Assembly: GCA_963709405.1 (NCBI GenBank)
Contig: CAVPXM010000030.1
Span: forward strand, 160,001 to 224,000
Length of the DNA: 64,000 bases
DNA from: an uncultured Nitrososphaerales archaeon
Lineage (GTDB): Archaea > Thermoproteota > Nitrososphaeria > Nitrososphaerales > Nitrososphaeraceae
Reading direction: 5' to 3'
Both the position numbers and the translations under genes were made by a program. Shown in pieces: positions 1 to 64,000 of this stretch (position 1 is the stretch's first letter; the number at the start of each line of letters is the position of its first letter). The notes under the pieces were generated by a model. The model had not been told where the DNA came from. It saw only the letters and a list, made by a program, of their open reading frames with translations, and did not search any database.

Positions 1-462
1 GACCTTGATAGAAAATATTATGGTATACAGGACTTTTTCGAGAAGCATCCAAAATCAAGGATTATGAAAAAAATAGGTAGACCAATAAGATTAGCTCCAC
101 CCAAACGGATGGAACCATTTAAGTCTGGCAATGTGATAGGTGTGGGAGAATCGATTGGATGCGTTTTTCCTATGCTGGGAGAAGGCATTATACCTTCTCT
201 ATTATGCTGTGACTTATTTCTCGACTCTTTGGAGGAAAGCAGTATTATCAATTTTGATGAATATAGAAGAAAAGTACTGAAAAAATTTGCATATTACGAT
301 GACGTTTACAGAATTGTAAGATTGAAAATGGAAAATAAATTGAACATGGTTAGACATCTCAATTTAGTAATGAGCATGTATAGGAATATGAAAAGGGAAG
401 AGAAAAGGTTTGGGTTTGAAATAAACTTTGGTAAAATGAGAAGATTAGTAAATGCCTTGTAG
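1..462 (+). CDS. Geranylgeranyl reductase-family FAD oxidoreductase, C-terminal part (5' end outside window)
   Basis: Frame open from base 1; VGESIGCVFPMLGEGI matches the GD/E-A-G...P..GEGI FAD motif of the GGR family. Confidence 0.75.
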   Translation, partial: DLDRKYYGIQDFFEKHPKSRIMKKIGRPIRLAPPKRMEPFKSGNVIGVGESIGCVFPMLGEGIIPSLLCCDLFLDSLEESSIINFDEYRRKVLKKFAYYDDVYRIVRLKMENKLNMVRHLNLVMSMYRNMKREEKRFGFEINFGKMRRLVNAL

Positions 463-548
463 CTGATAATCTTACTTTGCTTGCAGAATCAAATTCATAT
501 TAGGGCAGAGCAGAGATTATGAAGTTATATTTCAATCTAATTCGCAGT

Positions 549-612
549 ATTTGTGAGTAATTGATATGGAATTGTGTTTCATATAGATTTGTGAGTAATT
601 GATATGGAATTG
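549..612. repeat. 26-bp perfect direct repeat, two copies
   Basis: ATTTGTGAGTAATTGATATGGAATTG at 549-574 and 587-612, 12-bp spacer. Confidence 0.9.
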
Positions 613-698
613 GAGGCGAACTAAATCAATAATATATTTTAATATTGATGAGTAGAAAATAGTATCTTACAATATCGTTCAGCAAATTCAGTCAAAAT

Positions 699-935
699 TC
701 AAGCTTTAGGTTCTAGATTCACTATGAGCTTACCTGTGAAGGTTCCGGTTATACCTATTAGTAGTAGACCAATTTTATCTAATTCGTTGATGAAATGTTG
801 GTTTATGAATTTCGTTTTCAGCCTGAGACGCCCTGTCTGAATATCTTGTTCTAACCCTTTTATATCAATGCCTATCATTTCAATTTTCTTTTGCCATCTT
901 GCTAAACCATCGTCAGATTTCACCTCATCAGCCAT
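699..935 (-). CDS. Small hypothetical protein
   Basis: 78-aa ATG ORF with protein-like composition, no recognised motif. Confidence 0.4.
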   Translation of the reverse strand: MADEVKSDDGLARWQKKIEMIGIDIKGLEQDIQTGRLRLKTKFINQHFINELDKIGLLLIGITGTFTGKLIVNLEPKA

Positions 936-1028
936 TGAACAATAATCTCCAATTCTACTTCATCCGTATTGACATTGGATTACTTAATCCTTTTCTGTGT
1001 CGATATTCCTAGCGATATCCCTATTGTG

Positions 1029-1587
1029 TTATTCGTTGACTCGATTCGATACTTGGAATTTAGTGTGCTTTACTTGAACATGTTTCTTATTGGGGGGGGG
1101 AGGTCCAGTCTTACCGCCCTCCAGCATCCTATTATAGAAGTTCTGTTTATAATATCTTTCATAAAAGGAAGTGTGATTTTCCTCTAAATGCATCAGGTAT
1201 TCGTGCACTCTCTGGGCGGCTTCTCTTCCAGATGACATTGTTTTTACTACTAGCGACTTCGTTCAAGGCTTCATCCTTTAATTCAGATATAGACATCGAG
1301 AAGGGGCGAAACTCGCCATGAACCTTGCTACTAAGAATCCACTCGCGACCTTCCCTCTCATTGATAAGCTTAAATGTCAGATTATCCTCTTCCCTTATCT
1401 TCGCAATTTGAGTACCATTTAGTGATATTACAGCTTCCCGCGGTTTCCGGCTATTTATCACATATTCTGTATTCAATCGCTCAATTACTAGGAATAATGG
1501 ATTATGATAAGAATTTATAGCTTTATATGAATCTTTTTCAACCTGATTTCGAGCTGAAATGTGATTATTTTCTATAGTGCTGCCCAA
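1029..1587 (-). CDS. Hypothetical protein(s): overlapping ORFs 1159-1587 and 1029-1238, possibly one frameshifted gene
   Basis: Two overlapping same-strand ORFs; G9 run at 1092-1100. Confidence 0.35.
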
Positions 1588-1692
1588 ACAAGTGAGTCAT
1601 TCAGATTAATTCATTGCTACGTCCACTTTTGAAGAGAAAATAATGCCTGGCGTGCAATCAATTAGAAATCTTTTTAATTCATTTGTGAAACT

Positions 1693-2232
1693 GTGCTATA
1701 TAAGGGATATCGTGTGAAGTCTAACTTATTGTTGTCCATAGTTGGCACTAGCCTGTTGTTATTGATATTTGGTATTCCATTTTTGAAAGGAGGTCCGGTC
1801 GAATTTTTTGCTTCAGGTCTGGATCTAAAGCCTGCCAGTGGTAATCACTCGTTGTACATGCTCGCAAATATTACTATAAATGGATTCAACCTACTAGCCG
1901 ATGTTCCGACCACGAACGATCAATTTCAAAAAGGATTAGATATTAAAGATCATATTAAGGAGAACGAAGGGATGCTATTCATTTTCAAACAGCCGGGTAA
2001 ATACCCTTTTTGGATGCATGGCATGAAATTTCCGATAGATATCATCTGGCTTGATAATGATAGTAATGTTGTACATGTAGAACATAACTTGTCACCATGT
2101 GTAATCGATCTTATGTGTCCAACGTACTCGCCGGAAAGAGACGCGATGTACGTGTTGGAAACCAAGGCGGGTTTTTCTGAAAGACATAATGTAAAGACGG
2201 GCTCGCACATGAATTATCATTTGATCAGATAA
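1693..2232 (+). CDS. DUF192 domain protein with N-terminal membrane anchor
   Basis: GMLFIF, FWMHGMKFPIDIIWLD and YVLE motifs typical of DUF192. Confidence 0.9.
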   Translation: MLYKGYRVKSNLLLSIVGTSLLLLIFGIPFLKGGPVEFFASGLDLKPASGNHSLYMLANITINGFNLLADVPTTNDQFQKGLDIKDHIKENEGMLFIFKQPGKYPFWMHGMKFPIDIIWLDNDSNVVHVEHNLSPCVIDLMCPTYSPERDAMYVLETKAGFSERHNVKTGSHMNYHLIR

Positions 2233-2523
2233 TCAATCTTGGACGAGAGTAACTATCTAAAGACCAGATATACAAGTTGAGCAATAATATAATGACTGCA
2301 GCGATTGACATTTTGATGGCAAACGAATCTATTTTTCGTCTTGGTAATAGCCGACTAAATAGATTAGCATATCAGGATGATGGCACTTGAAGGAAAGAAT
2401 TTGTAACATAGAGTGTATATGTTAATGAAAGTTGATGGTACATGTAATATTGCTCTCAGAAATGTCCTATCACTTGATCCTTGACAATCCTTAAGTAATT
2501 GTTATTAGGTAAGGTAAGATTAC

Positions 2524-3205
2524 ATGGAATTAAAAATAACGGCTGTCATAGTATTCTTGATAGCAAACCTGTTTACAATAGGATTGGTCTCTTTCCAGTC
2601 GAGCATCGTTAATGAAACATATGCAGCGTCCTCGAATGCAACTAATGCAACTAATGCAACATCGAATACAATGCAGGCTGCTCTTCAAAAAGAAGCGCTC
2701 AAATTAACCCCACCATCTTCTTCTAACGATGCTCAAATAACAACGACGAAAAATTCTATTGTTTTGGGAAATCCATCATATATAGAATATATCAAAAGCA
2801 TCCGACAACAACCTTTAGTCCTGAATACTGGACTGCATGCCGTTGGAATGATATTCATAGGTAAAGGAACGGTAAAGGGTACAAGCTTTGTACAGACTGA
2901 AGGCAAAGCATTGATTATACCGTTGTCCCAAGGAATTGCAGATATCGTTGGTGGTGGGCTTATCAGAGCTGCGAATGGAGAAGGTGGGAATGCAACTTAT
3001 AGCTTTAGGGAAATTGGCCATTATAATCCATCAACTCAGACCGCTCAAGGAACTGCGAATCAGATCATGAATGGAACAGGAGCGAGCCATATTTAACGCG
3101 AACGCCACTGGAAGCTTGTCTTTCCTTAGCAATACTGTGGTAATGTTTAAAGATGAAGGTAATCCAAGTGGTGTTAGTACGATCAAAGGATGGGAATGGA
3201 AGTAA
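2524..3205 (+). CDS. Secreted beta-rich hypothetical protein (frameshift near 3085)
   Basis: Signal peptide; second frame continues AIFNANATGSLSFLSNTVVMFKDE...GWEWK* to 3205. Confidence 0.65.
2635..2661 (+). repeat. 9-bp in-frame tandem repeat x3 (NAT-NAT-NAT)
   Basis: AATGCAACT AATGCAACT AATGCAACA. Confidence 0.85.
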
Positions 3206-3730
3206 CTATATTAGAAGAATAGAACAAGCCGAATCTTTCGACTTGCCCTTTTCCTATCGGTTTGATTATCATATATTTTATCCTAAAAGCTGGTGTTAGA
3301 TTGGCCTGTCCTTGTCTGTGATCCACAAAATTGAATGAAAAATTAAAAATCGCCTCAGGAGCTGATAGGAAGTCTTGAGTCAACAGGTAATTTCTTCATA
3401 CTGATATTTGCCCCATGAGATAATTAAATAGTCTCATCGTGAGAAGAACTACTCCGGCTAAGATGATTGATGTACTCTTTTTATATGTGCATGTTTAGCC
3501 GTCAACATATTACTCATGAACTGCGAATTGAAAACAAAACAAAACGTCAAATATAGTTTCGCCTAGTCAGTCAGCTGAGCTACATGGGAGGTACAATCGG
3601 TAAATATCGCCAAACAATTAAAAATATGCTTTCAACATAATAGTTTTGATTCCCTAAAACGCATTATTTTAGTTGTGGCCCAGTCCAATAGTTAAAGAAG
3701 GATTAAGGTCGTTTTATTTTCTTCATTCTC

Positions 3731-4561
3731 TCACCTTGATACACTTGACTGCATTGATTTACAGATCATCATTTCAGTGGAAGGACTTTCCGTAATAACT
3801 GACAGCAATAGTAGTTCTATCGGATACAAGATATTACCTACTAAGTATGCCATCCTGTCGCTATGACGCACGAGTGACGTAATGGTACGCCACATTAATT
3901 TCAAAACAGATCGATTCGTATCAATCGGCGCATTCATTAAAACAAACATTGGACGACGCAGTATTACTTCGAAGTTGTTTTCGCGCAACGCTTTTTGAAT
4001 AACGCTCAATGATCTGCTAACTTGACGTGCAGATCTTAATGAATCCTGATGTAGAAAATTATCTGAAAAAATAAAGAGGCCGCCAGGTTTTAATAATGAA
4101 AAAATATTTTTGATGGCATTGTTGTATCTCGAATCATCTACAATATGGAATAATACATCAAATGCAGAAATAATGTCAAATTTATTTTGAAGAGTTTTAT
4201 AGCCCGCTTCATCTCCAATGTCTAGCTGTAAGAATTCGTTGGATGGATACATTGATCTCAAATTCTCCACAGCTACCATTGTTATATCTGTGCCAGTTAT
4301 CCTAATTACGCCGAGGTCTTTCCACAGTCTCACATAAAACCCTGTACCTGAACCAATATCCAACACGTTCACATTTCCATAGTCAATATTCAGCTTTCTG
4401 ATTCTCTGCACGAAGACCCGCTGCCTAACCTTATACATATATTCATTATATCGCCTTCCGAGGCCTTGGAAGCCTGTGCCATGTAATCCAAAATTTTCTT
4501 TTAATCTCCATTCCCAATAATCTTTAGAATTTAAATCGCTCAACTTAGGTGAACAGAACAA
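3731..4561 (-). CDS. Class I SAM-dependent methyltransferase
   Basis: VLDIGSGTG motif I, FDIISAFDVLFHI, LLKPGGLF. Confidence 0.9.
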   Translation of the reverse strand: MFCSPKLSDLNSKDYWEWRLKENFGLHGTGFQGLGRRYNEYMYKVRQRVFVQRIRKLNIDYGNVNVLDIGSGTGFYVRLWKDLGVIRITGTDITMVAVENLRSMYPSNEFLQLDIGDEAGYKTLQNKFDIISAFDVLFHIVDDSRYNNAIKNIFSLLKPGGLFIFSDNFLHQDSLRSARQVSRSLSVIQKALRENNFEVILRRPMFVLMNAPIDTNRSVLKLMWRTITSLVRHSDRMAYLVGNILYPIELLLLSVITESPSTEMMICKSMQSSVSR

Positions 4562-4656
4562 AGTACAACATATAAAAATCTAGTGACTATCTGATCAACA
4601 TCTAAAAATTACTATCTTGCTCTTGTTGTTGTTAAGATACATCACTTATCTAAAAG

Positions 4657-5497
4657 TTAAGTATGAAATATGCTCTTTATTTTTTCGACCTGTTTTTTTC
4701 TTACAAATTGTCTGAGCTCTTCATCATAAACACAATTATACCCTTCATTTTCTGCCTTATATGTAAGATAATAATAGATCATATATAACGAGCCACGTCG
4801 CCCTGTTACAGTCCCGGTTGAAAAGTACTTGGCGAACCTTCCTAATGCATACATTGGATGATATCCCAGTGTATGCATACTAACTCCAAATTCAAAGAAG
4901 CGATGATTCAATCCTAGAGGCCTTGTATGTCGATACTTTGCTTCTTCTATTACAGCGTATTTGTAACCAAGATATTCTGCCTCATACAGAATAGCAGATT
5001 CATAACCCATTTGTTCAGGATAACTACCATTCCATCTAGTCTTTTCAAAAAAGGAATTTCTTATATATCTACCAGCACCATGAGGCATTTCAGGTTTGTG
5101 TTTAGTATAATTGCCCGATACTACAGCTACATCAGGATTAGAATCCAAATACGAGACGATCCTAGGCAGCGTAATTGGAAGGATATTCTGTATCATCTGT
5201 AGCGATTAGATGATAGTCTGTTCTAACCAAGTTTCTTTGTTTCACGAGCTGTAACGCTGCATTCCAATTCCTAACAACTCTTCTTATATCATATCCAACA
5301 TCGGGATTTGTAATTATGAATAGCTCACTCCAGTTATGTTTCAGTTCTTCAAGAATCACTGGTGTATTGTCCTTAGAGCCATCATCTATAACTATAATAT
5401 ATTCTGGCTTCAATTCTTGATTCCTTAATGAGAGTAGCGCCGACTTGATACTGTCTTCCGAGTTCCTAGATGTCACAATAGCAAAATAACTACCCAA
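4657..5497 (-). CDS. GT2 (GT-A) glycosyltransferase, frameshift near 5180
   Basis: IIVIDDGSKDNT and ATDD motifs; the two ORFs join into one GT2-length protein. Confidence 0.8.
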
Positions 5498-5613
5498 TTA
5501 ATTATAGGACTAATGAGTAACATCAATTTTAAAGTTCTTTAATCTTTTGTTACGAGGAATCGTGGATAGTATACCAAATCCGAACGAGTCTTGCCTTTTC
5601 TTATATAGTAAAT

Positions 5614-6060
5614 CTAAGTGGTCTTTGAAATATAACAGTTGAGAAACCATCTCTTCATCAGTGTATCAAACACTGAGCAATGACCTTGGAGCGTTCTAAC
5701 TACGGGCTGAATAGATGATGAACACATGACAAGGGCACCAGCGTGAGCATATTCATATGGCTTGTTTGGGTTGCTAAGAGATGAGCCCAATGCTTCCTCC
5801 ATGGCACTAGGCCTATTGAATGATTGGAGATTTCATTAAACATATCTTGCCTAGATAGAAATCCTTTGTATCTAACCTTATCAGTTGATTTATTCTCCCA
5901 TGATATCCACATGTGTTGCGTATTTTTTTCAGGAATTCAGGCATATCCCTGCCTCTTTGATTTGCCAAGTTCTTTACGTATTGAAAATAAAACATCAATT
6001 CTACAGTAAACATGAATTATATCAGTTGATCCAGCATGCATTAAACATTGTTTATAAAAT
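5614..6060 (-). pseudogene. Degraded C-terminal fragment of GT-B glycosyltransferase family A (paralog of 11336-12497)
   Basis: HSIGLVPWRKHW and NPNKPYEYAHAG match the paralogs; N-terminal half absent; multiple breaks. Confidence 0.75.
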
Positions 6061-6241
6061 TCTCTACTTGCAAGTATTATATATTCTTTGTAAAAGTCCT
6101 TTATTCCTTATTTATCCGAGCTGCGAGTGGTTACTCCCTATGATTCATGGCCTTGCAGTTACTAAAAGTTCGCAAGAACAAATGCTACACCAACCCGATC
6201 GAATATATGGAGAATCCGTAACATATCCTCCCGGTGGAGTA

Positions 6242-6761
6242 TTACATATTCTCCGAGTTTACTTTTGCATCTATGGTGTTGGTTTTTTGAGTTTGCCCAT
6301 TATCATCTGATCCATTTGTAGTCGATGATGGCCTGGGCGCGGCGGTTCTTAGACTACGCCGAGTTATCTTTGTAAGCATTTGTCTCATTTGCAGTTTCTC
6401 TTCCTCTGATACCCTTCCATCAATTAAGTCGATTACAAACAACCACATTGTGGCTCCTATTTCATTTTCCTTAAACATGGCATCTTGCTCCACTTTCCAC
6501 TGGCTTTTTCGATGCCAATATCCAATAACTATGCCCAGGGGAACATAAAGCTGCTACGAAAAGGAGAGCAAATACCCATATACTATGAAATATTGGATTA
6601 AATGCTGGGACCTTGTCAATCAGTAGCTTGTACTGGATGGTAACAAAGTTAGCAAAAGTCATTATAAATATTAAATAAATACTGTGGCCATTACGAAAAT
6701 CGAGCCATCGTCTTCTTACCCAATTTCCAGTTGCTTTTCGTATAAGGTCTCTAGTGAGCAT
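6242..6761 (-). CDS. Conserved hypothetical membrane protein (frameshift near 6545)
   Basis: RRRWLDFRNGHSIYLIF followed by two TM segments; continues into the 6242-6493 ORF. Confidence 0.6.
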
Positions 6762-6808
6762 ATACGTTTAATGATGCTTTTTACCGTTAAAATATGTTAC
6801 GCATTCAT

Positions 6809-8391
6809 TTAATGAGTTTGGTTGATAACTTTCGCCGTCTGCATCATGTTCGAATACACTCTGGATATAGTGACGATTTCAGATGAATAAACGCTTTTAA
6901 CCTTCAGGCCACGGAGATCAGGACTTTCTCCCTTCAATGCGAATATGTAAGTATTTTGGGATTTTGAATTTCGTAAAAAATTGACCAGACCATCATTGGT
7001 ATTGAAAAAACGAAAGGTTCTGTCGTTTTCAAACTCCAGTTCCATCCAGCCCCTTAAGTGACTTGCTCCAATTATAGTCGCATTTGGTCTAGTATTTTTG
7101 TTGATCCAATCTATAGCAGACAGTAGCTCAGGATTCTCCTTTATATCAACTGAATTGAACTGCATGCTGACTGGTTCGAACGATCCTACATATCCACGCA
7201 CAATATCATACAATATAAATGGGCTACCATATGGTAATGCAATATAGCCGATTCCAATAATACCAAATATCGCTATTGCGATTAAAAGGACAGAATACCC
7301 AGTTTTCAAGTTTCTGGCACGAATCCTTTTGCTAAGGATGATGAACCCGTATCCTCCAAAAATGGAAAGAAAAATTCCAGTCAATATGATCCATCTGTTG
7401 GCAACCAAAGCTTCATTATTTGGAAAGAGTATCCATGAAAACGAACCAAAAAGAGTGATTAGGAGTGCTATTTTTAGGATTTTATTATTACCCTGGTATC
7501 GCAAACCTAGCAAAGATGTCGGCACTAAGAGACCGTTCACAATAATAAAAGAAATTAACAGATTGAATCCATTGTAAGAGTTGGGGATTGTTCCCGAATG
7601 TCGAACTGTAACTGCCTGATGTTCAATAAAACTAAAATTAATAACGTTATCCCACAGATTAGAGCCCGTGAACACGGCGATTATAAATATACTGAAGGCA
7701 ATAATTGAACTCACAAGGGCGATTCTACAATTGGATTTGACGGCATATATAAGTAGAGAAAGCGAAAATAACCCACCAATCATCCTGTCCGATACAACGA
7801 CAATAGAGCATAAGATTAGTGATGATATCAGTTTCAGTAGTTTGTTCTCATCAATGCTTACTCTGTGAACAGCAATTAGTGAAAAGGCGAACAACATTAG
7901 CGATATGGAAAAGACATCTTTGTGCAGATCCCATGACGTACGAAGCACGGCCATTTGTACGATTACAAACACTGATAAGAACGTGCTTTCTGCGATACTT
8001 ATGTTCAGCATTCTTATTCCCATCACAAATATTGAGACAGAAAGCATTCCAAAGATGACCGTGGCTGATATTAAAACGGTAATGTATGGGGACGACCCGA
8101 TAGGTACTTAGGCAATAAATGCAGTAGATAGACATAGAACGGAAATTCGTGCGCGGTAGTATGCCAATGAAAATCGAAATTTGTCACGTACAGGGATGTA
8201 ATAGTTAATAACATCATATCCTATAGGATACGGATATGCGAGCATTTCGGGAACGAGTCTAGAGTACGAAACCAGCTGAAAAAACCAGCGCTGCTGCACA
8301 GTATTTATCTGTTACAAGCCGTGAAATCGGTGAAATAAGGGTGTACAATCGAGTCAGACGGGTACCAAATTAATATCGTGTATTGCTTCAT
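6809..8391 (-). CDS. Polytopic membrane protein, GT-C/oligosaccharyltransferase-like (frameshifted 5' part)
   Basis: Many TM helices; PYPIGYDVINYY loop; C-terminal AIDWINKNT...II motif of GT-C-type proteins. Confidence 0.6.
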
Positions 8392-9610
8392 TCATAGGTG
8401 ATGTGTATCTTTTATCTCACGAGTAATAAACAATTTATACCAAATTTCTAAGCTCAATAATTGAAGCAATTTGCTAATATATCTCGGATCTCCGGTTTGA
8501 TCTATTCTAGATAATGCGTTATGGTACCATTTTTGATCTATTATTTTTTCCTCAAATATTCGCCCTCGTTCCAAATTAGATGTTACAATGTCTTTTCCCT
8601 CATTTGACCATAATGTATTCAAGTCCATGCCAAATCCTATTTTTTCGTTCTCACTGAACTCATGCTTGGAGGTCCGTTTTAGGATAGATCGCAGTGGAAT
8701 CTTCCCGACATCATTTTTAAAATCATATTTCAAATCTGAAGGAATTTTGGTGGAGAGAATTACAACTTCGTCGTCCAAAAGAGGTGCTATTCCATTAATA
8801 TTAAAATGGTTGAAATATTTCTCATTTGTGGGTACAAAATCATGCATTAACTTACCATGATAGTCTGCATACAACACCTGGTCTAATGGTTCTAAATTGT
8901 TGTTGAAATATTTTTCAAATATTTCGTAAATTGAAAACCAATTAAATTTCATCTTTTCTGCGAACATTTTTTCTGATCATCTACCCAATCACGCTCATGA
9001 CATTGTAGATAGATCTGAATACGTTCTAGCGAAGTAGATTTTGATGTAATGGTTGAGAGGTATTTCCTATATCTGAACGTATATCCTGCAAATAATTCAT
9101 CACCACCATCCCCAGTAAATAGGATATTAGATGTAGATTTTGCCTCCTTGATAAAATAATATTGATATATATTCCATCTCGGTTCTTTAATTATGCTTAA
9201 CATTTTGACTAGATCTCTTAAGGGGTTTTCGACAACGATATGATTGAATCCTGCTCCTTTGCTCTCTGATATCTGCTTAGCAATCAAAACTTCATGATCG
9301 TCGTAGAAGCTCTACGCTATAACAATTTATGTCGATAGCTGGGAATTCTTCTCGTATTAGCGAAAATATGAGATTCGAATCTACACCTGTGCTCAATGCA
9401 AGAGCAATACGGTTAGTGTTATTTGTCTCAACAGACTTTTTTATAATACGACGCAGAGTTTTTTCTAGTTCCAATGGAGTCGGAATTGGTTCTACGCTTT
9501 TTCTTTGAGCCGAAATTTGATCCGCGGTAATTTCAATAATTTTACTGTATTCTTTGGATAAGAAGGGTCATATCTCAATGTCAGCAAATTACATAGATTT
9601 ATCAACGGTT
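8392..9610 (-). CDS. Asparagine synthase C-terminal (AsnB-like amidotransferase) domain protein, frameshifted
   Basis: ALSTGVDS PP-loop, FTGDGGDELFAGY, GKIPLR and KIGF; LLTLRYDP near the N-terminus; 5' coordinate approximate. Confidence 0.8.
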
Positions 9611-9710
9611 AGTCGTACTCCTGCTTTTTAAAAAATATATCGTAAGACTTCTGGGGTGCAAATCTAAATTCTAATATGAAGCAAAGGGAATCTATGGATA
9701 TACGCTGTTC

Positions 9711-10040
9711 TTAATTTCTATATATTGATAGAATTTTAATGCATAACAACGATGGCCCTTGGAACTTGGATTCATTCGTTTGTATGCTCCTTCCTGCATC
9801 GCACCTATTTTTTCTGGGGAGTGATATTTCTTTACATATTCTATTCCCTTTTTTTGATACTTTTTGCTTGGTGCTTGTGTCTTGTATTAAAGCTTCTAGA
9901 TCTTGCCTAAGATTCTGCATGGTAGTCATGAAGATCGGTGGTTTGTAATTATCGCATAACTTGGCAGACACGTATGCAATAACCGGCTTTCCAAGTGCCA
10001 TACCTTCAAGTTCGAACGTCACAAACCAGCCAATTTTACG
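9711..10040 (-). pseudogene. C-terminal half of GT-B glycosyltransferase family B
   Basis: IGWFVTFELEGMALGKPVIAYVS matches the 12379-13395 product; no N-terminal half adjacent. Confidence 0.8.
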
Positions 10041-10168
10041 GAATGAGATAGAGCAATTAAAATAGATGACATTGCTCAGGGATTATCATTTTTCTTTTGT
10101 TGCACAATGGAATTCTTCGAGGAGGTGGCAAAATTTAGAGCTGCGCCAGGGAGATATATGCTAAAATA

Positions 10169-10800
10169 ATGAAGGATAGCTTTCATGCCAATAATGCAAA
10201 ATCCCAATTTCGGCCAGATATTCTGACAGTTGATGGAGGTGACCTACATATTGCTGCTCATGAATTAAGAACAACTAGGTTCTATGGCGGAACTGAGGAA
10301 AGCACTACTGGTGTGAAGAGGTTAGAGATATTACAGTCAAGGAAAGGCCTGAAATATCCTGCTGATAGCGGTGAATAATGCATATACAAAACAGTTATTC
10401 GATAACCGACTGGCTTGTCTCTATCGGGGAAACAAGTAATAGTATGCGGTGACGGCTGGGTAGGAAAAGGTGTATCTGTCAGAGCAAGAGGGATGAGAGC
10501 AATTGTTACCATAACAGAAATTGATCCCATAAAAGCTCTAGAGGCACACATGGACGGATTCAATGTTAAACGATTATCCGAGATTGCGGCACTTTATTGA
10601 CATCTTTATAACACGTACTGGCAACGGGAGTGTTATTAGATAAGAGCCTACCATAAAAATGAAGGTTGGGGCGACACTGGCTAACGCTGGACATTTCGAT
10701 GTTGAAATAGATATCGATTATCTTTCTTTTCAGGACAATTTTCCGTTTTGGTAAGGTCTAACGTAGACTGCTTTAAATTTCGTGATAAGAAACAATATCT
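10169..10800 (+). pseudogene. ahcY: Adenosylhomocysteinase relic
   Basis: DGGDL, GGTEESTTGV, KQLFDNR, VCGDGWVGKG, EIDPIKALEA and ANAGHFDVEID; internal deletion after DNR, stops, both ends missing. Confidence 0.9.
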
Positions 10801-11061
10801 GGTTTTCAATTTTTAAAACATTCTCGCATTTGACAATAATCGTTCCCGTCTGAATACCCTGCGACTTTGATCTAATGTTTAGGATATAGTCTGGTTATGG
10901 AAGATGAAATTCATTTAGAAAAATACCGGACATATTGAGATCATAATGCTGACTGCTGTAACGAATTTAAGTTCATAACCTCTTTCCAGGATCTCCTTAA
11001 TTACGGATTGAATTTTATAATATTAGGCCTAGTACCCGATAACTAGAACTAGCTTCTTCAT
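10785..11061 (-). pseudogene. wecB: UDP-N-acetylglucosamine 2-epimerase, N-terminal relic (not in ORF track)
   Basis: Manual translation across frameshifts: MKKLVLVIG-TRPNIIK...QHYDLNMSGIF...PDYILNIRSKSQGIQTG. Confidence 0.8.
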
Positions 11062-11335
11062 AATTACGTTGTACTTTTTGATAAGTGTATCCAATCCCCA
11101 TTCCCTAGTATCTTGCTCGAAAACTGGCTTCTAGTCTTCTAACGTTTGATTTTTAGGTAATTGTAACTGAATACAATCGTCCGAACTCGGTATTCTTTCC
11201 CACTCGCTTACTCCCCTTTCCCGAAATTATTAACGCAAAGCAGTTGTTCTGTGGTTAAACTCACGGACAGAAAGATTAGACAAAAATACATTTATAATTC
11301 TTATAAAAGCACACTATATTTCAGTATTACAAGTC

Positions 11336-12497
11336 GTGAGGATCCTACATTTTTCGAATATAAGTTTGCCGTATTGGAGAATTGAGAAAGGCAGCCATCA
11401 GTGCATTAAATCGAGGCCACGAGATTTTTTTTGTAGGAAATGATTCAGTCAATTATAATAATAAAATCTTCTCTAAAATATACAAAATTAATTGGACAGC
11501 AAAGGCGAGATTAGGAATTCCGACGTATTGGTATTATCTAAAAAAGGAGGTGGGAAAAGTCATGAAGGAAGTAAAACCAGACATAGTCCATGCTCATAAT
11601 ATTTTTTCAGCAAAGATGATCTCTGAATTTGGGCTACCATTCATATATGACGATCATGAATATTGGTCTCAATTTTCAAAACTAATTTCTGAAATGGTTG
11701 ATACATTATCTTGGAGAGACAGATCACCAGCGGATACTGTAAGAACAATTGCAATTGGTTTACCTACAAAAGTAAGAAGAACTATTATAAATCGATATGC
11801 AATACATTTGTGGACGAACTGGGAAAAAGAAGTGGTCTCGTCCGCTCCCACTATTACAGTATCTGATAAAATCGCCGAAGGGTTAAGAGTAACAGGTAAT
11901 AGTGATAAAGTCTTCATAGTACCAAATTTTCCGATGAAATTTGAGACTGAAAATCTCGCGAAGCCATACGTCCAATCAAGGTTATCATCCGTTTATGCAG
12001 GGTCTGATGGCCTCAACAAGCAAAAAATACCAAACCGAAATATAGACGGAATTACAGACATATTTATCAATCGAAATATAGGCGAACTTACCATTATTGG
12101 ATGGGAAGGAAGATCTTCGTCTGAGAAGATTAGGTATGCTGGTCTTCTCCCTCGACAAGCCATGTTTACTGAAATGTTCGAACATTCGATCGGATTAATA
12201 CCGTTCAAAAAACATTGGTCACATTTTTTTGTGAGCCCAAACAAAGCATATGAATATGCACATGCTGGTCTTTTTGTTCTGGTGCAACATCTTCTCTAAT
12301 ACCCGTACAAGACACCTTGGAGGACAATTGCATCACATTTGAAGATTACAATGATCTGGTATCAAACTCAATAGTACTTCAGAGACAATCTAGAGGAGCT
12401 CTACCAGAAGAGACTAAAAATATTTGAATATGCCCATCAACATTTGATTTGGGAAAATTATGAGAAAAATATATTTCGTGCGTATCAGTTGAGTTGA
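11336..12497 (+). CDS. GT-B (GT4-like) glycosyltransferase family A, frameshifts near 11390 and 12285-12370
   Basis: GTG start, RILHFS, KPDIVHAHN, IYDDHE, SPNKAYEYAHAG, WENYEK. Confidence 0.8.
12378..12475. repeat. 98-bp inverted repeat, left copy (partner 17634-17731)
   Basis: 97/98 identical to the reverse complement of 17634-17731 by manual alignment. Confidence 0.9.
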
Positions 12498-13395
12498 GTA
12501 TGTCAGTTTCTATTGTGCTTGCCCGCGAGTAATACTGTTCAAGATCAGCAACTACCTTTTTGACGTCGTGATTCTGAGCATATTGAAGACCGCTCTTGCC
12601 AAGTCTTTGTCTTTCTGATTGGTCTTGCAATAGAGTTTCTAGATCACTTTTGAAGGTTTCTCTTGTTGTCCTATAAATTGGGGGTCGATATTTTGAATAG
12701 AGCTCATCCGACACGTAGGCTATCACGGCTTTTCCTAACGCCATGCCTTCAAGCTCAAATTTGCCAAACCATCCCATGTCCAAACGGATTTTCCCGATTA
12801 CAATATCTGAATTAGCCATTTGTTGGATCAGCCTTTCATAGCTGTAATTCAAAGTTGTAATCACTCTGCACTTCTGCTGATTTTTCAATTCTGTCAATAC
12901 TTGGCTGTAGTAATCCGGAACGCTTGGTTGAAGTTTATACGCTGGGTAATGAATCAATTGTATAATGTCATTTTCAGTCTGTTGTTTATATTTCCTGTAA
13001 TAGTCTAAATTCAAGGCTGTTGGTAGCCAATTGCCATTTGGCGCACGTTCCAATAAATCAGGCGTTGCAACAAGACAGAAGTCGTACTCCTTTCCAATTT
13101 GGCGCAGATCCCCGCCATGATAGTGTTTTAGATATATCTTATCTCTATTTCGTTTCTCCAAATTTTTTTTTAATGAACCATAAGGATAATGGTAATGCCA
13201 CAATTCATATTCTTGTAATTTTTTAAAGAGTTTCCATCTAGAAATAGGTGACCTGTAGTTGATAAAGTTTCCGCCAAATAGATTGCAAACTGTTTTGCTA
13301 AACACAAAAACATCCGTTGTGTGTCCATTTCTTCTTTGTTCTTCAGCTAGAGTGATAGGTACGCCGGCAGTATTATTAATATGTGCTATTTTCAA
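12379..13395 (-). CDS. GT-B (GT4-like) glycosyltransferase family B
   Basis: MKIAHIN, HYHGGDLR, ELEGMALGKAVI; true 3' end may be near 12500 because the tail overlaps the convergent gene. Confidence 0.85.
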   Translation of the reverse strand: MKIAHINNTAGVPITLAEEQRRNGHTTDVFVFSKTVCNLFGGNFINYRSPISRWKLFKKLQEYELWHYHYPYGSLKKNLEKRNRDKIYLKHYHGGDLRQIGKEYDFCLVATPDLLERAPNGNWLPTALNLDYYRKYKQQTENDIIQLIHYPAYKLQPSVPDYYSQVLTELKNQQKCRVITTLNYSYERLIQQMANSDIVIGKIRLDMGWFGKFELEGMALGKAVIAYVSDELYSKYRPPIYRTTRETFKSDLETLLQDQSERQRLGKSGLQYAQNHDVKKVVADLEQYYSRASTIETDILNSTDTHEIYFSHNFPKSNVDGHIQIFLVSSGRAPLDCL

Positions 13396-14938
13396 ATTTC
13401 CTGGTACTTTTTATTTGCCGTTATTAATGGTTACTCACGGAAAGGCGGTGGGGGTAATTAAGATTTAGCAGCAGAAATGGGCAAGAATATCGATAAGATC
13501 TAGCGTCACCTCATCTGTCCCAATAACATGATAGAAGAGATTCAAAGCTAAACTTTTTTATTTCACACTTTCTTAACAATGAAATCCCCTTCTGATTTAG
13601 CTCCAGTCAAGCTGGTCATTTAATGATGCTAAATCATATTCATTAAAAAATACAGAACTCTTCTCAGGCAAGGTATTATTTTCGAATAGATTATTTAACA
13701 ATGGAAGTGAATAGAAGTGATGGACAAAATTGCGAATTCCTAGAGTTTTTCTTCCATCCCTATAATTATTACCACAATCGCATCTATTACCGCCACCACA
13801 GTTTCGTGGATTCCATCCCATCGATTGATACAAGCCCGAAAAGATGTTATTTTTTCGCTTCAAGTCCGCACATGATACCAAGATTACATCAAATCTCTCG
13901 CTGCTTCACAGAAGATCGGATCTGTCTGTACTGGTTAGAACCAGAGAAGGCAATCTAACGGTATTTCCTCCCCTCAAAGGAAATGATAGCTATCGAATAT
14001 TCTCAACATCCGGGCATAAGAAGTCTCATGTGTCCTCGCGAAATAAATGGAAAGGCTTAGATTAATAACAAGTACAGTAAGGACACCGATGGTAAGATCG
14101 CATTTGTAGCAGTGACATTTACGACGGTCGCTTATGATATCTCCTTTTATCGCTTTTATGGCAGCATACAAAGAAATGCCCCCTGGAGTAAAGATTACCA
14201 GTGATGTTAACAGCATTGTAATATCATTGGTAATTACTTTGTAAAGTGAATATGATTATTATGACAAACTAATTTTATGGCTACAGCTTTAGCTAACTCA
14301 TAGCAAAATGACCAGAGATACTTTACATAATGAACTTATCGTGCCATTTACATAACTGTTAACCTATTAAGAAGCAAGGCCTAATGTCTAGTAGATTATA
14401 AGACAACGCTATTAACAAGACGTCCAGTATCTATTAAGGCGGTAATTGCAACCTATGAACTGCAATGCAAAAAGGGTCCAGTAGGCGTGCTTGGAATTTT
14501 CGCTGAAGATGTGTTACCTAATAGCAGATTCGATAGGTTCTGCTCTTACAAGATATCGGAACGCCAGATTAGTCACTATAAAATTAGTATCATAAAATTA
14601 GCGGTTATCACCTCTCCTCCCAATAGCTTCGAGTCATTCTCGAATAAGCCATATTTCGGATGAATATCATGATATTACTTGATGTTGACCTATGAAATAA
14701 TAGAGATATAGATAAGTCTAACAATGTTATGAAATATTATCCTGATTTTCGGATTAGATCGTGTACTCTCTAAGCGAGTCCATATGCAATCGCTGTAGAA
14801 TATTTGATATATAGTGGTAGGACTTGACGGATTTGACGACGATATTGACTATCTATTTGACGGTTTTGGATACACAAATCCTTCCGGTTAGTTTGTAGCG
14901 TAATTCTTATAGCTTCCTTTTTCATTCATTATCAAGCG

Positions 14939-15140
14939 ATGCCGGCAAACAAGTCATGGCATGTTTATAACGAATCCTTGGTTGAACGAGGGCGAGTTCT
15001 AATTGATGTAAGGTTCCTCAAATCAGCTAATGATGAAATAAAGACGATGAACAAAGGCAAGGTTTGAGCACCGTTTCAAGATTCTTATAGTTATATAGAA
15101 TTTGTTTCTTCTTGATAGTTGGCTTTAAGATTCTATATGC
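14939..15140 (+). mobile_element. IS5-family transposase N-terminal remnant (not in ORF track)
   Basis: MPANKSWHVYNESLVERGRVLIDVRFL...MNKGKV*APF...FLIVGFKILY; WxxYNESLVxRG is the IS5 (IS903-type) N-terminal motif. Confidence 0.75.
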
Positions 15141-15633
15141 TAGGTGAAGACCTGCTTTCGAATAAGTTCTCTCCACAGAAAGTAGAAGATAGACGAAAAG
15201 TCATGCTTTACAAACAGTTCATGAATCTGTAGAATAACAATAATATCTATATTGATCCCACATATAAGAGCTCATCCGATTTTTAAGCAGAGCGCTTCTG
15301 GCACTCAGCGTCTCCATGGATAGACTGACTAATCTTTTCACATAATGAATTAAAGGTCATCTGAGTCATAGATAGGAAGAAATTACCGCATTCTTGCACA
15401 TTATAAGCAGATTGAAAAGTTCGACTTTAACGCTAAAATTCAGGACCGTAAATGACGGGAATGTTGCCGAGGAAGAGAAGGTAGCAGCAGATGCGAAGAT
15501 GCGTTTCAACAATATTGAAAGATTCTGACAGGCGGATTATGAGTGCAAGCGATACGATTGTGCAGTCAGAACCTCATTCGAAGGTTAATCTAGCAAAAGA
15601 GTAATCGAGTCGTCATTCAATTTTAGAGACAAT

Positions 15634-16536
15634 ATGCGAATACTGCATGTATGGGACCAGGCCGGCGTTGCATGCGTAATGGCAAAATATCAAAGATTGC
15701 AAGGGCACGATTCTAATGTGATCAGGATTAGTGGCGTTGACAAATACGGCATTAACGATTTCTATCGAGATTTTGTTTCCTTTGTTCCTATCGAAGAATT
15801 TGTACACAGTTGTATAGAAAAAGCGGAATCTGTAGATGTGATTCACGTCCACAGCATGACTGATATTCTCATTAAGCTTCGAAAGAAATTTGGTAGGTCA
15901 AAAAAGATCATTCTTCATTACCACGGAACAGACATCCGTGGATTATGTGAACCTGATGAAAAAAACTTCCACCCAATACAGTTTATTGAATTCCATATTT
16001 CTGAGACCCAAAGAGAGTAGCTAGAGCAATCCTTAGAAACAGAATACATTTAAAGGCACAAAGGCTGGCAGATGCAGTGATTGTCTCAACTCCGGATTCT
16101 GCGACGTGTTGCAAAATGCACATATCTTCCAAATCCGGTCGACACTGACTATTTTAAAGCAGACACAATTTATGGAAAGAAGAGGGGGGCCATAACTTTA
16201 AACACTGAGGTAACGGACACACAATGGACGCTAGACTATTGTAAAAAGAATAACATTATCTTCGAGATTGAAGTCTACGACAGAACTCAGATTCCCATTA
16301 TGTATGCTGACATGCCGGACTTTTTGAAACAATACTCGGTATACGTTGATATCAGACGTGTCAACGGAACAGTTTTAGAAAATCTAAGTAAGACGGCATT
16401 GGAAGCACTGGCATGTGGGCTGAAAGTTTTGGATTACAAACTTGAATATCAGGAAGGTCTTCCTGTGGAGCATAACCCTAAGAAGGTAGTTTCCAGGCTT
16501 GCAAGTATTTATTCGAAAAAGAAGCCTGATTTATAA
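15634..16536 (+). CDS. GT-B glycosyltransferase family C, frameshifted
   Basis: MRILHVWDQAGVA, HYHGTDIR, LPNPVD, SKTALEALACG. Confidence 0.8.
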
Positions 16537-16779
16537 GGTCACATCCTTTTTGACTTGTGCCTTTCTTGATATCACCTATCTTGCTTATGCCTCAGTGAAG
16601 TCGGTAAAGTCCTGACTGAATTTTGAATTCTGGCTTTGTCTTATGTCAGGGGTTGAAACGCTACCACAAGATTAGCACCGCCATAGACACACTAGTTCCT
16701 CCTGAGTTTATAGCGTAGCGAATAATTGTAGTTTTTGAGTAGCGACAGCCGATCTCTGTAGGCTCCTTCATCATTCCTC

Positions 16780-16987
16780 GCAAAAATCTCGATATCTATT
16801 GATTGATTTCTGCAAAGCATACTGTGGCAGCAGTGTAACGCCGCGTGACACTGTGCTAGACAAGAAGAAAAATACATTGAAGTTTACGATAACAACAAAT
16901 CATCCGACGATGTATGCAGACACGCCGGACTTTTTGAAAGGATACACACTATATATGGATAACAGATTTATCACTGTCTGGTTATAG
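16780..16987 (+). pseudogene. Degenerate second copy of the family C glycosyltransferase middle region
   Basis: TMYADTPDFLKGYTLYMD versus IMYADMPDFLKQYSVYVD upstream. Confidence 0.6.
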
Positions 16988-17611
16988 TTGAATTCTCCAA
17001 TAGGATTGTCTTGTAGCGTAACTTAAGATTGTTCTATATTCTTTCTGTAAGGTTGAGCCAGAGACGTAGCCTCGTCTGCCTCTAACTTATCTGTCATATT
17101 CAAATCGGAATTTTCAGACATTTATCCTCACGAAAATAACAGTTCGGGATTCAAATAGGATTATGCCCATTATTCGTTCCGTCGCCAACCATTGCGCACC
17201 AACACGCCAAATCGATTATTTATACTAGATTACAGCAAGTCATAGGTCAAAAACATGGCCCGTAAATACCCTAGAATTGCCGGCACGAATATCGAGCTCG
17301 AAGATTATTGATCTATATATTTTGAAGCTGACTCAGACTCGAAGATCGGTTCAAGGCTGTTCGAAACGCTATTACTTTGCGCACGAGGTCGGCGGGCCTA
17401 GCCACTAGGATAGGCTTTTTTTGCAACTCAAAGTAGACGCATCTCGAGATTTTTCGTTGGATTCAACACCTTTGTACAGGTACAAAAAAACAGGCATTAC
17501 AGCGACACTTTACAATATGATTTGTCTTTCCTGTAGGCACGGAGCATTTGTAGAATCTCTACCAAAAAATTCCCGAATGTTATTTCTGTATCATTCGAAC
17601 TGAGAATTGAT

Positions 17612-18744
17612 TTAACATAGCTGATATGCTGTCAATATATTTTTCTCATAATTTTCCCAAATCAAATGTTGATGGGCATATTCAAATATTTTTAGCCTCT
17701 TCTGGTAGAGCTCCTCTAGATTGTCTCTGAATACTCTAATTGTGAGGCAAGGTCATGATAGTCTTCAAAGGTAGCACAATTATCTTTCAATGTTTGTATG
17801 TACGGTTCTAAATGAAGAAGTGCACATGATAAGAAGGCCTGAATGTGCATATTCATACGCTTTGTTAGGACTCACGAATGTGTGGGAAATGTGTTTTTTC
17901 CATGGTATTAATCCGATCGAATGTTTGAACATTTCTCTGAACATTGCTTCTCTTGACAGAAGCCCTGCGTAATTGACGTTTTCAGACGATTTCCCTTGAC
18001 TACCAATTAATGTCAAATAACCGATGTTGCGACGCATAAATAGATCAGTGAGACCCTCTATGTCTCGATTTATTTGTTTTTTCTGCGCCTCGATACCTGC
18101 ATAACGCGATGACAACTTGGTATGGATGCATGGCCGATCAAAATCTTTTACTTCATGTTTCATTGGAAAATTCGGAACTACAAACACTCTGTCAGAATTC
18201 CCTATGACCCTAATTCTTCAGCAATTTTATCAGATACCGTGATCGTCGGAGAAGATGGAAATAAGCTCTTTTTCCCATTTTGTCCATAATCGTATGGCAT
18301 AACGCTTTAGAAAATTTCTCGCAACTCTTCTAATCGTATTCCTTGGTAAACTGGGCAGCAACAGGTTTTGTTTCCTTATCGTCTCCCTGGGCCAGGATCT
18401 TTGAAAATTCTGACCAAAATTCATGATCATCATATATATATGGTAGCCCAAATTCAGATATTTATCTTTGCTGAAAAAATATTATGAGCATGGACTATGT
18501 CAGGCCTAACTTCTCTTATCACTTTCCCAACTTGCTTTTTAACAGAATGCCAGTAAAAAGGAAATCCTCGCCTTGATCTTTCTGTCCACTCAATCTCATA
18601 TTTTCCAGAAAAAGTGTTTGTGTGATAGGTTTTTGAATTTCGTCCTGCAAATACAACATCGTGGCCTACCTTTAACGCTGTAATCGCTGATTTTTCGATT
18701 CTCCAATCAGGTAATCTGTCGTCGGACAAGTGCAAGATTTTCAA
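17612..18744 (-). CDS. GT-B glycosyltransferase family A paralog, several frameshifts
   Basis: LKILHLSD, RPDIVHAHNIFSAK, VVPNFPMK, SPNKAYEYAHSG; colinear with 11336-12497. Confidence 0.8.
17634..17731. repeat. 98-bp inverted repeat, right copy (partner 12378-12475)
   Basis: One mismatch to the left copy (AGA/AGG, synonymous). Confidence 0.9.
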
Positions 18745-19810
18745 TTCTGGGGATAGTTTTGATCCCCTTGTAAAATAAAAACCCACTTTTTTAATTAATG
18801 CCTATACGGGCTTGCGACCTTGTCTCATTATTATCTGGCCTACCCGACATCCTAATATCTGTCAGCAGTTCAGGGATGAGTCGCATCTCATTTGAAAATT
18901 CCTTTAAAAGAGAACTATATCATCAATTAGGTTTTAGTCAAGTCCATTATAACATTTTGAATAATTGTAAAAATATAGACAAACTCGTGACCGGTCCCCA
19001 ACTAATTATTTTCGAAATTCATTGATAGGACTATCTTAAGATAACAAAGTGCTAATGCGGATAAAATTCTCAATCACTCTTTTGTGCTTAAAAAAGCGTT
19101 ATTTTGTACTCGCATGGAGACAGAATTAATAGATGCAATTGCACGGACAAACAGTGAGGAATTTTGGTATCAATGCTTGCAGTCTAATGTAGTCGAGGGT
19201 TGCAAAATATGTGATTATAGACTTGATAAGCATAAGATGAAAAACATTAAAGTACGATAGTTTTGAAATACTGCTCAGGAGAACATATACTTAATATGAA
19301 ACTCAATTCGGATTTCGGCGAAGATGCCGGGATGAAATTTAACCTCGAAAATCATAGCATGAAATTGAAAAAAGTAGGCAAGCAATATTATCAAACCAGT
19401 TAATAAAGCCCTTTTAGACCATAAATGGATAGTTACTATGTTTGGACGCACTGCTGACTGCGTATGTCAAAGAGAATGGTCGGACATTAAAGTTAGAATT
19501 TGATCCGATTGACAACATCCTTGCCGTGCATAAGGCCGATTGAATGAAAATGGATATAGAATGTGCAAAGGTGCCTTGAAGTCTTGCTTACCTACACAAT
19601 CTGTTTAAATACAGAAATAATTGGTGAAGCTCGGAACCAAGTTATAGGTTCGAAATCTCAATATGCACAAGCCAATGAATAGTAGCATTGTCCCCTCATT
19701 ATTTTCGGCATCTTGTGTCGCCATTAACTCATTTTAGGTATGTCACAGACAGAAAACCAAAGTAGTAAAGTTCGTTGACACATAAGAAGAAAGACTAAAA
19801 AAGATACATG

Positions 19811-20050
19811 TCACGAGTTCGTGACATTAAAGTGCCAGTCACTATTAGTGACTGGTAAAATTGGGCTCCTATTTAAAAATGGTGATCGAGGTATCAATCC
19901 TTTAACAGCTTCAATCTTAGCAGTATGAGTATCTGTGAGGATATTTGCGCCCTTTTTCACAGTTTCGACCCTTCCGGTATTTTTTCTTAGGGTTATACAT
20001 GGAATCCCTAGTAGATAAGACTCCTTTTGTATTCCTCCTGAATCTGCCAA
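19811..20050 (-). pseudogene. wecB: UDP-N-acetylglucosamine 2-epimerase, C-terminal relic
   Basis: DSGGIQKE, PCITLRKNT and ETV..GANIL motifs; joined directly to a truncated GT. Confidence 0.85.
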
Positions 20051-20588
20051 GTACTCTGATTATGTCACACTTACCAGTCTCCTGCAACGAATCTAATATC
20101 GCCGAATAAACATCATCATGCCCATACATTTTATAATAAGGATAATGGGCTATTCTGACTCTCCCTTCACGTTTATTTTCTGCCCGCGCTACCAACTCGT
20201 CGATATACACTGGACTAGGAAGCCACGTTCCATTAGGGGCATATTGTAACAAGTCAGGAGTCGAGACGATACAAAAATCATCATCATGCTTCCCCCTAAG
20301 ATCGTCACCGTGATAATGCTTGATGTATATCTTTCCACGTTTTCGTTTTTCTAAACCCACTCTTAACGAGCCGTACGGATAATGATAATGCCATATATCA
20401 TATTCTTGCAACCTTCTAAATACTTTCCACCTTGAAAAAGGGGATTTGTAATTTATCATAATTCCACCAAACTGATGATAGATCTTTGTGTTGAATACAT
20501 AAACATCCGACAAATGTCCTTGTAATGTTTGCACCCGGGAAAGAGCAGAGCCGATACCTGAGGTATTGTTTATATGCGCAATTTTCAT
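20050..20588 (-). pseudogene. N-terminal half of GT-B glycosyltransferase family B, truncated
   Basis: Closely parallels the 12379-13395 product up to CDIIRVL, then runs into wecB sequence. Confidence 0.8.
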
Positions 20589-20690
20589 GTCCGTGGTAAC
20601 TAGTAAAGTGACATAATAGATAATGAACCTATTGAGATCGCAGGAATAAAACGTAGTATAGAAATAACTAGTTGAAAAACCAGTAAATTC

Positions 20691-21622
20691 CTAAATTTCA
20701 GAATTTTTATCAACGTGCATCTTGTATTTTTTCTCAAGAATCTGATACTTTTGTAAGTCGACAAGTCTATTGAATTCATCGAACGTAGTCATCATCTTTC
20801 TGTGTTTTACTGTCGTTACCTTTCCTTTTTAACTCTGTAAAGACTTCATTAACTGCGTAAGTAGCTCGGATATAATCCTGATAATGGGAAAACGGCAATT
20901 CTATATCCAATATCAAGGAGTCGTTTTGCGTTCATATTCGGTGTGATTCCATCTTCGATTATGTTTGCGACCAATGGCGCGTCAATTTCGTTAGTAACTT
21001 TCTTTAATTCTGCAACTGATCTTGGAGCTTCTATAAAAATCACGTCTGCACCAACCTCTCGGTATGCTCTTCCGCGTCTTATAGCTCTCATCCAATCCTA
21101 GCGGTGCTCTCGAATCTGTTCTCGCAACTACAATGAACTCTTTGCTCTTCCTTGCTTCCAGAGGCCTCCTCTCAACTTCGAGATATAATCTTCCATTCCG
21201 ATAACATCTTTACCTTGCATATGTCCGCATCTTTTTGGCCAGATTTGATCTTCTATAAAGATACCGGCCGCGCCTATCGATTCTAAATCGCGAACGATTT
21301 TCCAAACGGTTAACGGATTGCCATAGCCTGTGTCTATATCGACTATAACTGGCGAATCCACAGATCGAATAATTCGAGTTGCATTCTCTATCGTTTCGCC
21401 AGCATTTAAGAAGCCGTAGTCTGGCATTCCAAGCAGCGAAGCAGCAGAACCGTATCCGGTCTGAAACATAGCATCAAATCCAACATTCTCCGCTATTTTT
21501 GCAGTCAATGCATCAAAAACTCCTGGAAGAACGAGAATATTCTTCTTGTCCTCAATCTTTTCTCTTAAAGATTTATTATTTTTCTGCTTCCTCAATTGCT
21601 TTTGTCTAAAAGGAGATTGCAA
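20691..21622 (-). CDS. prpB: Isocitrate lyase/PEP mutase superfamily protein, methylisocitrate lyase-like (frameshifted)
   Basis: DIDTGYG, IEDQIWPKRCGH, ARTDS, GADVIFIEAP; C-terminus MTTFDEFN in a third frame. Confidence 0.75.
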
Positions 21623-22204
21623 TTATTAAAGGATCTGTTTCGATGGATCTTCAATATGACTTTTCGATATATTTGAGAAATACTCAATTCTAGCCTTATG
21701 TTTATTATTTGGACTTACAATGCTATTCCAATTTCTTAATTTTCTGAACTGCTCTTATGAATAATGATGTTTGAACATCCACTCCTCAACAAGATATTGC
21801 TGCTATTCATATTTCTTGATTATTAATTATATATCAAAAGTATTCCCCTCAACTTGCGATATTTTTAATTGCCATTTTTGAATATGACTATAACTCAATT
21901 AAAGCCTGTACTTCAAGATTAGACTACTATGTCTCCTATCCGTGAAATTTTGATATTTATCCAAGCGAATATGCTCCCCAGGACATAGCAAAATGCCTTT
22001 GCCCAATCGCGTATTGATTGGAGCGGCTGTAGGGAATAATGAGAATTGAACGTCCTAATGGCAACGATATCAATACCTGACAATGATTGGTCACCAATAT
22101 GGGATTACCTACAAGACACAAATATGGCATCACAGAAATAACTATTGGGTAACGCAAAGAAGATTTGTATGTTTTTTTGCTAGGGTTGCTTAGGAAACTG
22201 TTAT

Positions 22205-22450
22205 ATGAATATGAGTAAAAGAAAGGGCATACAAAAATTGCAAGACGACGATGGTCACTTGTCCAGATTAAAAAAGAATGCTCTTGACCAGAAGGAACCT
22301 GTTGTAGTAAAAACCATTATTGATACTATTGCAGCATTTGGGAGGGAGGGAATAGAACCTATACTAGAAATTCTGAGGCAGTCGACAGATAAGTCAGTGA
22401 AAATACACGGAAGTGAAGTAATTAGACGAATAAAGATGCTAAATCCTTAA
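22205..22450 (+). CDS. Small HEAT-repeat-like helical protein
   Basis: VKTIIDTIAAFGREGIEPILEIL resembles a PBS-lyase HEAT repeat. Confidence 0.5.
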   Translation: MNMSKRKGIQKLQDDDGHLSRLKKNALDQKEPVVVKTIIDTIAAFGREGIEPILEILRQSTDKSVKIHGSEVIRRIKMLNP

Positions 22451-22638
22451 TTTTATGATTCAATTTCCCCTATGACGCAGATTGTATCGACCTCCACTAT
22501 TAATTGAAACAGTAATAGAGTAAGTGTCTCGATTGTATTTTTAACCCGATTCGAGCCGCTGCTTTCTAACCCATATATTGCCAAACACTAATCGGTCGAT
22601 CACATTGTTGGGAAGGAATCGGTTTATGTGATATAAAA

Positions 22639-22707
22639 CCCCCTAGTTGTAACACGATCACCCTAGACGCAACACATTACGAGAACTCCCGGCTTCGCAA
22701 CAGCACT
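22639..22707. mobile_element. Orphan end of a related IS6-like element
   Basis: Reverse complement reads AGTGCTGTTGCGAAGCCGGG; CCC..GCAAC-type motifs lie 19, 46 and 66 bp from the tip, like the neighbouring element's ends. Confidence 0.7.
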
Positions 22708-22829
22708 TTCTAAGGAGTCCTGCTGCAATATCGGGCTCTATTCACTAGCGTTGCATTCGGGTGCTAAGTGTTGCACGACGGGAGCTTATTAATTTATAAA
22801 TAGTCTTCTATAACATTATACGAGAAGTA

Positions 22830-23294
22830 TTGTCGGATGATTAGAAGAAGCAAAGAGACTTGCTACTAATTATTTAGAGGCTCAGTTAAAAATGGCTGAA
22901 AAGCTTTTATTGTTAGATGATTCTGATATCCAGAAGTTCAACAAGTGGTACAAGAGTTTCCCCTATGGACGTCATTGCCTGCTAGATTACTTGAGTTAAA
23001 TAATAGGAGAAATAAAACCAAGCAATAAATATCATTTAATTTCATATTGAAGTTATTGAGCAAGCCTGAAGCACCGCCATTTGATTTATTAACACTATAT
23101 AAAAACTTGGAGAGTCTTGGGAGGATTTTATCATTCAAACTAATGCGGTCATGATGACCAATTATGATGCATGGTTCGACTCAACTTGTAAATACCTTTG
23201 CGATTTCCTTAAACCTCAGGTTCGAGCATGGCTTGAGGCAAATTCTAGGCAGTTAGTAGAAAAGAAAAGTCAGAGAACTGCTCCACTTCAGTAA
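22830..23294 (+). pseudogene. Decayed passenger gene inside the element
   Basis: Protein-like segments LEEAKRLATNYLEAQLKMAEKLLLL... and ...WFDSTCKYLCDFLKPQVRAWLEAN... split by stops; TATA-like TTTATAAA at 22793-22800. Confidence 0.4.
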
Positions 23295-23535
23295 GTAATT
23301 ATTTGGAATAAGAGATGCGAATGCAGCGTATGGTATGTCCAGCGCTGAAGCGAAATATTGGAAAAAAATAGGCATTGCAACAGGCTACAACTGGTGAGCA
23401 TTGCCCTAGTGGCAGTGGGAGCCATAGTAGCCTACCTCAAACTAGCGAACAGTTGCGACTGCTAATAACAGTCAAGTAGTCCACCTAAGACAACCCTCAT
23501 TTTTTCAGCCATAATAATGTGTCGAGTCGTCAGCT

Positions 23536-24462
23536 TTAAACATTTTGCTTCTTAATCCAGCAACTCTCCTTCCCGTAAGAAAACCACGAAAAGCCATGCT
23601 CTATTAATATCTCGTTAATATCTCTCCAGTCTTTCTTATTCATCCAGTCTTTAGGTTTGATTTCGATGCTATCATCTTTACGAATTATATCTAGTTTATT
23701 AACTCTAATACCTAATTCGAAAATGAACGGCTCCACTTTCCCTTTAACCGCCGCCTGTCTCATTAGGCTTTCCACTTTGTTATGACCTAAATGCAGTTCT
23801 AACCCTGCTTTTTCTGCGGGTGTCTGCTTCTTTAATGCCTGATGAGGTCTAATGAAATTATGATGAATACGCATGGCATCGACTAGTTCCTGTGTGGGAT
23901 TTGCTTTGTCCAATCCATGCATGACGCTTTCTCTATCCCTTACGGTTTCATTCAGCCATTCGACCTTCGAGTTTAATCCCTGATGTCCTGAGCCTATGCT
24001 TCTGACGTTTTGGATCTTCGGATTCTTTAGAGTAAAAAGTTCTTTATTAAACGCATCGTCATAGGCTGGTAGTCCATCATGAATTAGAGCTGAAGGTAAG
24101 GGTGCGCGCCGTTTCATCTCCTTAAATAGCGCTACACCTGATTTGGTGTCACGTTTCTGGCTTATCCTAGAGCATATCCAGAATCTAGTAGTAGAATCCA
24201 TTAGATTCCATAGCCATGAATAGTGATTATCGAACTGTCTGTTAGGGTGGTTCTCTGGATTGCTTAGCATCATCTTAGATTCATTATTTTCCTTACGGAC
24301 ATGTAGCATCATTTCGTCTACCTGATAAACACCTCCGACCTGTGGCACCAAACTGTCCACATATGGCTTAACTGTATTACTGAACTTACGTAACCATCTA
24401 CAGATAGAAGAGCAATTAATTCTAAAGTCGTAGAACTGTTTCAGAAGGTCTGCTATTTTACG
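23536..24462 (-). pseudogene. IS6-family DDE transposase, N-terminally truncated
   Basis: HTH RKIADLLKQFY...SICRW in frame upstream of the ORF call with no start; VDEM, WLWNLMD, IHDGLPAY, NSKVE, HHNFIRPHQAL..TPAE. Confidence 0.85.
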
Positions 24463-24505
24463 CTACGGCCAAATGGTTTATAATGAAAGTTTACAAATTC
24501 TTCAA

Positions 24506-24763
24506 TTATCGTATTTCTATGTATGAGTAGTCTTTCTTCACATCTGTTCCGCGCTTCATTTCTTTTCTCGAATTTGTAACTAAAAAACCTGTCAGTACTT
24601 CCGAAATTATGAGTCCCAGTAGTAGAAGATTTGGAACGGTTCCCTCCTTCTGTCCGAAAATTAGGCCTAATTGAGCCCCAAATAGCACGACTACGAGTAT
24701 CGTCACAAGTATACCTATGGAAATTATTGTACCAAGGATGTGACGCCGTGTGAACCGTATCAT
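24506..24763 (-). CDS. Small two-TM passenger protein
   Basis: 85-aa ATG ORF with two hydrophobic helices; TATA-like sequence ~25-30 bp upstream, just inside the right end. Confidence 0.55.
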   Translation of the reverse strand: MIRFTRRHILGTIISIGILVTILVVVLFGAQLGLIFGQKEGTVPNLLLLGLIISEVLTGFLVTNSRKEMKRGTDVKKDYSYIEIR

Positions 24764-24903
24764 GACGAAATATTCTCCTTCGTAGCGATATAAATAACTT
24801 AATAAACTTCAGTAGATCGGCAGAGACTCCCGGTATGCAACGTCTAGCACCCGAATGCATCAGTCATTCAAAGCTCCCGATTTTGCAGCAGGACTTTCTA
24901 AGG

Positions 24904-24914
24904 AAAAGAATATA
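24904..24914 (+). promoter_or_regulatory. Putative BRE/TATA of the PadR gene
   Basis: AAAAGAATATA about 27-37 bp upstream of the ATG at 24941, spacing typical of leaderless archaeal mRNAs. Confidence 0.5.
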
Positions 24915-24940
24915 ACTGTCACTAGCGATATTAGCAGTGG

Positions 24941-25450
24941 ATGCTTTCGCATTGGTTTTCTCGTGTTGGTAGTTCTATTCCAAGAGGATTTTCTAGACAT
25001 TATGTTTTGGGTTTACTTAAGGAAAAACCAATGACAGGAAAGGAGATCATGGACAGAGCAATATATGAAAGTGACGGAAAATGGAGGCCATCTCCGGGCT
25101 TGATATATCCTATGCTGGGAAGATTACTTGAAGAGGGTCTAATCGATGAAATAGAAAACGGCAGATATAGGACTACCCAGAGCGGGGAAGATACAGCTGC
25201 TGATATGAAATCTTTGCACAACATTGTACAAAAGCAGTTAGATGTTATACTTCGAGTGGGAAACGTGGGCAAATTTATGGCGTTTGATCTGATAGATAGA
25301 GTGTCTGCAATAGGATCCGCACTGAGTTCAAATCTAGATAGAATGACCGAACAAGAAAAGGAAAAATACAAAGAATTTCTCTTAACTGAGTTAGCCAAAC
25401 TTGACGACCAAGAAAATATCAATCAGAAGATCACTTTAGAGCAAGAATAG
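24941..25450 (+). CDS. PadR-family transcriptional regulator
   Basis: PMTGKEIM...[21 protein letters not shown]. Confidence 0.9.
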
Positions 25451-25720
25451 CTAAATCACTGCCTTGCCTTCGAAATGGGTCTAAGCTTCTAATAGCTCCA
25501 TCAAAAATTGTAGTAATAACCAAGCCTAAAGTATCCGTAAAACACGGCATTTTGACATATTTTCAATCTGATGATTGACCACAATTAGTGGTGAACCAAA
25601 AGTCTGAAACTTAATGTAACTAACAATTATCGGTGAACTAACTTTGACATTGACTGATTATTTTAAAATTTTGTATTGCTAATCCTTTTAATAACGTTAA
25701 TAATCTAAGAATCTGTTAGT

Positions 25721-26629
25721 TTGTCTGACGATATCTCCGTAATATCTGGGCCTTCTTCTTCAGAGCTAGCAAATAATATTGCAGCTAATCTAAATGTGAG
25801 CCCGGTCCTTGCAGAAGTCTGCATCTTCAATGATGGTGAGAGCAAGATTAGAATGCCCAAAATTCTTAAGAAGAATTGTGTAATTGTACAGTCCACATAT
25901 CCTCCAGCAGATCGGCATCTTCTACAAGCTTTAATGATGATAAGAAAATGCTCTGAAGATAAGGTCACTAATATTATTGCAGTGATACCATATATGGCAT
26001 ACGCCAGACAAGACAGAGAGTTTTTACCAGGGGAGGTGGTTACGATGTCATTAATCGCTAGGCTTTTGGAAAGTGTAGGCACTAGGCAGCTGATTACGAT
26101 TGATGCTCATAGCTCAGCATCACTGTCGCATTTTAGCATCAATGTCCAAAACGTTTCTTCAATTCCTTTATTCGCAAGTTATGCTGAAGAAAATCTGAAA
26201 TTGGATAATCCACTAATAGTCTCACCAGATCTGGGAGGCGCGGTGAGGGCGAAGACGCTTGCGTCCATTTTAAAAACTGACTCTATAGCCCTGATTAAGA
26301 GTCGCGATAAATCTACTGGCGAAGTAACAATTGAACGCGAAAAACCAGCTTACCAAATCGACAAGAACGATGCAATTATTCTGGACGATATCATAAGCAC
26401 TGGAGATAGTATAGTTAAGGCATGTGAGGCACTTAGACAATTTGGTTTATGTGGAAAAATATTTGTAATGTGTACTCACGCGCTCCTAATTAAAAATGCG
26501 ACGCAAAAAATCAAAGCAGCAGGTGTAAAGGAGATTATTGCAACAAATTCTGTCCCAAATGAATTCGCAAGAGTAGATCTTAGCCCAATAATATGCGCAC
26601 CTCTAAGATCTCTAGCCAAAGTGCAATAG
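25721..26629 (+). CDS. prs: Ribose-phosphate pyrophosphokinase
   Basis: FNDGE, PYMAYARQDR, VSPDLGG, ILDDIISTG. Confidence 0.95.
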   Translation: MSDDISVISGPSSSELANNIAANLNVSPVLAEVCIFNDGESKIRMPKILKKNCVIVQSTYPPADRHLLQALMMIRKCSEDKVTNIIAVIPYMAYARQDREFLPGEVVTMSLIARLLESVGTRQLITIDAHSSASLSHFSINVQNVSSIPLFASYAEENLKLDNPLIVSPDLGGAVRAKTLASILKTDSIALIKSRDKSTGEVTIEREKPAYQIDKNDAIILDDIISTGDSIVKACEALRQFGLCGKIFVMCTHALLIKNATQKIKAAGVKEIIATNSVPNEFARVDLSPIICAPLRSLAKVQ

Positions 26630-26834
26630 GTCTGCTCGATCTACGATATGCCGGCTTTGCTTTTTAGTTTACACAATGCCGACAATTTAGAAAAATCTTG
26701 ATGTTTAAATTCAGATGTATAATCATGATAGTACATGAAACCGTTACACAATTTAAAACTAGGATGATCTTCTCAATATACTTTTAGAGAATGAGGATAT
26801 AAAATGAAAGTTGCGGGGTGATTGCTTGGTAAAT

Positions 26835-27748
26835 ATGCAAATAACATTTCTTGGTACATCGGCTGCAACTCCTACCACACATAGAGGACTATCGTCACTT
26901 GCCATATTACGAGCAAACGAAGTCTTATTGTTCGACGCCGGAGAAGGAATGCAACTCAACTTCATAAAGTCAAAACTGGGAGTGAATAAAAAGATGAAGA
27001 TATTCATCACCCATATGCATGCGGATCATTGTCTTGGATTATTGGGTCTATTGCAAACCATGTCTCTACAGGGTAGGGAAAATAAAATAGATATCTACGG
27101 TCAGCCTAAATTAGCAGAGTTCGTTAATGAGAATGTTAGAATAATTAATTTTGGTCTGTCTTATGACGTAAATCTTCACATTATTGATTCTGAGGGACTA
27201 GTATGTAGAGAGAAGGATTACGAGGTTACATGTTGCAGTGCAAAACATTCAATTTCGGCATTTTCCTACTGCCTCACAGAGGGTAATAGGCCTGGCATTT
27301 TCAATATTCTCGAGGCTAAGCGGTTGGGTGTTCCTGAAGGAGAACTGTACGGAAGACTACAAAATGGTGAAGATATTACCTTCAATGGAAAAACCATACG
27401 ATCCAGCCAGATTGTGGGATCCAGTCGACTTGGCCGTAAAGTTGGAATATCCGGGGACACCAGACCCACAGAAAAGCTTACGACGATTCTTTATGGATTG
27501 TGATGTTCTTGTATTTGAATCTACTTATAGTCACAAATTAAAAAGGAAAGCAGTTTTGAATTTTCATTCTACGGCAAAGGAAGCGGCAATGTTAAGCAGC
27601 ACGATCTGGAGTTAGGAAACTGCTTCTTACCCATTTTAGCGCCAGATATAGTACTACATTCGATCTGCTTAATGAAGCTAAATCAGTACATAATAACGTC
27701 GACGCGGCTGAAGATTTAATGGTAGTCCCAATACCGTATCGAGAATAG
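26835..27748 (+). CDS. rnz: Ribonuclease Z (frameshifts near 27480 and 27600)
   Basis: FLGTSAATPT, FDAGEG, THMHADH, SGDTRP, FESTY, HST, THFSARY. Confidence 0.92.
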
Positions 27749-27962
27749 CTATATCTCATTATTGTTAACATCTTAACATACTTGTTAATTATCATTTTTT
27801 CTTGAATTATAGATAGTAGGCTTAATGAAGCAGCAATTCTAGATTAGCAAATATGAGTACCAAACGTAACAACATCTGATTTGGTGTTACCTGTTTGCTC
27901 GAGTAAATGTTGGGACAGATGTATATTCATCAGAATCTGCAATCAATGAGTAGCTTGTTGTT

Positions 27963-28553
27963 TTATATGTTTGCAGACTTCTCCGACACTACCAACCCAA
28001 AAACAGCGTTAGACCCGGCGGTGATATTCAAAGGTTCTGCTAATCCTCTTCCTATTGCGATTACGTTGCCATTTTTATCATATAGTGTAGCAATGATTAG
28101 TGTATTAGTTGAATTAGCTTTGGCATTGTTGACCACTATTCCGTTGATATAGTAAAAGCCAAAAATATCTAATCGCGAGTTAGTTGGATTGACCTCGAGT
28201 CTCACGGGTTTCAACTTATTCTCAGCAGGGCTTGAGCTTATTTCTGTGGATATCTTGAAATCTCTAACCTGGTTAACAGTTTTGCTATCTATATACAAAA
28301 TTTCAAATGGGGATATGCCTCCCGGATTAAGTTTACTTAGTTCTGTCGACCTGTTGAATTCATTCAACAATTTGCCATTATCGTCAAAAAATGAAGCCTT
28401 TACCACCACATTTGACATGGGCTTGGTTGATAAGTTCCTTACCTCTCCATACAGATGCATAATTCCGTTTTCATCTACGAAGGACGATGTTTTCCCAATC
28501 TCAATGTCCGACGGAGCTATTCTGGCTGAAATCCCATTCATGAGCGGTGCCAC
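27963..28553 (-). CDS. FxLYD-domain exported protein (both ends uncertain)
   Basis: Tandem GEVRN...ASFFDDNG and ATLYDKNGNVI repeats. Confidence 0.7.
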   Translation of the reverse strand: MAPLMNGISARIAPSDIEIGKTSSFVDENGIMHLYGEVRNLSTKPMSNVVVKASFFDDNGKLLNEFNRSTELSKLNPGGISPFEILYIDSKTVNQVRDFKISTEISSSPAENKLKPVRLEVNPTNSRLDIFGFYYINGIVVNNAKANSTNTLIIATLYDKNGNVIAIGRGLAEPLNITAGSNAVFGLVVSEKSANI

Positions 28554-28756
28554 TAAAAGTAGGATTACGAAAACGTTAGTAAAATTATTTAATGACGTAC
28601 AAAAAATTGGTAGTTACAGGTTATAATCTGTTTTGCCTTTTGGATTATACTCCTAGATTTTGTAATCAAATTCCATGGACCATTTGTAATTTGAAAGGAT
28701 GAAATACTATTATATGGAAGGGGTTATAATATGATGAACAGTAGAAGTTCTTCTTA

Positions 28757-29647
28757 ATGCATACAACATTAACATGCCCTGGATGCAGTAAAGGTCATCT
28801 AATTGCTGACGCTGATACTGGAGAGATAATTTGCGACAGCTGTGGTTTGGTTCAAGTTTCTGATTACCAGGATCGCAGTCTGTTAACGGCTTCTATTAAA
28901 TATCCAAGTAGAAGCAATGTGGGCTCGTCAAACTTTGCATTAATCTGTAGGGATATCGAATATTCTACAGTAATTGATAGGGCAAATACCGATGCTAGGG
29001 GTCATAAACTAGATCCAAGCACATTATCTAGAATGCAGAGATTGCGTACGTGGGATTTCAGACTTCGTACTGATTCTAACGCGGCTAGGAACATTAAACA
29101 AGCACTAAATGAGCTGGATGCCCTAAAGGATAAGCTTGGTCTTCCAGATGCTGTACTTGAGAAAGCGTCATATATATATAGAAAAGCTCAGGTGAAGGGT
29201 CTAGTTCATGGAAGATCGATATCTGCAATCTTATGTACTGCAGTATACATCGCTTGTAGGGAGATGGGTACTCCCAGAACGCTGAAGGAAATCTCTGTGA
29301 TTGCGAACCTTGAAAGAAAGGATATTGCAAGGGACTATAGACTACTTGTAACTGAGCTTGATCTTCAAATCCCATTACTCGATCCTTTGAAATGTATTGT
29401 GGGAGTGGCAAATAGAATAAATATAAGCGAAAAAACTAAACGGCTCGCTCTTGATTCAATGAGTGAGATAATAAGAACCGAAATCTCTGCCGGGAAGAAT
29501 CCTATGGGACTAGCTGCTACAGTCCTTTACGTTTCATGTCTTAAGAATAAAGAGAACAAAACACAGGCAGATATTGCACGAGCTGCAGGAATAACTGAGG
29601 TCACAATTAGGAATAGATACAGCGATTTGAAACGTACCATGATTTAA
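28757..29647 (+). CDS. tfb: Transcription initiation factor IIB paralog
   Basis: CPGC...CDSCG zinc ribbon; cyclin repeats YIACR..GTPRTL and GKNPMGLAA, ITEVTIRNRY. Confidence 0.93.
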   Translation: MHTTLTCPGCSKGHLIADADTGEIICDSCGLVQVSDYQDRSLLTASIKYPSRSNVGSSNFALICRDIEYSTVIDRANTDARGHKLDPSTLSRMQRLRTWDFRLRTDSNAARNIKQALNELDALKDKLGLPDAVLEKASYIYRKAQVKGLVHGRSISAILCTAVYIACREMGTPRTLKEISVIANLERKDIARDYRLLVTELDLQIPLLDPLKCIVGVANRINISEKTKRLALDSMSEIIRTEISAGKNPMGLAATVLYVSCLKNKENKTQADIARAAGITEVTIRNRYSDLKRTMI

Positions 29648-30090
29648 TATACTTCTTCTTCCGTCGATATTTGTTAGACATTGGTACCAGAGATCTAGGT
29701 CTTGAGACGCTCTAGTTGAGGTTAAAATTCTCAAAGCTGTGCATGTCTGTATACTCAGAGGTTTAGTGAACCTATTCCTGCGCCTCTGTCATCTCGCAGA
29801 AGCACAAATGTAATTTACATTATTACATTTTATGGATTGTTTGGAATTTGTTAAACGATATTTTTCTATGGTGATGACTTTCCTCACACAGATTCAACTA
29901 CCTTATCATCAATTACTTTCCGTATCTTCAATCTAATGGAGAAAGGCGGCTAGTCCTGCCAAGAGTTGCACATCATCATATCCAAGACGCATATTGATAC
30001 CTATTCGTGCAACAATAAATTGTCCACGATCAGAATATACACCATCTTTCGTTTACTTAATAAGCTGACCTAAGAGAATATTATGTCGTA

Positions 30091-31284
30091 ATGTCTAAGA
30101 TTTATGACGTTATCATAGCCGGTGGTAGTATTTCTGGTCTTATGGCCGCACGAGAATTATCTAGTCACAATGGAATTTCTGTCCTGGTTCTGGAAGAGGA
30201 TTATGAAGTTGGAACTCCTGAACATTGTGGCGGACTTGTTAGTATGGGCGCGATTGAAAAACTTCAAATCCTTCCATCGGTTGCGTCAATACAAAATAAG
30301 ATTAAAAACGCAAAAATCCTATCTCCGTCCAATGATTTTGTTATTGATGCAGGAAATCAGAAGGTTATCGTACTAAATAGAAGGGAATTAGATAAACAGA
30401 TTGCTTTTGAAGCTCAAGATGCTGGCGCTGAAATAAGAGTTAGGTGTTCAGTAAGATCAGTGGTTGAGTGTGCTCATACTATTGATTCAAATATTATGGA
30501 TGATGGAAATCTCTATTCGGTGTCGACTTCAGAAGGAGAGATGAAATGTAAATACTTTATAGATGCCAGAGGGATAGGATCGATAATTCATAAAAATAGA
30601 ACTGGGGTATTGCAAACTGCACAGTATGAAGTCTACGCACCATGGATCGACAGTGATACTATTGAGGTGAAATTTGACAATATTAGATTTCCTGGATTCT
30701 TTGCTTGGATTATACCTACGGATTCAGGAAAAGGCAAGGTGGGTGTAGGTGGTAGAGCATTAAACGTGGCCGATGCGTTGAAATCCTATTTGGATAGTAA
30801 AGGATCAAGATACACCATTGTTAGAAAGGTTTATTCTCCTATTTGGGTCATGGGTCCATTAGAAAGTTTCCTATGCGGACGCAGGTATGTGGTCGTAGGA
30901 GATGCAGCTGGACAAACTAAACCAACGACAGCTGGTGGAATCTATACATGCGGAATGGGCGGTATACTTGCTGGGAGATCTATGGCAAATGCAATAGAAA
31001 CATGTAATCAGGATCTGCTAAAGGAATACGAAAAGGAATGGTTCTTACTGTTCAATACTGAGTTTAATAAAATGCTGCTAGCAAGAAAGATCTTTGAGCG
31101 ATTGGATAATAGGGGATTGGACGAAATATTTGCCTCTGTTTCTCATTCAGAAATTGATCTTGTTTCTCAAACAGGGGATTTCGACTTCCATTCAACAGCG
31201 TTGTCAAGGATAATTGGAGCAAAAAAAGCTACTGGCATTATAAAGTCGGTGTTGAGTAATGAAATAAGGCGCTTATTAGATTAA
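30091..31284 (+). CDS. Geranylgeranyl reductase-family FAD oxidoreductase
   Basis: IIAGGSISG, EHCGG, FAWIIP, VGDAAGQTKPTTAGGI. Confidence 0.9.
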   Translation: MSKIYDVIIAGGSISGLMAARELSSHNGISVLVLEEDYEVGTPEHCGGLVSMGAIEKLQILPSVASIQNKIKNAKILSPSNDFVIDAGNQKVIVLNRRELDKQIAFEAQDAGAEIRVRCSVRSVVECAHTIDSNIMDDGNLYSVSTSEGEMKCKYFIDARGIGSIIHKNRTGVLQTAQYEVYAPWIDSDTIEVKFDNIRFPGFFAWIIPTDSGKGKVGVGGRALNVADALKSYLDSKGSRYTIVRKVYSPIWVMGPLESFLCGRRYVVVGDAAGQTKPTTAGGIYTCGMGGILAGRSMANAIETCNQDLLKEYEKEWFLLFNTEFNKMLLARKIFERLDNRGLDEIFASVSHSEIDLVSQTGDFDFHSTALSRIIGAKKATGIIKSVLSNEIRRLLD

Positions 31285-31326
31285 GCAAGGTATAAATTCG
31301 GATATTGATCTTCAAACGATACATAT

Positions 31327-31506
31327 ATGTCGAAACCTTTGCAACTACCAGTCTGTACATCTTGTAATCGTGCCATTATGCCGAATGATGAATGTGTCAA
31401 ATATTATTGTCCTAATTGCGGATATGTCCTAATATGGCGATGTCAAAGTTGTAGGGAATTTGCTAGGGTTTACAAGTGCGTCGGTTGCGGGCTAGAGGGA
31501 CCTTAA
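31327..31506 (+). CDS. Zinc-ribbon small protein (DUF1610/HVO_2753 family; not in ORF track)
   Basis: 59 aa with four CxxC pairs (CTSC, CPNC, CQSC, CVGC) ending GLEGP; canonical position before EF-1beta. Confidence 0.9.
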   Translation: MSKPLQLPVCTSCNRAIMPNDECVKYYCPNCGYVLIWRCQSCREFARVYKCVGCGLEGP

Positions 31507-31507
31507 G

Positions 31508-31789
31508 ATGACCAGGTTGGTTGCCAGGATTAAAATTCTCCCTGCGGAAGCTGACACAGATCTAGATAAACTAGTGGATTCACTCAACGAACAGATCCCA
31601 ACAGGAATGGAGTTAAAAACACACGTGAGGGAGCCATTAGCATTCGGAGTAAATGTCATTCTAGGAGATTTTCTGATTGATGATGAGGAAGGACAAATGG
31701 ACAAATTAGAAGAATCCATTAAGAAAACTGAAGGAGTTGGTGAAATTGATGTGGTTAGCATTAGTAGGCAGTCTGTAAAAATGAAATAA
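31508..31789 (+). CDS. ef1b: Elongation factor 1-beta
   Basis: KILP...EPLAFG...DDEEG..DKLEE. Confidence 0.93.
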   Translation: MTRLVARIKILPAEADTDLDKLVDSLNEQIPTGMELKTHVREPLAFGVNVILGDFLIDDEEGQMDKLEESIKKTEGVGEIDVVSISRQSVKMK

Positions 31790-31832
31790 TCAAAGTGAAG
31801 GAACTTAGGCCGGAGGTTGTATAAATAGTCAT

Positions 31833-34037
31833 TTGAAAAGACCTCAAGGGAAGAAAAATAAGGATCAGGGAACTGCCAAGAAAATTCAGTTAAGAGTAGC
31901 TGAAGCAAAACATCGGGATGTTGGTAAACGTAGAGCAAGAATAGACTCTGAACCCATGCGTCAGCTTGGCATCGAACCAGGTCAAGTAATAGAATTGATA
32001 GGTAAAAGAAATACTGCAGTGATTGGATGGCAAGCTGATGATGAACAGGACCATGATGTTATTAGAATTGATGGACAAACAAGAAAAAATGCTGGTATAG
32101 GAATTAATGATTTGCTTTCAATAAAGCCGATAAATGCTAAATCTGCAAAAGTAGTGGTTTTGCTACCCCTTGCTAATAATAATGTTGTTATTGATAAAGA
32201 ATTTTGCGAATTTGTAAAGAATAGACTGCGTGGCTATCCGGTCACAGCTGGTGATGAAATATCAGTTATTATTCTGGGGAACTCCATAGATTTCAAAGTC
32301 GAAAAAGTGGTTCCAAAAACTATCGTCAAGATTGATAGTTCAACAAAACTGAGCATACTGGCTGAAACTACTCTCGACAAGAAACCTCGGATTACGTACG
32401 AAGAGATCGGTGGTCTACAAGATCAGATAAAGCGTCTACGTGAGATTGTTGAACTACCCCTCAGGCACCCGGAGGTATTTACAAGACTAGGGATTGAACC
32501 GCACAATGGGATACTAATGTATGGATCTCCAGGCTGCGGCAAGACACTGATCGCAAAAGCCCTCGCCTCAGAGTCAGAAGCTAACTTCTACATAATAAAT
32601 GGCCCAGAAATAGTCAATAAATACTATGGAGAGACAGAAGCAAGGCTAAGGGACATCTTTAAAGAAGCACGGGACTCAGCCCCTAGTATAATTTTCATCG
32701 ACGAAATAGATGCGATAGCACCCAAACGAGAAGAGGCATTTGGAGATGTGGAAAAGCGAGTTGTTGCACAATTGCTTGCTCTTATGGACGGCATGTCCGA
32801 ACGCGGAAATGTCATTGTCCTTGGTGCTACAAATAGGCCGGAGAGTATAGATCCTGCTTTAAGACGTCCTGGTAGATTTGATAGGGAGATTGAGGTTGGA
32901 GTACCAAATGCTGAAGGGCGACTCGAAATCCTTCAGATCCACACTAGAGGGATGCCTCTCACATCCGATGATATAGACCTTAAAGGTCTAGCGGCTGAGC
33001 TTCACGGATATACTGGTGCTGATATTAAAGCCCTTTGTAGGGAAGCGGCAATGAAGGCACTCCGTAGATATCTACCGGAGATTGATCTTGAAGGTGACAA
33101 AATCTCAAGAGAGACCCTAGAGATGATGCAGATAAGAAATAAGGACTTCAGAGAGGGAATGAAGGAAATTATTCCTACTGCGATGAGAGAATTCTATGTA
33201 GAGGTTGCAAGAGTTAAGTGGAATGATGTAGGAGGGTTGTATGACGCAAAACGGACGCTATATGATAATCTTATTACTGCAATTAAGGAGCCTGATAAAT
33301 TTACTAAAATGGGTATTAAACCTCCTAGAGGAGCGCTACTCTTCGGTCCTCCAGGTTGTGGCAAGACACTCATCGCAAAATCACTTGCGACTGAAAGTGG
33401 TGCTAATATCATAGTGGTGAGAGGACCAGAGATATTATCTAAATGGGTCGGCGAGTCAGAAAAGGCTATACGGGAAATATTTAGAAAAGCGAAAGCTTCA
33501 TCCCCATGTGTAGTTGTGTTTGATGAGTTAGATTCCTTGGCAAGACCAAGGGGTGAAGATGACCCATCTGGTAATGAGCGGGTGCTTTCTCAGCTGTTAA
33601 CAGAAATGGATGATTCCGGGAGCGCTGGAGTTATTGTGACGGGTATTACCAATAGACCAGATTTAATCGACACGTCGTTATTGCGTCCTGGCAGACTTGA
33701 TCTTATTTTGTATATATCACCGCCCGATGAGAATGGAAGATATGAAATCCTAAAAATCTTAACAAGCTCGATGCCTCTTACTCCAGACGTTCAGCTGGAA
33801 GAAGTAGCTTATTCGACCAAAGGTTTTAGTGGGGCTGACTTGGTCGCGCTTGCGAGGGAATCAGCGGTAAATGCAATGCGGAACAAGTCCATGGTTATTT
33901 CGAGGGAAGATTTTGAAAAGGCACTTCGCCTCGTGAAACCATCGATAACTAAGGAAATTGAGGATTGGTACGAAAATATGCGAAAATCAGTCACTTACAG
34001 TATCCCTAGACCTTCAGACAAATCGTTCTATAGCTGA
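31833..34037 (+). CDS. cdc48: Cdc48/VCP AAA+ ATPase
   Basis: N domain plus two AAA modules (GSPGCGKT, GPPGCGKT, RPGRFDRE). Confidence 0.96.
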   Translation: MKRPQGKKNKDQGTAKKIQLRVAEAKHRDVGKRRARIDSEPMRQLGIEPGQVIELIGKRNTAVIGWQADDEQDHDVIRIDGQTRKNAGIGINDLLSIKPINAKSAKVVVLLPLANNNVVIDKEFCEFVKNRLRGYPVTAGDEISVIILGNSIDFKVEKVVPKTIVKIDSSTKLSILAETTLDKKPRITYEEIGGLQDQIKRLREIVELPLRHPEVFTRLGIEPHNGILMYGSPGCGKTLIAKALASESEANFYIINGPEIVNKYYGETEARLRDIFKEARDSAPSIIFIDEIDAIAPKREEAFGDVEKRVVAQLLALMDGMSERGNVIVLGATNRPESIDPALRRPGRFDREIEVGVPNAEGRLEILQIHTRGMPLTSDDIDLKGLAAELHGYTGADIKALCREAAMKALRRYLPEIDLEGDKISRETLEMMQIRNKDFREGMKEIIPTAMREFYVEVARVKWNDVGGLYDAKRTLYDNLITAIKEPDKFTKMGIKPPRGALLFGPPGCGKTLIAKSLATESGANIIVVRGPEILSKWVGESEKAIREIFRKAKASSPCVVVFDELDSLARPRGEDDPSGNERVLSQLLTEMDDSGSAGVIVTGITNRPDLIDTSLLRPGRLDLILYISPPDENGRYEILKILTSSMPLTPDVQLEEVAYSTKGFSGADLVALARESAVNAMRNKSMVISREDFEKALRLVKPSITKEIEDWYENMRKSVTYSIPRPSDKSFYS

Positions 34038-34157
34038 AGCGTTTCATTACACACTCACCTCCAAACTTTTATGACGACACGCTCTAATGATGGTGGTAAC
34101 CGCGTGTTACGATTTCATACTGTTGATATATAGCTGTTGTACACTTTGCAATACTAG

Positions 34158-34364
34158 ATGAAATATCCGCTGCGTAACTTGATTTATGAAAAGATAAAGG
34201 AAACCGGCAATACCACTGACGCAGATCTGATGAGTGGCTTGACTAGGGACAATATTTCACTTACTCATGCTGACCTCGATAAGACACTACTGGATCTTGA
34301 AATATATGGTCTGATCAAAGTATCTTGGATTACTAAGGACAAACGTAGAATCGAGTCTGTTTAA
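34158..34364 (+). CDS. Small conserved winged-helix-like protein
   Basis: LDKTLLDLEIYGLIKVSW; ATG preceded by a TATA-like sequence. Confidence 0.7.
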   Translation: MKYPLRNLIYEKIKETGNTTDADLMSGLTRDNISLTHADLDKTLLDLEIYGLIKVSWITKDKRRIESV

Positions 34365-34445
34365 TTTAACTTCATCTCTGACTAGCAAGATGCAATGTAG
34401 AACGAGTATTTGTTATGGCTAGTGTGAGTTTGAGCCTGTGTACAT

Positions 34446-35333
34446 TTATAATCTATAATAAAACAAGGCATCCAGTGCTAATCCAATGAAAACCACTACT
34501 AAATACGGGGCTGTGACTTTGTAAGCCTTCCAAGCATATTCTGACGTAGGATTTTTAGTTAATTTATAATGGTATATTAACATTAAGGAGCCTGAAAATG
34601 CAGCAACTACCGTATATAATAGACCTAGTCCAAAAAAATAAAGAGCAATGGAGTAGGGTAAAAGAATAAGAGTACTTAAAAAGATGTAAGTAGCTGCCTT
34701 CTGGTTGCCGACTAGAACTGGCAGCATTGGGACATTAACACTAGCATACTCCTCCTTAGCCTTAATAGCCAAACACCAAAAATGAGGGGGTGTCCACATA
34801 AAAACTAGCCAGCCTACCAAAAAACCTAGAAGGTCAATAGAGCCAGTAGCAGTTGCCCACCCCGCCATAGAAGCTGCACTCCCAGCAAATCCACCAATTA
34901 CAATATTTGAGGCATTACTTCGCTTGAGCCACAACGTATATACAATAACATAAAAGAATATTCCAAGTATAATCATTCCAGTTGCTACAGGATTTAGGGT
35001 TATCCATGCAACGCCGACAGCCAGCAGGCACGTGCACAGTCCGTAGGCTAAAACATTTCGTGGAAGCAATCTACCAGCAGGGAGAGGTCTTTGCGATGTT
35101 CTTAGCATCATCTTGTCGATGTCTCTATCGTAATAATGATTAAGAGCACTAGATCCCATCGATGCTAGAGCACCAGCCAACGAAAGAAAACCTATTTGCC
35201 AAAATGAAACATCCCAACCTACTGCGGGTGTATTATCGAATCGGCTACCCGCGAGTAAAGACGCGATTGCAGTGATTAGTAAAACTATTAAGATACGCGG
35301 CTTCGAAACTTCCACATAGTCACTAATACTCAC
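34446..35333 (-). CDS. ctaB: Protoheme IX farnesyltransferase (heme o synthase)
   Basis: NHYYDRDID.MMLRT..RPLPAG, NIVIGGFAG, WTPPHFW. Confidence 0.95.
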   Translation of the reverse strand: MSISDYVEVSKPRILIVLLITAIASLLAGSRFDNTPAVGWDVSFWQIGFLSLAGALASMGSSALNHYYDRDIDKMMLRTSQRPLPAGRLLPRNVLAYGLCTCLLAVGVAWITLNPVATGMIILGIFFYVIVYTLWLKRSNASNIVIGGFAGSAASMAGWATATGSIDLLGFLVGWLVFMWTPPHFWCLAIKAKEEYASVNVPMLPVLVGNQKAATYIFLSTLILLPYSIALYFFGLGLLYTVVAAFSGSLMLIYHYKLTKNPTSEYAWKAYKVTAPYLVVVFIGLALDALFYYRL

Positions 35334-35586
35334 TGTTCAAATACCTTAATTTTGGTCTCGTAAACCTACCATTTAATTTATTCGCTCTAAATACGCAGCA
35401 GAGATTTTCGTTATATATTATTTCGATTTTCTTCGAATCTGAATTAGCAACCTATCCATGTGAAAAATAACTAACATCCATAATTCTCTAGTATCATTAG
35501 CGTTGAATGTATCTTTATTCCATCCTCTTATCCACTTTATTCGGACTAAGTTACGTATCTATCGAGGTGTAATTTTGCTTCGCATA

Positions 35587-35877
35587 TCACTCTCTTATGC
35601 TTTCCAGAGTTGATACTACTTGCCAAAGCATTGTTCTTATATGAGATTCCATTTGTCTGCTTTGCGTTAGACTCTCTAACATACTAATCGCGTTAGCTGC
35701 TCTTACCGAAATACTCCCTCCTTTTTCATCAGTAAGGGTAGAAAGGACTTCCTTCACCAGGTTTCTGGTATTCCTTTGAATATCTCGATTTTTTATAATC
35801 GCTTCTAGTGTGACGATCGTCTTGGAAAGGCGCTCTTCATTGGCCTTCTCCTTCAACTCTTTTTTCTTTGCGCTCAT
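35587..35877 (-). CDS. UPF0147 family protein
   Basis: VRAANAISML...RTMLWQVVSTLESI. Confidence 0.85.
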   Translation of the reverse strand: MSAKKKELKEKANEERLSKTIVTLEAIIKNRDIQRNTRNLVKEVLSTLTDEKGGSISVRAANAISMLESLTQSRQMESHIRTMLWQVVSTLESIRE

Positions 35878-35984
35878 AATACTATTGCTAAACAACATAC
35901 CGTTATTTGTATTCATTCATCCAAATTCTGTCTTTTCTGAGAATAAAGAAATCTCTTTATTGAATTGTGTAGAATGAGAAAGCA

Positions 35985-36611
35985 ATGCTTACGAATGTGA
36001 AAGCTTCCTTAAATGAAATTAGCTTTGATCTTAAAGATATAGAAATCAGGCGTGATGCCCTCATAAAAAACACACGAGATGTACTCAATGATTGCAGCAA
36101 ATCAATAATATCTCTGCATAGGTCTGAAATAGGCAATGCGACGCAACAAATGGAGAGAGCAAAGAATACATTAGATGCTCTAAGACAACAGGCCAGAACC
36201 GACCTTTATAAATATATCATTGTCCCTGAACAAGAGCTGGTCGAGGCTTACATGTTACGAGCTATAACAGAGGAAACACTCTTACCAAGTTTCAAGGAGC
36301 TTAGTGTTTCAGGGTCCTCATATTTAACGGGTGTTCTCGATTGTATAGGAGAACTCAAGCGAATGGTGTATGATAGACTGAGAGTAGGAAAACCAAACGA
36401 AGCCACAAAACTATTTTTAATAATGGAAGAACTTTATAGCCTAGCTTATCCGTTTGCCGTGTATGATAATATTGTGCCAGGATTGCGGAGAAAGTTGGAT
36501 GTTGCTAAGGTTTTGATTGAAGATATTAGAGCTATTATAACAGAAGAAACGCGACGACAAGTAATTATGACGGCTATGGATAATCTGAAAGATAAGCTTG
36601 AGAAAATATAG
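35985..36611 (+). CDS. Translin/TRAX-family RNA-binding protein
   Basis: QELVEA, YLTGVLDCIGELKR, GLRRKLDVA. Confidence 0.9.
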   Translation: MLTNVKASLNEISFDLKDIEIRRDALIKNTRDVLNDCSKSIISLHRSEIGNATQQMERAKNTLDALRQQARTDLYKYIIVPEQELVEAYMLRAITEETLLPSFKELSVSGSSYLTGVLDCIGELKRMVYDRLRVGKPNEATKLFLIMEELYSLAYPFAVYDNIVPGLRRKLDVAKVLIEDIRAIITEETRRQVIMTAMDNLKDKLEKI

Positions 36612-36682
36612 CTCCGGAGAGGAATCTACAAGACAGGAAAAAGCATTGATTCTCAAAAAAAAACTATCATCATGAGGTACTC

Positions 36683-38143
36683 TTAATTTCGAAATTTTGC
36701 AAATGCTTCTTTCAGAATATGTTCTAAAGTCAAATGCCACTGGGGAAATCCTCCAGGATCTTCAGGGTAATTGTGGTAATGCTTAACCAATTTCTCATTC
36801 ATCTTGGAAGTATGGCTTAGATTTTCAGCCAAAGTCCTGTTAACTACGCCTTTGATGAACATTGATAACTTGTCAACAGCACTGAACTCAGGATGTTCGC
36901 CATCAGTAATTTTTTCAACATCCATCTTAGAGAGAAAATGCTTCATACCATAATTAATTTGATCATTAGAAAGACCTTGTAGCATTCGACGGAACACTTC
37001 CAAACCTGCTGTCTTGTATCCGTACTCATTCATAAAATCCTTATTATATTTCCACAGACCTCTTTCAGTGACATCCTCTTGTTGGATAGCTTCAACTGCA
37101 TCTTTTCCCACAATGGTGCTTGCTATTATTGCAGGCCCAATTCCGCCAGCATCGATAGGCTTAGGCATCCATGCAGCATCCCCAACAAGCATGTATCCAT
37201 TTGCGACTAGACAATCATTCTGCCTACGAACTGAAACCTGCCAGGTCCCCCATGAATTTCCTTCATCTGCTTTTTCGTTAGTCATTTTCAAGTCCTTTAA
37301 AACCGGATTAGATAGAACATATTCATCAATCAAAGACTTGAGATCTTTGTTCGTACCGTTTCTTTTATTCATGGACTCTAATGCTTTTTGCTGAACGCCC
37401 AGCCCGATGTTCGCCTTATTTTCTCCCTTGGGGAATACCCACGCATAACCACCTGGAGCGATCTCTTGATCTAAATGGATAATACAGTAATTCGGATCAA
37501 AATAAGTCCTATCATGTTTGGCGATATCGAAAGTATAGATATATCGCCCCGTGGCTTCTAAATCATTTCGATTAATTCTTTTTTCGATATAAGACTGGAT
37601 GGGCAAATTTGCTCTGAGAACCGATGTTACTCCAGTGCAATCGATAACCAATTTTGCTGTTCGTTTGAATACGGTTTTACTGTCGAGCTCCTCGCCCAGA
37701 ATACCAACGACCATATTGTCCTCAAAAATCAAGGATCTCAATGCTACCTTATCTTTAATTTCTATTCCTAGGTCAACTGCATCATTCAGTTGCTTTTGTG
37801 GCAGAACTTTTCTATTTAAGAGATATCCTTCGCCATCAAATGAGACACCAGTTTCATGGTCAGGAGAATACGCAACCACCCCTTTTACGTTGTGTTCTAT
37901 TTCAGGGCTCTCCCATCTGATTCCGATTCTATTTGACATGTAATCGACTGCTTTCTTACCTACGGCGTCACCACAGATCCAACCTGTGATCGTTTTCCTC
38001 CCCAAGCTTAACAGTGGATTTCGATCTATCACAAGAACTCTAAGAGACTGATTTGAGTAGAAGGCAACTGAGCATGCAGTAATCATACCAGCTAGGCCGC
38101 CCCCTGCTATTATAACATCATAATCTCTTTTACCAACGGACAT
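36683..38143 (-). CDS. Digeranylgeranylglycerophospholipid reductase-like protein
   Basis: IAGGGLAG, ICGDA, PGGYAWVFPK, VGDAAWMPKPIDAGGI. Confidence 0.88.
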   Translation of the reverse strand: MSVGKRDYDVIIAGGGLAGMITACSVAFYSNQSLRVLVIDRNPLLSLGRKTITGWICGDAVGKKAVDYMSNRIGIRWESPEIEHNVKGVVAYSPDHETGVSFDGEGYLLNRKVLPQKQLNDAVDLGIEIKDKVALRSLIFEDNMVVGILGEELDSKTVFKRTAKLVIDCTGVTSVLRANLPIQSYIEKRINRNDLEATGRYIYTFDIAKHDRTYFDPNYCIIHLDQEIAPGGYAWVFPKGENKANIGLGVQQKALESMNKRNGTNKDLKSLIDEYVLSNPVLKDLKMTNEKADEGNSWGTWQVSVRRQNDCLVANGYMLVGDAAWMPKPIDAGGIGPAIIASTIVGKDAVEAIQQEDVTERGLWKYNKDFMNEYGYKTAGLEVFRRMLQGLSNDQINYGMKHFLSKMDVEKITDGEHPEFSAVDKLSMFIKGVVNRTLAENLSHTSKMNEKLVKHYHNYPEDPGGFPQWHLTLEHILKEAFAKFRN

Positions 38144-38256
38144 ATCAATAAAGCGAGGTTTGTTATTTTTTATCTCTATTTAAAGTTAAGTCGTCCAATC
38201 CATGAATTTGCTAGACATGATTTACACTAGATAACTAATCCCAGCCAAATTTAACT

Positions 38257-40021
38257 CTATTTCACAGTCACGGATTTTGCCAAATTGCGAGGGTAATCTG
38301 GATCGGCATTGCTCACAAGTGCAAGGTGATAAGCCAGAAGCTGGAAGGGAATTACTTCTATGAGTGGATAGAGAATCTCATCTACCTTTGGGATTCTTAT
38401 GAGGTAATCAAACATACTATTCCTCACATCCGAGATCCCAATTATCGTAGCGCCCCTCGCTTTGATCTCATGTGCATTTGAGACAATATCATTATAGGTG
38501 GAATCAGACGGATTAATCACGATTACCAATGTATTTTTATCCACCACTGCTAATGGTCCATGTTTTAGTTCACCAGTCTGCTATTCCCTCAGCATGAACA
38601 TATGTTAACTCTTTAATTTTTAACGCTCCTTCAAGCGCTATAGGATAATGCAGTGATCTCCCCATGATGTATATGTCTTTGAAGTTTTTGATGTTGTTAG
38701 ATATTTTTTCTATTTCAGATTCTAGCGAAAGAGTTACCTGGGTAGGCTTTGCCAGATCACCTAAACTATTTGAAAGTTGGACGTCCTTACAGATATTGTT
38801 GGTAATTCTATATAACAAGGAGAGCTGCGACGTAAAACTTTTTGTAGCTGCCACACCAATCTCTGGGCCGCAACCAATCTCCAAGAAAGAATCACTTATT
38901 CTAGCTAACGATGAAGTAGTTATATTGACTAGCGAGAGAATCGTCGCGCCTTTTTGTTTAGCCGATTTCACTGCCTGTAGCACATCAGCAGTCTCTCCGC
39001 TTTGCGAAATTGCGATTACTACAGAGTTGTCATCAATGAGATCCTGCACGTACTGAAATTCGCTTGACATCACACACTCGGCCCTAATTTTGGGATATTT
39101 TGCAAAGAGATATTTTCCAATCAAAGCCGCGTGATAGCTGCTTCCACTTCCGGTAATGTATACACTTTCAGCAGTCGATAAAAAGTTACAAAATTGGTTC
39201 AACTTTTCTTCATCCTTATTGCTGGCCGCAAACATGCTTTTACTTTGCTCATGTATTTCCTTTATAGTATAGTGTGCGTATCTCCCCTTATCAGCAGCAC
39301 CCAGCTCCCACGCAACTACAGTGGGGTGACGATTGACAGGATTTCCATCGAAATCAAATAATTGGACACCAGATTTATCTACAATTACGATATCTCTGTT
39401 ATCAAGAAAAATTGCTTTATCTGTGTATTTTAGGAATCCTAAAACATCGCTCGAAATAAAGCAACCGTTTTTGTCAAGCCCTACAATTAGAGGTTCGTCG
39501 AATCGCGCACCGCCTAAAGTGCCATTTTCATATACTGAAATAAAGGCAAAGGCCCCCTTTAGTCGTTTACAGGTTTTTATCATGGCGGATTTAATATCTT
39601 TATCCGATGAATGATGCTCTTCAAGTAAATGAGCAATGACTTCGCTATCGGTATCACTTTTAAATAAATGTCCTCTGCTCCTCAATTCTATCCTCAATTC
39701 CTCGTAATTTTCTATGATACCATTATGAACTATTGCTATACTTCCACTACAGTCTGTGTGAGGATGAGCGTTTACATCATTGACACGACCATGCGTGGCC
39801 CACCGTGTGTGCCCGATGCCTGTCTTGCCGGGCATTCCATTTAAGTCTAAGTTCTTACTGACTTCAGACACTTTTCCTACGCCCTTGCGTACAATCATGG
39901 TACCATCATCAATAGTACTAATGCCTACGCTATCATAACCTCTATACTCCATTCTCTTGAGACTATCAATTAGAACAGGAGCCGCATAAAGGTCACCCTT
40001 ATATCCGATAATCGAACACAT
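38257..40021 (-). CDS. glmS: Glutamine--fructose-6-phosphate aminotransferase (frameshift near 38575)
   Basis: N-terminal Cys, EYRGYDS, GHTRWATHG, SQSGETAD, GELKHG in the shifted frame, PRNLAKSVTV. Confidence 0.96.
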
Positions 40022-40183
40022 AATAAATAAAGAAATACAAGTCCTTTTAAAAATTATGAAACTATATACGTACCGTTATAATTTTATTTATCCTGGTTTG
40101 CACACCACATTTTGAGAACCAGTTACCTATAATGACTCGACTTTAATTGGATGGTACCACTATATATCATTATATAACACATT

Positions 40184-41155
40184 TTGAAAAAAATATTGTT
40201 GAAGAAAAAAACCCTAGTATACGATATCGAAAAAGGGTTCATGGCAAAAGAAATAATCATTTTTGACAGCGTGGACCAATTGAGAATCCTCTCTAATCCG
40301 ACCGCTTGGAAAATAATGCAGCTTTTATCAACTAGACCAATGTACACTGCACAAGTTGCTAAAGAACTAAAAATATACGAACAGAGTGCATATTATTACA
40401 CACGCAAGTTGAATTCCATCGGCGCTTTACACGAAGTTGGAACAGTGCTTGTTCGGGGCGGAACTGCCAGGTTATTCCGATCATCATGTCCTTCGTTCGG
40501 AATAGAAATGGACTGGGGTGAAAAAAAATCAGATATCTCTATTGACCGTGAAAATAAGAGACAATATATCAAGGATTTTTTCAGCGATTTCATCACGAAC
40601 GATTCCTTTAATGGTCTTATTGTTGTGGGGGCACCAGACCCTCATGGTCCATACAGATCATCTGCAAGGGATGGTCACTACGCTGTTCAGTTGGCGTTTT
40701 TCTTGGGAACATTTACTAATATTCCATCGGAATTTGTGGTCAAACTTGATGCCGATGCAAAAGCAGAGAAAGTTTTGGACGGTCGAAACATAATTTCCAT
40801 AGGCGGGCCTGGAACAAATATCGTTACTGCAGAATTTAACAAATATTTGCCCATAAAATTTAATGAATCAAATTTCTGGGCGGGTTTGGTAAAAGACTCG
40901 CATGAAATATATAACTTGGATAGTCAAGGGCTAATCGCAAAAATAAGAAATCCTTACAGCAACCGCGGCAGCATAATTGTAGTAGCAGGAGTTAGATCAA
41001 TTGGTACTAAATCTGCAGTTATAGCACTTACAAACTTTAGTGAGAAAATTCTAAAGAGTTATCAAAATAAGAAGGAATGGGCAATTGTTGTTCAAGGATT
41101 CGATATGAATTCAGACGGGAAAATAGATCATGTTGATGTGATCTCGGAATATTAA
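40184..41155 (+). CDS. ArsR-like HTH regulator fused to an S-layer-C-like domain
   Basis: N-terminal wHTH (LSNPTAWKIMQLL..PMY); NIISIGGPGTN and IVVAG motifs; start may be Met at 40241. Confidence 0.75.
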   Translation: MKKILLKKKTLVYDIEKGFMAKEIIIFDSVDQLRILSNPTAWKIMQLLSTRPMYTAQVAKELKIYEQSAYYYTRKLNSIGALHEVGTVLVRGGTARLFRSSCPSFGIEMDWGEKKSDISIDRENKRQYIKDFFSDFITNDSFNGLIVVGAPDPHGPYRSSARDGHYAVQLAFFLGTFTNIPSEFVVKLDADAKAEKVLDGRNIISIGGPGTNIVTAEFNKYLPIKFNESNFWAGLVKDSHEIYNLDSQGLIAKIRNPYSNRGSIIVVAGVRSIGTKSAVIALTNFSEKILKSYQNKKEWAIVVQGFDMNSDGKIDHVDVISEY

Positions 41156-41179
41156 ATAAGCATATGCAGTTAAGGGAAT

Positions 41180-41686
41180 CTATCCTTGAGGAGTTCCCGA
41201 GGAGCTTTTGTGCACATCTAAATGAACCAAAATCTGTTGTTCCTCATGCTTTTTCACCAAATAACCAGGCAGATTGATGAATCGATTACCAATCGAAACA
41301 TGATTATGCACGACCAATTGTCTTGATTGATATGGTGATTTCGTCCCTGTCTTTCTCATTATTATATTCTGCAATCTCCTCTCAAGCAAATCTTCGATCT
41401 TGAGATTTAAGATATCATCGAGAGTTGCGCCTTCCTTCACAAGGCCCAAACGGTTTAAATAGTTTAGTAGTTGAGTCTCTTTTTCGTGGCGCACTTCAGT
41501 CGCAAGAGATAGCAATGCACGAGCTTGGTTTCTAAATCTAGCTACTTCAGTCTGAGCTTTCCATAGTTCTCTCTTGTTTCTGAGCCCATATGTTCCTACC
41601 AGATAAAGTTCAGCACTCAGCTGATCTGTGGTCCACATTCTCCTTGGTCTACTATATGTCTTCTTTGGTTTACGAGGATCACCCAT
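41180..41686 (-). CDS. rps4: 30S ribosomal protein S4
   Basis: MGDP, YGLRNKRELW, LLERRLQ. Confidence 0.96.
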   Translation of the reverse strand: MGDPRKPKKTYSRPRRMWTTDQLSAELYLVGTYGLRNKRELWKAQTEVARFRNQARALLSLATEVRHEKETQLLNYLNRLGLVKEGATLDDILNLKIEDLLERRLQNIIMRKTGTKSPYQSRQLVVHNHVSIGNRFINLPGYLVKKHEEQQILVHLDVHKSSSGTPQG

Positions 41687-41702
41687 AGCTACTCAACATA
41701 TC

Positions 41703-42269
41703 CTACTTGTTGGCTCCACTCGAGGCCGTTTCGGTTCCTGATTTGACGGGCGTTGAACTAGCTGGCGTGGGTGCTGCAGTGCTCACAGGCGCAGCTGGAG
41801 CTGCAGCTGCAGCGCCTGGTTTGGATATTTTCTTCACTCCGACCGCGCCGCCTTTTCTTCCTGATGTCCTCGTATGCTGCCCTCTCACTTTTAATCCGAA
41901 CATGTGTCGGTAACCACGCCAGCTCATCACTGATTTTTCACGTTCTATGTCATTCGAAATCATGAAATCTAGATCAGAAGTAATCAGGTGTTTGTCTGTG
42001 CCAGTATCCATATCTTTTCTTCTATTGAAATACCATGAGGGGATTCCTACTCTTGATGGGTCCTTAATCGTTAATTCAATTTCTTTCAGTTCACTCTCTG
42101 TCAAGAATCCTACTCTTATATAGGGATTTATATTAAGAGATTGAAGCAAAACCTGGGCAATATTATAGCCTATACCACGTATCAAGCTTAATGCAACAAT
42201 AATTTTCTTACTCCCATCAATATCTTTACCAGATATTCTTAGGATATGACGGTACTCCGAAGCAGACAA
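41703..42269 (-). CDS. rps13: 30S ribosomal protein S13
   Basis: RGYRHMFGLKVRGQHTRTSGR. Confidence 0.96.
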   Translation of the reverse strand: MSASEYRHILRISGKDIDGSKKIIVALSLIRGIGYNIAQVLLQSLNINPYIRVGFLTESELKEIELTIKDPSRVGIPSWYFNRRKDMDTGTDKHLITSDLDFMISNDIEREKSVMSWRGYRHMFGLKVRGQHTRTSGRKGGAVGVKKISKPGAAAAAPAAPVSTAAPTPASSTPVKSGTETASSGANK

Positions 42270-42573
42270 ATCAGAATCACGAGGAAGAATCCGAAATAAA
42301 AACCATGCTAACGTAAGAATTTTGCATAGATTGTTGGGTTATTAATTCGTTAACAAGTCAAAGGTATTTTACATATATTGATAGAAAAAATGAGGCAAAA
42401 AAAGTATCACAAACACAATTGGAGATTGGTAAAAGCAAATATTATCCTAGTTTAGTTTTAAGTAAGTACGCACAGAAATCTTAACGTTCAAAAAATTTTT
42501 AACGAAATTAAATAAGTAAATAAGATATCTGCGTTTGAGAAGTTTAGGCAGAAATTATTAGGGATTTAAATAT

Positions 42574-44250
42574 ATGAATACTTCAAAACATCACATCTAT
42601 CTTATGAACTCGATAAAAGACCTTGTACATATTTCTTATTCTTCTGCTCCAAATTATCATGAATTAACGCCTGGTGTCCCTACTGACTTTAAGCAAATTA
42701 GGACTCTTGGTGATTTGTTAAGGATAAATTATAAGTCCACTACAATTGAACAACAGATTCGGGGTAATCTTATTATTAAAATCCAGAGTGGCCAAAATCC
42801 ATATCCTGGAATTATCGGATATGATGGTGATGTTGTCCCAGCATTGAATAGAGCAATTTTGTCAGGACATGACCTTCTTCTAGTAGGGCAGATCGGTCAG
42901 GCTAAAACAAAGATTGCAGAATCTATTGCAAAGAACCTCCTATCGCCAATTCCAGTAGTCAGAGGAACTCTTACTAACGATATACCGGTTACAATTCCAG
43001 AAGAAGAATTAATTGCGATGCTAAATGATGTCGATATAAACAGGATATCGCCCGTATTTTCTGTTTCAGCGGAGTGTGAAACTACAATTAGAGATCATAA
43101 ATTGGACACAAAGATTGATTGGATTGATGGTCCAAGTCGGTATCGGTACATTCTTGCTACTCCTGATATTTCTGTAAAGGATTTGGTGGGACAGATTGAT
43201 GCAATTAAAATCGCAAGGAAAGGCATAGAAATATACAATATCGAATCTTATTCTGCAGGCCAATTGTTACAGGCCAGACATGGAATTATTTGTATAGATG
43301 AACTTCCAGTCCTAGATCCTAGAAAGCAAGTGGCTTTACTCAGCATCCTGCAAGAAGGAAAGTTTACCACAGGATCTTATCCGATTATATTCAGACCTGA
43401 TGTTAAGGTCGTAGCTACAGCTAATCCTATAGATTACACACATTCTGGTAAAATTATTGAACCATTGTTTGATAGGCTCAAAAGTCACATAAATACCCAC
43501 TATCCAAAGCATATTATCGATGAAATGTTAATAATGTCACAAGAGGTAAAAATTGCTGACGAGGACAATGTTTTCTTGCCTGTCCATATATTAAAGGCTA
43601 TGGCCAAGATAACGCAGATTACTAGAGCACATCCCGACATTAACCATGATAGGGGTGTTAGCGTCAGAATGGGAGTTCATTCTTTGGAACTGTTGATTGG
43701 CGAGACTGAACGAACGAGGTCAATAAAATATAAAGTTAGGGTTATCCCAAGATTTTGTGATTTCCACAGCATACATCAGTCATCGAAATTTGAACTTTCG
43801 GAAGTTGAGGATAGCTATGAAAATCGAATGAATATATTAAACCTCATTATAGCAGATGCCATTAAACAAGTCTCTGCTGAATATATTCAGAAAATCCCTA
43901 TTGAAGAGTTATCAAAAATTAAAAATGAGTTTACCAAAAATAAGACCTTTGAGGTGTCACAGAGCATCATAGGTCAAAAGAAAACTGATTCTATTGATTA
44001 CGAATCTCAATTGGCTAGGTTCCCTGTATTGAAAAAAATTGTAAATGAAATGCTTGTGATAATTAAAGGAGAACAAGAAGAGTTCGTAAAAGCTGCCAAG
44101 ATACGTGAAATCAGTGTTGACAATCTAATCCTCTCTCGGAACATGAACGGTGAACTTACAGCCTCAGTCATTGAGGTAGTTTTAGAAGGCCTCAGGTGGA
44201 CTCAACCACCAATCTTGGAGAAAAAAGATAATTCATATGCATCAGCATGA
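42574..44250 (+). CDS. Mg-chelatase ChlI-like AAA+ ATPase
   Basis: GQIGQAKT Walker A variant, ICIDELP Walker B, ATANPIDYT.SGKIIEPLFDR, GVSVR. Confidence 0.85.
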   Translation: MNTSKHHIYLMNSIKDLVHISYSSAPNYHELTPGVPTDFKQIRTLGDLLRINYKSTTIEQQIRGNLIIKIQSGQNPYPGIIGYDGDVVPALNRAILSGHDLLLVGQIGQAKTKIAESIAKNLLSPIPVVRGTLTNDIPVTIPEEELIAMLNDVDINRISPVFSVSAECETTIRDHKLDTKIDWIDGPSRYRYILATPDISVKDLVGQIDAIKIARKGIEIYNIESYSAGQLLQARHGIICIDELPVLDPRKQVALLSILQEGKFTTGSYPIIFRPDVKVVATANPIDYTHSGKIIEPLFDRLKSHINTHYPKHIIDEMLIMSQEVKIADEDNVFLPVHILKAMAKITQITRAHPDINHDRGVSVRMGVHSLELLIGETERTRSIKYKVRVIPRFCDFHSIHQSSKFELSEVEDSYENRMNILNLIIADAIKQVSAEYIQKIPIEELSKIKNEFTKNKTFEVSQSIIGQKKTDSIDYESQLARFPVLKKIVNEMLVIIKGEQEEFVKAAKIREISVDNLILSRNMNGELTASVIEVVLEGLRWTQPPILEKKDNSYASA

Positions 44251-45631
44251 TACCACGGCAGATACAAAAAATTTTATCTATTTTGGAAAAAAACATGAGC
44301 AGAGTGAAAAGAACACTCCAGTTGATTTAGAAGAAGCAGATCAAAATTTAAGCAGATTTAAGGACAAGTTACTTGAAGTTATTGGTAGAGAGGTCCTAAA
44401 AGAACAAACCCCAACTCTTCAAGAATTAGAATACACGTTGCAGGAGGCACTATCGCAAATTTCACCCTCTTACAAGCATAATGAAGAGAAGAATCAAGAT
44501 GACACCAAAGTGGACCAAAATTATTCTAGTACCGGCACGTCAGCATCGATAATTGCACAGTTGATCCAGAGTGGATACATAAAAAATGATGATGCAAAAT
44601 GGCTTACTTCGAAAGCCTTTGTAACTATTGGAGAAAAGATCTTAAGGGATTTTATGCGATCGTTGAAGAAGGACGGTTTTGGTCTCCATGAATCTAACCA
44701 TCTGGGACATGGCTCGGTTATTTTGGATACAACTAAGAGATACGAAGTTGGTGATGATATCAAATTAGTGAACGTCCCTGCATCCCTGCTAAATACTGTT
44801 CAAAGGATTGCTAAGTATCGAGAGTCAGTTATGCTTCCACTTCAGATTACTATAGATGATTTTGAAGAATTCGAAACGAGACAAGATCTCAGAGTTGCAG
44901 TTGTATATTGTATAGATTTGAGTTCAACAATGAGATATTCGACTATGTATGGGAATATGAGTAGGATAGAAGCTGCGAAGCGAGCACTCTGGGGCATAGT
45001 TACATTGAATAGAAAATTCTTTCCCTCCGACTCGATATATGTCGTAGGTTTTGGCGCACTAGCCTCGAAAATCTATATAAACGATATTCCATATTTGAAA
45101 ACTTTCGAACCCGGTGCTAATCTACTACATTATACGAACTACCAGGCGGCGTTCCGACTTGCAACTAAGATATTGCAAAAAGATACTGCTATGAATAAAA
45201 GAATCGTTCTGATAACTGATGGACATCCTAGTGCCTGCTTTATAGACGATGACTCAGAGCAGAACAAGATATTATCCCAGAGGCCGTATTCCTATTTTTA
45301 TTCGCCAGACAAGGGTGTCATTGATTCGGTGAAAGCCCATCTCTATATGGACCTTGACGTAAAATCGGGTAATCTTGTTTATCTATGCTATCGATATAAG
45401 CAGGTGGACCAGTACATAGGTGAAAAAACAATATCAGAAGCGAAAAGGAGTCATAGGTTAGGTATTGAAATCGATACTGTAATGATCAGTGAAGAAGACT
45501 CCCTATTAGGATATGTTAACGATATGGAAAGGTCGGTTAAAGGAAGATCTTATTATATCAATCCTGCAACAATAGATAAGGTTTTACTAAATGACTACTT
45601 GTATAACAAAAGATTGATAATGACCAAATAG
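44237..45631 (+). CDS. vWA domain protein (partner of the ChlI-like ATPase)
   Basis: MIDAS DLSSTM, TNYQAA, LITDGHP; overlaps the upstream gene. Confidence 0.85.
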   Translation: MHQHDTTADTKNFIYFGKKHEQSEKNTPVDLEEADQNLSRFKDKLLEVIGREVLKEQTPTLQELEYTLQEALSQISPSYKHNEEKNQDDTKVDQNYSSTGTSASIIAQLIQSGYIKNDDAKWLTSKAFVTIGEKILRDFMRSLKKDGFGLHESNHLGHGSVILDTTKRYEVGDDIKLVNVPASLLNTVQRIAKYRESVMLPLQITIDDFEEFETRQDLRVAVVYCIDLSSTMRYSTMYGNMSRIEAAKRALWGIVTLNRKFFPSDSIYVVGFGALASKIYINDIPYLKTFEPGANLLHYTNYQAAFRLATKILQKDTAMNKRIVLITDGHPSACFIDDDSEQNKILSQRPYSYFYSPDKGVIDSVKAHLYMDLDVKSGNLVYLCYRYKQVDQYIGEKTISEAKRSHRLGIEIDTVMISEEDSLLGYVNDMERSVKGRSYYINPATIDKVLLNDYLYNKRLIMTK

Positions 45632-45682
45632 AGTTTTGTATGCATCAGCTAAATCCGATCCATTAGTTTTTATGTAAATTAT

Positions 45683-46511
45683 TTGTCACATAAAAAGAGA
45701 TTCGATTTGAGTATCGAAGTAAATTACCTTGATTGGAATAACGCTCTTCCGATACTGAATAAGGCTCATGAAGCTGGTTTATTTTCAATAATCATTGGAC
45801 CGAAGGGAACTGGCAAGACAACACTTGTGAGGAAATTCGCATCACTAAACAAAAAGGATTTATATTCAGTAAATTTTAGCCTTCGAACTAGGGAGTCGCA
45901 TCTTGTTGGTACAAGTACCTATCGATAAAGGTGAAATTAGTTTTGTAGAAGGGATCCTCGTTAAATCTATGCGAAGTGGCGGACTGTTATACTTGGACGA
46001 GCTAAATGCTGCAGAAGCTGACGTGCTGCTGAGGCTTGATGAAGCGTTGGATGATAGAAGGCAGCTAGTATTAAAAGAAGCTGAAGGACAGACCATAAAT
46101 GCCGATCCTAATTGGTCGGTGGTGGCTACAATAAATCCATTATCACATGTAGGAACTAAAGAGCTTCCTCCTCAACTGCTTAGTAGATTCCCTGTTAGAC
46201 TCAGGTTAGAATATCCTCCAGAGGATGTTGAGCTAGAAATTGTCAAAAGACATGTTGACTTAGAAAACTCAAAGCTTGATGCAGTACGCAATGCTATTCG
46301 CCTTGCTAAGAATCTCCGCGAAGCGGCTGCAGTAGAGGAACTATATTACAGTCCAAGTTTAAGAGAGACTATCGCTTATTCAAAGATTCTGAAGAGCGGT
46401 CTTTCTGCAAGGGAATCTGCAGAAGTGGTATATGCCAATGCTTATGATCAATGGGGTCAAGTTGAGTATCGCAAAGTGATGGATATGATAACTTCGATAT
46501 TTGGAACCTGA
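45683..46511 (+). CDS. CbbQ/NirQ/NorQ-type MoxR AAA+ ATPase (frameshift near 45915)
   Basis: GPKGTGKT, LYLDELNAA, ATINP, KELPPQLLSRF, PSLRE. Confidence 0.88.
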
Positions 46512-46514
46512 ACC

Positions 46515-48110
46515 ATGTGTAGCCATTTAGAGAGAAGTCCTTCATTTTTAAAAATGCGGAGTGACGTCCTGATTGATATCGGTACTTTTTTGGCTAGGAG
46601 ATGGTCTGGACGAGCAAAGGTAGTCATAACGCTGAATCAAGACAAGATTCCGTTGGCAAAGCCTGAAAAGAATCAGATAGCCCTGCCCTTTCTAGAATAT
46701 TATCCTGGAACAGATTTCCAAAAATACAGGCAGTGGAGGGTAGCATTATGGTACGAATCTATGCGCATAGGTAAATCTACGAAGGTGCTTAGTTACGAAC
46801 ACGCATATGGATTTATACTCAATACTGTTGAAACTAAGCGTATAGAAATACTAGGTTTGAACCTTTGGTATGGAATGTTAAATGAGCTAATTTTTAATGA
46901 AGCTGTATCATGGGTAGGGAGACCACTCCTTAATTCCATGTACGGGCGTCATAAGATTATCGAAGCCTTTTCTCAATACTTTTCTACCGGTTATATCAAA
47001 GGAGAATTATTTGGTCGAGATTTTGAAAAGGTAAGACAAGCCGCAGAATATGCCAACAATATAGTACAGGAAGCGATAACATGTTCATATTCCACTGATT
47101 GGGTCGAGAAACACGTACCAGAGTTGATCAAGATACTAGAACTCAACCCTTTACTTACAATTCCAATTTCCGCTCTAAGAACCAAATTTGGTTTTTCGAT
47201 GGCACAAAGTGACATTTTAAAACAGGTTGAGAGGATCGTGAAAAAAAGAAATAAAGACGAAGATATTGCAAAGACTTCCAAACAGATTATTGAGGGAAAT
47301 GAAGTTCTAGGCGAGTTTGATACGCTCATCAAGGAAAGTAAAAAAACCGAAATCAAAGGTTATGAGAGTTTAGAGAATTTTGGTTTAAGTATTCCAGAAA
47401 AAATGGATATTGACGAGAGTTCTATGTATGACCCAATTCTTATCCAAAAGATAAAATCGAAATTTAGGGATTGGAAAACAGGGTGGATAGAAAGGCATGA
47501 TTATACAGGTGAAGAGTTTGATCAAGAAGTCTACATTGAAAGGCTTCCTAAACCTTTCTTAGCCGATTTCAAACTCTCAATTAAAACTAAAGTTGCTATT
47601 CTACTTGATCACTCTAGCAGTATACAAGACGTAGAGTTAAAATACAAGCAAGCTACGGTAGCGCTTTGCGAGGCACTTTCTTACTTAAATATTAAATTCG
47701 CTGTTTATGCATTCAGTACGGAGTCAAGACAGGTAAAATGTTGGGTAATAAAACCTCCTAACATAAAGTGGTCAACTATATGTGTACGTCGCCTGGCCCA
47801 AATTAAGGCAAGCGGCGGCACACCTCTGGCTGAAATTTATGCACTGCTTCAACCAATGATTAACTTGTTCAAACCTGATATACTAGTGACGCTAACTGAC
47901 GGCGAACCTTCGGATTTTGATGCAGTAAGATCTATGGTCTTATCCTATAAGGAATCTGGCATACACATGGTCGCTTTAGGACTTGGAAGGAACATTCTCG
48001 ATTCAATCAACGTGGGTCAAAACTTGAAATATCTAAATTATGAGAAGAGCTTGGCTGTCAGTAGACTAGAGGACATTCCGCAAAAAGTGTTAAGTCTACT
48101 TCGTCATTAA
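46515..48110 (+). CDS. vWA domain protein, CbbO/NorD-like
   Basis: C-terminal vWA: LLDHSSS, GGTPL, LTDGEP. Confidence 0.82.
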   Translation: MCSHLERSPSFLKMRSDVLIDIGTFLARRWSGRAKVVITLNQDKIPLAKPEKNQIALPFLEYYPGTDFQKYRQWRVALWYESMRIGKSTKVLSYEHAYGFILNTVETKRIEILGLNLWYGMLNELIFNEAVSWVGRPLLNSMYGRHKIIEAFSQYFSTGYIKGELFGRDFEKVRQAAEYANNIVQEAITCSYSTDWVEKHVPELIKILELNPLLTIPISALRTKFGFSMAQSDILKQVERIVKKRNKDEDIAKTSKQIIEGNEVLGEFDTLIKESKKTEIKGYESLENFGLSIPEKMDIDESSMYDPILIQKIKSKFRDWKTGWIERHDYTGEEFDQEVYIERLPKPFLADFKLSIKTKVAILLDHSSSIQDVELKYKQATVALCEALSYLNIKFAVYAFSTESRQVKCWVIKPPNIKWSTICVRRLAQIKASGGTPLAEIYALLQPMINLFKPDILVTLTDGEPSDFDAVRSMVLSYKESGIHMVALGLGRNILDSINVGQNLKYLNYEKSLAVSRLEDIPQKVLSLLRH

Positions 48111-48767
48111 TTATGCCAACAAATCTTTATCAATTTTCTTCCAATCAGACAGGAATGAATTAAGACCGATCTCAGTAAGGGGATGTTTCATCATCTTCCC
48201 TAAGATTTCCGGAGGGAGGGTCACCACATCTGCTCCAATCTTGGCTGCCTCGATGACATGTAGTGGATGTCTAATGCTTGCAACTAGTGTCTGAGTGTCA
48301 TATTGGTAATTTCTAAAGATCTGAACTCACTCTTTAACGAGGAGCATTCCCTCTTGTCCAATGTCATCAAGACGTCCGATGAATGGACTCACGTACGAAG
48401 CACCTGCCTTTGCCGCCAAAATTGCTTGATTAGCAGAGAATATCAGAGTTACGTTAGTAGGAATTCCTTCCTCTTTCAGTCTTCTTACAGCTATCAGACC
48501 GTCAGGTATCATAGGTATTTTAACAACAACATTTTTACCATATTTCACTAATCTGCGAGCCTCCAAAATCATCTCTTCTGACTTTGTTCCTATCACCTCT
48601 AGGCTGACTGGTCCTTTTATCAGGCCAACAATTTCACGCATAATTGCATCAGGATTTTGCTTTTCTTTATAAAGAAGGCTTGGATTTGTCGTGATCCCAT
48701 CTACAATTCCCATATCGTTAAAGGTCCTTATAGAAACTAAATTGGCTGTATCTAAAAATATCTTCAC
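48111..48767 (-). CDS. tal: Transaldolase (FSA/TalC type; frameshift near 48330)
   Basis: [29 protein letters not shown], then ASIRHPLHV in the next frame. Confidence 0.93.
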
Positions 48768-49738
48768 TTTCTAACTCCTCTCTTGGAATGAAGTACAGTC
48801 TCAACTATCTTCATTGCGCTTAGACCATACTTTTCAAATAAGCTGTCGATCTCGTCATCTCTTGCCGACTCTCCAAATGTGTCCAGTACTCCTAATCTCT
48901 TTACACTGACTGGATATACTTCGGCAGATACTTCTGTCACCGCTCCACCTAGGCCTCCCAAAATGTTGTGCTCTTCTATAGTAACAATTGTACCAGTCTC
49001 CCTCCCGCACTTCTCTATTAATTCTCTGTCGATTGGTTTAATAGAAAACATATCTACTACTCTGCAACGCAGACCGTGGGTGTATTCCAATACCTCGGCT
49101 CCCTCTAATGCCTTTACTACCATTAATCCGCATGCCATAATAGTTGCGTCATTCCCATCTCTTAGGATATTTCCTCTTCCAATCTCAAATGAAGCCTCTT
49201 CTTCTGTATATATTATCTTGCCGGATGGTCTTGCAAGCCGAATATAAAATGGCCCAGAAGTGTCAACTATCCTTCGCACGAGATGTCTAACTGCAGTTGC
49301 ATCCGCTGGTACAAGAACCCTCATATTGGGTATAGCTCTCATTGTTGAGATATCTTCGATCTGTTGGTGCGACGCCCCATCCGGTCCAACGGAAAGCCCG
49401 GCGTGAGAAACTACAAGCTTGACGTTAAGGTTAGGATAACATATAGCATTTCTAATCTGATCAAGGCATCGGCCAGGAAGAAAAGCTGCATACGTACTAG
49501 CAAACGCTATTTTACCTGTCATAGCTAGACCTGCTGCTATAGAGACTAGGTTTGCTTCAGCGATCCCAATGTTAAACATCCTTTCGGGAAATCTATCGCC
49601 AAATTTTTTTGTCTTGAGCGACTCAGTAGTGTCTGCACCCACGCAAACTAAGTTAGCATACTGAGCACCTAATTCGACGAGTGTTTGACCAAATGCCTCT
49701 CTCATGTCGGCTTCCTTTCTTTCGTTACTTAATAGCAT
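48764..49738 (-). CDS. Transketolase C-terminal subunit
   Basis: NIGIAEAN, GPDGASHQ, IEEHNILGGLG. Confidence 0.93.
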   Translation of the reverse strand: MLLSNERKEADMREAFGQTLVELGAQYANLVCVGADTTESLKTKKFGDRFPERMFNIGIAEANLVSIAAGLAMTGKIAFASTYAAFLPGRCLDQIRNAICYPNLNVKLVVSHAGLSVGPDGASHQQIEDISTMRAIPNMRVLVPADATAVRHLVRRIVDTSGPFYIRLARPSGKIIYTEEEASFEIGRGNILRDGNDATIMACGLMVVKALEGAEVLEYTHGLRCRVVDMFSIKPIDRELIEKCGRETGTIVTIEEHNILGGLGGAVTEVSAEVYPVSVKRLGVLDTFGESARDDEIDSLFEKYGLSAMKIVETVLHSKRGVRK

Positions 49739-51353
49739 GGAGCTCCTCCTCTATTCCTAACTCACTTGCAAAAGGAATCAATATATGTTTACGTGCCTTC
49801 AACCAATCGGTTCTAGTTCCTATTTGACTTGCATTTTCCAGTAGTGTCTTTTCTAAAACGACATTCGCTGTATGTTTTAACTGAATGATCGCACCGTTAA
49901 TATCTGAGCTACCGTATACTGCGTTACCTGCAACCATTATTCTGGCTCCGGCGGCATAAACTTGTTGAAGCGTTGTGGCGTCGATTCCTCCATCCGCTTC
50001 TAGATACCCAACAAAATCATGTTCGCGAAGCTTTCGACTTATTGTCATCATCTTGGGTAACACCTCAGGTATGAATTTCTGACCAGCGGAGCCAGGATTT
50101 ACCGACATTACGATTATCACATCTATTTCTGAGAGGTGGTGATATAACCAGCCGGGAATATTCTTTGATGGGTTAATTGCAATACCTGGACTAATGCCAT
50201 TCTTGAGTAATTTGGATGTAATCACTGAAAACGAATCTTCGGTGCAAGTTTCAGCGTGAACGGTAACAATGTCGCAACGAGCATCTATGTATTCTTGAAT
50301 ATGTTCAAGCGGGTCTTCGATCATGAGATGAACATCAAACGGTAAGGTAGTAAGTGGCCTTAGTTTTCGAATGGTATCTGCAAAGAATGTGACGTTGGGT
50401 ACAAAGTTACCATCCATCACATCTAGGTGAATCATGTCTGCGCCGGAACGCTCGGCGATTCTAATTTTTTCTTCATAGTTTTCACGCTGACCAGCAATGA
50501 TGGATGGAGCGATCAGAAATTCACTTTGTAGCTCTTGGAGGAGAATAGGGATGTGCTTCTTCGGAGGCGCCTTCCCATGCCATTGTGGATTGTTTGTCAT
50601 ATGTTTAATTCCATAGCCCTTAACGGTATTGGCGATAATGATAGTAGGCTTATCTTTAACTTCATAGGCCTTGTTGATAGCTTCGATCAGTTGTTCAACT
50701 TTGTGTCCGTTTATCTCTACAACATTCCAATTGAATGCTAACCATTTGTCACGAACGGGGTCAAGTGGCATTATATCTTCAGTAAATCCATCTTGTTGTA
50801 TTCTATTACGATCAAGAATAGCTGTGATGTTGTCTAGCTTGAACTTGGATGCAGCCATAGCTGCTTCCCATACCTGACCCTCGTTTGATTCTCCATCGCC
50901 AATGAGAGTGAATATGTGATTTTCTTTTCCATCAAGTCTTGTGGCTAAGGCGATCCCCAAAGAGACGGACAGGCCAATACCCTCAGAACCACCAGAGTAC
51001 TCAGTACCTGGCACACTGTATTTTTCTTGTTCTTTTGAATATCTTACAGGATGACCTTGTAACCTGGCACCAAGCTTACGCAAGGTATCCATCTCACTAA
51101 TAGGAAAATATCCCGCTACGGCAAGAGTTGCAAAGAACCCTGGAGCAGAATGAGCTTTAGAATTTACAAAATAGTCTCTTTCATGCCAGTGCGGTTTTAA
51201 TGGATCATGTTTCATTTTTCTAAAATAAAGTCCACCCATGATTTCAGCCGCGGAAAATGACGCGCCAGGATGGCCAGATCCAGCTTCTGCTATGCCTCGG
51301 ATAGCCAACATGCGGACACTTCTGATCTGCTGCTTTAGATTAAGATAACGCAT
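49725..51353 (-). CDS. Transketolase N-terminal subunit fused to ribulose-phosphate 3-epimerase
   Basis: GSGHPG, LQGHP, GDGESNEG (ThDP), WHGKAP, then IAPSI, HLDVMDGNFVPN, DVHLM, MSVNPG, ADGGI in one frame; start could be 51407. Confidence 0.92.
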   Translation of the reverse strand: MRYLNLKQQIRSVRMLAIRGIAEAGSGHPGASFSAAEIMGGLYFRKMKHDPLKPHWHERDYFVNSKAHSAPGFFATLAVAGYFPISEMDTLRKLGARLQGHPVRYSKEQEKYSVPGTEYSGGSEGIGLSVSLGIALATRLDGKENHIFTLIGDGESNEGQVWEAAMAASKFKLDNITAILDRNRIQQDGFTEDIMPLDPVRDKWLAFNWNVVEINGHKVEQLIEAINKAYEVKDKPTIIIANTVKGYGIKHMTNNPQWHGKAPPKKHIPILLQELQSEFLIAPSIIAGQRENYEEKIRIAERSGADMIHLDVMDGNFVPNVTFFADTIRKLRPLTTLPFDVHLMIEDPLEHIQEYIDARCDIVTVHAETCTEDSFSVITSKLLKNGISPGIAINPSKNIPGWLYHHLSEIDVIIVMSVNPGSAGQKFIPEVLPKMMTISRKLREHDFVGYLEADGGIDATTLQQVYAAGARIMVAGNAVYGSSDINGAIIQLKHTANVVLEKTLLENASQIGTRTDWLKARKHILIPFASELGIEEELHAIK

Positions 51354-51602
51354 TTTTAGACCCATTGCAAAACACAACCGCCTAGCATTTTCTTGGAAAT
51401 CATACATTGAAATGCCGCAATATGAAAGATAAAAAGATATGGCTCAACAGTGCCAGTATCACCTAGATTCATTAGAATCTCAGAAAGAAGCTTCCATAGA
51501 AGCCAGATCCAATACTGTCAATGTATATTTTTCCACAATGGAATTTCGTTAAATGCTATGATGGAATAGTTTAAAATAAAGTATACAAACAAACAAGATC
51601 TT

Positions 51603-53100
51603 ATGATCCGAATCAAACTAGAAAAAGTCAAGGCGGGTATAAAACAAACTCAACTTTTGGCTCTAGGCGTTTTTGAAGGAGAACCAGACTTCCACTTCAA
51701 AGGATTGGAGAATAATTCGTCGTCTGCAATCAAGGAAATAGTCGGAAATGGTGAATTCACCGGTAGCTTCGGGTCTAGCTATTTGTTACCTACCTTTGGA
51801 AAGGTGGCCGCCAAAAGGATTATGCTGATCGGGCTGGGCAAGAAAGAAAAGTATACAAACGAACATGCAAGAATTATTGCGGGAAAAATATCCCTTAAGG
51901 TTCAAGAACTTGGATTGAAAGAGTTTAGTCTCGTCCCTTTCTCCATCTTGGATGACGGCCTCACCGAAGCAATTTTCGAAGGAATTTCACTGTCTGTATA
52001 CAAATTTAATAAATATAAATCAGCCCCAGGTGAGCTGACGTGAACTGAACGAAGTAACAATTTTAGTAGATTCGGATGATTCAGACATGCAATCCGTCTT
52101 GGATAAATCAAGTCAGATAGTTGAGGCAGTGAACTTTTCACGCGACCTGTGTAACCTTCCCCCCAATGAGTGTCCTCCAGCGGAATTGGCAAGGGTAGCT
52201 ATGGCATTGGCAAATGAATACAACTTAAAAATAAGAGTCATAGAGCGCTATGAAATGGAATCGTTGGGCCTAAATGGTATTGTATCTGTTGGGAAGGGAA
52301 GTAATAATCAGTCAAAACTTATTATTGTGGAATATCAAGGTGCATCAGACAATCAAAAGCCATATCTTCTCGTAGGCAAAGCAGTCACTTTCGATACTGG
52401 TGGGATATCCTTGAAACCGGGTGACAAGATGGATGAGATGAAATTTGATAAATGTGGGGGCTGCAGCGTATTAGCAGTTATTAAGGCTGCCGCATCTTTG
52501 CGTCTACCTTTAAACGTCGTAGCCTTAATACCGTCAGTTGAAAATATGCCATCTGGTAGTTCGTACAGACCTGGAGACATAATCAAGATGTATAATGGGA
52601 AAACCGTGGAAGTCGCCAATACTGATGCTGAAGGGAGAATTATCTTGGCCGACAGCTTAGCATTTGGAGTAAAAACATACGATCCTAAGGCCGTTATTGA
52701 TATGGCGACCTTAACTGGAGCTGCAATAATCGCATTGGGAGCAAACGTTGCAGCAGCAATCGGCAATAATACATCTCTCATGGATAAATTGAACAAGGCT
52801 TCTGAGAAGACTGGTGAAAAATTATGGGAGCTGCCACTATATGAAGAATTTCATGATCAAATTAAAAGTCACGTAGCCGACATTAGGAATCTAGGTGGAA
52901 GACAAGGAGGGGCAATTACAGCTCCGGCATTTCTTGCTAATTTTGTGGGCGATAGACCCTGGGTTCACTTAGACATAGCAGGAACCGCCTGGACACAGGA
53001 CGGAACCTACGAAAAAAGCTATAATCCTAAAGGTGCTACCGGTTATGGAGTTAGAACTCTGATAAGACTTTTACAAGACAATGGAAGATCCAAAGAATAA
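51603..53100 (+). CDS. pepA: Leucyl aminopeptidase M17 (frameshift near 52035)
   Basis: VGKAVTFDTGGISLKP, MKFDK, NTDAEGR, HLDIAG. Confidence 0.94.
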
Positions 53101-53393
53101 TCAACTAATAATAGAAGAATTTACATAAAATTGCAATTATTTTTGCACAACCTAAAATCTACGCTAAGGTGGAATCATACGGTCCACTACGGGAGACGCC
53201 TTGATAATTCATATTGGAAAAGTCCAATGGATTTGTAATTACTAGACCAAACGACAGTAGAGTTATGGGATGCAGATTCGTCCCCCCAAAGCCCTGCTGA
53301 ATCATAAAGTTAGATTAGAGTATACCTTTATTATCTAGCTGCATACCAAATTACGTTGTAATCCCTGGGTGATCTGAATTTCCATTATTTTCA

Positions 53394-53948
53394 ATGGATG
53401 GCCTTGTACTGGAATTGACAGAGTTAGGCGTCATTTGCAGAGTGGGTGATATTGAACGTGACATCGCCATTGAAAGGCGGCCTTACTTCGATAGATGGTT
53501 GTCAAATAGGGATGGTTTTATTAAACTTAGGGCTGCGAATATTGACTACATTGGAGTAGAAGAGGTGATGCGAATGGGAGCATTCTTTGATGTATATTGT
53601 CTGATTGAAAACCAATTCGTCAGCGAAAATGATGATAATTCCTATACTCTCTTTCAAGCCAGCCCATTCTTCACTTTGCGAAATGGTATTTTAGAAACGA
53701 TGGGATGGAGCGGAGGAGTACTTGCAGGCATTCTTTCAAAAGACGGAATATTAAATGAATTTTTTCGAAAAAGCATCATGGAAGAGCAGACACGAAGGAT
53801 TTCTGTTAGGGTAGCTAATCTTGCATGTATTATTCAGACTCGTATTTGGGAATATCATGATCTGGCATCCATTTACAGTATTTTAGATAGGATAGCCTTG
53901 AATATCAGAACCCTAACTGAGCAAATCCATCTTGGCGAGAATATCTAA
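53394..53948 (+). CDS. Hypothetical protein
   Basis: 184-aa ATG ORF, no recognised motif. Confidence 0.6.
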   Translation: MDGLVLELTELGVICRVGDIERDIAIERRPYFDRWLSNRDGFIKLRAANIDYIGVEEVMRMGAFFDVYCLIENQFVSENDDNSYTLFQASPFFTLRNGILETMGWSGGVLAGILSKDGILNEFFRKSIMEEQTRRISVRVANLACIIQTRIWEYHDLASIYSILDRIALNIRTLTEQIHLGENI

Positions 53949-54065
53949 TTCGACAAAAGACCTAGTATTCCTAACGCTGTCTATATCTAGATTCCAACAC
54001 TTTTAATGCAATGATATCAATCATCATCAACTCGAACAGAAAGCTATTCAACCTTAAAGTTATAG

Positions 54066-54182
54066 ATGCCAGCACTGCTGATTCCCAACCGCTCACGCAG
54101 GTAAGTAACACAGCAGCGACAATAGGTTTGACTTCCGGGTTCGGAATGGGTCCGGGTCGCACCCTCTTGCTATGGCCGGCTT
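54066..54182 (-). rRNA. rrf: 5S rRNA
   Basis: GCCGGCCATAGC...ACCCGGACCCATTCCGAACCCGGAAGTCAAACC...GCTGGC with a closing terminal stem. Confidence 0.95.
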
Positions 54183-54462
54183 AATGTAAGTGAGAACAAA
54201 GGGCAATTTAACCTTATAGCTTGCAATGTAGGCTAAGAGAGTTGAAATTTTACTTTAAAAATCTGCTTAGTATAGCTAAATCGTGAAGATTAGTCCAGTC
54301 ATCATCATTCTACATCGTAAATTATTTATTGATAACTTTCAAATTTCAATGGAATTATGTGAATAGTGACATGCCAAGCTATGATATTTATTGTGTTCAT
54401 CAGTACGATAAACAAATATGTGTTCAGAACGCATATAATGTACAAATGTGCAATTAGCATAA

Positions 54463-56271
54463 TTGGGAGATTTAAAATCATCTACGCACAGGATAGCTGT
54501 CCTTGATCAAGAATTATGCCAGCCAAAGAAGTGTGGCCTAGAATGCATAATCTATTGTCCAGTGAACAAGACTGGGGGAGAATGTATAATACAGAACTCA
54601 GAAGATGGCAAGGCAGTTATTTCAGAAGAGTTGTGTACAGGTTGTGGTATTTGTATTAAAAAATGTCCGTTTGATGCGATAGTAATTGTTAATCTTGCAA
54701 AGGAATTGGGCGAAGACAAGATCCATCAGTTTGGTATAAATACATTTAGGCTTTACCGTCTCCCTTCGTTAAGGAATGGTTCAGTCGTAGGTCTTCTAGG
54801 AAGGAACGGAATGGGAAAGACGACGATCGTAGATATTCTGGCTGGGAACACGAAACCAAATTTTGGACTATACGATGAGAATATCAGCTGGGACGAAGTG
54901 ATAAAAAAATTTCAAGGGACTGAATTGAAATCTCATTTCGAAAAAATTGCCAATGGCGAATTACTTGTCTCCATTAAACCACAGCATGTATATATGATTC
55001 CAAAGGCTTTCAAAGGAACAGCAAGAAATCTTCTACAAAGATATAATGAACGCAACGTCCTTGACAAACTAGTCTTTGATCTAGATTTGAAATATGCCCT
55101 CGATCGAAACGTTGCTGATCTAAGCGGAGGAGAATTGCAGAGACTAGCCGTGGCAATAGCCGCTAGTAAGGAATCTGACTACTACTTCTTTGATGAGCCC
55201 TCTTCTTACAATGATGTTTATCAGCGTCTTGCTGTGGCAAGAGTCATACGAGACCTTGCAAATTCAGGTAAGAGTGTTATGGTAGTCGAACATGATATTA
55301 CATTGCTGGACTATCTTTCTGATTATATTCATATTCTTTATGGAGAGCCAGGTGCTTATGGCATCACTTCAGTGCTTCAAAGCACAAAAATGGGTATTAA
55401 TAACTTCCTAGATGGCTTCCTGCCAAGTGAAAATGTGAGGTTTAGACAAAAAGCATTCAGATTCGAAACAACGAGTACAACTGATGATATGATGCTTGAT
55501 CTACCTGTTGCACGCTATTCAAGCCTAACCAAAACCTTCCCTTCATTTAATTTGAAAATCTCTGACGGGCAAGTCAGAAAAGGTGAAGTTGTTGGAGTTG
55601 TAGGTGCTAACGCATTGGGTAAAACTACGTTCATGAGGATGTTAGCAGGAGTCGATAAACCCGACTCTGGTAGTTTGGAGATTAGTGCAAAGGTGTCTTA
55701 TAAACCACAATATCTAAATCAAGAATATGATGGGTCAGTAAGATCGATACTTTCAGCAGCATATGATAATCTGATAGAGGGATCTCTTATTGAGGAACAA
55801 ATTCTGAGTCCTTTGGGACTAAAGAAGCTGTATGAAAAGACTGTGAGGAACCTTAGCGGTGGAGAATTGCAGAAGGTGGCTGTTGCTTCTTGCCTTATAA
55901 GAAAAGCTGATATCTATGCTCTTGACGAACCTTCTGCATTCTTAGATGCTGAGGATAGAATTGCACTAGCAAAATTCATTCAGCGCTTCGTTAGAGCGAA
56001 TGATAAGTCTGCAATAATAATCGATCATGATGTTCAACTAATCGATCTGATGGCAGATTCATTAATCATATTTGAAGGTATACCAGGACTCAGCGGTAAT
56101 GCTAGTCAATCGTTATCTAAAGAAGTAGGAATGAACAGATTTCTCAGGAACTTGTCAATAACTTACCGAAGGGATGAAACCACAGGCAGGCCTAGGGTTA
56201 ATAAAGACGAGAGTAGACTAGATAGATCTCAAAAGGAATCCGGCAATTATTATTATATAAAGAATAGATAG
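54463..56271 (+). CDS. Ribosome recycling ATPase ABCE1/RLI
   Basis: N-terminal 2x[4Fe-4S] cysteines, two ABC domains (LSGGELQ), RRDETTGRPRVNK. Confidence 0.96.
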   Translation: MGDLKSSTHRIAVLDQELCQPKKCGLECIIYCPVNKTGGECIIQNSEDGKAVISEELCTGCGICIKKCPFDAIVIVNLAKELGEDKIHQFGINTFRLYRLPSLRNGSVVGLLGRNGMGKTTIVDILAGNTKPNFGLYDENISWDEVIKKFQGTELKSHFEKIANGELLVSIKPQHVYMIPKAFKGTARNLLQRYNERNVLDKLVFDLDLKYALDRNVADLSGGELQRLAVAIAASKESDYYFFDEPSSYNDVYQRLAVARVIRDLANSGKSVMVVEHDITLLDYLSDYIHILYGEPGAYGITSVLQSTKMGINNFLDGFLPSENVRFRQKAFRFETTSTTDDMMLDLPVARYSSLTKTFPSFNLKISDGQVRKGEVVGVVGANALGKTTFMRMLAGVDKPDSGSLEISAKVSYKPQYLNQEYDGSVRSILSAAYDNLIEGSLIEEQILSPLGLKKLYEKTVRNLSGGELQKVAVASCLIRKADIYALDEPSAFLDAEDRIALAKFIQRFVRANDKSAIIIDHDVQLIDLMADSLIIFEGIPGLSGNASQSLSKEVGMNRFLRNLSITYRRDETTGRPRVNKDESRLDRSQKESGNYYYIKNR

Positions 56272-56287
56272 GTATTACTATAGTACG

Positions 56288-57133
56288 ATGGCTCGGATGC
56301 TAAAGACTGTCCTTAGCGAGACTCTATCAGCAGAGGAGACAGCTAATCTGTATTCTTCGTTTGATATAATTGGAAATGTTGTAATCATAAAAATATCGGA
56401 AGCTCTAGCCACAAAAAAGAATTTGATCGGAGAGAGTATATTAGAAGAAATTAAATCTGTGAAATCTGTATTTGCACAGGTATCTTCTGTTAAAGGAGAT
56501 TATCGACTACGAGATCTGGAGCATATTGCAGGAGAAAACAATACTTTAGTGGAGTATAGGGAGCACGGATGCAGATTCAGAGTCGATCTTATCAACACTT
56601 ACTTTTCACCGAGGTTATCTACAGAAAGATTGAGAATCGCTAATCTGACGTCAGACAACGAGATCATCACGAACATGTTTGCAGGTGTGGGAACATTTTC
56701 CATTATTACAGCAAAAATGCATAGTCACTGCAAGGTCTTTAATATTGACATAAATCCGGTGGCTATAGAGCTGAGTATGTCTAACTCCAAGTTGAATGGA
56801 GTAGAGTCGCAAGTAATCCCAATCTTGGGTGATGCAAAAGACGTTATAACAAGAGATATCCGATCTCAAGCAGATCGAGTATTAATGCCACTTCCAGAGA
56901 AGGCAAATGAGTATGTAGACTGGGCTGTACGAGCTCTTAAAGACCGCGGAGGCATAATACATTATTTTGCGCATATCAAAGCGCTTGGAAAAAAATATGC
57001 CTTAGAGCAAAGTTTCCTAGACGCCAAGGCCGCATTTTCGAATTACGATATCGAAGTTCGATTTAGCAGAGTCGTTAGAGAGGTAGGACCCAGATTGTAT
57101 CAAGTTGTCACAGATGTTTACGTTCGCAAATAG
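56288..57133 (+). CDS. Trm5/Tyw2 (Met-10+) tRNA-modifying SAM-dependent transferase
   Basis: YFSPRLSTER, NMFAGVGTF, DINP, DRVLMPLP. Confidence 0.88.
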   Translation: MARMLKTVLSETLSAEETANLYSSFDIIGNVVIIKISEALATKKNLIGESILEEIKSVKSVFAQVSSVKGDYRLRDLEHIAGENNTLVEYREHGCRFRVDLINTYFSPRLSTERLRIANLTSDNEIITNMFAGVGTFSIITAKMHSHCKVFNIDINPVAIELSMSNSKLNGVESQVIPILGDAKDVITRDIRSQADRVLMPLPEKANEYVDWAVRALKDRGGIIHYFAHIKALGKKYALEQSFLDAKAAFSNYDIEVRFSRVVREVGPRLYQVVTDVYVRK

Positions 57134-57136
57134 GAC

Positions 57137-57352
57137 TTATTCCTTGTCCGCTACGGAAGTGGTAGACATTGTATATCCTATCCATGCCATAACAGATACA
57201 ACTGCGCCAACTGCAACAATAATACTAATCTTTAGGACTAAGATATCCCATTTACTAGCCAGTATTAGATATAGGTATATGACGAAGCCTATGATTGACA
57301 TTGCTAGGATCATAATCCCAGTAATTCTAGAACGCGTAGGGCTCGGTTTCAT
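57137..57352 (-). CDS. Small conserved archaeal two-TM protein
   Basis: Two TM helices ending MAWIGYTMSTT. Confidence 0.7.
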   Translation of the reverse strand: MKPSPTRSRITGIMILAMSIIGFVIYLYLILASKWDILVLKISIIVAVGAVVSVMAWIGYTMSTTSVADKE

Positions 57353-57382
57353 TAGATAATGGATAGGGTTTCTATCTTAACC

Positions 57383-57904
57383 TCAATTAAATTCCAGGGC
57401 CATCAGAAAGGCGTCTTCTCCATCTCTATAGTACGAGCGTAATTTGGATTTTATTTGAAAGCCAAGATTTTCATACATTATTATAGCTGGTTTGTTACTG
57501 AGACGCACCTCTAGATAAATCTCATCGCATCGCCGATTAATGATTCCATTAATACCTTCAACCATTAGTGCTTTACCAAGACCCTTCGTACGATGCTCCT
57601 CCAACACCGCAACTGAAACTACGTGGCCTTTCTTAACAAAGCCAAGTTTTCTGAAATTGGAAAATCCATACTCAATTTTACACATGATATATCCGACAAC
57701 CTTATTTTCTAATTCCGCAACAATGAACGATTCGGGTAGTTCTCTTAGTGTTGATTCAAAGAAATAATCAGAGTAGTGTTCAGGTAGAGTATCAATATTA
57801 ACATTAACTACGGCTTCCAGATCCTTCATTTCGCAACGACGGATTAGATATTCTCGTACTCTCCTGAGGGTTGATTGCAAATTGATGAACTTATGACAGA
57901 ACAA
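57383..57904 (-). CDS. N-terminal acetyltransferase (Ard1/RimI family)
   Basis: LPEHY, GHVVSVAV, LEVRLSN, YYRDGEDA. Confidence 0.92.
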   Translation of the reverse strand: MFCHKFINLQSTLRRVREYLIRRCEMKDLEAVVNVNIDTLPEHYSDYFFESTLRELPESFIVAELENKVVGYIMCKIEYGFSNFRKLGFVKKGHVVSVAVLEEHRTKGLGKALMVEGINGIINRRCDEIYLEVRLSNKPAIIMYENLGFQIKSKLRSYYRDGEDAFLMALEFN

Positions 57905-57956
57905 ATTATTTAACCTTACCAGGCATGGCTCTCAATAATTGCCCATCACTCTGAGG

Positions 57957-58670
57957 TTACAAATTCTTCGTAACGTCTTCCTTACTTTTGAATCTAGACA
58001 TAAGAAAGGGCTGATCCAATTTCAGTAGATTTGCTAAAATCAAACAAATAATTAATCCCCACACAAAGCCACCAATTATGTCCGAAAGGTAGTGCTCCAT
58101 CATATATAATCTGGCAAAGGCGTTTATTATAGGGAATAGCCATATTAGTAAGCCTCCTATCATTGATCTCCTGGAAATTACAAAACCCGCGATAAAAGCT
58201 AATGCCGTAGTCGATGCTACGTGGTTCGAGGGATAGCCAAAATCCCGTGCAGATGGCGCAAAGCTATCATCTTCTATCGAAAAATGTTTGGGAATGTGCA
58301 ATACCGGTTTGTATAAATGTGAGGGAGAGGACCTTCCAAAGAGCGTTTTCAAGTACATCGTTGAGATGGAAATAATTACAATTGCCATCAAAAAGACCAA
58401 TCCTGCCTTACGTGTTCGTCTAATTATTGTCAGTACTATAGCTACTATAAGCAAAGAAAAAATGTCGCCCAAAGATGCAATGCCAATCATTAATTGATCA
58501 AACTGCTGGCTGCCCTCTAGCGATAGAAAAAATTTGGCGACATTGCTATCGATTGTTGACATGAGGCCTGTTTCTACTGCAATACTAAATATAGTAAAAA
58601 AAATAATCAAAGATACAAATTGTGGAGAACGAAGACTAAATAGCCAAGGTGTCGATGTCATTTCTGGCAC
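57957..58670 (-). CDS. PAP2-family membrane phosphatase
   Basis: K..FGR..P, YPSNH, RLYMMEHYLSDIIGG. Confidence 0.85.
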   Translation of the reverse strand: MPEMTSTPWLFSLRSPQFVSLIIFFTIFSIAVETGLMSTIDSNVAKFFLSLEGSQQFDQLMIGIASLGDIFSLLIVAIVLTIIRRTRKAGLVFLMAIVIISISTMYLKTLFGRSSPSHLYKPVLHIPKHFSIEDDSFAPSARDFGYPSNHVASTTALAFIAGFVISRRSMIGGLLIWLFPIINAFARLYMMEHYLSDIIGGFVWGLIICLILANLLKLDQPFLMSRFKSKEDVTKNL

Positions 58671-59038
58671 TGAAAATTCTATGATTACAAATTCGTCTTA
58701 TTTGCTTTATTTGTTTTGTTTATCGAACATGTCATGCAGGAGTAGCAATATGTTCGTTATTATTATTATATCTCGGTTGCTCCCATATCTCTATCTAGGA
58801 ATATGATAGGCTCTGAAGTTTGTACGATTATCTACAGATGTTATTAATCTCCGTATTTGAGATTCTGGGATTAGAATCAGGATGTGCTGTAAATTCTATC
58901 CTCCAATATGTGGTTGCTGTCATGGCCCGCATAACTCCGTAACCCGACGTCCTTGGTTCTGAGCCATGGTTATTCGCAAACCTTCATCTCGCATTATAAA
59001 CCTCTTTTGAAGGTTATTCAATCTTCAAATGCGATTTT

Positions 59039-59467
59039 TTAATAGAGTTTTGATTCATCTTGAATTTTTTTTGCGGATCCGGGATCTTTATCTGCATAAT
59101 ACTTTACCATACCTAACTTTAGGACTTTGAGTGAAAGCAGTGCACATTTTATTCGTGCGGGGCCTAAATTCATTAGTCCAATATTCTCCAATACATCCTC
59201 CTTTGCAATGTCCTTTACGGCACTCAGTGGCTTGTTGAGAACTTGTTCAGTTAACATAGAGGCGCTTGCTTGACTTATTGCACACCCCCTGCCTTCAAAT
59301 TTGATGTCTTTTATTATATCTTCCTCTACTTTGAGATGAATGTCAATTTCATCTCCGCATAGTGGGTTGCTATCATGTATGCTTATATCAGCATTAGGCA
59401 GATTGCCCTTATTTCTTGGATTTCTGTAATGGTCGAGTATGATCTCTCGATAAATGTCTTCACTCAG
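59039..59467 (-). CDS. sufU: SufU/IscU Fe-S scaffold protein (apparent CTG start)
   Basis: Frame open beyond the ORF call: SEDIYREIILDHYRNPRNKG, NPLCGDEI, GCAISQAS, RIKCA. Confidence 0.9.
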   Translation of the reverse strand: MSEDIYREIILDHYRNPRNKGNLPNADISIHDSNPLCGDEIDIHLKVEEDIIKDIKFEGRGCAISQASASMLTEQVLNKPLSAVKDIAKEDVLENIGLMNLGPARIKCALLSLKVLKLGMVKYYADKDPGSAKKIQDESKLY

Positions 59468-60720
59468 ATCCCGAATAACCTCCTAGCATCGTTAAGCGCA
59501 TTTATGAATATATCTATCTCTTCTCGTGTGTTATAAATATAAAAGCTTGCTCTGGATGTTGCCGAAACGTCAAATTTCTCCATCAAAACTTGAGCGCAAT
59601 GATGACCAGATCTAATAGCAATACCGTGGTCGTTTAAAATCGTAGCGAGGTCGTGCGGATGAATGTCACCCAAGTTAAATGAAATGACTCCTCCTTTATT
59701 TTTGGTATCCAGCGGACCATATAGAGTCATTCCCTTGATATCCTTCATGGCTTCTATTGCATATTTAGTTAATTCAATCTCATGATCTCTAATCTTATCC
59801 ATTCCAAGTTGATTCAAATAATCTATAGCGGCTCCAAAACCAATCACATCCGCAATATTCGGTGTGCCTGCCTCGAATTTATACGGAAGATCATTATATA
59901 CTGTCTCGTACTTGTGGACTTCCTTGATCATGTCTCCTCCGCTTATAAAGGGCGGCAACTTTTCCAATATATTCTTCTTGGCATACAAAACACCTACTCC
60001 GGTAGGCCCTAACATTTTATGAGCAGAGAATACCATAAAATCACAATCTGTAGCTTGCACATCTACAGGCATATGGGGTACTGATTGTGCTGCATCAATC
60101 AATACCGGTACATCTCGTTCATGAGCCATCTTGATGATCTTTCTAATAGGCAGTATTGTACCCAGCACATTTGACATCTCGCTAATGGAAATCAACCTCG
60201 TATTCTTTGCCTGGAGAATTTTCTCGCAACCATCCATATCCAAACAGCCCCGATGGTCGACTTCGATATAGTTCAAAGATGCTCTCTTTTGTTTACAAAG
60301 TATCTGCCATGGGACAATATTGCTATGGTGTTCTAGTTCGGTTATAACGATCTTGTCATCTTTGTGGACATTTTCAGAACCCCAAGCATGAGACACTAGG
60401 TTTATTGCTTCGGTGGCGTTTCGAGTGAATATTATCTCGTCAGTAGAAGAAGAATTGATAAATTTTGCAACTTTGTCTCGCGTAGCTTCGTAGGCATGTG
60501 TTGCCTCTTCTGCCATCTGATGGACTGCCCTATGAATATTAGAGTTATAATTCATATAGTAATCTCCGATTGCCTCAATCACAGACAAGGGTTTTTGTGT
60601 TGTAGCTGCATTATCAAAGTACACCAGGGGCTTACCTCTAATCTTCCGACTAAGTATCGGGAAATCCTTTCTAATCCTGTGAACACTAAGTGCCCCCTTT
60701 TGCATCAATCCATAATTCAC
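59464..60720 (-). CDS. sufS: Cysteine desulfurase
   Basis: FDNAATTQKP, SAHKMLGPTG, RSGHHCA. Confidence 0.95.
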   Translation of the reverse strand: MNYGLMQKGALSVHRIRKDFPILSRKIRGKPLVYFDNAATTQKPLSVIEAIGDYYMNYNSNIHRAVHQMAEEATHAYEATRDKVAKFINSSSTDEIIFTRNATEAINLVSHAWGSENVHKDDKIVITELEHHSNIVPWQILCKQKRASLNYIEVDHRGCLDMDGCEKILQAKNTRLISISEMSNVLGTILPIRKIIKMAHERDVPVLIDAAQSVPHMPVDVQATDCDFMVFSAHKMLGPTGVGVLYAKKNILEKLPPFISGGDMIKEVHKYETVYNDLPYKFEAGTPNIADVIGFGAAIDYLNQLGMDKIRDHEIELTKYAIEAMKDIKGMTLYGPLDTKNKGGVISFNLGDIHPHDLATILNDHGIAIRSGHHCAQVLMEKFDVSATSRASFYIYNTREEIDIFINALNDARRLFGI

Positions 60721-60839
60721 TGGTAAGTAGACAGAATCGATATGAGCACTGTGATATTTAAATTAGATTTCAGGGAATACTCAATTATCAAAAGAAGTCG
60801 TCAATGCAATATGTTACCCAAAAATTCGAGATTCCATTT

Positions 60840-61793
60840 TCACTTATAAAGCCAACACCGGACGAATCCATTTTCGAGTTCGATCTGAGGAGGATCTTTT
60901 CTACACAACTCTTTGGCGTGTGGACAGCGCGAAAAATATTTACATCCAACAGGAAGCTCGAGCATGTTTGGAGAACTTCCGGCAATAAACTGTAAGTCTT
61001 TATGGACAGAATGGAGTCTAGGAATGGAACCGATTAAGGCTTGAGTATATGGATGTTTGGGACTAACATAAAGGTCCTTTGAACTGCCAAATTCTACCAG
61101 TTGGCCAGCATACATTACCCCTATCTTGTCAGCAAACTCTAAAATCAAATTTAGATCGTGAGTTATAAGTATGACTGTCAAGCCTCTCTTCTTCCTTAAT
61201 GTTTTGAGCAAATCCATAATCTGTGCTTGAACCAAAACGTCTAGAGCAGTCGTGGGCTCGTCTGCAATCACTATATCTGGATCAAGTAGCAATGCCATCG
61301 CTATCACAACCCGTTGTTTCATGCCGCCACTCAATTCATGGGGATATCTAGACGCGATAGACGGATCGAGACCTACTTGCTTCAATGAATTATAGATTAG
61401 TGGCTCCTGATCAATATCGATTCTGTGCTCCCTGAGGATTTCGCTCATTTGGCTTCCGATCGTATAAACAGGATCTAAAGTGTTCATCGCACCTTGAAAG
61501 ACCATGGCAATTTTTTTCCAGCGTACTTTTTTGTCAAAGTCAGCGTCTGTCATTTTAGAAATATTCTGTCCACGGAGTAGAATATTACCACCAACGATCT
61601 TGCCTGGCGGCTGCAATGATCTCAAGAGGGCTAAACCAAGGGTGCTTTTGCCAGATGCTGTTTCGCCAGCTATACCAATTGACTCATTTTCTCTGATCTC
61701 AAAGCTCACTTTATCTACCGCTTTAATAATACCTTCTCTTGTGACATAATGCGCTTCAAGTGAATCAACTACCAGCTTTCTTGTCTCAGACAT
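60840..61793 (-). CDS. Oligopeptide/dipeptide ABC transporter ATP-binding protein (OppD/DppD type)
   Basis: GETASGKS, YPHELSGGMKQR, ADEPTTALD, HPYTQAL, Cys-rich tail. Confidence 0.92.
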   Translation of the reverse strand: MSETRKLVVDSLEAHYVTREGIIKAVDKVSFEIRENESIGIAGETASGKSTLGLALLRSLQPPGKIVGGNILLRGQNISKMTDADFDKKVRWKKIAMVFQGAMNTLDPVYTIGSQMSEILREHRIDIDQEPLIYNSLKQVGLDPSIASRYPHELSGGMKQRVVIAMALLLDPDIVIADEPTTALDVLVQAQIMDLLKTLRKKRGLTVILITHDLNLILEFADKIGVMYAGQLVEFGSSKDLYVSPKHPYTQALIGSIPRLHSVHKDLQFIAGSSPNMLELPVGCKYFSRCPHAKELCRKDPPQIELENGFVRCWLYK

Positions 61794-62028
61794 TATTAGT
61801 GTTAAAAGAAAATTCACCAATCACCGATAATAAATGATCTGCGTCTATGGAGCAAAAAATATTTGCAACTTATAAAGGATGGAAATAGATAATTCATAAA
61901 AGCTTTAACTAGTTCCAAATTGGGTTTCGTAGCCACAGCTTGCTTATTGGCTTTACCTGTCGAGAGAAGAAAAATTACATAAGAGGTTATATAACAGAAA
62001 ATTCTCAGATATCATAATTCTATGATGA

Positions 62029-62556
62029 GTGATTGCTTTGAAAACGCCTATATGTTCTTTTGATGCCAAAACCGGGGTCCTCTGTGCTAAATGCGAGTCA
62101 AAGGTCAACTCTGGGCTCCTAAAATCCTCTGACGTGGAGGCGGCCATGAAGCTAGCCAAGCTTGCCGAACACGATCCCAATATAAATCGATTCACTTTAA
62201 TTGGTGCGAACAAGGTTGATGACGTTTTTGTATTGATTTTGAAAAGTTCAGATATTATGTTGATCAGAGGAAATTCCGATGTAGAGAAGAAAATCAAAAA
62301 AGAATTCCAGTCTAGAGTATGGTTTGTCGAAGGGGATTCCACAGATAGAAAGTTTATCGAGAATCTTTTCTTCCCAACAAGAGTTCTAAATATAAATCTG
62401 ATCTGGCTACCCGGTGGCAATAAAGTTACGAAGGTCATAGTTGAACCTAACGACGATTTAAGATCTCAGCTAGATTCGAAGATGATCCAGAAGATTGCCG
62501 AGAAAGTGAAGAATATGGAGTTGGTAATTGAACTTAAACATGCAAAGAACAACTGA
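62029..62556 (+). CDS. Archaeal NusA-like zinc/KH protein
   Basis: PICSFDAKTGVLCAKC, IWLPGG. Confidence 0.75.
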   Translation: MIALKTPICSFDAKTGVLCAKCESKVNSGLLKSSDVEAAMKLAKLAEHDPNINRFTLIGANKVDDVFVLILKSSDIMLIRGNSDVEKKIKKEFQSRVWFVEGDSTDRKFIENLFFPTRVLNINLIWLPGGNKVTKVIVEPNDDLRSQLDSKMIQKIAEKVKNMELVIELKHAKNN

Positions 62557-62568
62557 GACTGAAAAGCT

Positions 62569-63876
62569 ATGACCAGTAATGATACTATTCATAGATCACA
62601 CTTCGCAAACCAAATTGACAAAACCCGGCTGGGGGAAAGAGTGCATATTGCTGGCTGGGTAGACGATATTCGTGATATGGGAAAGCTGGCCTTTTTACTC
62701 ATTCGAGACGTAACTGGAATAGTACAAACGGTAGTTACTGGTGATCACCTCCTGGTCCTAAAGGATCTAACAAGGCACAGCATAGTCATTGTCTCCGGCG
62801 TTATTCAGACTGGAAAAGCAAAGGATTTTGACGTAGAGGTTAAAGTAGACCGTGTTGATATCCTTTCCAAGGCAGTTCACCCTCTTCCTTTAGATCCAAC
62901 TGGAAGGATTGACTCTGCATTAGATACGCGTTTAGATTCAAGGGCACTAGATCTGAGGAACCCTAAGGTTTCAGAAATCTTTCGTTTGAGATCTTATGTA
63001 ACTCGGGTGATTAGATCCATATTGCAATCTAATCGATTTGTTGAAGTATCTACTCCAAAAATCATTGGCACCGCTAGCGAAGGTGGAGCGAATTTGTTTT
63101 CGGTAAAATACTTTGATACGGTAGCTTATCTGGCCCAGAGCCCGCAACTCTATAAAGAGCAACTAATTTTGTCGTTGGATAGGGTATTTGAAATTGGTCC
63201 CTATTTTAGAGCTGAGAAGTCACACACGGTAAGACATCTCAGCGAATTCGTCAGCGTTGATATTGAGGCGGCATTCCTTGATGCTACTGACGTGATGGAC
63301 ATAGCAGAGCAGCTAATTGTAAATGTTTTGAAAGAGGTCCAACAGACCATTGAAGAGGGTAGATCAACAAATTTAGACAAAGACATGATTCGTAGTCTGA
63401 CCCAATCCAAAATTGAGCGAATATCATACAAATATTGTATAGATGAATTGAATGATGAAGGGGAACAAATCGAGTTTGGCGATGACTTGTCTGACGCGGC
63501 ATTACGAAAACTCGGTCAATTTCATAAGGGGTTTTACTTCATAACTGATTGGCCTTTAAAACTGAAACCATTTTACATCCACGAGAAGGAGAACGATCCG
63601 TTTCTTTCAGAATCTTTTGACTTGCAATTCGGATACCTTGAATTGGTATCTGGAGGAAGGAGACAACATGATTATGATAAACTACGTCGAAGAATTATAG
63701 ATCAGGGATTAGATCCTGCCAGGTTTGCTGATCATCTGAAGGCGTTTGAGTGGGGGATGCCCCCGCATTCAGGTTGGGGTCTTGGGCTCGACAGGTTGAT
63801 GATGATATTAGCAAATGCACAAAATGTTAGAGAAGTAGTGTTGTTTCCCCGAGATACTCAACGTCTGCGTCCTTAA
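62569..63876 (+). CDS. aspS: Aspartate--tRNA(Asp/Asn) ligase, archaeal type
   Basis: OB fold, YLAQSPQLYK, FRAE, GMPPHSGWGLGLDR, FPRD. Confidence 0.96.
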   Translation: MTSNDTIHRSHFANQIDKTRLGERVHIAGWVDDIRDMGKLAFLLIRDVTGIVQTVVTGDHLLVLKDLTRHSIVIVSGVIQTGKAKDFDVEVKVDRVDILSKAVHPLPLDPTGRIDSALDTRLDSRALDLRNPKVSEIFRLRSYVTRVIRSILQSNRFVEVSTPKIIGTASEGGANLFSVKYFDTVAYLAQSPQLYKEQLILSLDRVFEIGPYFRAEKSHTVRHLSEFVSVDIEAAFLDATDVMDIAEQLIVNVLKEVQQTIEEGRSTNLDKDMIRSLTQSKIERISYKYCIDELNDEGEQIEFGDDLSDAALRKLGQFHKGFYFITDWPLKLKPFYIHEKENDPFLSESFDLQFGYLELVSGGRRQHDYDKLRRRIIDQGLDPARFADHLKAFEWGMPPHSGWGLGLDRLMMILANAQNVREVVLFPRDTQRLRP

Positions 63877-64000
63877 ACTGGTTCTATATCAACATCTTCT
63901 AATTCACCTTCGAGGATAAACGCCCTAAATTCACGTGTTGTACTAGAATAAATTAGCCATACCATGGGATTAATTCTCATGAATTCCTTGTCGGTCGAAG
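63873..64000 (-). CDS. Probable JAB/Mov34 metalloprotease, C-terminal fragment (partial)
   Basis: STDKEFMRINPMVWLIYS... resembles the PSxxD end of the JAMM motif; only ~40 aa visible. Confidence 0.55.
   Translation of the reverse strand, partial: STDKEFMRINPMVWLIYSSTTREFRAFILEGELEDVDIEPV

Follow-up and report, generated by a model that had tools for sequence, protein, structure and literature searches.

Two members of an IS6-like transposon family very probably inserted in succession into a single 8-bp target, directly upstream of a padR gene, in the 64,000-nucleotide stretch of archaeal DNA analysed here (the window). Both entries would be explained if integration by this family is directed to a set position upstream of one type of promoter. 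Sequential use of the one target is supported, target selection by the family is strongly supported, and the promoter side is favoured over resident ends as the targeting reference. The site's anatomy and duplications were observed directly, as were empty and polymorphic alleles and a recurrence that is precise to a single nucleotide. The padR-upstream site is composed of the following features, with the basis of each in brackets.

22205..22450, plus strand: upstream host gene, 81 aa (ORF list; no Pfam family)
22451..22637, no strand: non-coding stretch from the host gene to the solo end (intergenic alignment)
22638..22707, minus strand: solo R-type family end, the "third end", tip at 22707 (gapless alignment, leave-one-out HMM)
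22708..22715, no strand: left copy of the 8-bp target duplication, TTCTAAGG (sequence)
22716..24895, minus strand: IS-A, a 2,180-bp defective IS6-like element with two L-type ends (inverted repeat, end HMM, duplication)
22716..22787, plus strand: IS-A left end with three phased repeats (end alignment, end HMM)
23536..24462, minus strand: truncated transposase gene in IS-A (PF13610 and tblastn)
24506..24763, minus strand: 85-aa hydrophobic ORF inside IS-A (ORF list; no known family)
24824..24895, minus strand: IS-A right end, tip at 24895 (inverted repeat, end alignment, end HMM)
24896..24903, no strand: right copy of the target duplication, TTCTAAGG (sequence)
24904..24915, plus strand: BRE/TATA-like box of padR, AAAAGAATATAA (sequence; conserved among relatives)
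24920..24939, plus strand: operator-like element CACTAG-N8-GCAGTG (sequence; motif offset across flanks)
24941..25450, plus strand: padR-family regulator gene, 169 aa, ATG at 24941 (PF03551 PadR)

IS-A is bounded by inverted arms at 22716-22784 and 24827-24895, which are 69 nt long and 75% complementary. Its ends were found in the end-HMM search at E = 1e-17 to 1e-19, and the right end is closer to L-type ends. The TTCTAAGG direct repeat on its two flanks is perfect. The transposase ORF encodes 274 aa (23536-24360) with stops upstream of the ORF, and homology to residues 172-475 of the intact transposase of a relative (G006) reaches 24462 (tblastn, 75% identity). The N-terminal zinc-finger part is absent. 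The IS-A transposase matches PF13610 (DDE_Tnp_IS240) at 37.7 bits, where the cut-off is 27.

The box AAAAGAATATAA lies directly 3' of the right TTCTAAGG copy and is kept in relatives of the genus at both occupied and empty sites. Its position ~26-30 nt before the ATG suggests that it functions as the padR promoter box, and the padR transcript is probably leaderless. Motif CTAGCGATAT of the operator-like element begins 26 nt from the IS-A tip. This element, which reads CACTAG-N8-CTAGTG in other genera, is a putative repressor site. The padR product matches PF03551 (5.8e-10, 39.5 bits, cut-off 27), and PadR orthologues with 62-95% identity to that of G006 occur in 14 loci. On the other side of IS-A, the genus conserves the 81-aa host gene to the left of padR, and matches of 72-79% adjoin padR in G001-G006. 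The first ~28 nt of the non-coding stretch after it align with the intergenic DNA of relatives. The remainder is unique to the species when compared with G001-G006 and may be debris of the older element; the end HMM has no match in this stretch.

The third end aligns without gaps over ~70 nt with eight other family ends, its three phased repeats are in register, and its GGG blocks lie near positions 18-20, 44-48 and 64-68. An HMM built without it still recovers it from the 4.83-Mb assembly (E = 3.1e-4) and places its tip at precisely 22707; the single further extra match is the allele of this end on contig C92. The third end is 53% identical to either IS-A end and 76% identical to the right end of the G006 element, and is therefore a different R-type end rather than a copy of one of IS-A's. 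It is oriented like the IS-A right end, forming direct repeat D1, which corrects an earlier reading of the locus and implies that the body of the old element lay leftward. The end-HMM search of all 100 contigs of the assembly found six family ends, three in the window and three on C92, and no partner for the orphan. The earlier note had described a diverged third end facing the left end of IS-A, without a partner in the window, and a right duplication followed at once by a promoter box ahead of the padR ATG. All of this holds, and the orphan status now extends to the whole assembly. A "fourth, older end" at ~22545-22571, proposed by eye from a TTTCTAACC look-alike, was dropped after it gave no HMM match at E < 10.

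The locus is polymorphic within the species. A metagenome contig from run X7 joins 22700 to 24889 and skips 2188 nt, that is, the 2180-nt element plus 8; its order is old end, single TTCTAAGG and padR, with IS-A missing. The assembly itself carries two haplotypes of the locus, C30 and C92. On C92, as on contigs from public runs X1, X2 and X5, another family member, IS-B, lies at the same place, with its right end joined to the same TTCTAAGG-padR sequence. The two strains of the species have each acquired a different element at these 8 bp. In principle, the X7 allele might not be the precursor but have arisen later, by deletion between the 31-nt repeats of D1, which are similar to each other.

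No contig of the four public runs covers the IS-A junctions, nor positions 22805-23713 and 24522-24824 (the best run in the public-run search has 0.27 of the sampled words), so that the junctions rest on the assembly and its internal logic. A mis-join of two strains at a repeat would fit this lack of coverage, the presence of two haplotypes and the termination of C92 exactly at an IS end. Such an artefact is extremely unlikely, however, as a mis-join would not yield a perfect 8-bp duplication at clean end boundaries. Moreover, the same architecture was assembled independently in G002, G021, G008 and G058, and a 298-nt contig from X1 matches the IS-A transposase core with zero differences. As an origin of the facing ends, the integrated circle junction that the earlier note had given as an alternative is almost certainly wrong and was rejected, together with a tandem dimer, (IS)2, of one element. 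Abutted ends with a short spacer are a hallmark of copy-out-paste-in intermediates (as given in the available sections of PMC7986276), but these two ends come from different elements, the real partner of the left end lies 2.18 kb away at 24895 with a matching duplication, the spacer is identical to that duplication, and the orphan end is present without IS-A in the X7 allele.

The position is used across the genus. Five of its seven genomes are occupied at the same position, as independent hits, and two are cleanly empty, and the occupied sites differ in duplication sequence, orientation and subfamily. The empty sites upstream of padR, which the earlier note had suggested looking for in relatives, are those of G003 and G005, where ATCTGAGG and ATTTAAGG are the counterpart of TTCTAAGG in the window. 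The G004 element is flanked by a perfect ATTTAAGG duplication and borders native DNA on its far side; in G006, whose 3,073-bp element encodes an intact transposase of 476 aa, CTTGAGGA is duplicated perfectly. These two, together with G069, are primary insertions at the identical position with host DNA on the far side. In G002, the order old end, CACGAGGA, element of a different subfamily, CACGAGGA and padR reproduces the architecture of the window. G001 has an element at the same position in reverse orientation; one of its ends is gone together with ~350 bp of host DNA, an adjacent deletion.

The end model, R1, was run on 151 genomes of the archaeal family. Matches were found in 41 of them, giving 83 distinct ends, 82 with a usable flank. 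The motif CTAG[CT]GAT lies exactly 26 nt from the element tip in 26 of the 82 flanks, from 7 genera, and four further flanks have it at offsets of 24, 25, 27 and 27. In 1000 shuffles, the motif reached a maximum of 1 at any offset, with a mean total of 0.23. Taken together, the 26 sites at offset 26 and the four within 2 nt make 30 that bear the motif; in 15 of these a PadR orthologue comes next, its ATG 45-47 nt from the tip. The same-nucleotide tip position is common to three subfamilies. Some occupied sites within one genus (e.g. g16) may be inherited, in which case there were fewer events than genomes. In the motif-bearing flanks, the start of the first TATA-like 8-mer varies from offset 8 to 15 and the motif offset is fixed, which makes the operator-like motif a better positional reference than the TATA box. 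Target 8-mers comprise more than 20 different sequences, and in 10 empty promoters neither the 8-mer nor the DNA to its left is conserved. The tetranucleotide AACT to the left of the target was considered as part of the site and dropped, being unconserved in the empty sites of 8 other genomes. A second recurrent target is the sufC promoter, with 6 ends and no CTAG motif. Orientation is mixed, with three elements pointing towards the promoter and four away among the seven readable sites.

The remaining flanks, ~25 of 82, have neither promoter type nor a facing end; either the family also lands at other kinds of site, or these flanks come from far sides and decayed copies. By a crude TATA measure, 10 of 29 unclassified flanks (the ~25 plus four missed by the class filters) scored, against 0.35 of random genome positions, which does not separate the two. 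A generic rule of targeting to any TATA box is thus unsupported. Surviving insertions pass through selection. Nine elements have both ends, and perfect 8-bp direct repeats flank seven of them, with a 7-of-8 match at one and inverted 8-mers at one; the second ends of the G094, G122 and G154 elements were not found in the regions examined. Weak end-like matches occur in 3 of 127 genomes of the order's other families, 0 of them beside the motif.

Stacking of elements is also recurrent. Facing ends at exactly 8-bp spacing occur in ~10 genomes and involve ~21 of the 82 ends (18 by pattern and 3 by eye), and the spacing is exactly 8 bp in all four facing pairs that are like-with-like. Five stacks (G000, G002, G021, G008, G058) run on without a break into a padR-type or sufC promoter, and three are tied to such a promoter by an identical 8-mer on another contig (G013, G091, G166), which places 8/8 resolved stacks at these promoters. 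Stacked ends are dissimilar, with 53% identity in the window and different subfamilies in G002 and G091.

The frequency of stacks could mean that resident family ends attract newcomers, as in the insertion of IS26 on IS26 and of IS30 on its own ends, with the promoter link being secondary. In genus g1, the host DNA left of the empty target ends in AACT and so resembles element tips, and IS26 inserts beside a resident IS26 with ~100-fold targeting (per the available part of PMC7986276). This explanation is nonetheless quite unlikely. The primary insertions of G004, G006 and G069 have native DNA opposite, every resolved stack stands at one of the two promoter types, and the stacked ends are unlike each other. 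The AACT context is unconserved in the empty sites of other genera. Furthermore, the IS26 mode requires identical ends and transposases and leaves no duplication or spacer (same portion of PMC7986276). Random insertion, with survivors only in a harmless spot upstream of the promoter of a dispensable regulator, is very unlikely. Selection would allow many intergenic positions, yet the same nucleotide was used in 26 flanks from 7 genera and three subfamilies, and two strains of one species gained different elements at the same 8 bp. These observations outweigh the facts that genomes display survivors only, that the site leaves the BRE/TATA intact and that other flanks exist (~25/82). The central proposals of the earlier note, that two elements used one 8-bp target and that the target was selected, are supported by the X7 and IS-B alleles and by the occupancy, tip-to-promoter distances and tandem ends described above. 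Of the two targets it had named, the promoter is favoured over the resident ends, and the TFB/TBP guidance that it had suggested for the promoter would be one candidate mechanism.

Targeting from the promoter side is therefore the preferred reading, as primary insertions occur without a resident end and all resolved stacks are at promoters. Because the 8 bp and the far-side DNA are unconserved, the position appears to be measured from the promoter side. The staggered cut would put the element tip 26 nt upstream of the operator-like motif CTAG[CT]GATAT. At padR, the insertion point would fall directly upstream of the BRE/TATA, ~45 nt before the start codon, and leave the core promoter intact. 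A newcomer would re-use the promoter-proximal copy of the duplication, which would produce piles spaced by identical 8-mers with the newest element nearest the promoter. In the window, the older element would have decayed to the solo R-type end, and the newer IS-A is likewise defective.

What reads the promoter can be proposed from sequence features. The operator or its repressor has a slightly better than even chance of being the reference, TFB/TBP at the BRE/TATA is a less likely candidate, and the small remaining probability falls to other readers. The best guess for the contact is the extra N-terminal zinc-finger region common to the three subfamilies, which may dock on the DNA of the operator or on whatever protein occupies it. 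A specifically protein-based version, in which the family docks on a promoter-bound protein (a PadR-type repressor on the operator, or one TFB paralogue with TBP), is possible but rather unlikely. If docking occurs, it would account for a position kept to the single nucleotide, for insertion in either orientation and for the limitation to a few promoter types (padR-type, sufC). Structure prediction of a PadR dimer with transposase residues 1-215 scored 0.00, which is uninformative either way. A Pfam scan for a selector protein gave no matches for the 224-aa accessory ORF of G006 or for the 85-aa ORF of IS-A.

IS6-type elements are regarded as largely unselective in their targets. The transposase of the present family has a SWIM zinc finger, a second zinc ribbon, an HTH and a DDE_Tnp_IS240 core, and its elements have ~70-nt ends with three phased repeats and duplicate 8 bp on insertion. 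PF13610 was above its cut-off of 27 bits in all four transposases (37.7, 34.3, 42.4 and 57.6 bits). The NCBIfam model transpos_IS6 scored 76.6 bits, under its cut-off of 125. The 8-bp target duplication is common to the family and IS6/IS26, and a catalytic core of the DDE_Tnp_IS240 type is a probable further point in common. The inverted 8-mers in G091 and the adjacent deletion in G001 look like side products of replicative transposition, as in IS6/IS26. These two, the inverted 8-mers and the loss of an end with ~350 bp, are hints only of a cointegrate-forming (copy-in) mode of transposition. In contrast to IS6/IS26 elements, which have ends of ~14-20 bp and a single ORF in ~0.8 kb, these elements have conserved ends of ~70 nt with three repeats and span 836-5079 bp with extra ORFs, and their transposase, with its SWIM finger and zinc ribbon, scores below the NCBI IS6 cut-off. 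The strong site preference seen here does not appear in the available parts of the IS6/IS26 reviews PMC7986276 and PMC6807381, where insertion beside a resident copy is the only target preference mentioned. In those same parts, Harmer and Hall consider that archaeal members possibly fall outside the IS6/IS26 family. PMC6807381, in its available part, describes the archaeal IS6-like members as being without any experimental record. The targeted conservative insertion of IS26 likewise sets a newcomer beside an existing family end, but it is a direct join at an identical IS end with no duplication (available part of PMC7986276). Here, an 8-bp duplication lies between unlike ends (53% identity) and resident ends are dispensable. 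A literature search, which covered sources in part, returned no report of promoter-specific or padR-associated IS6-like insertion in archaea. The whole word "IS6" is absent from the thaumarchaeal mobile-element survey PMC6563490, and promoters and target sites are not discussed in the available portion of PMC13343696.

Precise targeting is known from other transposons, and the present family can be placed beside them. Through TnsD, Tn7 recognises a conserved sequence and inserts a set distance away, at attTn7; the cut site is unconserved and the landing place harmless. Tn7 uses a single orientation and a dedicated selector protein. The family resembles Tn7 in its fixed-distance ruler with a variable cut site beside a conserved gene, and differs in that both orientations occur (three towards the promoter, four away) and no selector is known. 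In eukaryotes, the retroelements Ty3 and Tf1 use an integrase and are tethered to promoter-bound factors, so that a bound protein complex sets the position and coding DNA is spared. Integration next to promoters is common to these and to the family, for which tethering would be a candidate mechanism. If protein docking proves true, the family would be a prokaryote-side counterpart of the promoter tethering of Ty3/Tf1, and the archaeal transcription machinery is of the eukaryotic type.

The family as a whole shows attTn7-like precision for a promoter-proximal safe site in at least seven genera and three subfamilies, and it builds stacks of elements spaced by identical 8-mers. It offers a concrete, testable system for asking how an archaeal DDE transposase of simple build gauges its distance from a promoter or operator. 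Such insertion allows compact archaeal genomes to host transposons at little cost. The recurrence suggests that padR regulation may be rewired repeatedly by upstream DNA, and in assemblies of these organisms the sites repeatedly give rise to broken contigs and haplotype bubbles.

IS-A, the defective IS6-like element of the window, is flanked on both sides by an 8-bp duplication. It is laid out as follows.

22716-24895, IS-A, transposable element, 2,180 bp
22716-22784 and 24827-24895, arms of IS-A, 69 nt each, 75% complementary
22708-22715 and 24896-24903, 8-bp duplication TTCTAAGG, both sides of IS-A
About 22893-23000 (+), ORF with an F-x-Q/K-W-Y word; counterparts at 14403-14591 (+) of C92, another contig of the same assembly, and at 3487-3738 (-) of locus L022

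The sole recognisable gene of IS-A is a minus-strand ORF of 274 aa that matches PF13610 (DDE_Tnp_IS240; 37.7 bits, cut-off 27). The element is defective because its transposase retains only residues 172-475 of an intact 476-aa relative, the first 171 being missing. Its right end (24824-24895) is of the left-end type, with 78% identity to the promoter-side end of an element in G001 and 60% to the right end of one in G006, both from the window's genus; both ends of IS-A are thus left-type. With these ends and an N-terminally shortened transposase, IS-A looks like a rearranged, non-autonomous derivative. By eye, the small F-x-Q/K-W-Y ORF recurs near one end of IS-A, of IS-B (a family member on C92) and of the G002 subfamily element, and could encode an accessory protein. 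On the right, the duplication leads straight into AAAAGAATATAA and then CACTAGCGATATTAGCAGTG, after which a PadR-family gene begins with its ATG at 24941. To the left, it adjoins a solo family end at 22638-22707, the third end.

An earlier note had described a third, diverged end facing the left end of IS-A, and this held. The third end can be aligned gap-free along some 70 nt with eight other family ends, and its three repeats (a GTTGC-like word, then a GGG block) are in register with theirs. When it is left out of the profile, a search of the 4.83-Mb assembly still recovers it (E = 3.1e-4) and places its tip, the outermost base, exactly at 22707; the sole further extra match is its allele on C92. 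The third end shares 53% identity with either IS-A end and 76% with the right end of the G006 element. It is evidently a right-type end, left by another, older family member whose body extended leftwards. This body has been lost, and the whole assembly holds no family ends beyond six, three in the window and three on C92.

The 17-kb contig C92 represents window 446-24895 in a second haplotype, with a 10-kb indel. Identity is 99% over 446-5576, 91% over 5952-10046 and 95% over 20046-22789, and 10047-20045 is missing from C92. On C92 the same old end is followed by IS-B, a different family member of 2,726 bp with a full-length but frameshifted transposase and extra ORFs. At its left junction 10 nt are lost, and the final GG of the duplication is all that remains; in contigs from three public metagenome runs (X1, X2 and X5), the right end of IS-B runs into TTCTAAGG and then the padR promoter. 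A 570-nt contig from a further run, X7, passes from 22700 straight to 24889. The 2188 nt left out equal the 2180-nt element and a further 8, and the contig reads old end, single TTCTAAGG, padR, with the second element absent; its left part has base differences of the C92 type. The simplest reading is that the X7 allele represents the unoccupied precursor, into which IS-A and IS-B would have inserted independently in two strains. It might instead be a secondary deletion between similar 31-nt repeats (D1). The public runs hold no contigs spanning the window's own IS-A junctions.

The synteny of an 81-aa gene followed by padR is kept in 6/6 other genomes of the genus. The site is empty in G003 and G005, where the 8 bp are ATCTGAGG and ATTTAAGG, respectively, immediately ahead of the same TATA-like box. 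The G004 element is 2.5 kb long and belongs to another subfamily; its ATTTAAGG duplication is perfect and the DNA on the far side is native. The G006 element is 3,073 bp long, has an intact transposase and is flanked by a perfect duplication of CTTGAGGA. G002 mirrors the window layout: old end, CACGAGGA, intact element of a third subfamily, CACGAGGA, padR. In G001 the element sits at the same position in reversed orientation, and it lacks its far end along with some 350 bp of host DNA (L021, about 1340) that is kept in G006 (L026, 1230-1581) and G002, like the adjacent deletions produced by IS6-type elements. The same phosphodiester bonds are thus occupied in 5/7 genomes of the genus. We count at least seven events, which differ from one another in duplication sequence, orientation or subfamily.

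R1, a sequence-only model of the element ends, was run on 151 genomes of the taxonomic family and matched in 41. Every listed match was fetched and re-scanned, which gave 83 distinct ends, of which 82 had an outward flank of 60 nt or more. In 26/82 flanks, spread over 7 genera, the distance from the tip to the start of CTAG[CT]GA[TC] (the offset) is exactly 26 nt. Offsets of 24, 25, 27 and 27 are seen in four further flanks and 33 in one, and 14 flanks have a second copy at 38. The G004 and G002 elements, which belong to two other subfamilies, likewise sit at offset 26. In 1000 shuffles the maximum at any offset was 1 and the mean total 0.23. Among the 30 motif-bearing sites (the 26 plus the four within 2 nt), a PadR orthologue is the next ORF at 15, with its start 45-47 nt from the tip; the remainder have the same promoter element ahead of other or unclear genes. 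A second recurrent target (6 ends, two genera) is the promoter of a gene matching sufC (TIGR01978, 310 bits, cut-off 212.8). In ten empty padR promoters the TATA-like box, a CACTAG-N8-CTAGTG element and the ATG are conserved, and neither the 8-mer nor anything to its left is. The used 8-mers vary between genomes, yet match on both sides within one genome, which favours separate events over one inherited insertion; some sharing by descent within single genera is possible. The nine elements with both ends have perfect 8-bp repeats in seven cases, 7 of 8 matching bases in one and inverted 8-mers in one. On these sequences, the elements appear to be a site-specific archaeal transposon family, to which the window finding generalises. 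At L102 (G008:C39), 44 nt separate the tip of an 836-bp miniature family member from a downstream 95-aa ORF, and a TATA-like box lies in this interval; the ORF has no Pfam match and, judged by eye, resembles a ribbon-helix-helix protein.

In the 26 flanks the start of the first TATA-like 8-mer ranges over offsets 8 to 15, the ATG being at 45-47. Because the motif offset is fixed while these vary, the operator-like element would be a better ruler than the TATA box, although TATA boxes are hard to delimit by eye. The CTAG motif is not present at the sufC sites. An 'any promoter' rule is unsupported, TATA-like words being no more frequent in the unclassified flanks than at random positions (10/29 vs 0.35). 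Orientation is mixed, with the transposase toward the promoter at 3 sites and away from it at 4. By eye, no resemblance is seen between the operator and the repeats of the element ends; if the transposase itself reads the operator, it would have to do so through another domain. An N-terminal SWIM finger, zinc ribbon and HTH are common to all three subfamilies. CTAG[CT]GATA occurs 141 times on both strands of the window's assembly, many copies lying upstream of genes in the recurring context AAATC-[AG]-CTAG-[CT]-GATA, which suggests a regulon-type operator.

Facing ends recur. Like-with-like pairs are spaced by exactly 8 bp in 4/4 cases; once partners of other subfamilies are included, an 8-bp gap to a facing end is seen for about 21 ends, from about 10 genomes. 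In five stacks the sequence continues unbroken into a padR-type or sufC promoter (G002, G021, G008, G058 and G000, the last being the window's assembly), and three (G013, G091 and G166) are tied to one through an identical 8-mer on another contig. The proposal that a second element re-used the exact 8-bp target of an older one is supported, with TTCTAAGG on both sides of IS-A and once in the X7 allele; target selection is likewise borne out by the fixed offset and the occupancy across the genus. As to what is targeted, existing ends or a promoter-adjacent position, the promoter side is favoured: G004, G006 and G069 carry primary insertions at the padR position with host DNA on the far side, and resident ends are therefore not required. 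Targeting of a resident copy as by IS26, which in the relevant part of the IS6 review (PMC7986276) leaves no duplication and requires identical ends, does not fit, since here a duplication is present and the facing ends are unlike. Nor does an integrated circle junction, because the facing ends come from different elements. The stacks are the outcome of a re-used promoter-proximal duplication. At G091:C123:2592-4003 (L042), a 1.4-kb family element lies between reverse-complement 8-mers, inside inverted ends of another subfamily; the same review, where it treats this pattern, ascribes it to intramolecular replicative transposition with inversion.

The family resembles IS6-type elements in its catalytic core and 8-bp duplication, but differs in its 70-nt three-site ends, size, cargo and extra zinc fingers, and its NCBIfam IS6 score is below threshold (76.6 vs 125). 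Archaeal 'IS6' elements are described by Harmer and Hall (PMC6807381), in the passage that concerns them, as distant relatives only, without any experimental data. The full-text literature search, in the excerpts it returned, gave no report of promoter-specific insertion by such elements.

The window holds other repeats. One of about 160 bp (14205-14363), with copies on nine other assembly contigs at 88-99% identity, looks like a miniature mobile element, and 11373-12488 and 17621-18707 form an inverted pair of about 1.1-kb segments that are 70% identical.

Follow-up and report, generated by a model that had tools for sequence, protein, structure and literature searches.

Window element and its neighbourhood

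We analysed a 64,000-nt stretch of DNA from an uncultured Nitrososphaerales archaeon, hereafter the window, in which positions 22716-24895 form a 2180-bp element with terminal inverted repeats identical at 19 of 20 positions. Exact copies of the target duplication TTCTAAGG flank it on the left (22708..22715, + strand) and on the right (24896..24903, + strand), as the initial annotation of this DNA had described; the left copy is also the spacer between two facing ends. The transposase-distal end (22716..22784, + strand) consists of an IS6-like tip and three bipartite repeats with motif cores at 22724-22735, 22752-22761 and 22772-22782, and the transposase-proximal end (24827..24895, - strand) likewise has a tip and three repeats, phased as in the distal end. 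TGCA-N2-4-CGGG occurs three times in each end, and on both sides the copies span positions 9-20, 37-46 and 57-67, counted from the tip; three motifs per end had been noted before, with inner edges at 19, 45 and 66, one less than the 20, 46 and 67 counted here. Compared end against end, the repeats are identical at 19/22, 15/17 and 12/16 positions (75-88%) and the spacers at 5/11 and 1/3, which bears out the earlier statement that the DNA between the motifs has diverged. The single motif is found 142 times in the 4.8-Mb genome and is paired only in the window ends and one related end on contig C92, so the pairing is not due to chance. The bipartite repeats are likely transposase-binding sites.

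Just inside each end, an inward TATA-like box is predicted ahead of a passenger frame, at 22793..22802 (+ strand, score 7.7 with a matrix trained on this genome) and at 24787..24794 (- strand, score 8.4). The left box precedes ORF A (22841..22999, + strand, 52 codons), a pseudogene of a small helical family that lacks a Pfam match; the frame had been annotated as an ORF at 22830+, which does not hold, as it has no in-frame start and is preceded by a stop. Homologues of ORF A lie inside six other elements or alleles (L065/C92, L067, L068, L090, L240 and L277), and its family recurs just inside the ends of other elements. The right box stands 31 nt before the ATG (24763) of ORF C (24506..24763, - strand), which had been annotated as a passenger; it is intact and encodes 85 aa with two hydrophobic segments. 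Among the loci compared, no homologue was found for ORF C or for a doubtful 47-codon ORF at 23151..23294 (+ strand).

The transposase gene (23536..24462, - strand) is truncated at its 5' side and encodes a partial HTH, the DDE core and a C-terminal extension. Its product has 308 aa vs about 476-500 in close relatives, with the first ~171 residues absent. The frame begins at residue 172 of a 476-aa relative to which it is 75% identical, so the SWIM and Zn-ribbon domains have been lost, whereas the predicted DDE residues D220, D300 and E339 (P0002 numbering) are retained. Likeness to the C92 allele ends at 24463. With a truncated transposase and one broken passenger, the window copy is dead, a non-autonomous copy unable to move itself, and in this respect the initial proposal is not supported. 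Several ORFs to the left of the element (19800-21622) also look fragmented, and the main TBP gene is split across two open frames (G000:C47:56649-57165); frameshifts in this assembly may partly be assembly errors.

The left duplication separates the element from an older solo end with three repeats (22634..22707, - strand, detected with nhmmer), which has its tip at 22707 and faces the element head to head. Six ends were recovered across the genome by nhmmer, namely the solo end, its C92 allele and those of two elements. The search of the assembly yielded no partner for the solo end. Contig C92 of the same assembly has a near-identical left flank and the same old end, with 10 bases lost at the junction, and thus duplicates the window locus as the result of a strain mixture. 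After the old end, C92 continues into a different 2.7-kb element with other cargo; C92 and the window have the distal end in common and differ on the promoter side. This C92 element (G000:C92:8000-17022, L065) contains a frameshifted full-length transposase gene, a membrane protein gene and a divergent small ORF whose product resembles a ribbon-helix-helix protein.

Contigs from sequencing runs X3, X5 and X7, which come from three studies, carry the C92-type element and extend from it into the padR promoter. In run X8, one contig has the solo end, like C92, and lacks the element: 22700 is followed directly by 24889, with the element and one duplication absent, which could represent either the state before insertion or the outcome of a deletion between two direct-repeat ends. 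The window's own cargo was covered by none of the sequencing runs compared. A single base thus occurs in three states in close strains, with the window element, with a C92-type element, or with none.

On the right, the duplication lies flush against a host promoter (24904..24919, + strand) composed of a purine-rich BRE-like stretch (24904-24909) and a TATA-like stretch that is weak in the window (score 0.2) and strong at the same place in many relatives. It is followed by the palindrome TCACTAGCGATAT (24918..24931, + strand), whose core starts 24 nt from the element tip and which is likely the operator of a regulator that we infer to be of the PadR family. The gene behind it (24941..25450, + strand) encodes a PadR-family regulator (Pfam PF03551, above cut-off), and its promoter is the main hot spot described below. 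The solo end, the flush host promoter and the target-site rule had all been missed in the initial annotation, and the target-site rule is a more unusual property than the end design that it had emphasised.

Transposon family, transposase and cargo

A full-length transposase query matched 100 of 238 host-family genomes at E 1e-10, a count that takes in distant relatives and two unpublished genomes. A model of the ends found matches in 51/150 host-family genomes and in 32/150 across the order, and a second end model did so in 48/97 genomes of a distant family. Such a scan had been proposed at the outset; the subterminal repeats do recur across the clade, but their number varies. Relatives came from Nitrososphaeraceae, and atlas clusters with the same architecture were mostly from Nitrososphaerota, with others from Bathyarchaeota and viruses.

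The family transposase is a single ORF that combines a SWIM domain (1-86), a Zn ribbon, an HTH (150-207) and an IS6-like DDE core. The SWIM residues are invariant in 87 sequences. The structure model of this domain reached a pLDDT of 90, and its best fold matches were ZSWIM8 (Z 6.3, rmsd 3.6, 75 aligned) and Shu1:Shu2 (Z 4.5); a SWIM profile had no match among PDB sequences, and Foldseek with the SWIM model gave no significant match. The full-length transposase model was poor (pLDDT 58), fold searches with it gave mainly HTH matches, and Foldseek returned none at E 0.001.

One clade (44 tree rows, SH-aLRT 100) adds a 65-aa C-terminal domain, which matched only unnamed archaeal proteins, mostly from Bathyarchaeota. 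The predicted fold of this domain (P0002 residues 410-476) is that of stand-alone small Bathyarchaeota proteins (TM 0.84-0.85). Its gain coincides with that of a third end repeat: the repeat pattern was found at least three times per end in 35/44 ends of the extension clade, and elements with short transposases had at most two repeats in 31/31, although the pattern missed many divergent repeats there, which were then read by eye. Extension and third repeat represent one evolutionary event and do not amount to a statistical correlation. Three motifs per end characterise only the extension clade, and short-transposase relatives have two. Within the clade, repeats recur at offsets 5, 33 and 53 (or 64).

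From 221 ends we derived the consensus AGTTCTGTTGCAAA; the ends are 55-85 bp long and multi-repeat. Pairing ends by target duplication gave 33 intervals of 166-6682 bp with varied cargo, including cargo-only and MITE-sized ones; some are duplicates or nested, the 8-bp repeat had at least 7 matches, and 8 bp was the only length tested. Full elements measure 2.5-6.7 kb, encode transposases of 370-500 aa and carry cargo on both sides. This upholds the initial view of archaeal IS6 relatives that carry passengers and have ends with several phased repeats. A Pfam match at E 0.001 was obtained for 21 of the 115 internal ORFs in 29 intervals, and PADLOC, applied to 46 internal ORFs, detected a Kiwa pair (L082) and an AAA ATPase resembling those of defence systems (L008). 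The KwaA-KwaB pair (L082:1204-3224) lies in an element at a sufC promoter. Around five more distant transposase remnants in the window's genome, no pair of terminal repeats with a target duplication was found.

Insertion at a fixed offset upstream of promoters

We started from 221 distinct end junctions and dropped those with fewer than 50 flank bases and 10 mis-tipped ones. Of the 209 scored junctions, 135 face other DNA, and at 74 the facing sequence, 8 nt away, is another end or a remnant of one. The 135 were clustered into 87 flank loci; kin are not independent, and a few same-locus duplicates (aCPSF1, one padR flank) were left by the clustering. The largest cluster is the padR promoter, with 31 junctions and 29 duplication sequences, followed by sufC with 11 junctions and 10 duplication sequences, counts that include inherited insertions. 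The duplicated 8 bp themselves are unconstrained in sequence. Elements at padR are 32-100% identical to P0002 in their transposases and belong to several tree branches, and suf sites were used by both long and short transposases.

The palindrome C[AGT]CTAG[CT]GAT, with one mismatch allowed, starts 22-25 nt from the tip at 15/87 loci, of which one is a short padR flank missed by clustering, and all other positions together gave 5 hits; genome background would predict 0.12 loci at that distance. The operator offset was 24 in 40 of 47 junctions when searched within 21-26. Conversely, a set of 39 distinct padR promoters, chosen by similarity of the gene or by the operator pattern, includes 14 with a tip at offset 23-24; one further match, at 26, is spurious. 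Offset controls for this promoter scan (1-8 hits) did not serve as a null, since inner repeats of genuine ends had raised their counts. Besides padR, operator sites precede genes for aminopeptidase N and a CopA-type ATPase, and an HtrA protease gene has a more divergent palindrome.

For the TATA test, 14 loci that were short or resembled decayed ends were removed, leaving 73. A TATA core was present at +12..15 in 23/73 loci, compared with a mean of 4.0 in other windows (0/2000 permutations). With a matrix trained on genome ORFs, a box fell in +12..15 at 7 of 59 non-operator loci vs 0-2 in other windows. The genes behind non-operator sites include SSB, rpl11, rpoN, TFB, aCPSF1, sufB and sufC, and in five of these seven the start codon lies 43-47 nt from the tip. 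At sufB and sufC, the TATA stays at +14 while the palindromes are 6 nt apart. At operator sites, by contrast, the best TATA offset scatters over 13-19, and TATA scores are negative at L214, L218 and L243; together with the tight operator offset, this favours an operator anchor at those sites. No box was found in the peak window at 50/73 loci in Nitrososphaeraceae and at 60/76 in the distant family; about half of the flank loci are expected to be back sides of elements. Some TSD-paired elements (L438) have no evident promoter on either side. A scan for sigma-70 promoters was at chance (8 vs 6.1) and is not applicable to these hosts, and a clade-specific target code was rejected, as target classes scatter over the tree (quick method, SH-aLRT only).

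In ends from other families, the TATA-like box lies further out, and an offset of +18..22 was predicted before 60 new stretches of the distant family were fetched. These gave 110 ends outside the training set. Set aside were 1 end without flank, 11 whose tips were unclean and 7 in tandem, and the remaining 91 grouped into 80 loci. A TATA core was present at +18..21 in 18/80 loci (0/2000 permutations); once 4 loci also present in the training data were excluded, the figure was 16/76, and no other window had more than 3. Transposases of these families are 28-33% identical to P0002 and keep the SWIM domain. The insertion offset is thus sharp and clade-specific, and selection alone does not explain it. 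Repeatedly hit loci of the distant family (L410, L429, L463, L475, L400, L480 and L466) also have a TTCAC...GTGAA-like motif 13-14 nt from the tip, and several of these loci lack a TATA at +18..21. This TCAC-type motif is possibly a second operator-type hot spot.

Tandem elements have one duplication in common (L008, L079, L109, L066/L090/L121 and L077). At L079:800-5645, three or more elements form an array in which copies of the low-complexity duplication TCTTCTTC separate one element from the next. By hand count of 17 target-adjacent elements, the transposase 5' end points to the promoter in 9 and away from it in 8. Taken together, we regard promoter targeting itself as highly probable.

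Possible anchor and relation to known transposons

We lean towards a reading in which the window element is a non-autonomous copy of an archaeal cargo family that inserts at a fixed distance upstream of promoters, probably through docking on TBP-TFB, with SWIM as the predicted adaptor. Several transposase protomers would bind the end repeats, and the complex would be positioned by a host protein, not by the duplicated bases. The transposase would dock on promoter-bound TBP-TFB through its N-terminal SWIM domain, placing strand transfer just upstream of the BRE. Such an insertion would leave BRE, TATA and operator intact, so that the promoter would continue to serve the host gene and the target would be restored. 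Subsequent elements would insert between the previous element and the promoter, giving tandem arrays with one shared duplication, and old members would decay to solo ends such as 22634-22707. Promoters with an operator between TATA and start, as in the padR regulon and at suf, are hot spots, probably because a bound repressor keeps TBP-TFB in place in the absence of polymerase or supplies a further contact. We favour TBP-TFB since a single TATA offset is seen at housekeeping promoters that have no operator in common, and SWIM as adaptor since every member examined has this domain in addition to the IS6 core. Speaking against this reading are the tighter operator offset and the three sites with negative TATA scores among operator sites, the majority of flank loci with no box in the peak window, the TCAC-type loci of the distant family, and a MITE, described below, whose flanks share no promoter offset. 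More tentative, and in our judgement somewhat likelier to need revision than to stand as it is, is the wider proposal that an undescribed family docks via SWIM on the TBP-TFB pre-initiation complex, as a counterpart of Ty3 targeting, making promoters of conserved genes renewable pads for arrays with defence and membrane-protein cargo across Nitrososphaerales.

The anchor could instead be a sequence-specific regulator on its operator (PadR-family, suf or others) or any tight DNA-bending protein, with TATA enriched as operators accompany promoters. The operator offset of 24 in 40/47 junctions against a TATA scatter of 13-19, the three operator sites without TATA, an operator at +24 in another family too (L385) and the TCAC motifs at repeatedly hit loci all fit such an anchor. 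We nevertheless consider it rather unlikely, since the TATA offset is also kept at housekeeping promoters that share no operator, the TATA is constant at +14 in sufB and sufC while the palindromes differ by 6 nt, and the strict operator also stands at 35 listed genome places without these ends. Direct reading of promoter DNA by the transposase, by way of its SWIM, Zn-ribbon or C-terminal domain and with no host protein, would account for fixed clade-specific offsets as a fixed protein reach, and a MITE described below has the palindrome internally. Against direct reading, be it of an AT-rich, bendable TATA-like stretch or of a palindrome, the motifs differ among sites (TATA only, padR operator, suf palindrome, TCAC motif) and transposases only 32-70% identical use the same base, which makes it quite improbable in our view.

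Random insertion followed by selection might purge all but the copies just upstream of promoters, since archaea have little space between genes and pay a price when a gene is interrupted. Peaks 3-4 nt wide that depend on the clade (+14, +19) and have no upstream tail, and the reuse of one padR base with 29 different duplications, leave this account scarcely credible. Insertion aimed next to existing ends, with hot spots as old inherited single insertions that seeded arrays, agrees with the 74/209 junctions facing an end or remnant 8 nt away and with the window insertion, itself 8 nt from an older end; IS911, IS30 and IS26 (conservative targeting) are comparable, with IS26 and IS911 as precedents in the accessible text of PMC7986276. 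The same offset is seen, however, where host DNA lies on both sides (L002, L068, L095 and L224) and at dozens of unrelated loci, and the two alleles of the window locus share the distal end and differ at the promoter side. As a full explanation, end-adjacent targeting is therefore very unlikely, while it may add to array growth.

The core of the family is close to IS6/IS26. Its transposases score above the PF13610 cut-off, have NF033587 as the best NCBIfam model and carry an HTH N-terminal to the DDE_Tnp_IS240 core, yet all five transposases scanned reached 54-105 bits vs the curated IS6 cut-off of 125 bits. The family tip consensus is 13/14 identical to the 14-bp IS6/IS26 TIR consensus GGTTCTGTTGCAAA given in the available text of PMC6807381; the window ends match it at 10/14 and 11/14, and G7 is present in 99% of the 221 family ends. 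The GG tip differs, being present in only 38/221 ends of this first set and common in the distant family. The 8-bp target duplication is a further likeness, and TSD-flanked copies fit simple insertion and resolved cointegrates alike. According to the same part of PMC6807381, strict IS6/IS26 elements measure 700-900 bp, are filled by one ORF of 210-255 aa and have GG ends, whereas the family has SWIM and Zn-ribbon domains, larger size, cargo, multi-repeat ends, promoter-fixed targets and arrays. IS6/IS26 as treated in the accessible sections of PMC6807381 and PMC7986276 includes archaeal clades and long clostridial members with Zn fingers, and those of the latter, an IS6 review, name one passenger-carrying member, ISDsp3. 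Judged by its sequences, the family is not IS6/IS26 in the strict sense, departing in size, GG tips and model score and agreeing in tip consensus, core and duplication. The IS1 model reached 45-56 of 100 bits in four full-length family transposases. The ISMhu11 group of IS1 presumably combines a Zn ribbon, an HTH and an IS1-type DDE with extensions and passengers; our literature search found no defining paper for it.

Functionally, the nearest system is ISLre2/TnGBS (p-MULT 3), which inserts 15-17 bp upstream of sigmaA promoters and for which a Ty3-like tether to the initiation complex has been proposed (PMC3942029, accessible text). Both keep a fixed distance upstream of promoters, deduced here from TATA-like boxes and gene starts. 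ISLre2/TnGBS elements are Mutator-type and use bacterial sigmaA promoters, in contrast to the IS6-like core, archaeal BRE/TATA, strong hot spots and arrays of our family, whose matches to IS256/Mutator models cover mainly the HTH and stay far below the NCBIfam cut-off, with IS6 scoring higher. The family also inserts in either orientation, not in one as ISLre2/TnGBS does; ISKra4-type members insert in both (PMC3942029, same text). Ty3, whose integration is positioned by TFIIIB (cited there), is the model for a TBP-TFB tether, but it is a eukaryotic LTR retroelement at Pol III genes and the family consists of DNA transposons with a putative tether. The ISAba32 subgroup of IS1202, as described in the accessible portion of bioRxiv 10.1101/2022.12.17.520857, is likewise a DDE insertion sequence that keeps a constant distance to a site bound by a host protein, and differs in using XerCD sites, a 5-bp duplication and a fixed orientation in bacteria.

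Harmless insertion at a regenerated site, a habit of Tn7, together with tandem accumulation and cargo with defence genes, links the family to Tn7 and casposons (casposon tandem integration: PMC6563490, accessible text), but here a single ORF does the job and many sites are used. No TnsC/TnsD-like helper, Cas1 or polymerase was recurrent in family elements. The Tn7/Mu/IS21-like end design suggested initially applies to the arrangement of several repeated, putative binding sites per end; an IS21/Tn7-type AAA+ helper was not recurrent, and the 115 ORFs of 29 intervals included one AAA-family ATPase, which is defence-like.

Within the literature searched, which excluded ISfinder and subscription journals, nothing relevant was found on an archaeal promoter-targeting or SWIM-bearing IS6-like transposon. 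Passenger-carrying DNA transposons are among the classes not detected in archaea according to the accessible text of a review of thaumarchaeal mobile elements (PMC6563490), and the 244 thaumarchaeal insertion sequences in its supplement may include family members under the IS6 name. Promoter targeting is known from bacteria and yeast (PMC3942029, accessible text). We thus describe promoter-fixed insertion in a cargo-carrying family of IS6-related archaeal transposons, a habit that we did not find described for archaea in that literature. The promoter-targeting transposons found in print are bacterial Mutator-type elements, and an IS6-like family here unites targeting and cargo in a large group of soil archaea. 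Its habit accounts for the repeated occurrence of foreign-gene islands upstream of padR and suf. It also opens the role of SWIM in prokaryotic transposases to direct testing and provides a simple system in which to ask if the initiation complex of archaea, which is eukaryote-like, can be read by a DNA transposase. If the docking model is true, the prokaryotic SWIM domain would gain a concrete job, and a single-protein, promoter-safe integrase with clade-tunable spacing could become a tool for ammonia-oxidising archaea.

The padR operator itself has a wider distribution. An operator-plus-start pattern matched in 100/238 host-family genomes vs 1 control match; it is highly conserved, often with two palindromes in tandem (window 24918-24940 and relatives), and also precedes copA-like, pepN-like and other genes, which suggests a PadR regulon in Nitrososphaeraceae. 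No published description of the regulator and its operator was found in our literature search. The palindrome also lies inside a ~104-bp MITE with IS6-like tips, which has 14 matches in the genome (including G000:C23:30681-30785, C63:248322-248424 and C30:245538-245642) and 8-bp duplications at some copies. Read by eye, the flanks of the 14 hits had no common promoter offset. This MITE could spread operator sites through the genome, and a second dispersed repeat family of 100-200 bp has the palindrome as well (G000:C6:31648, C4:9086, C21:303913, C43:13699 and others).
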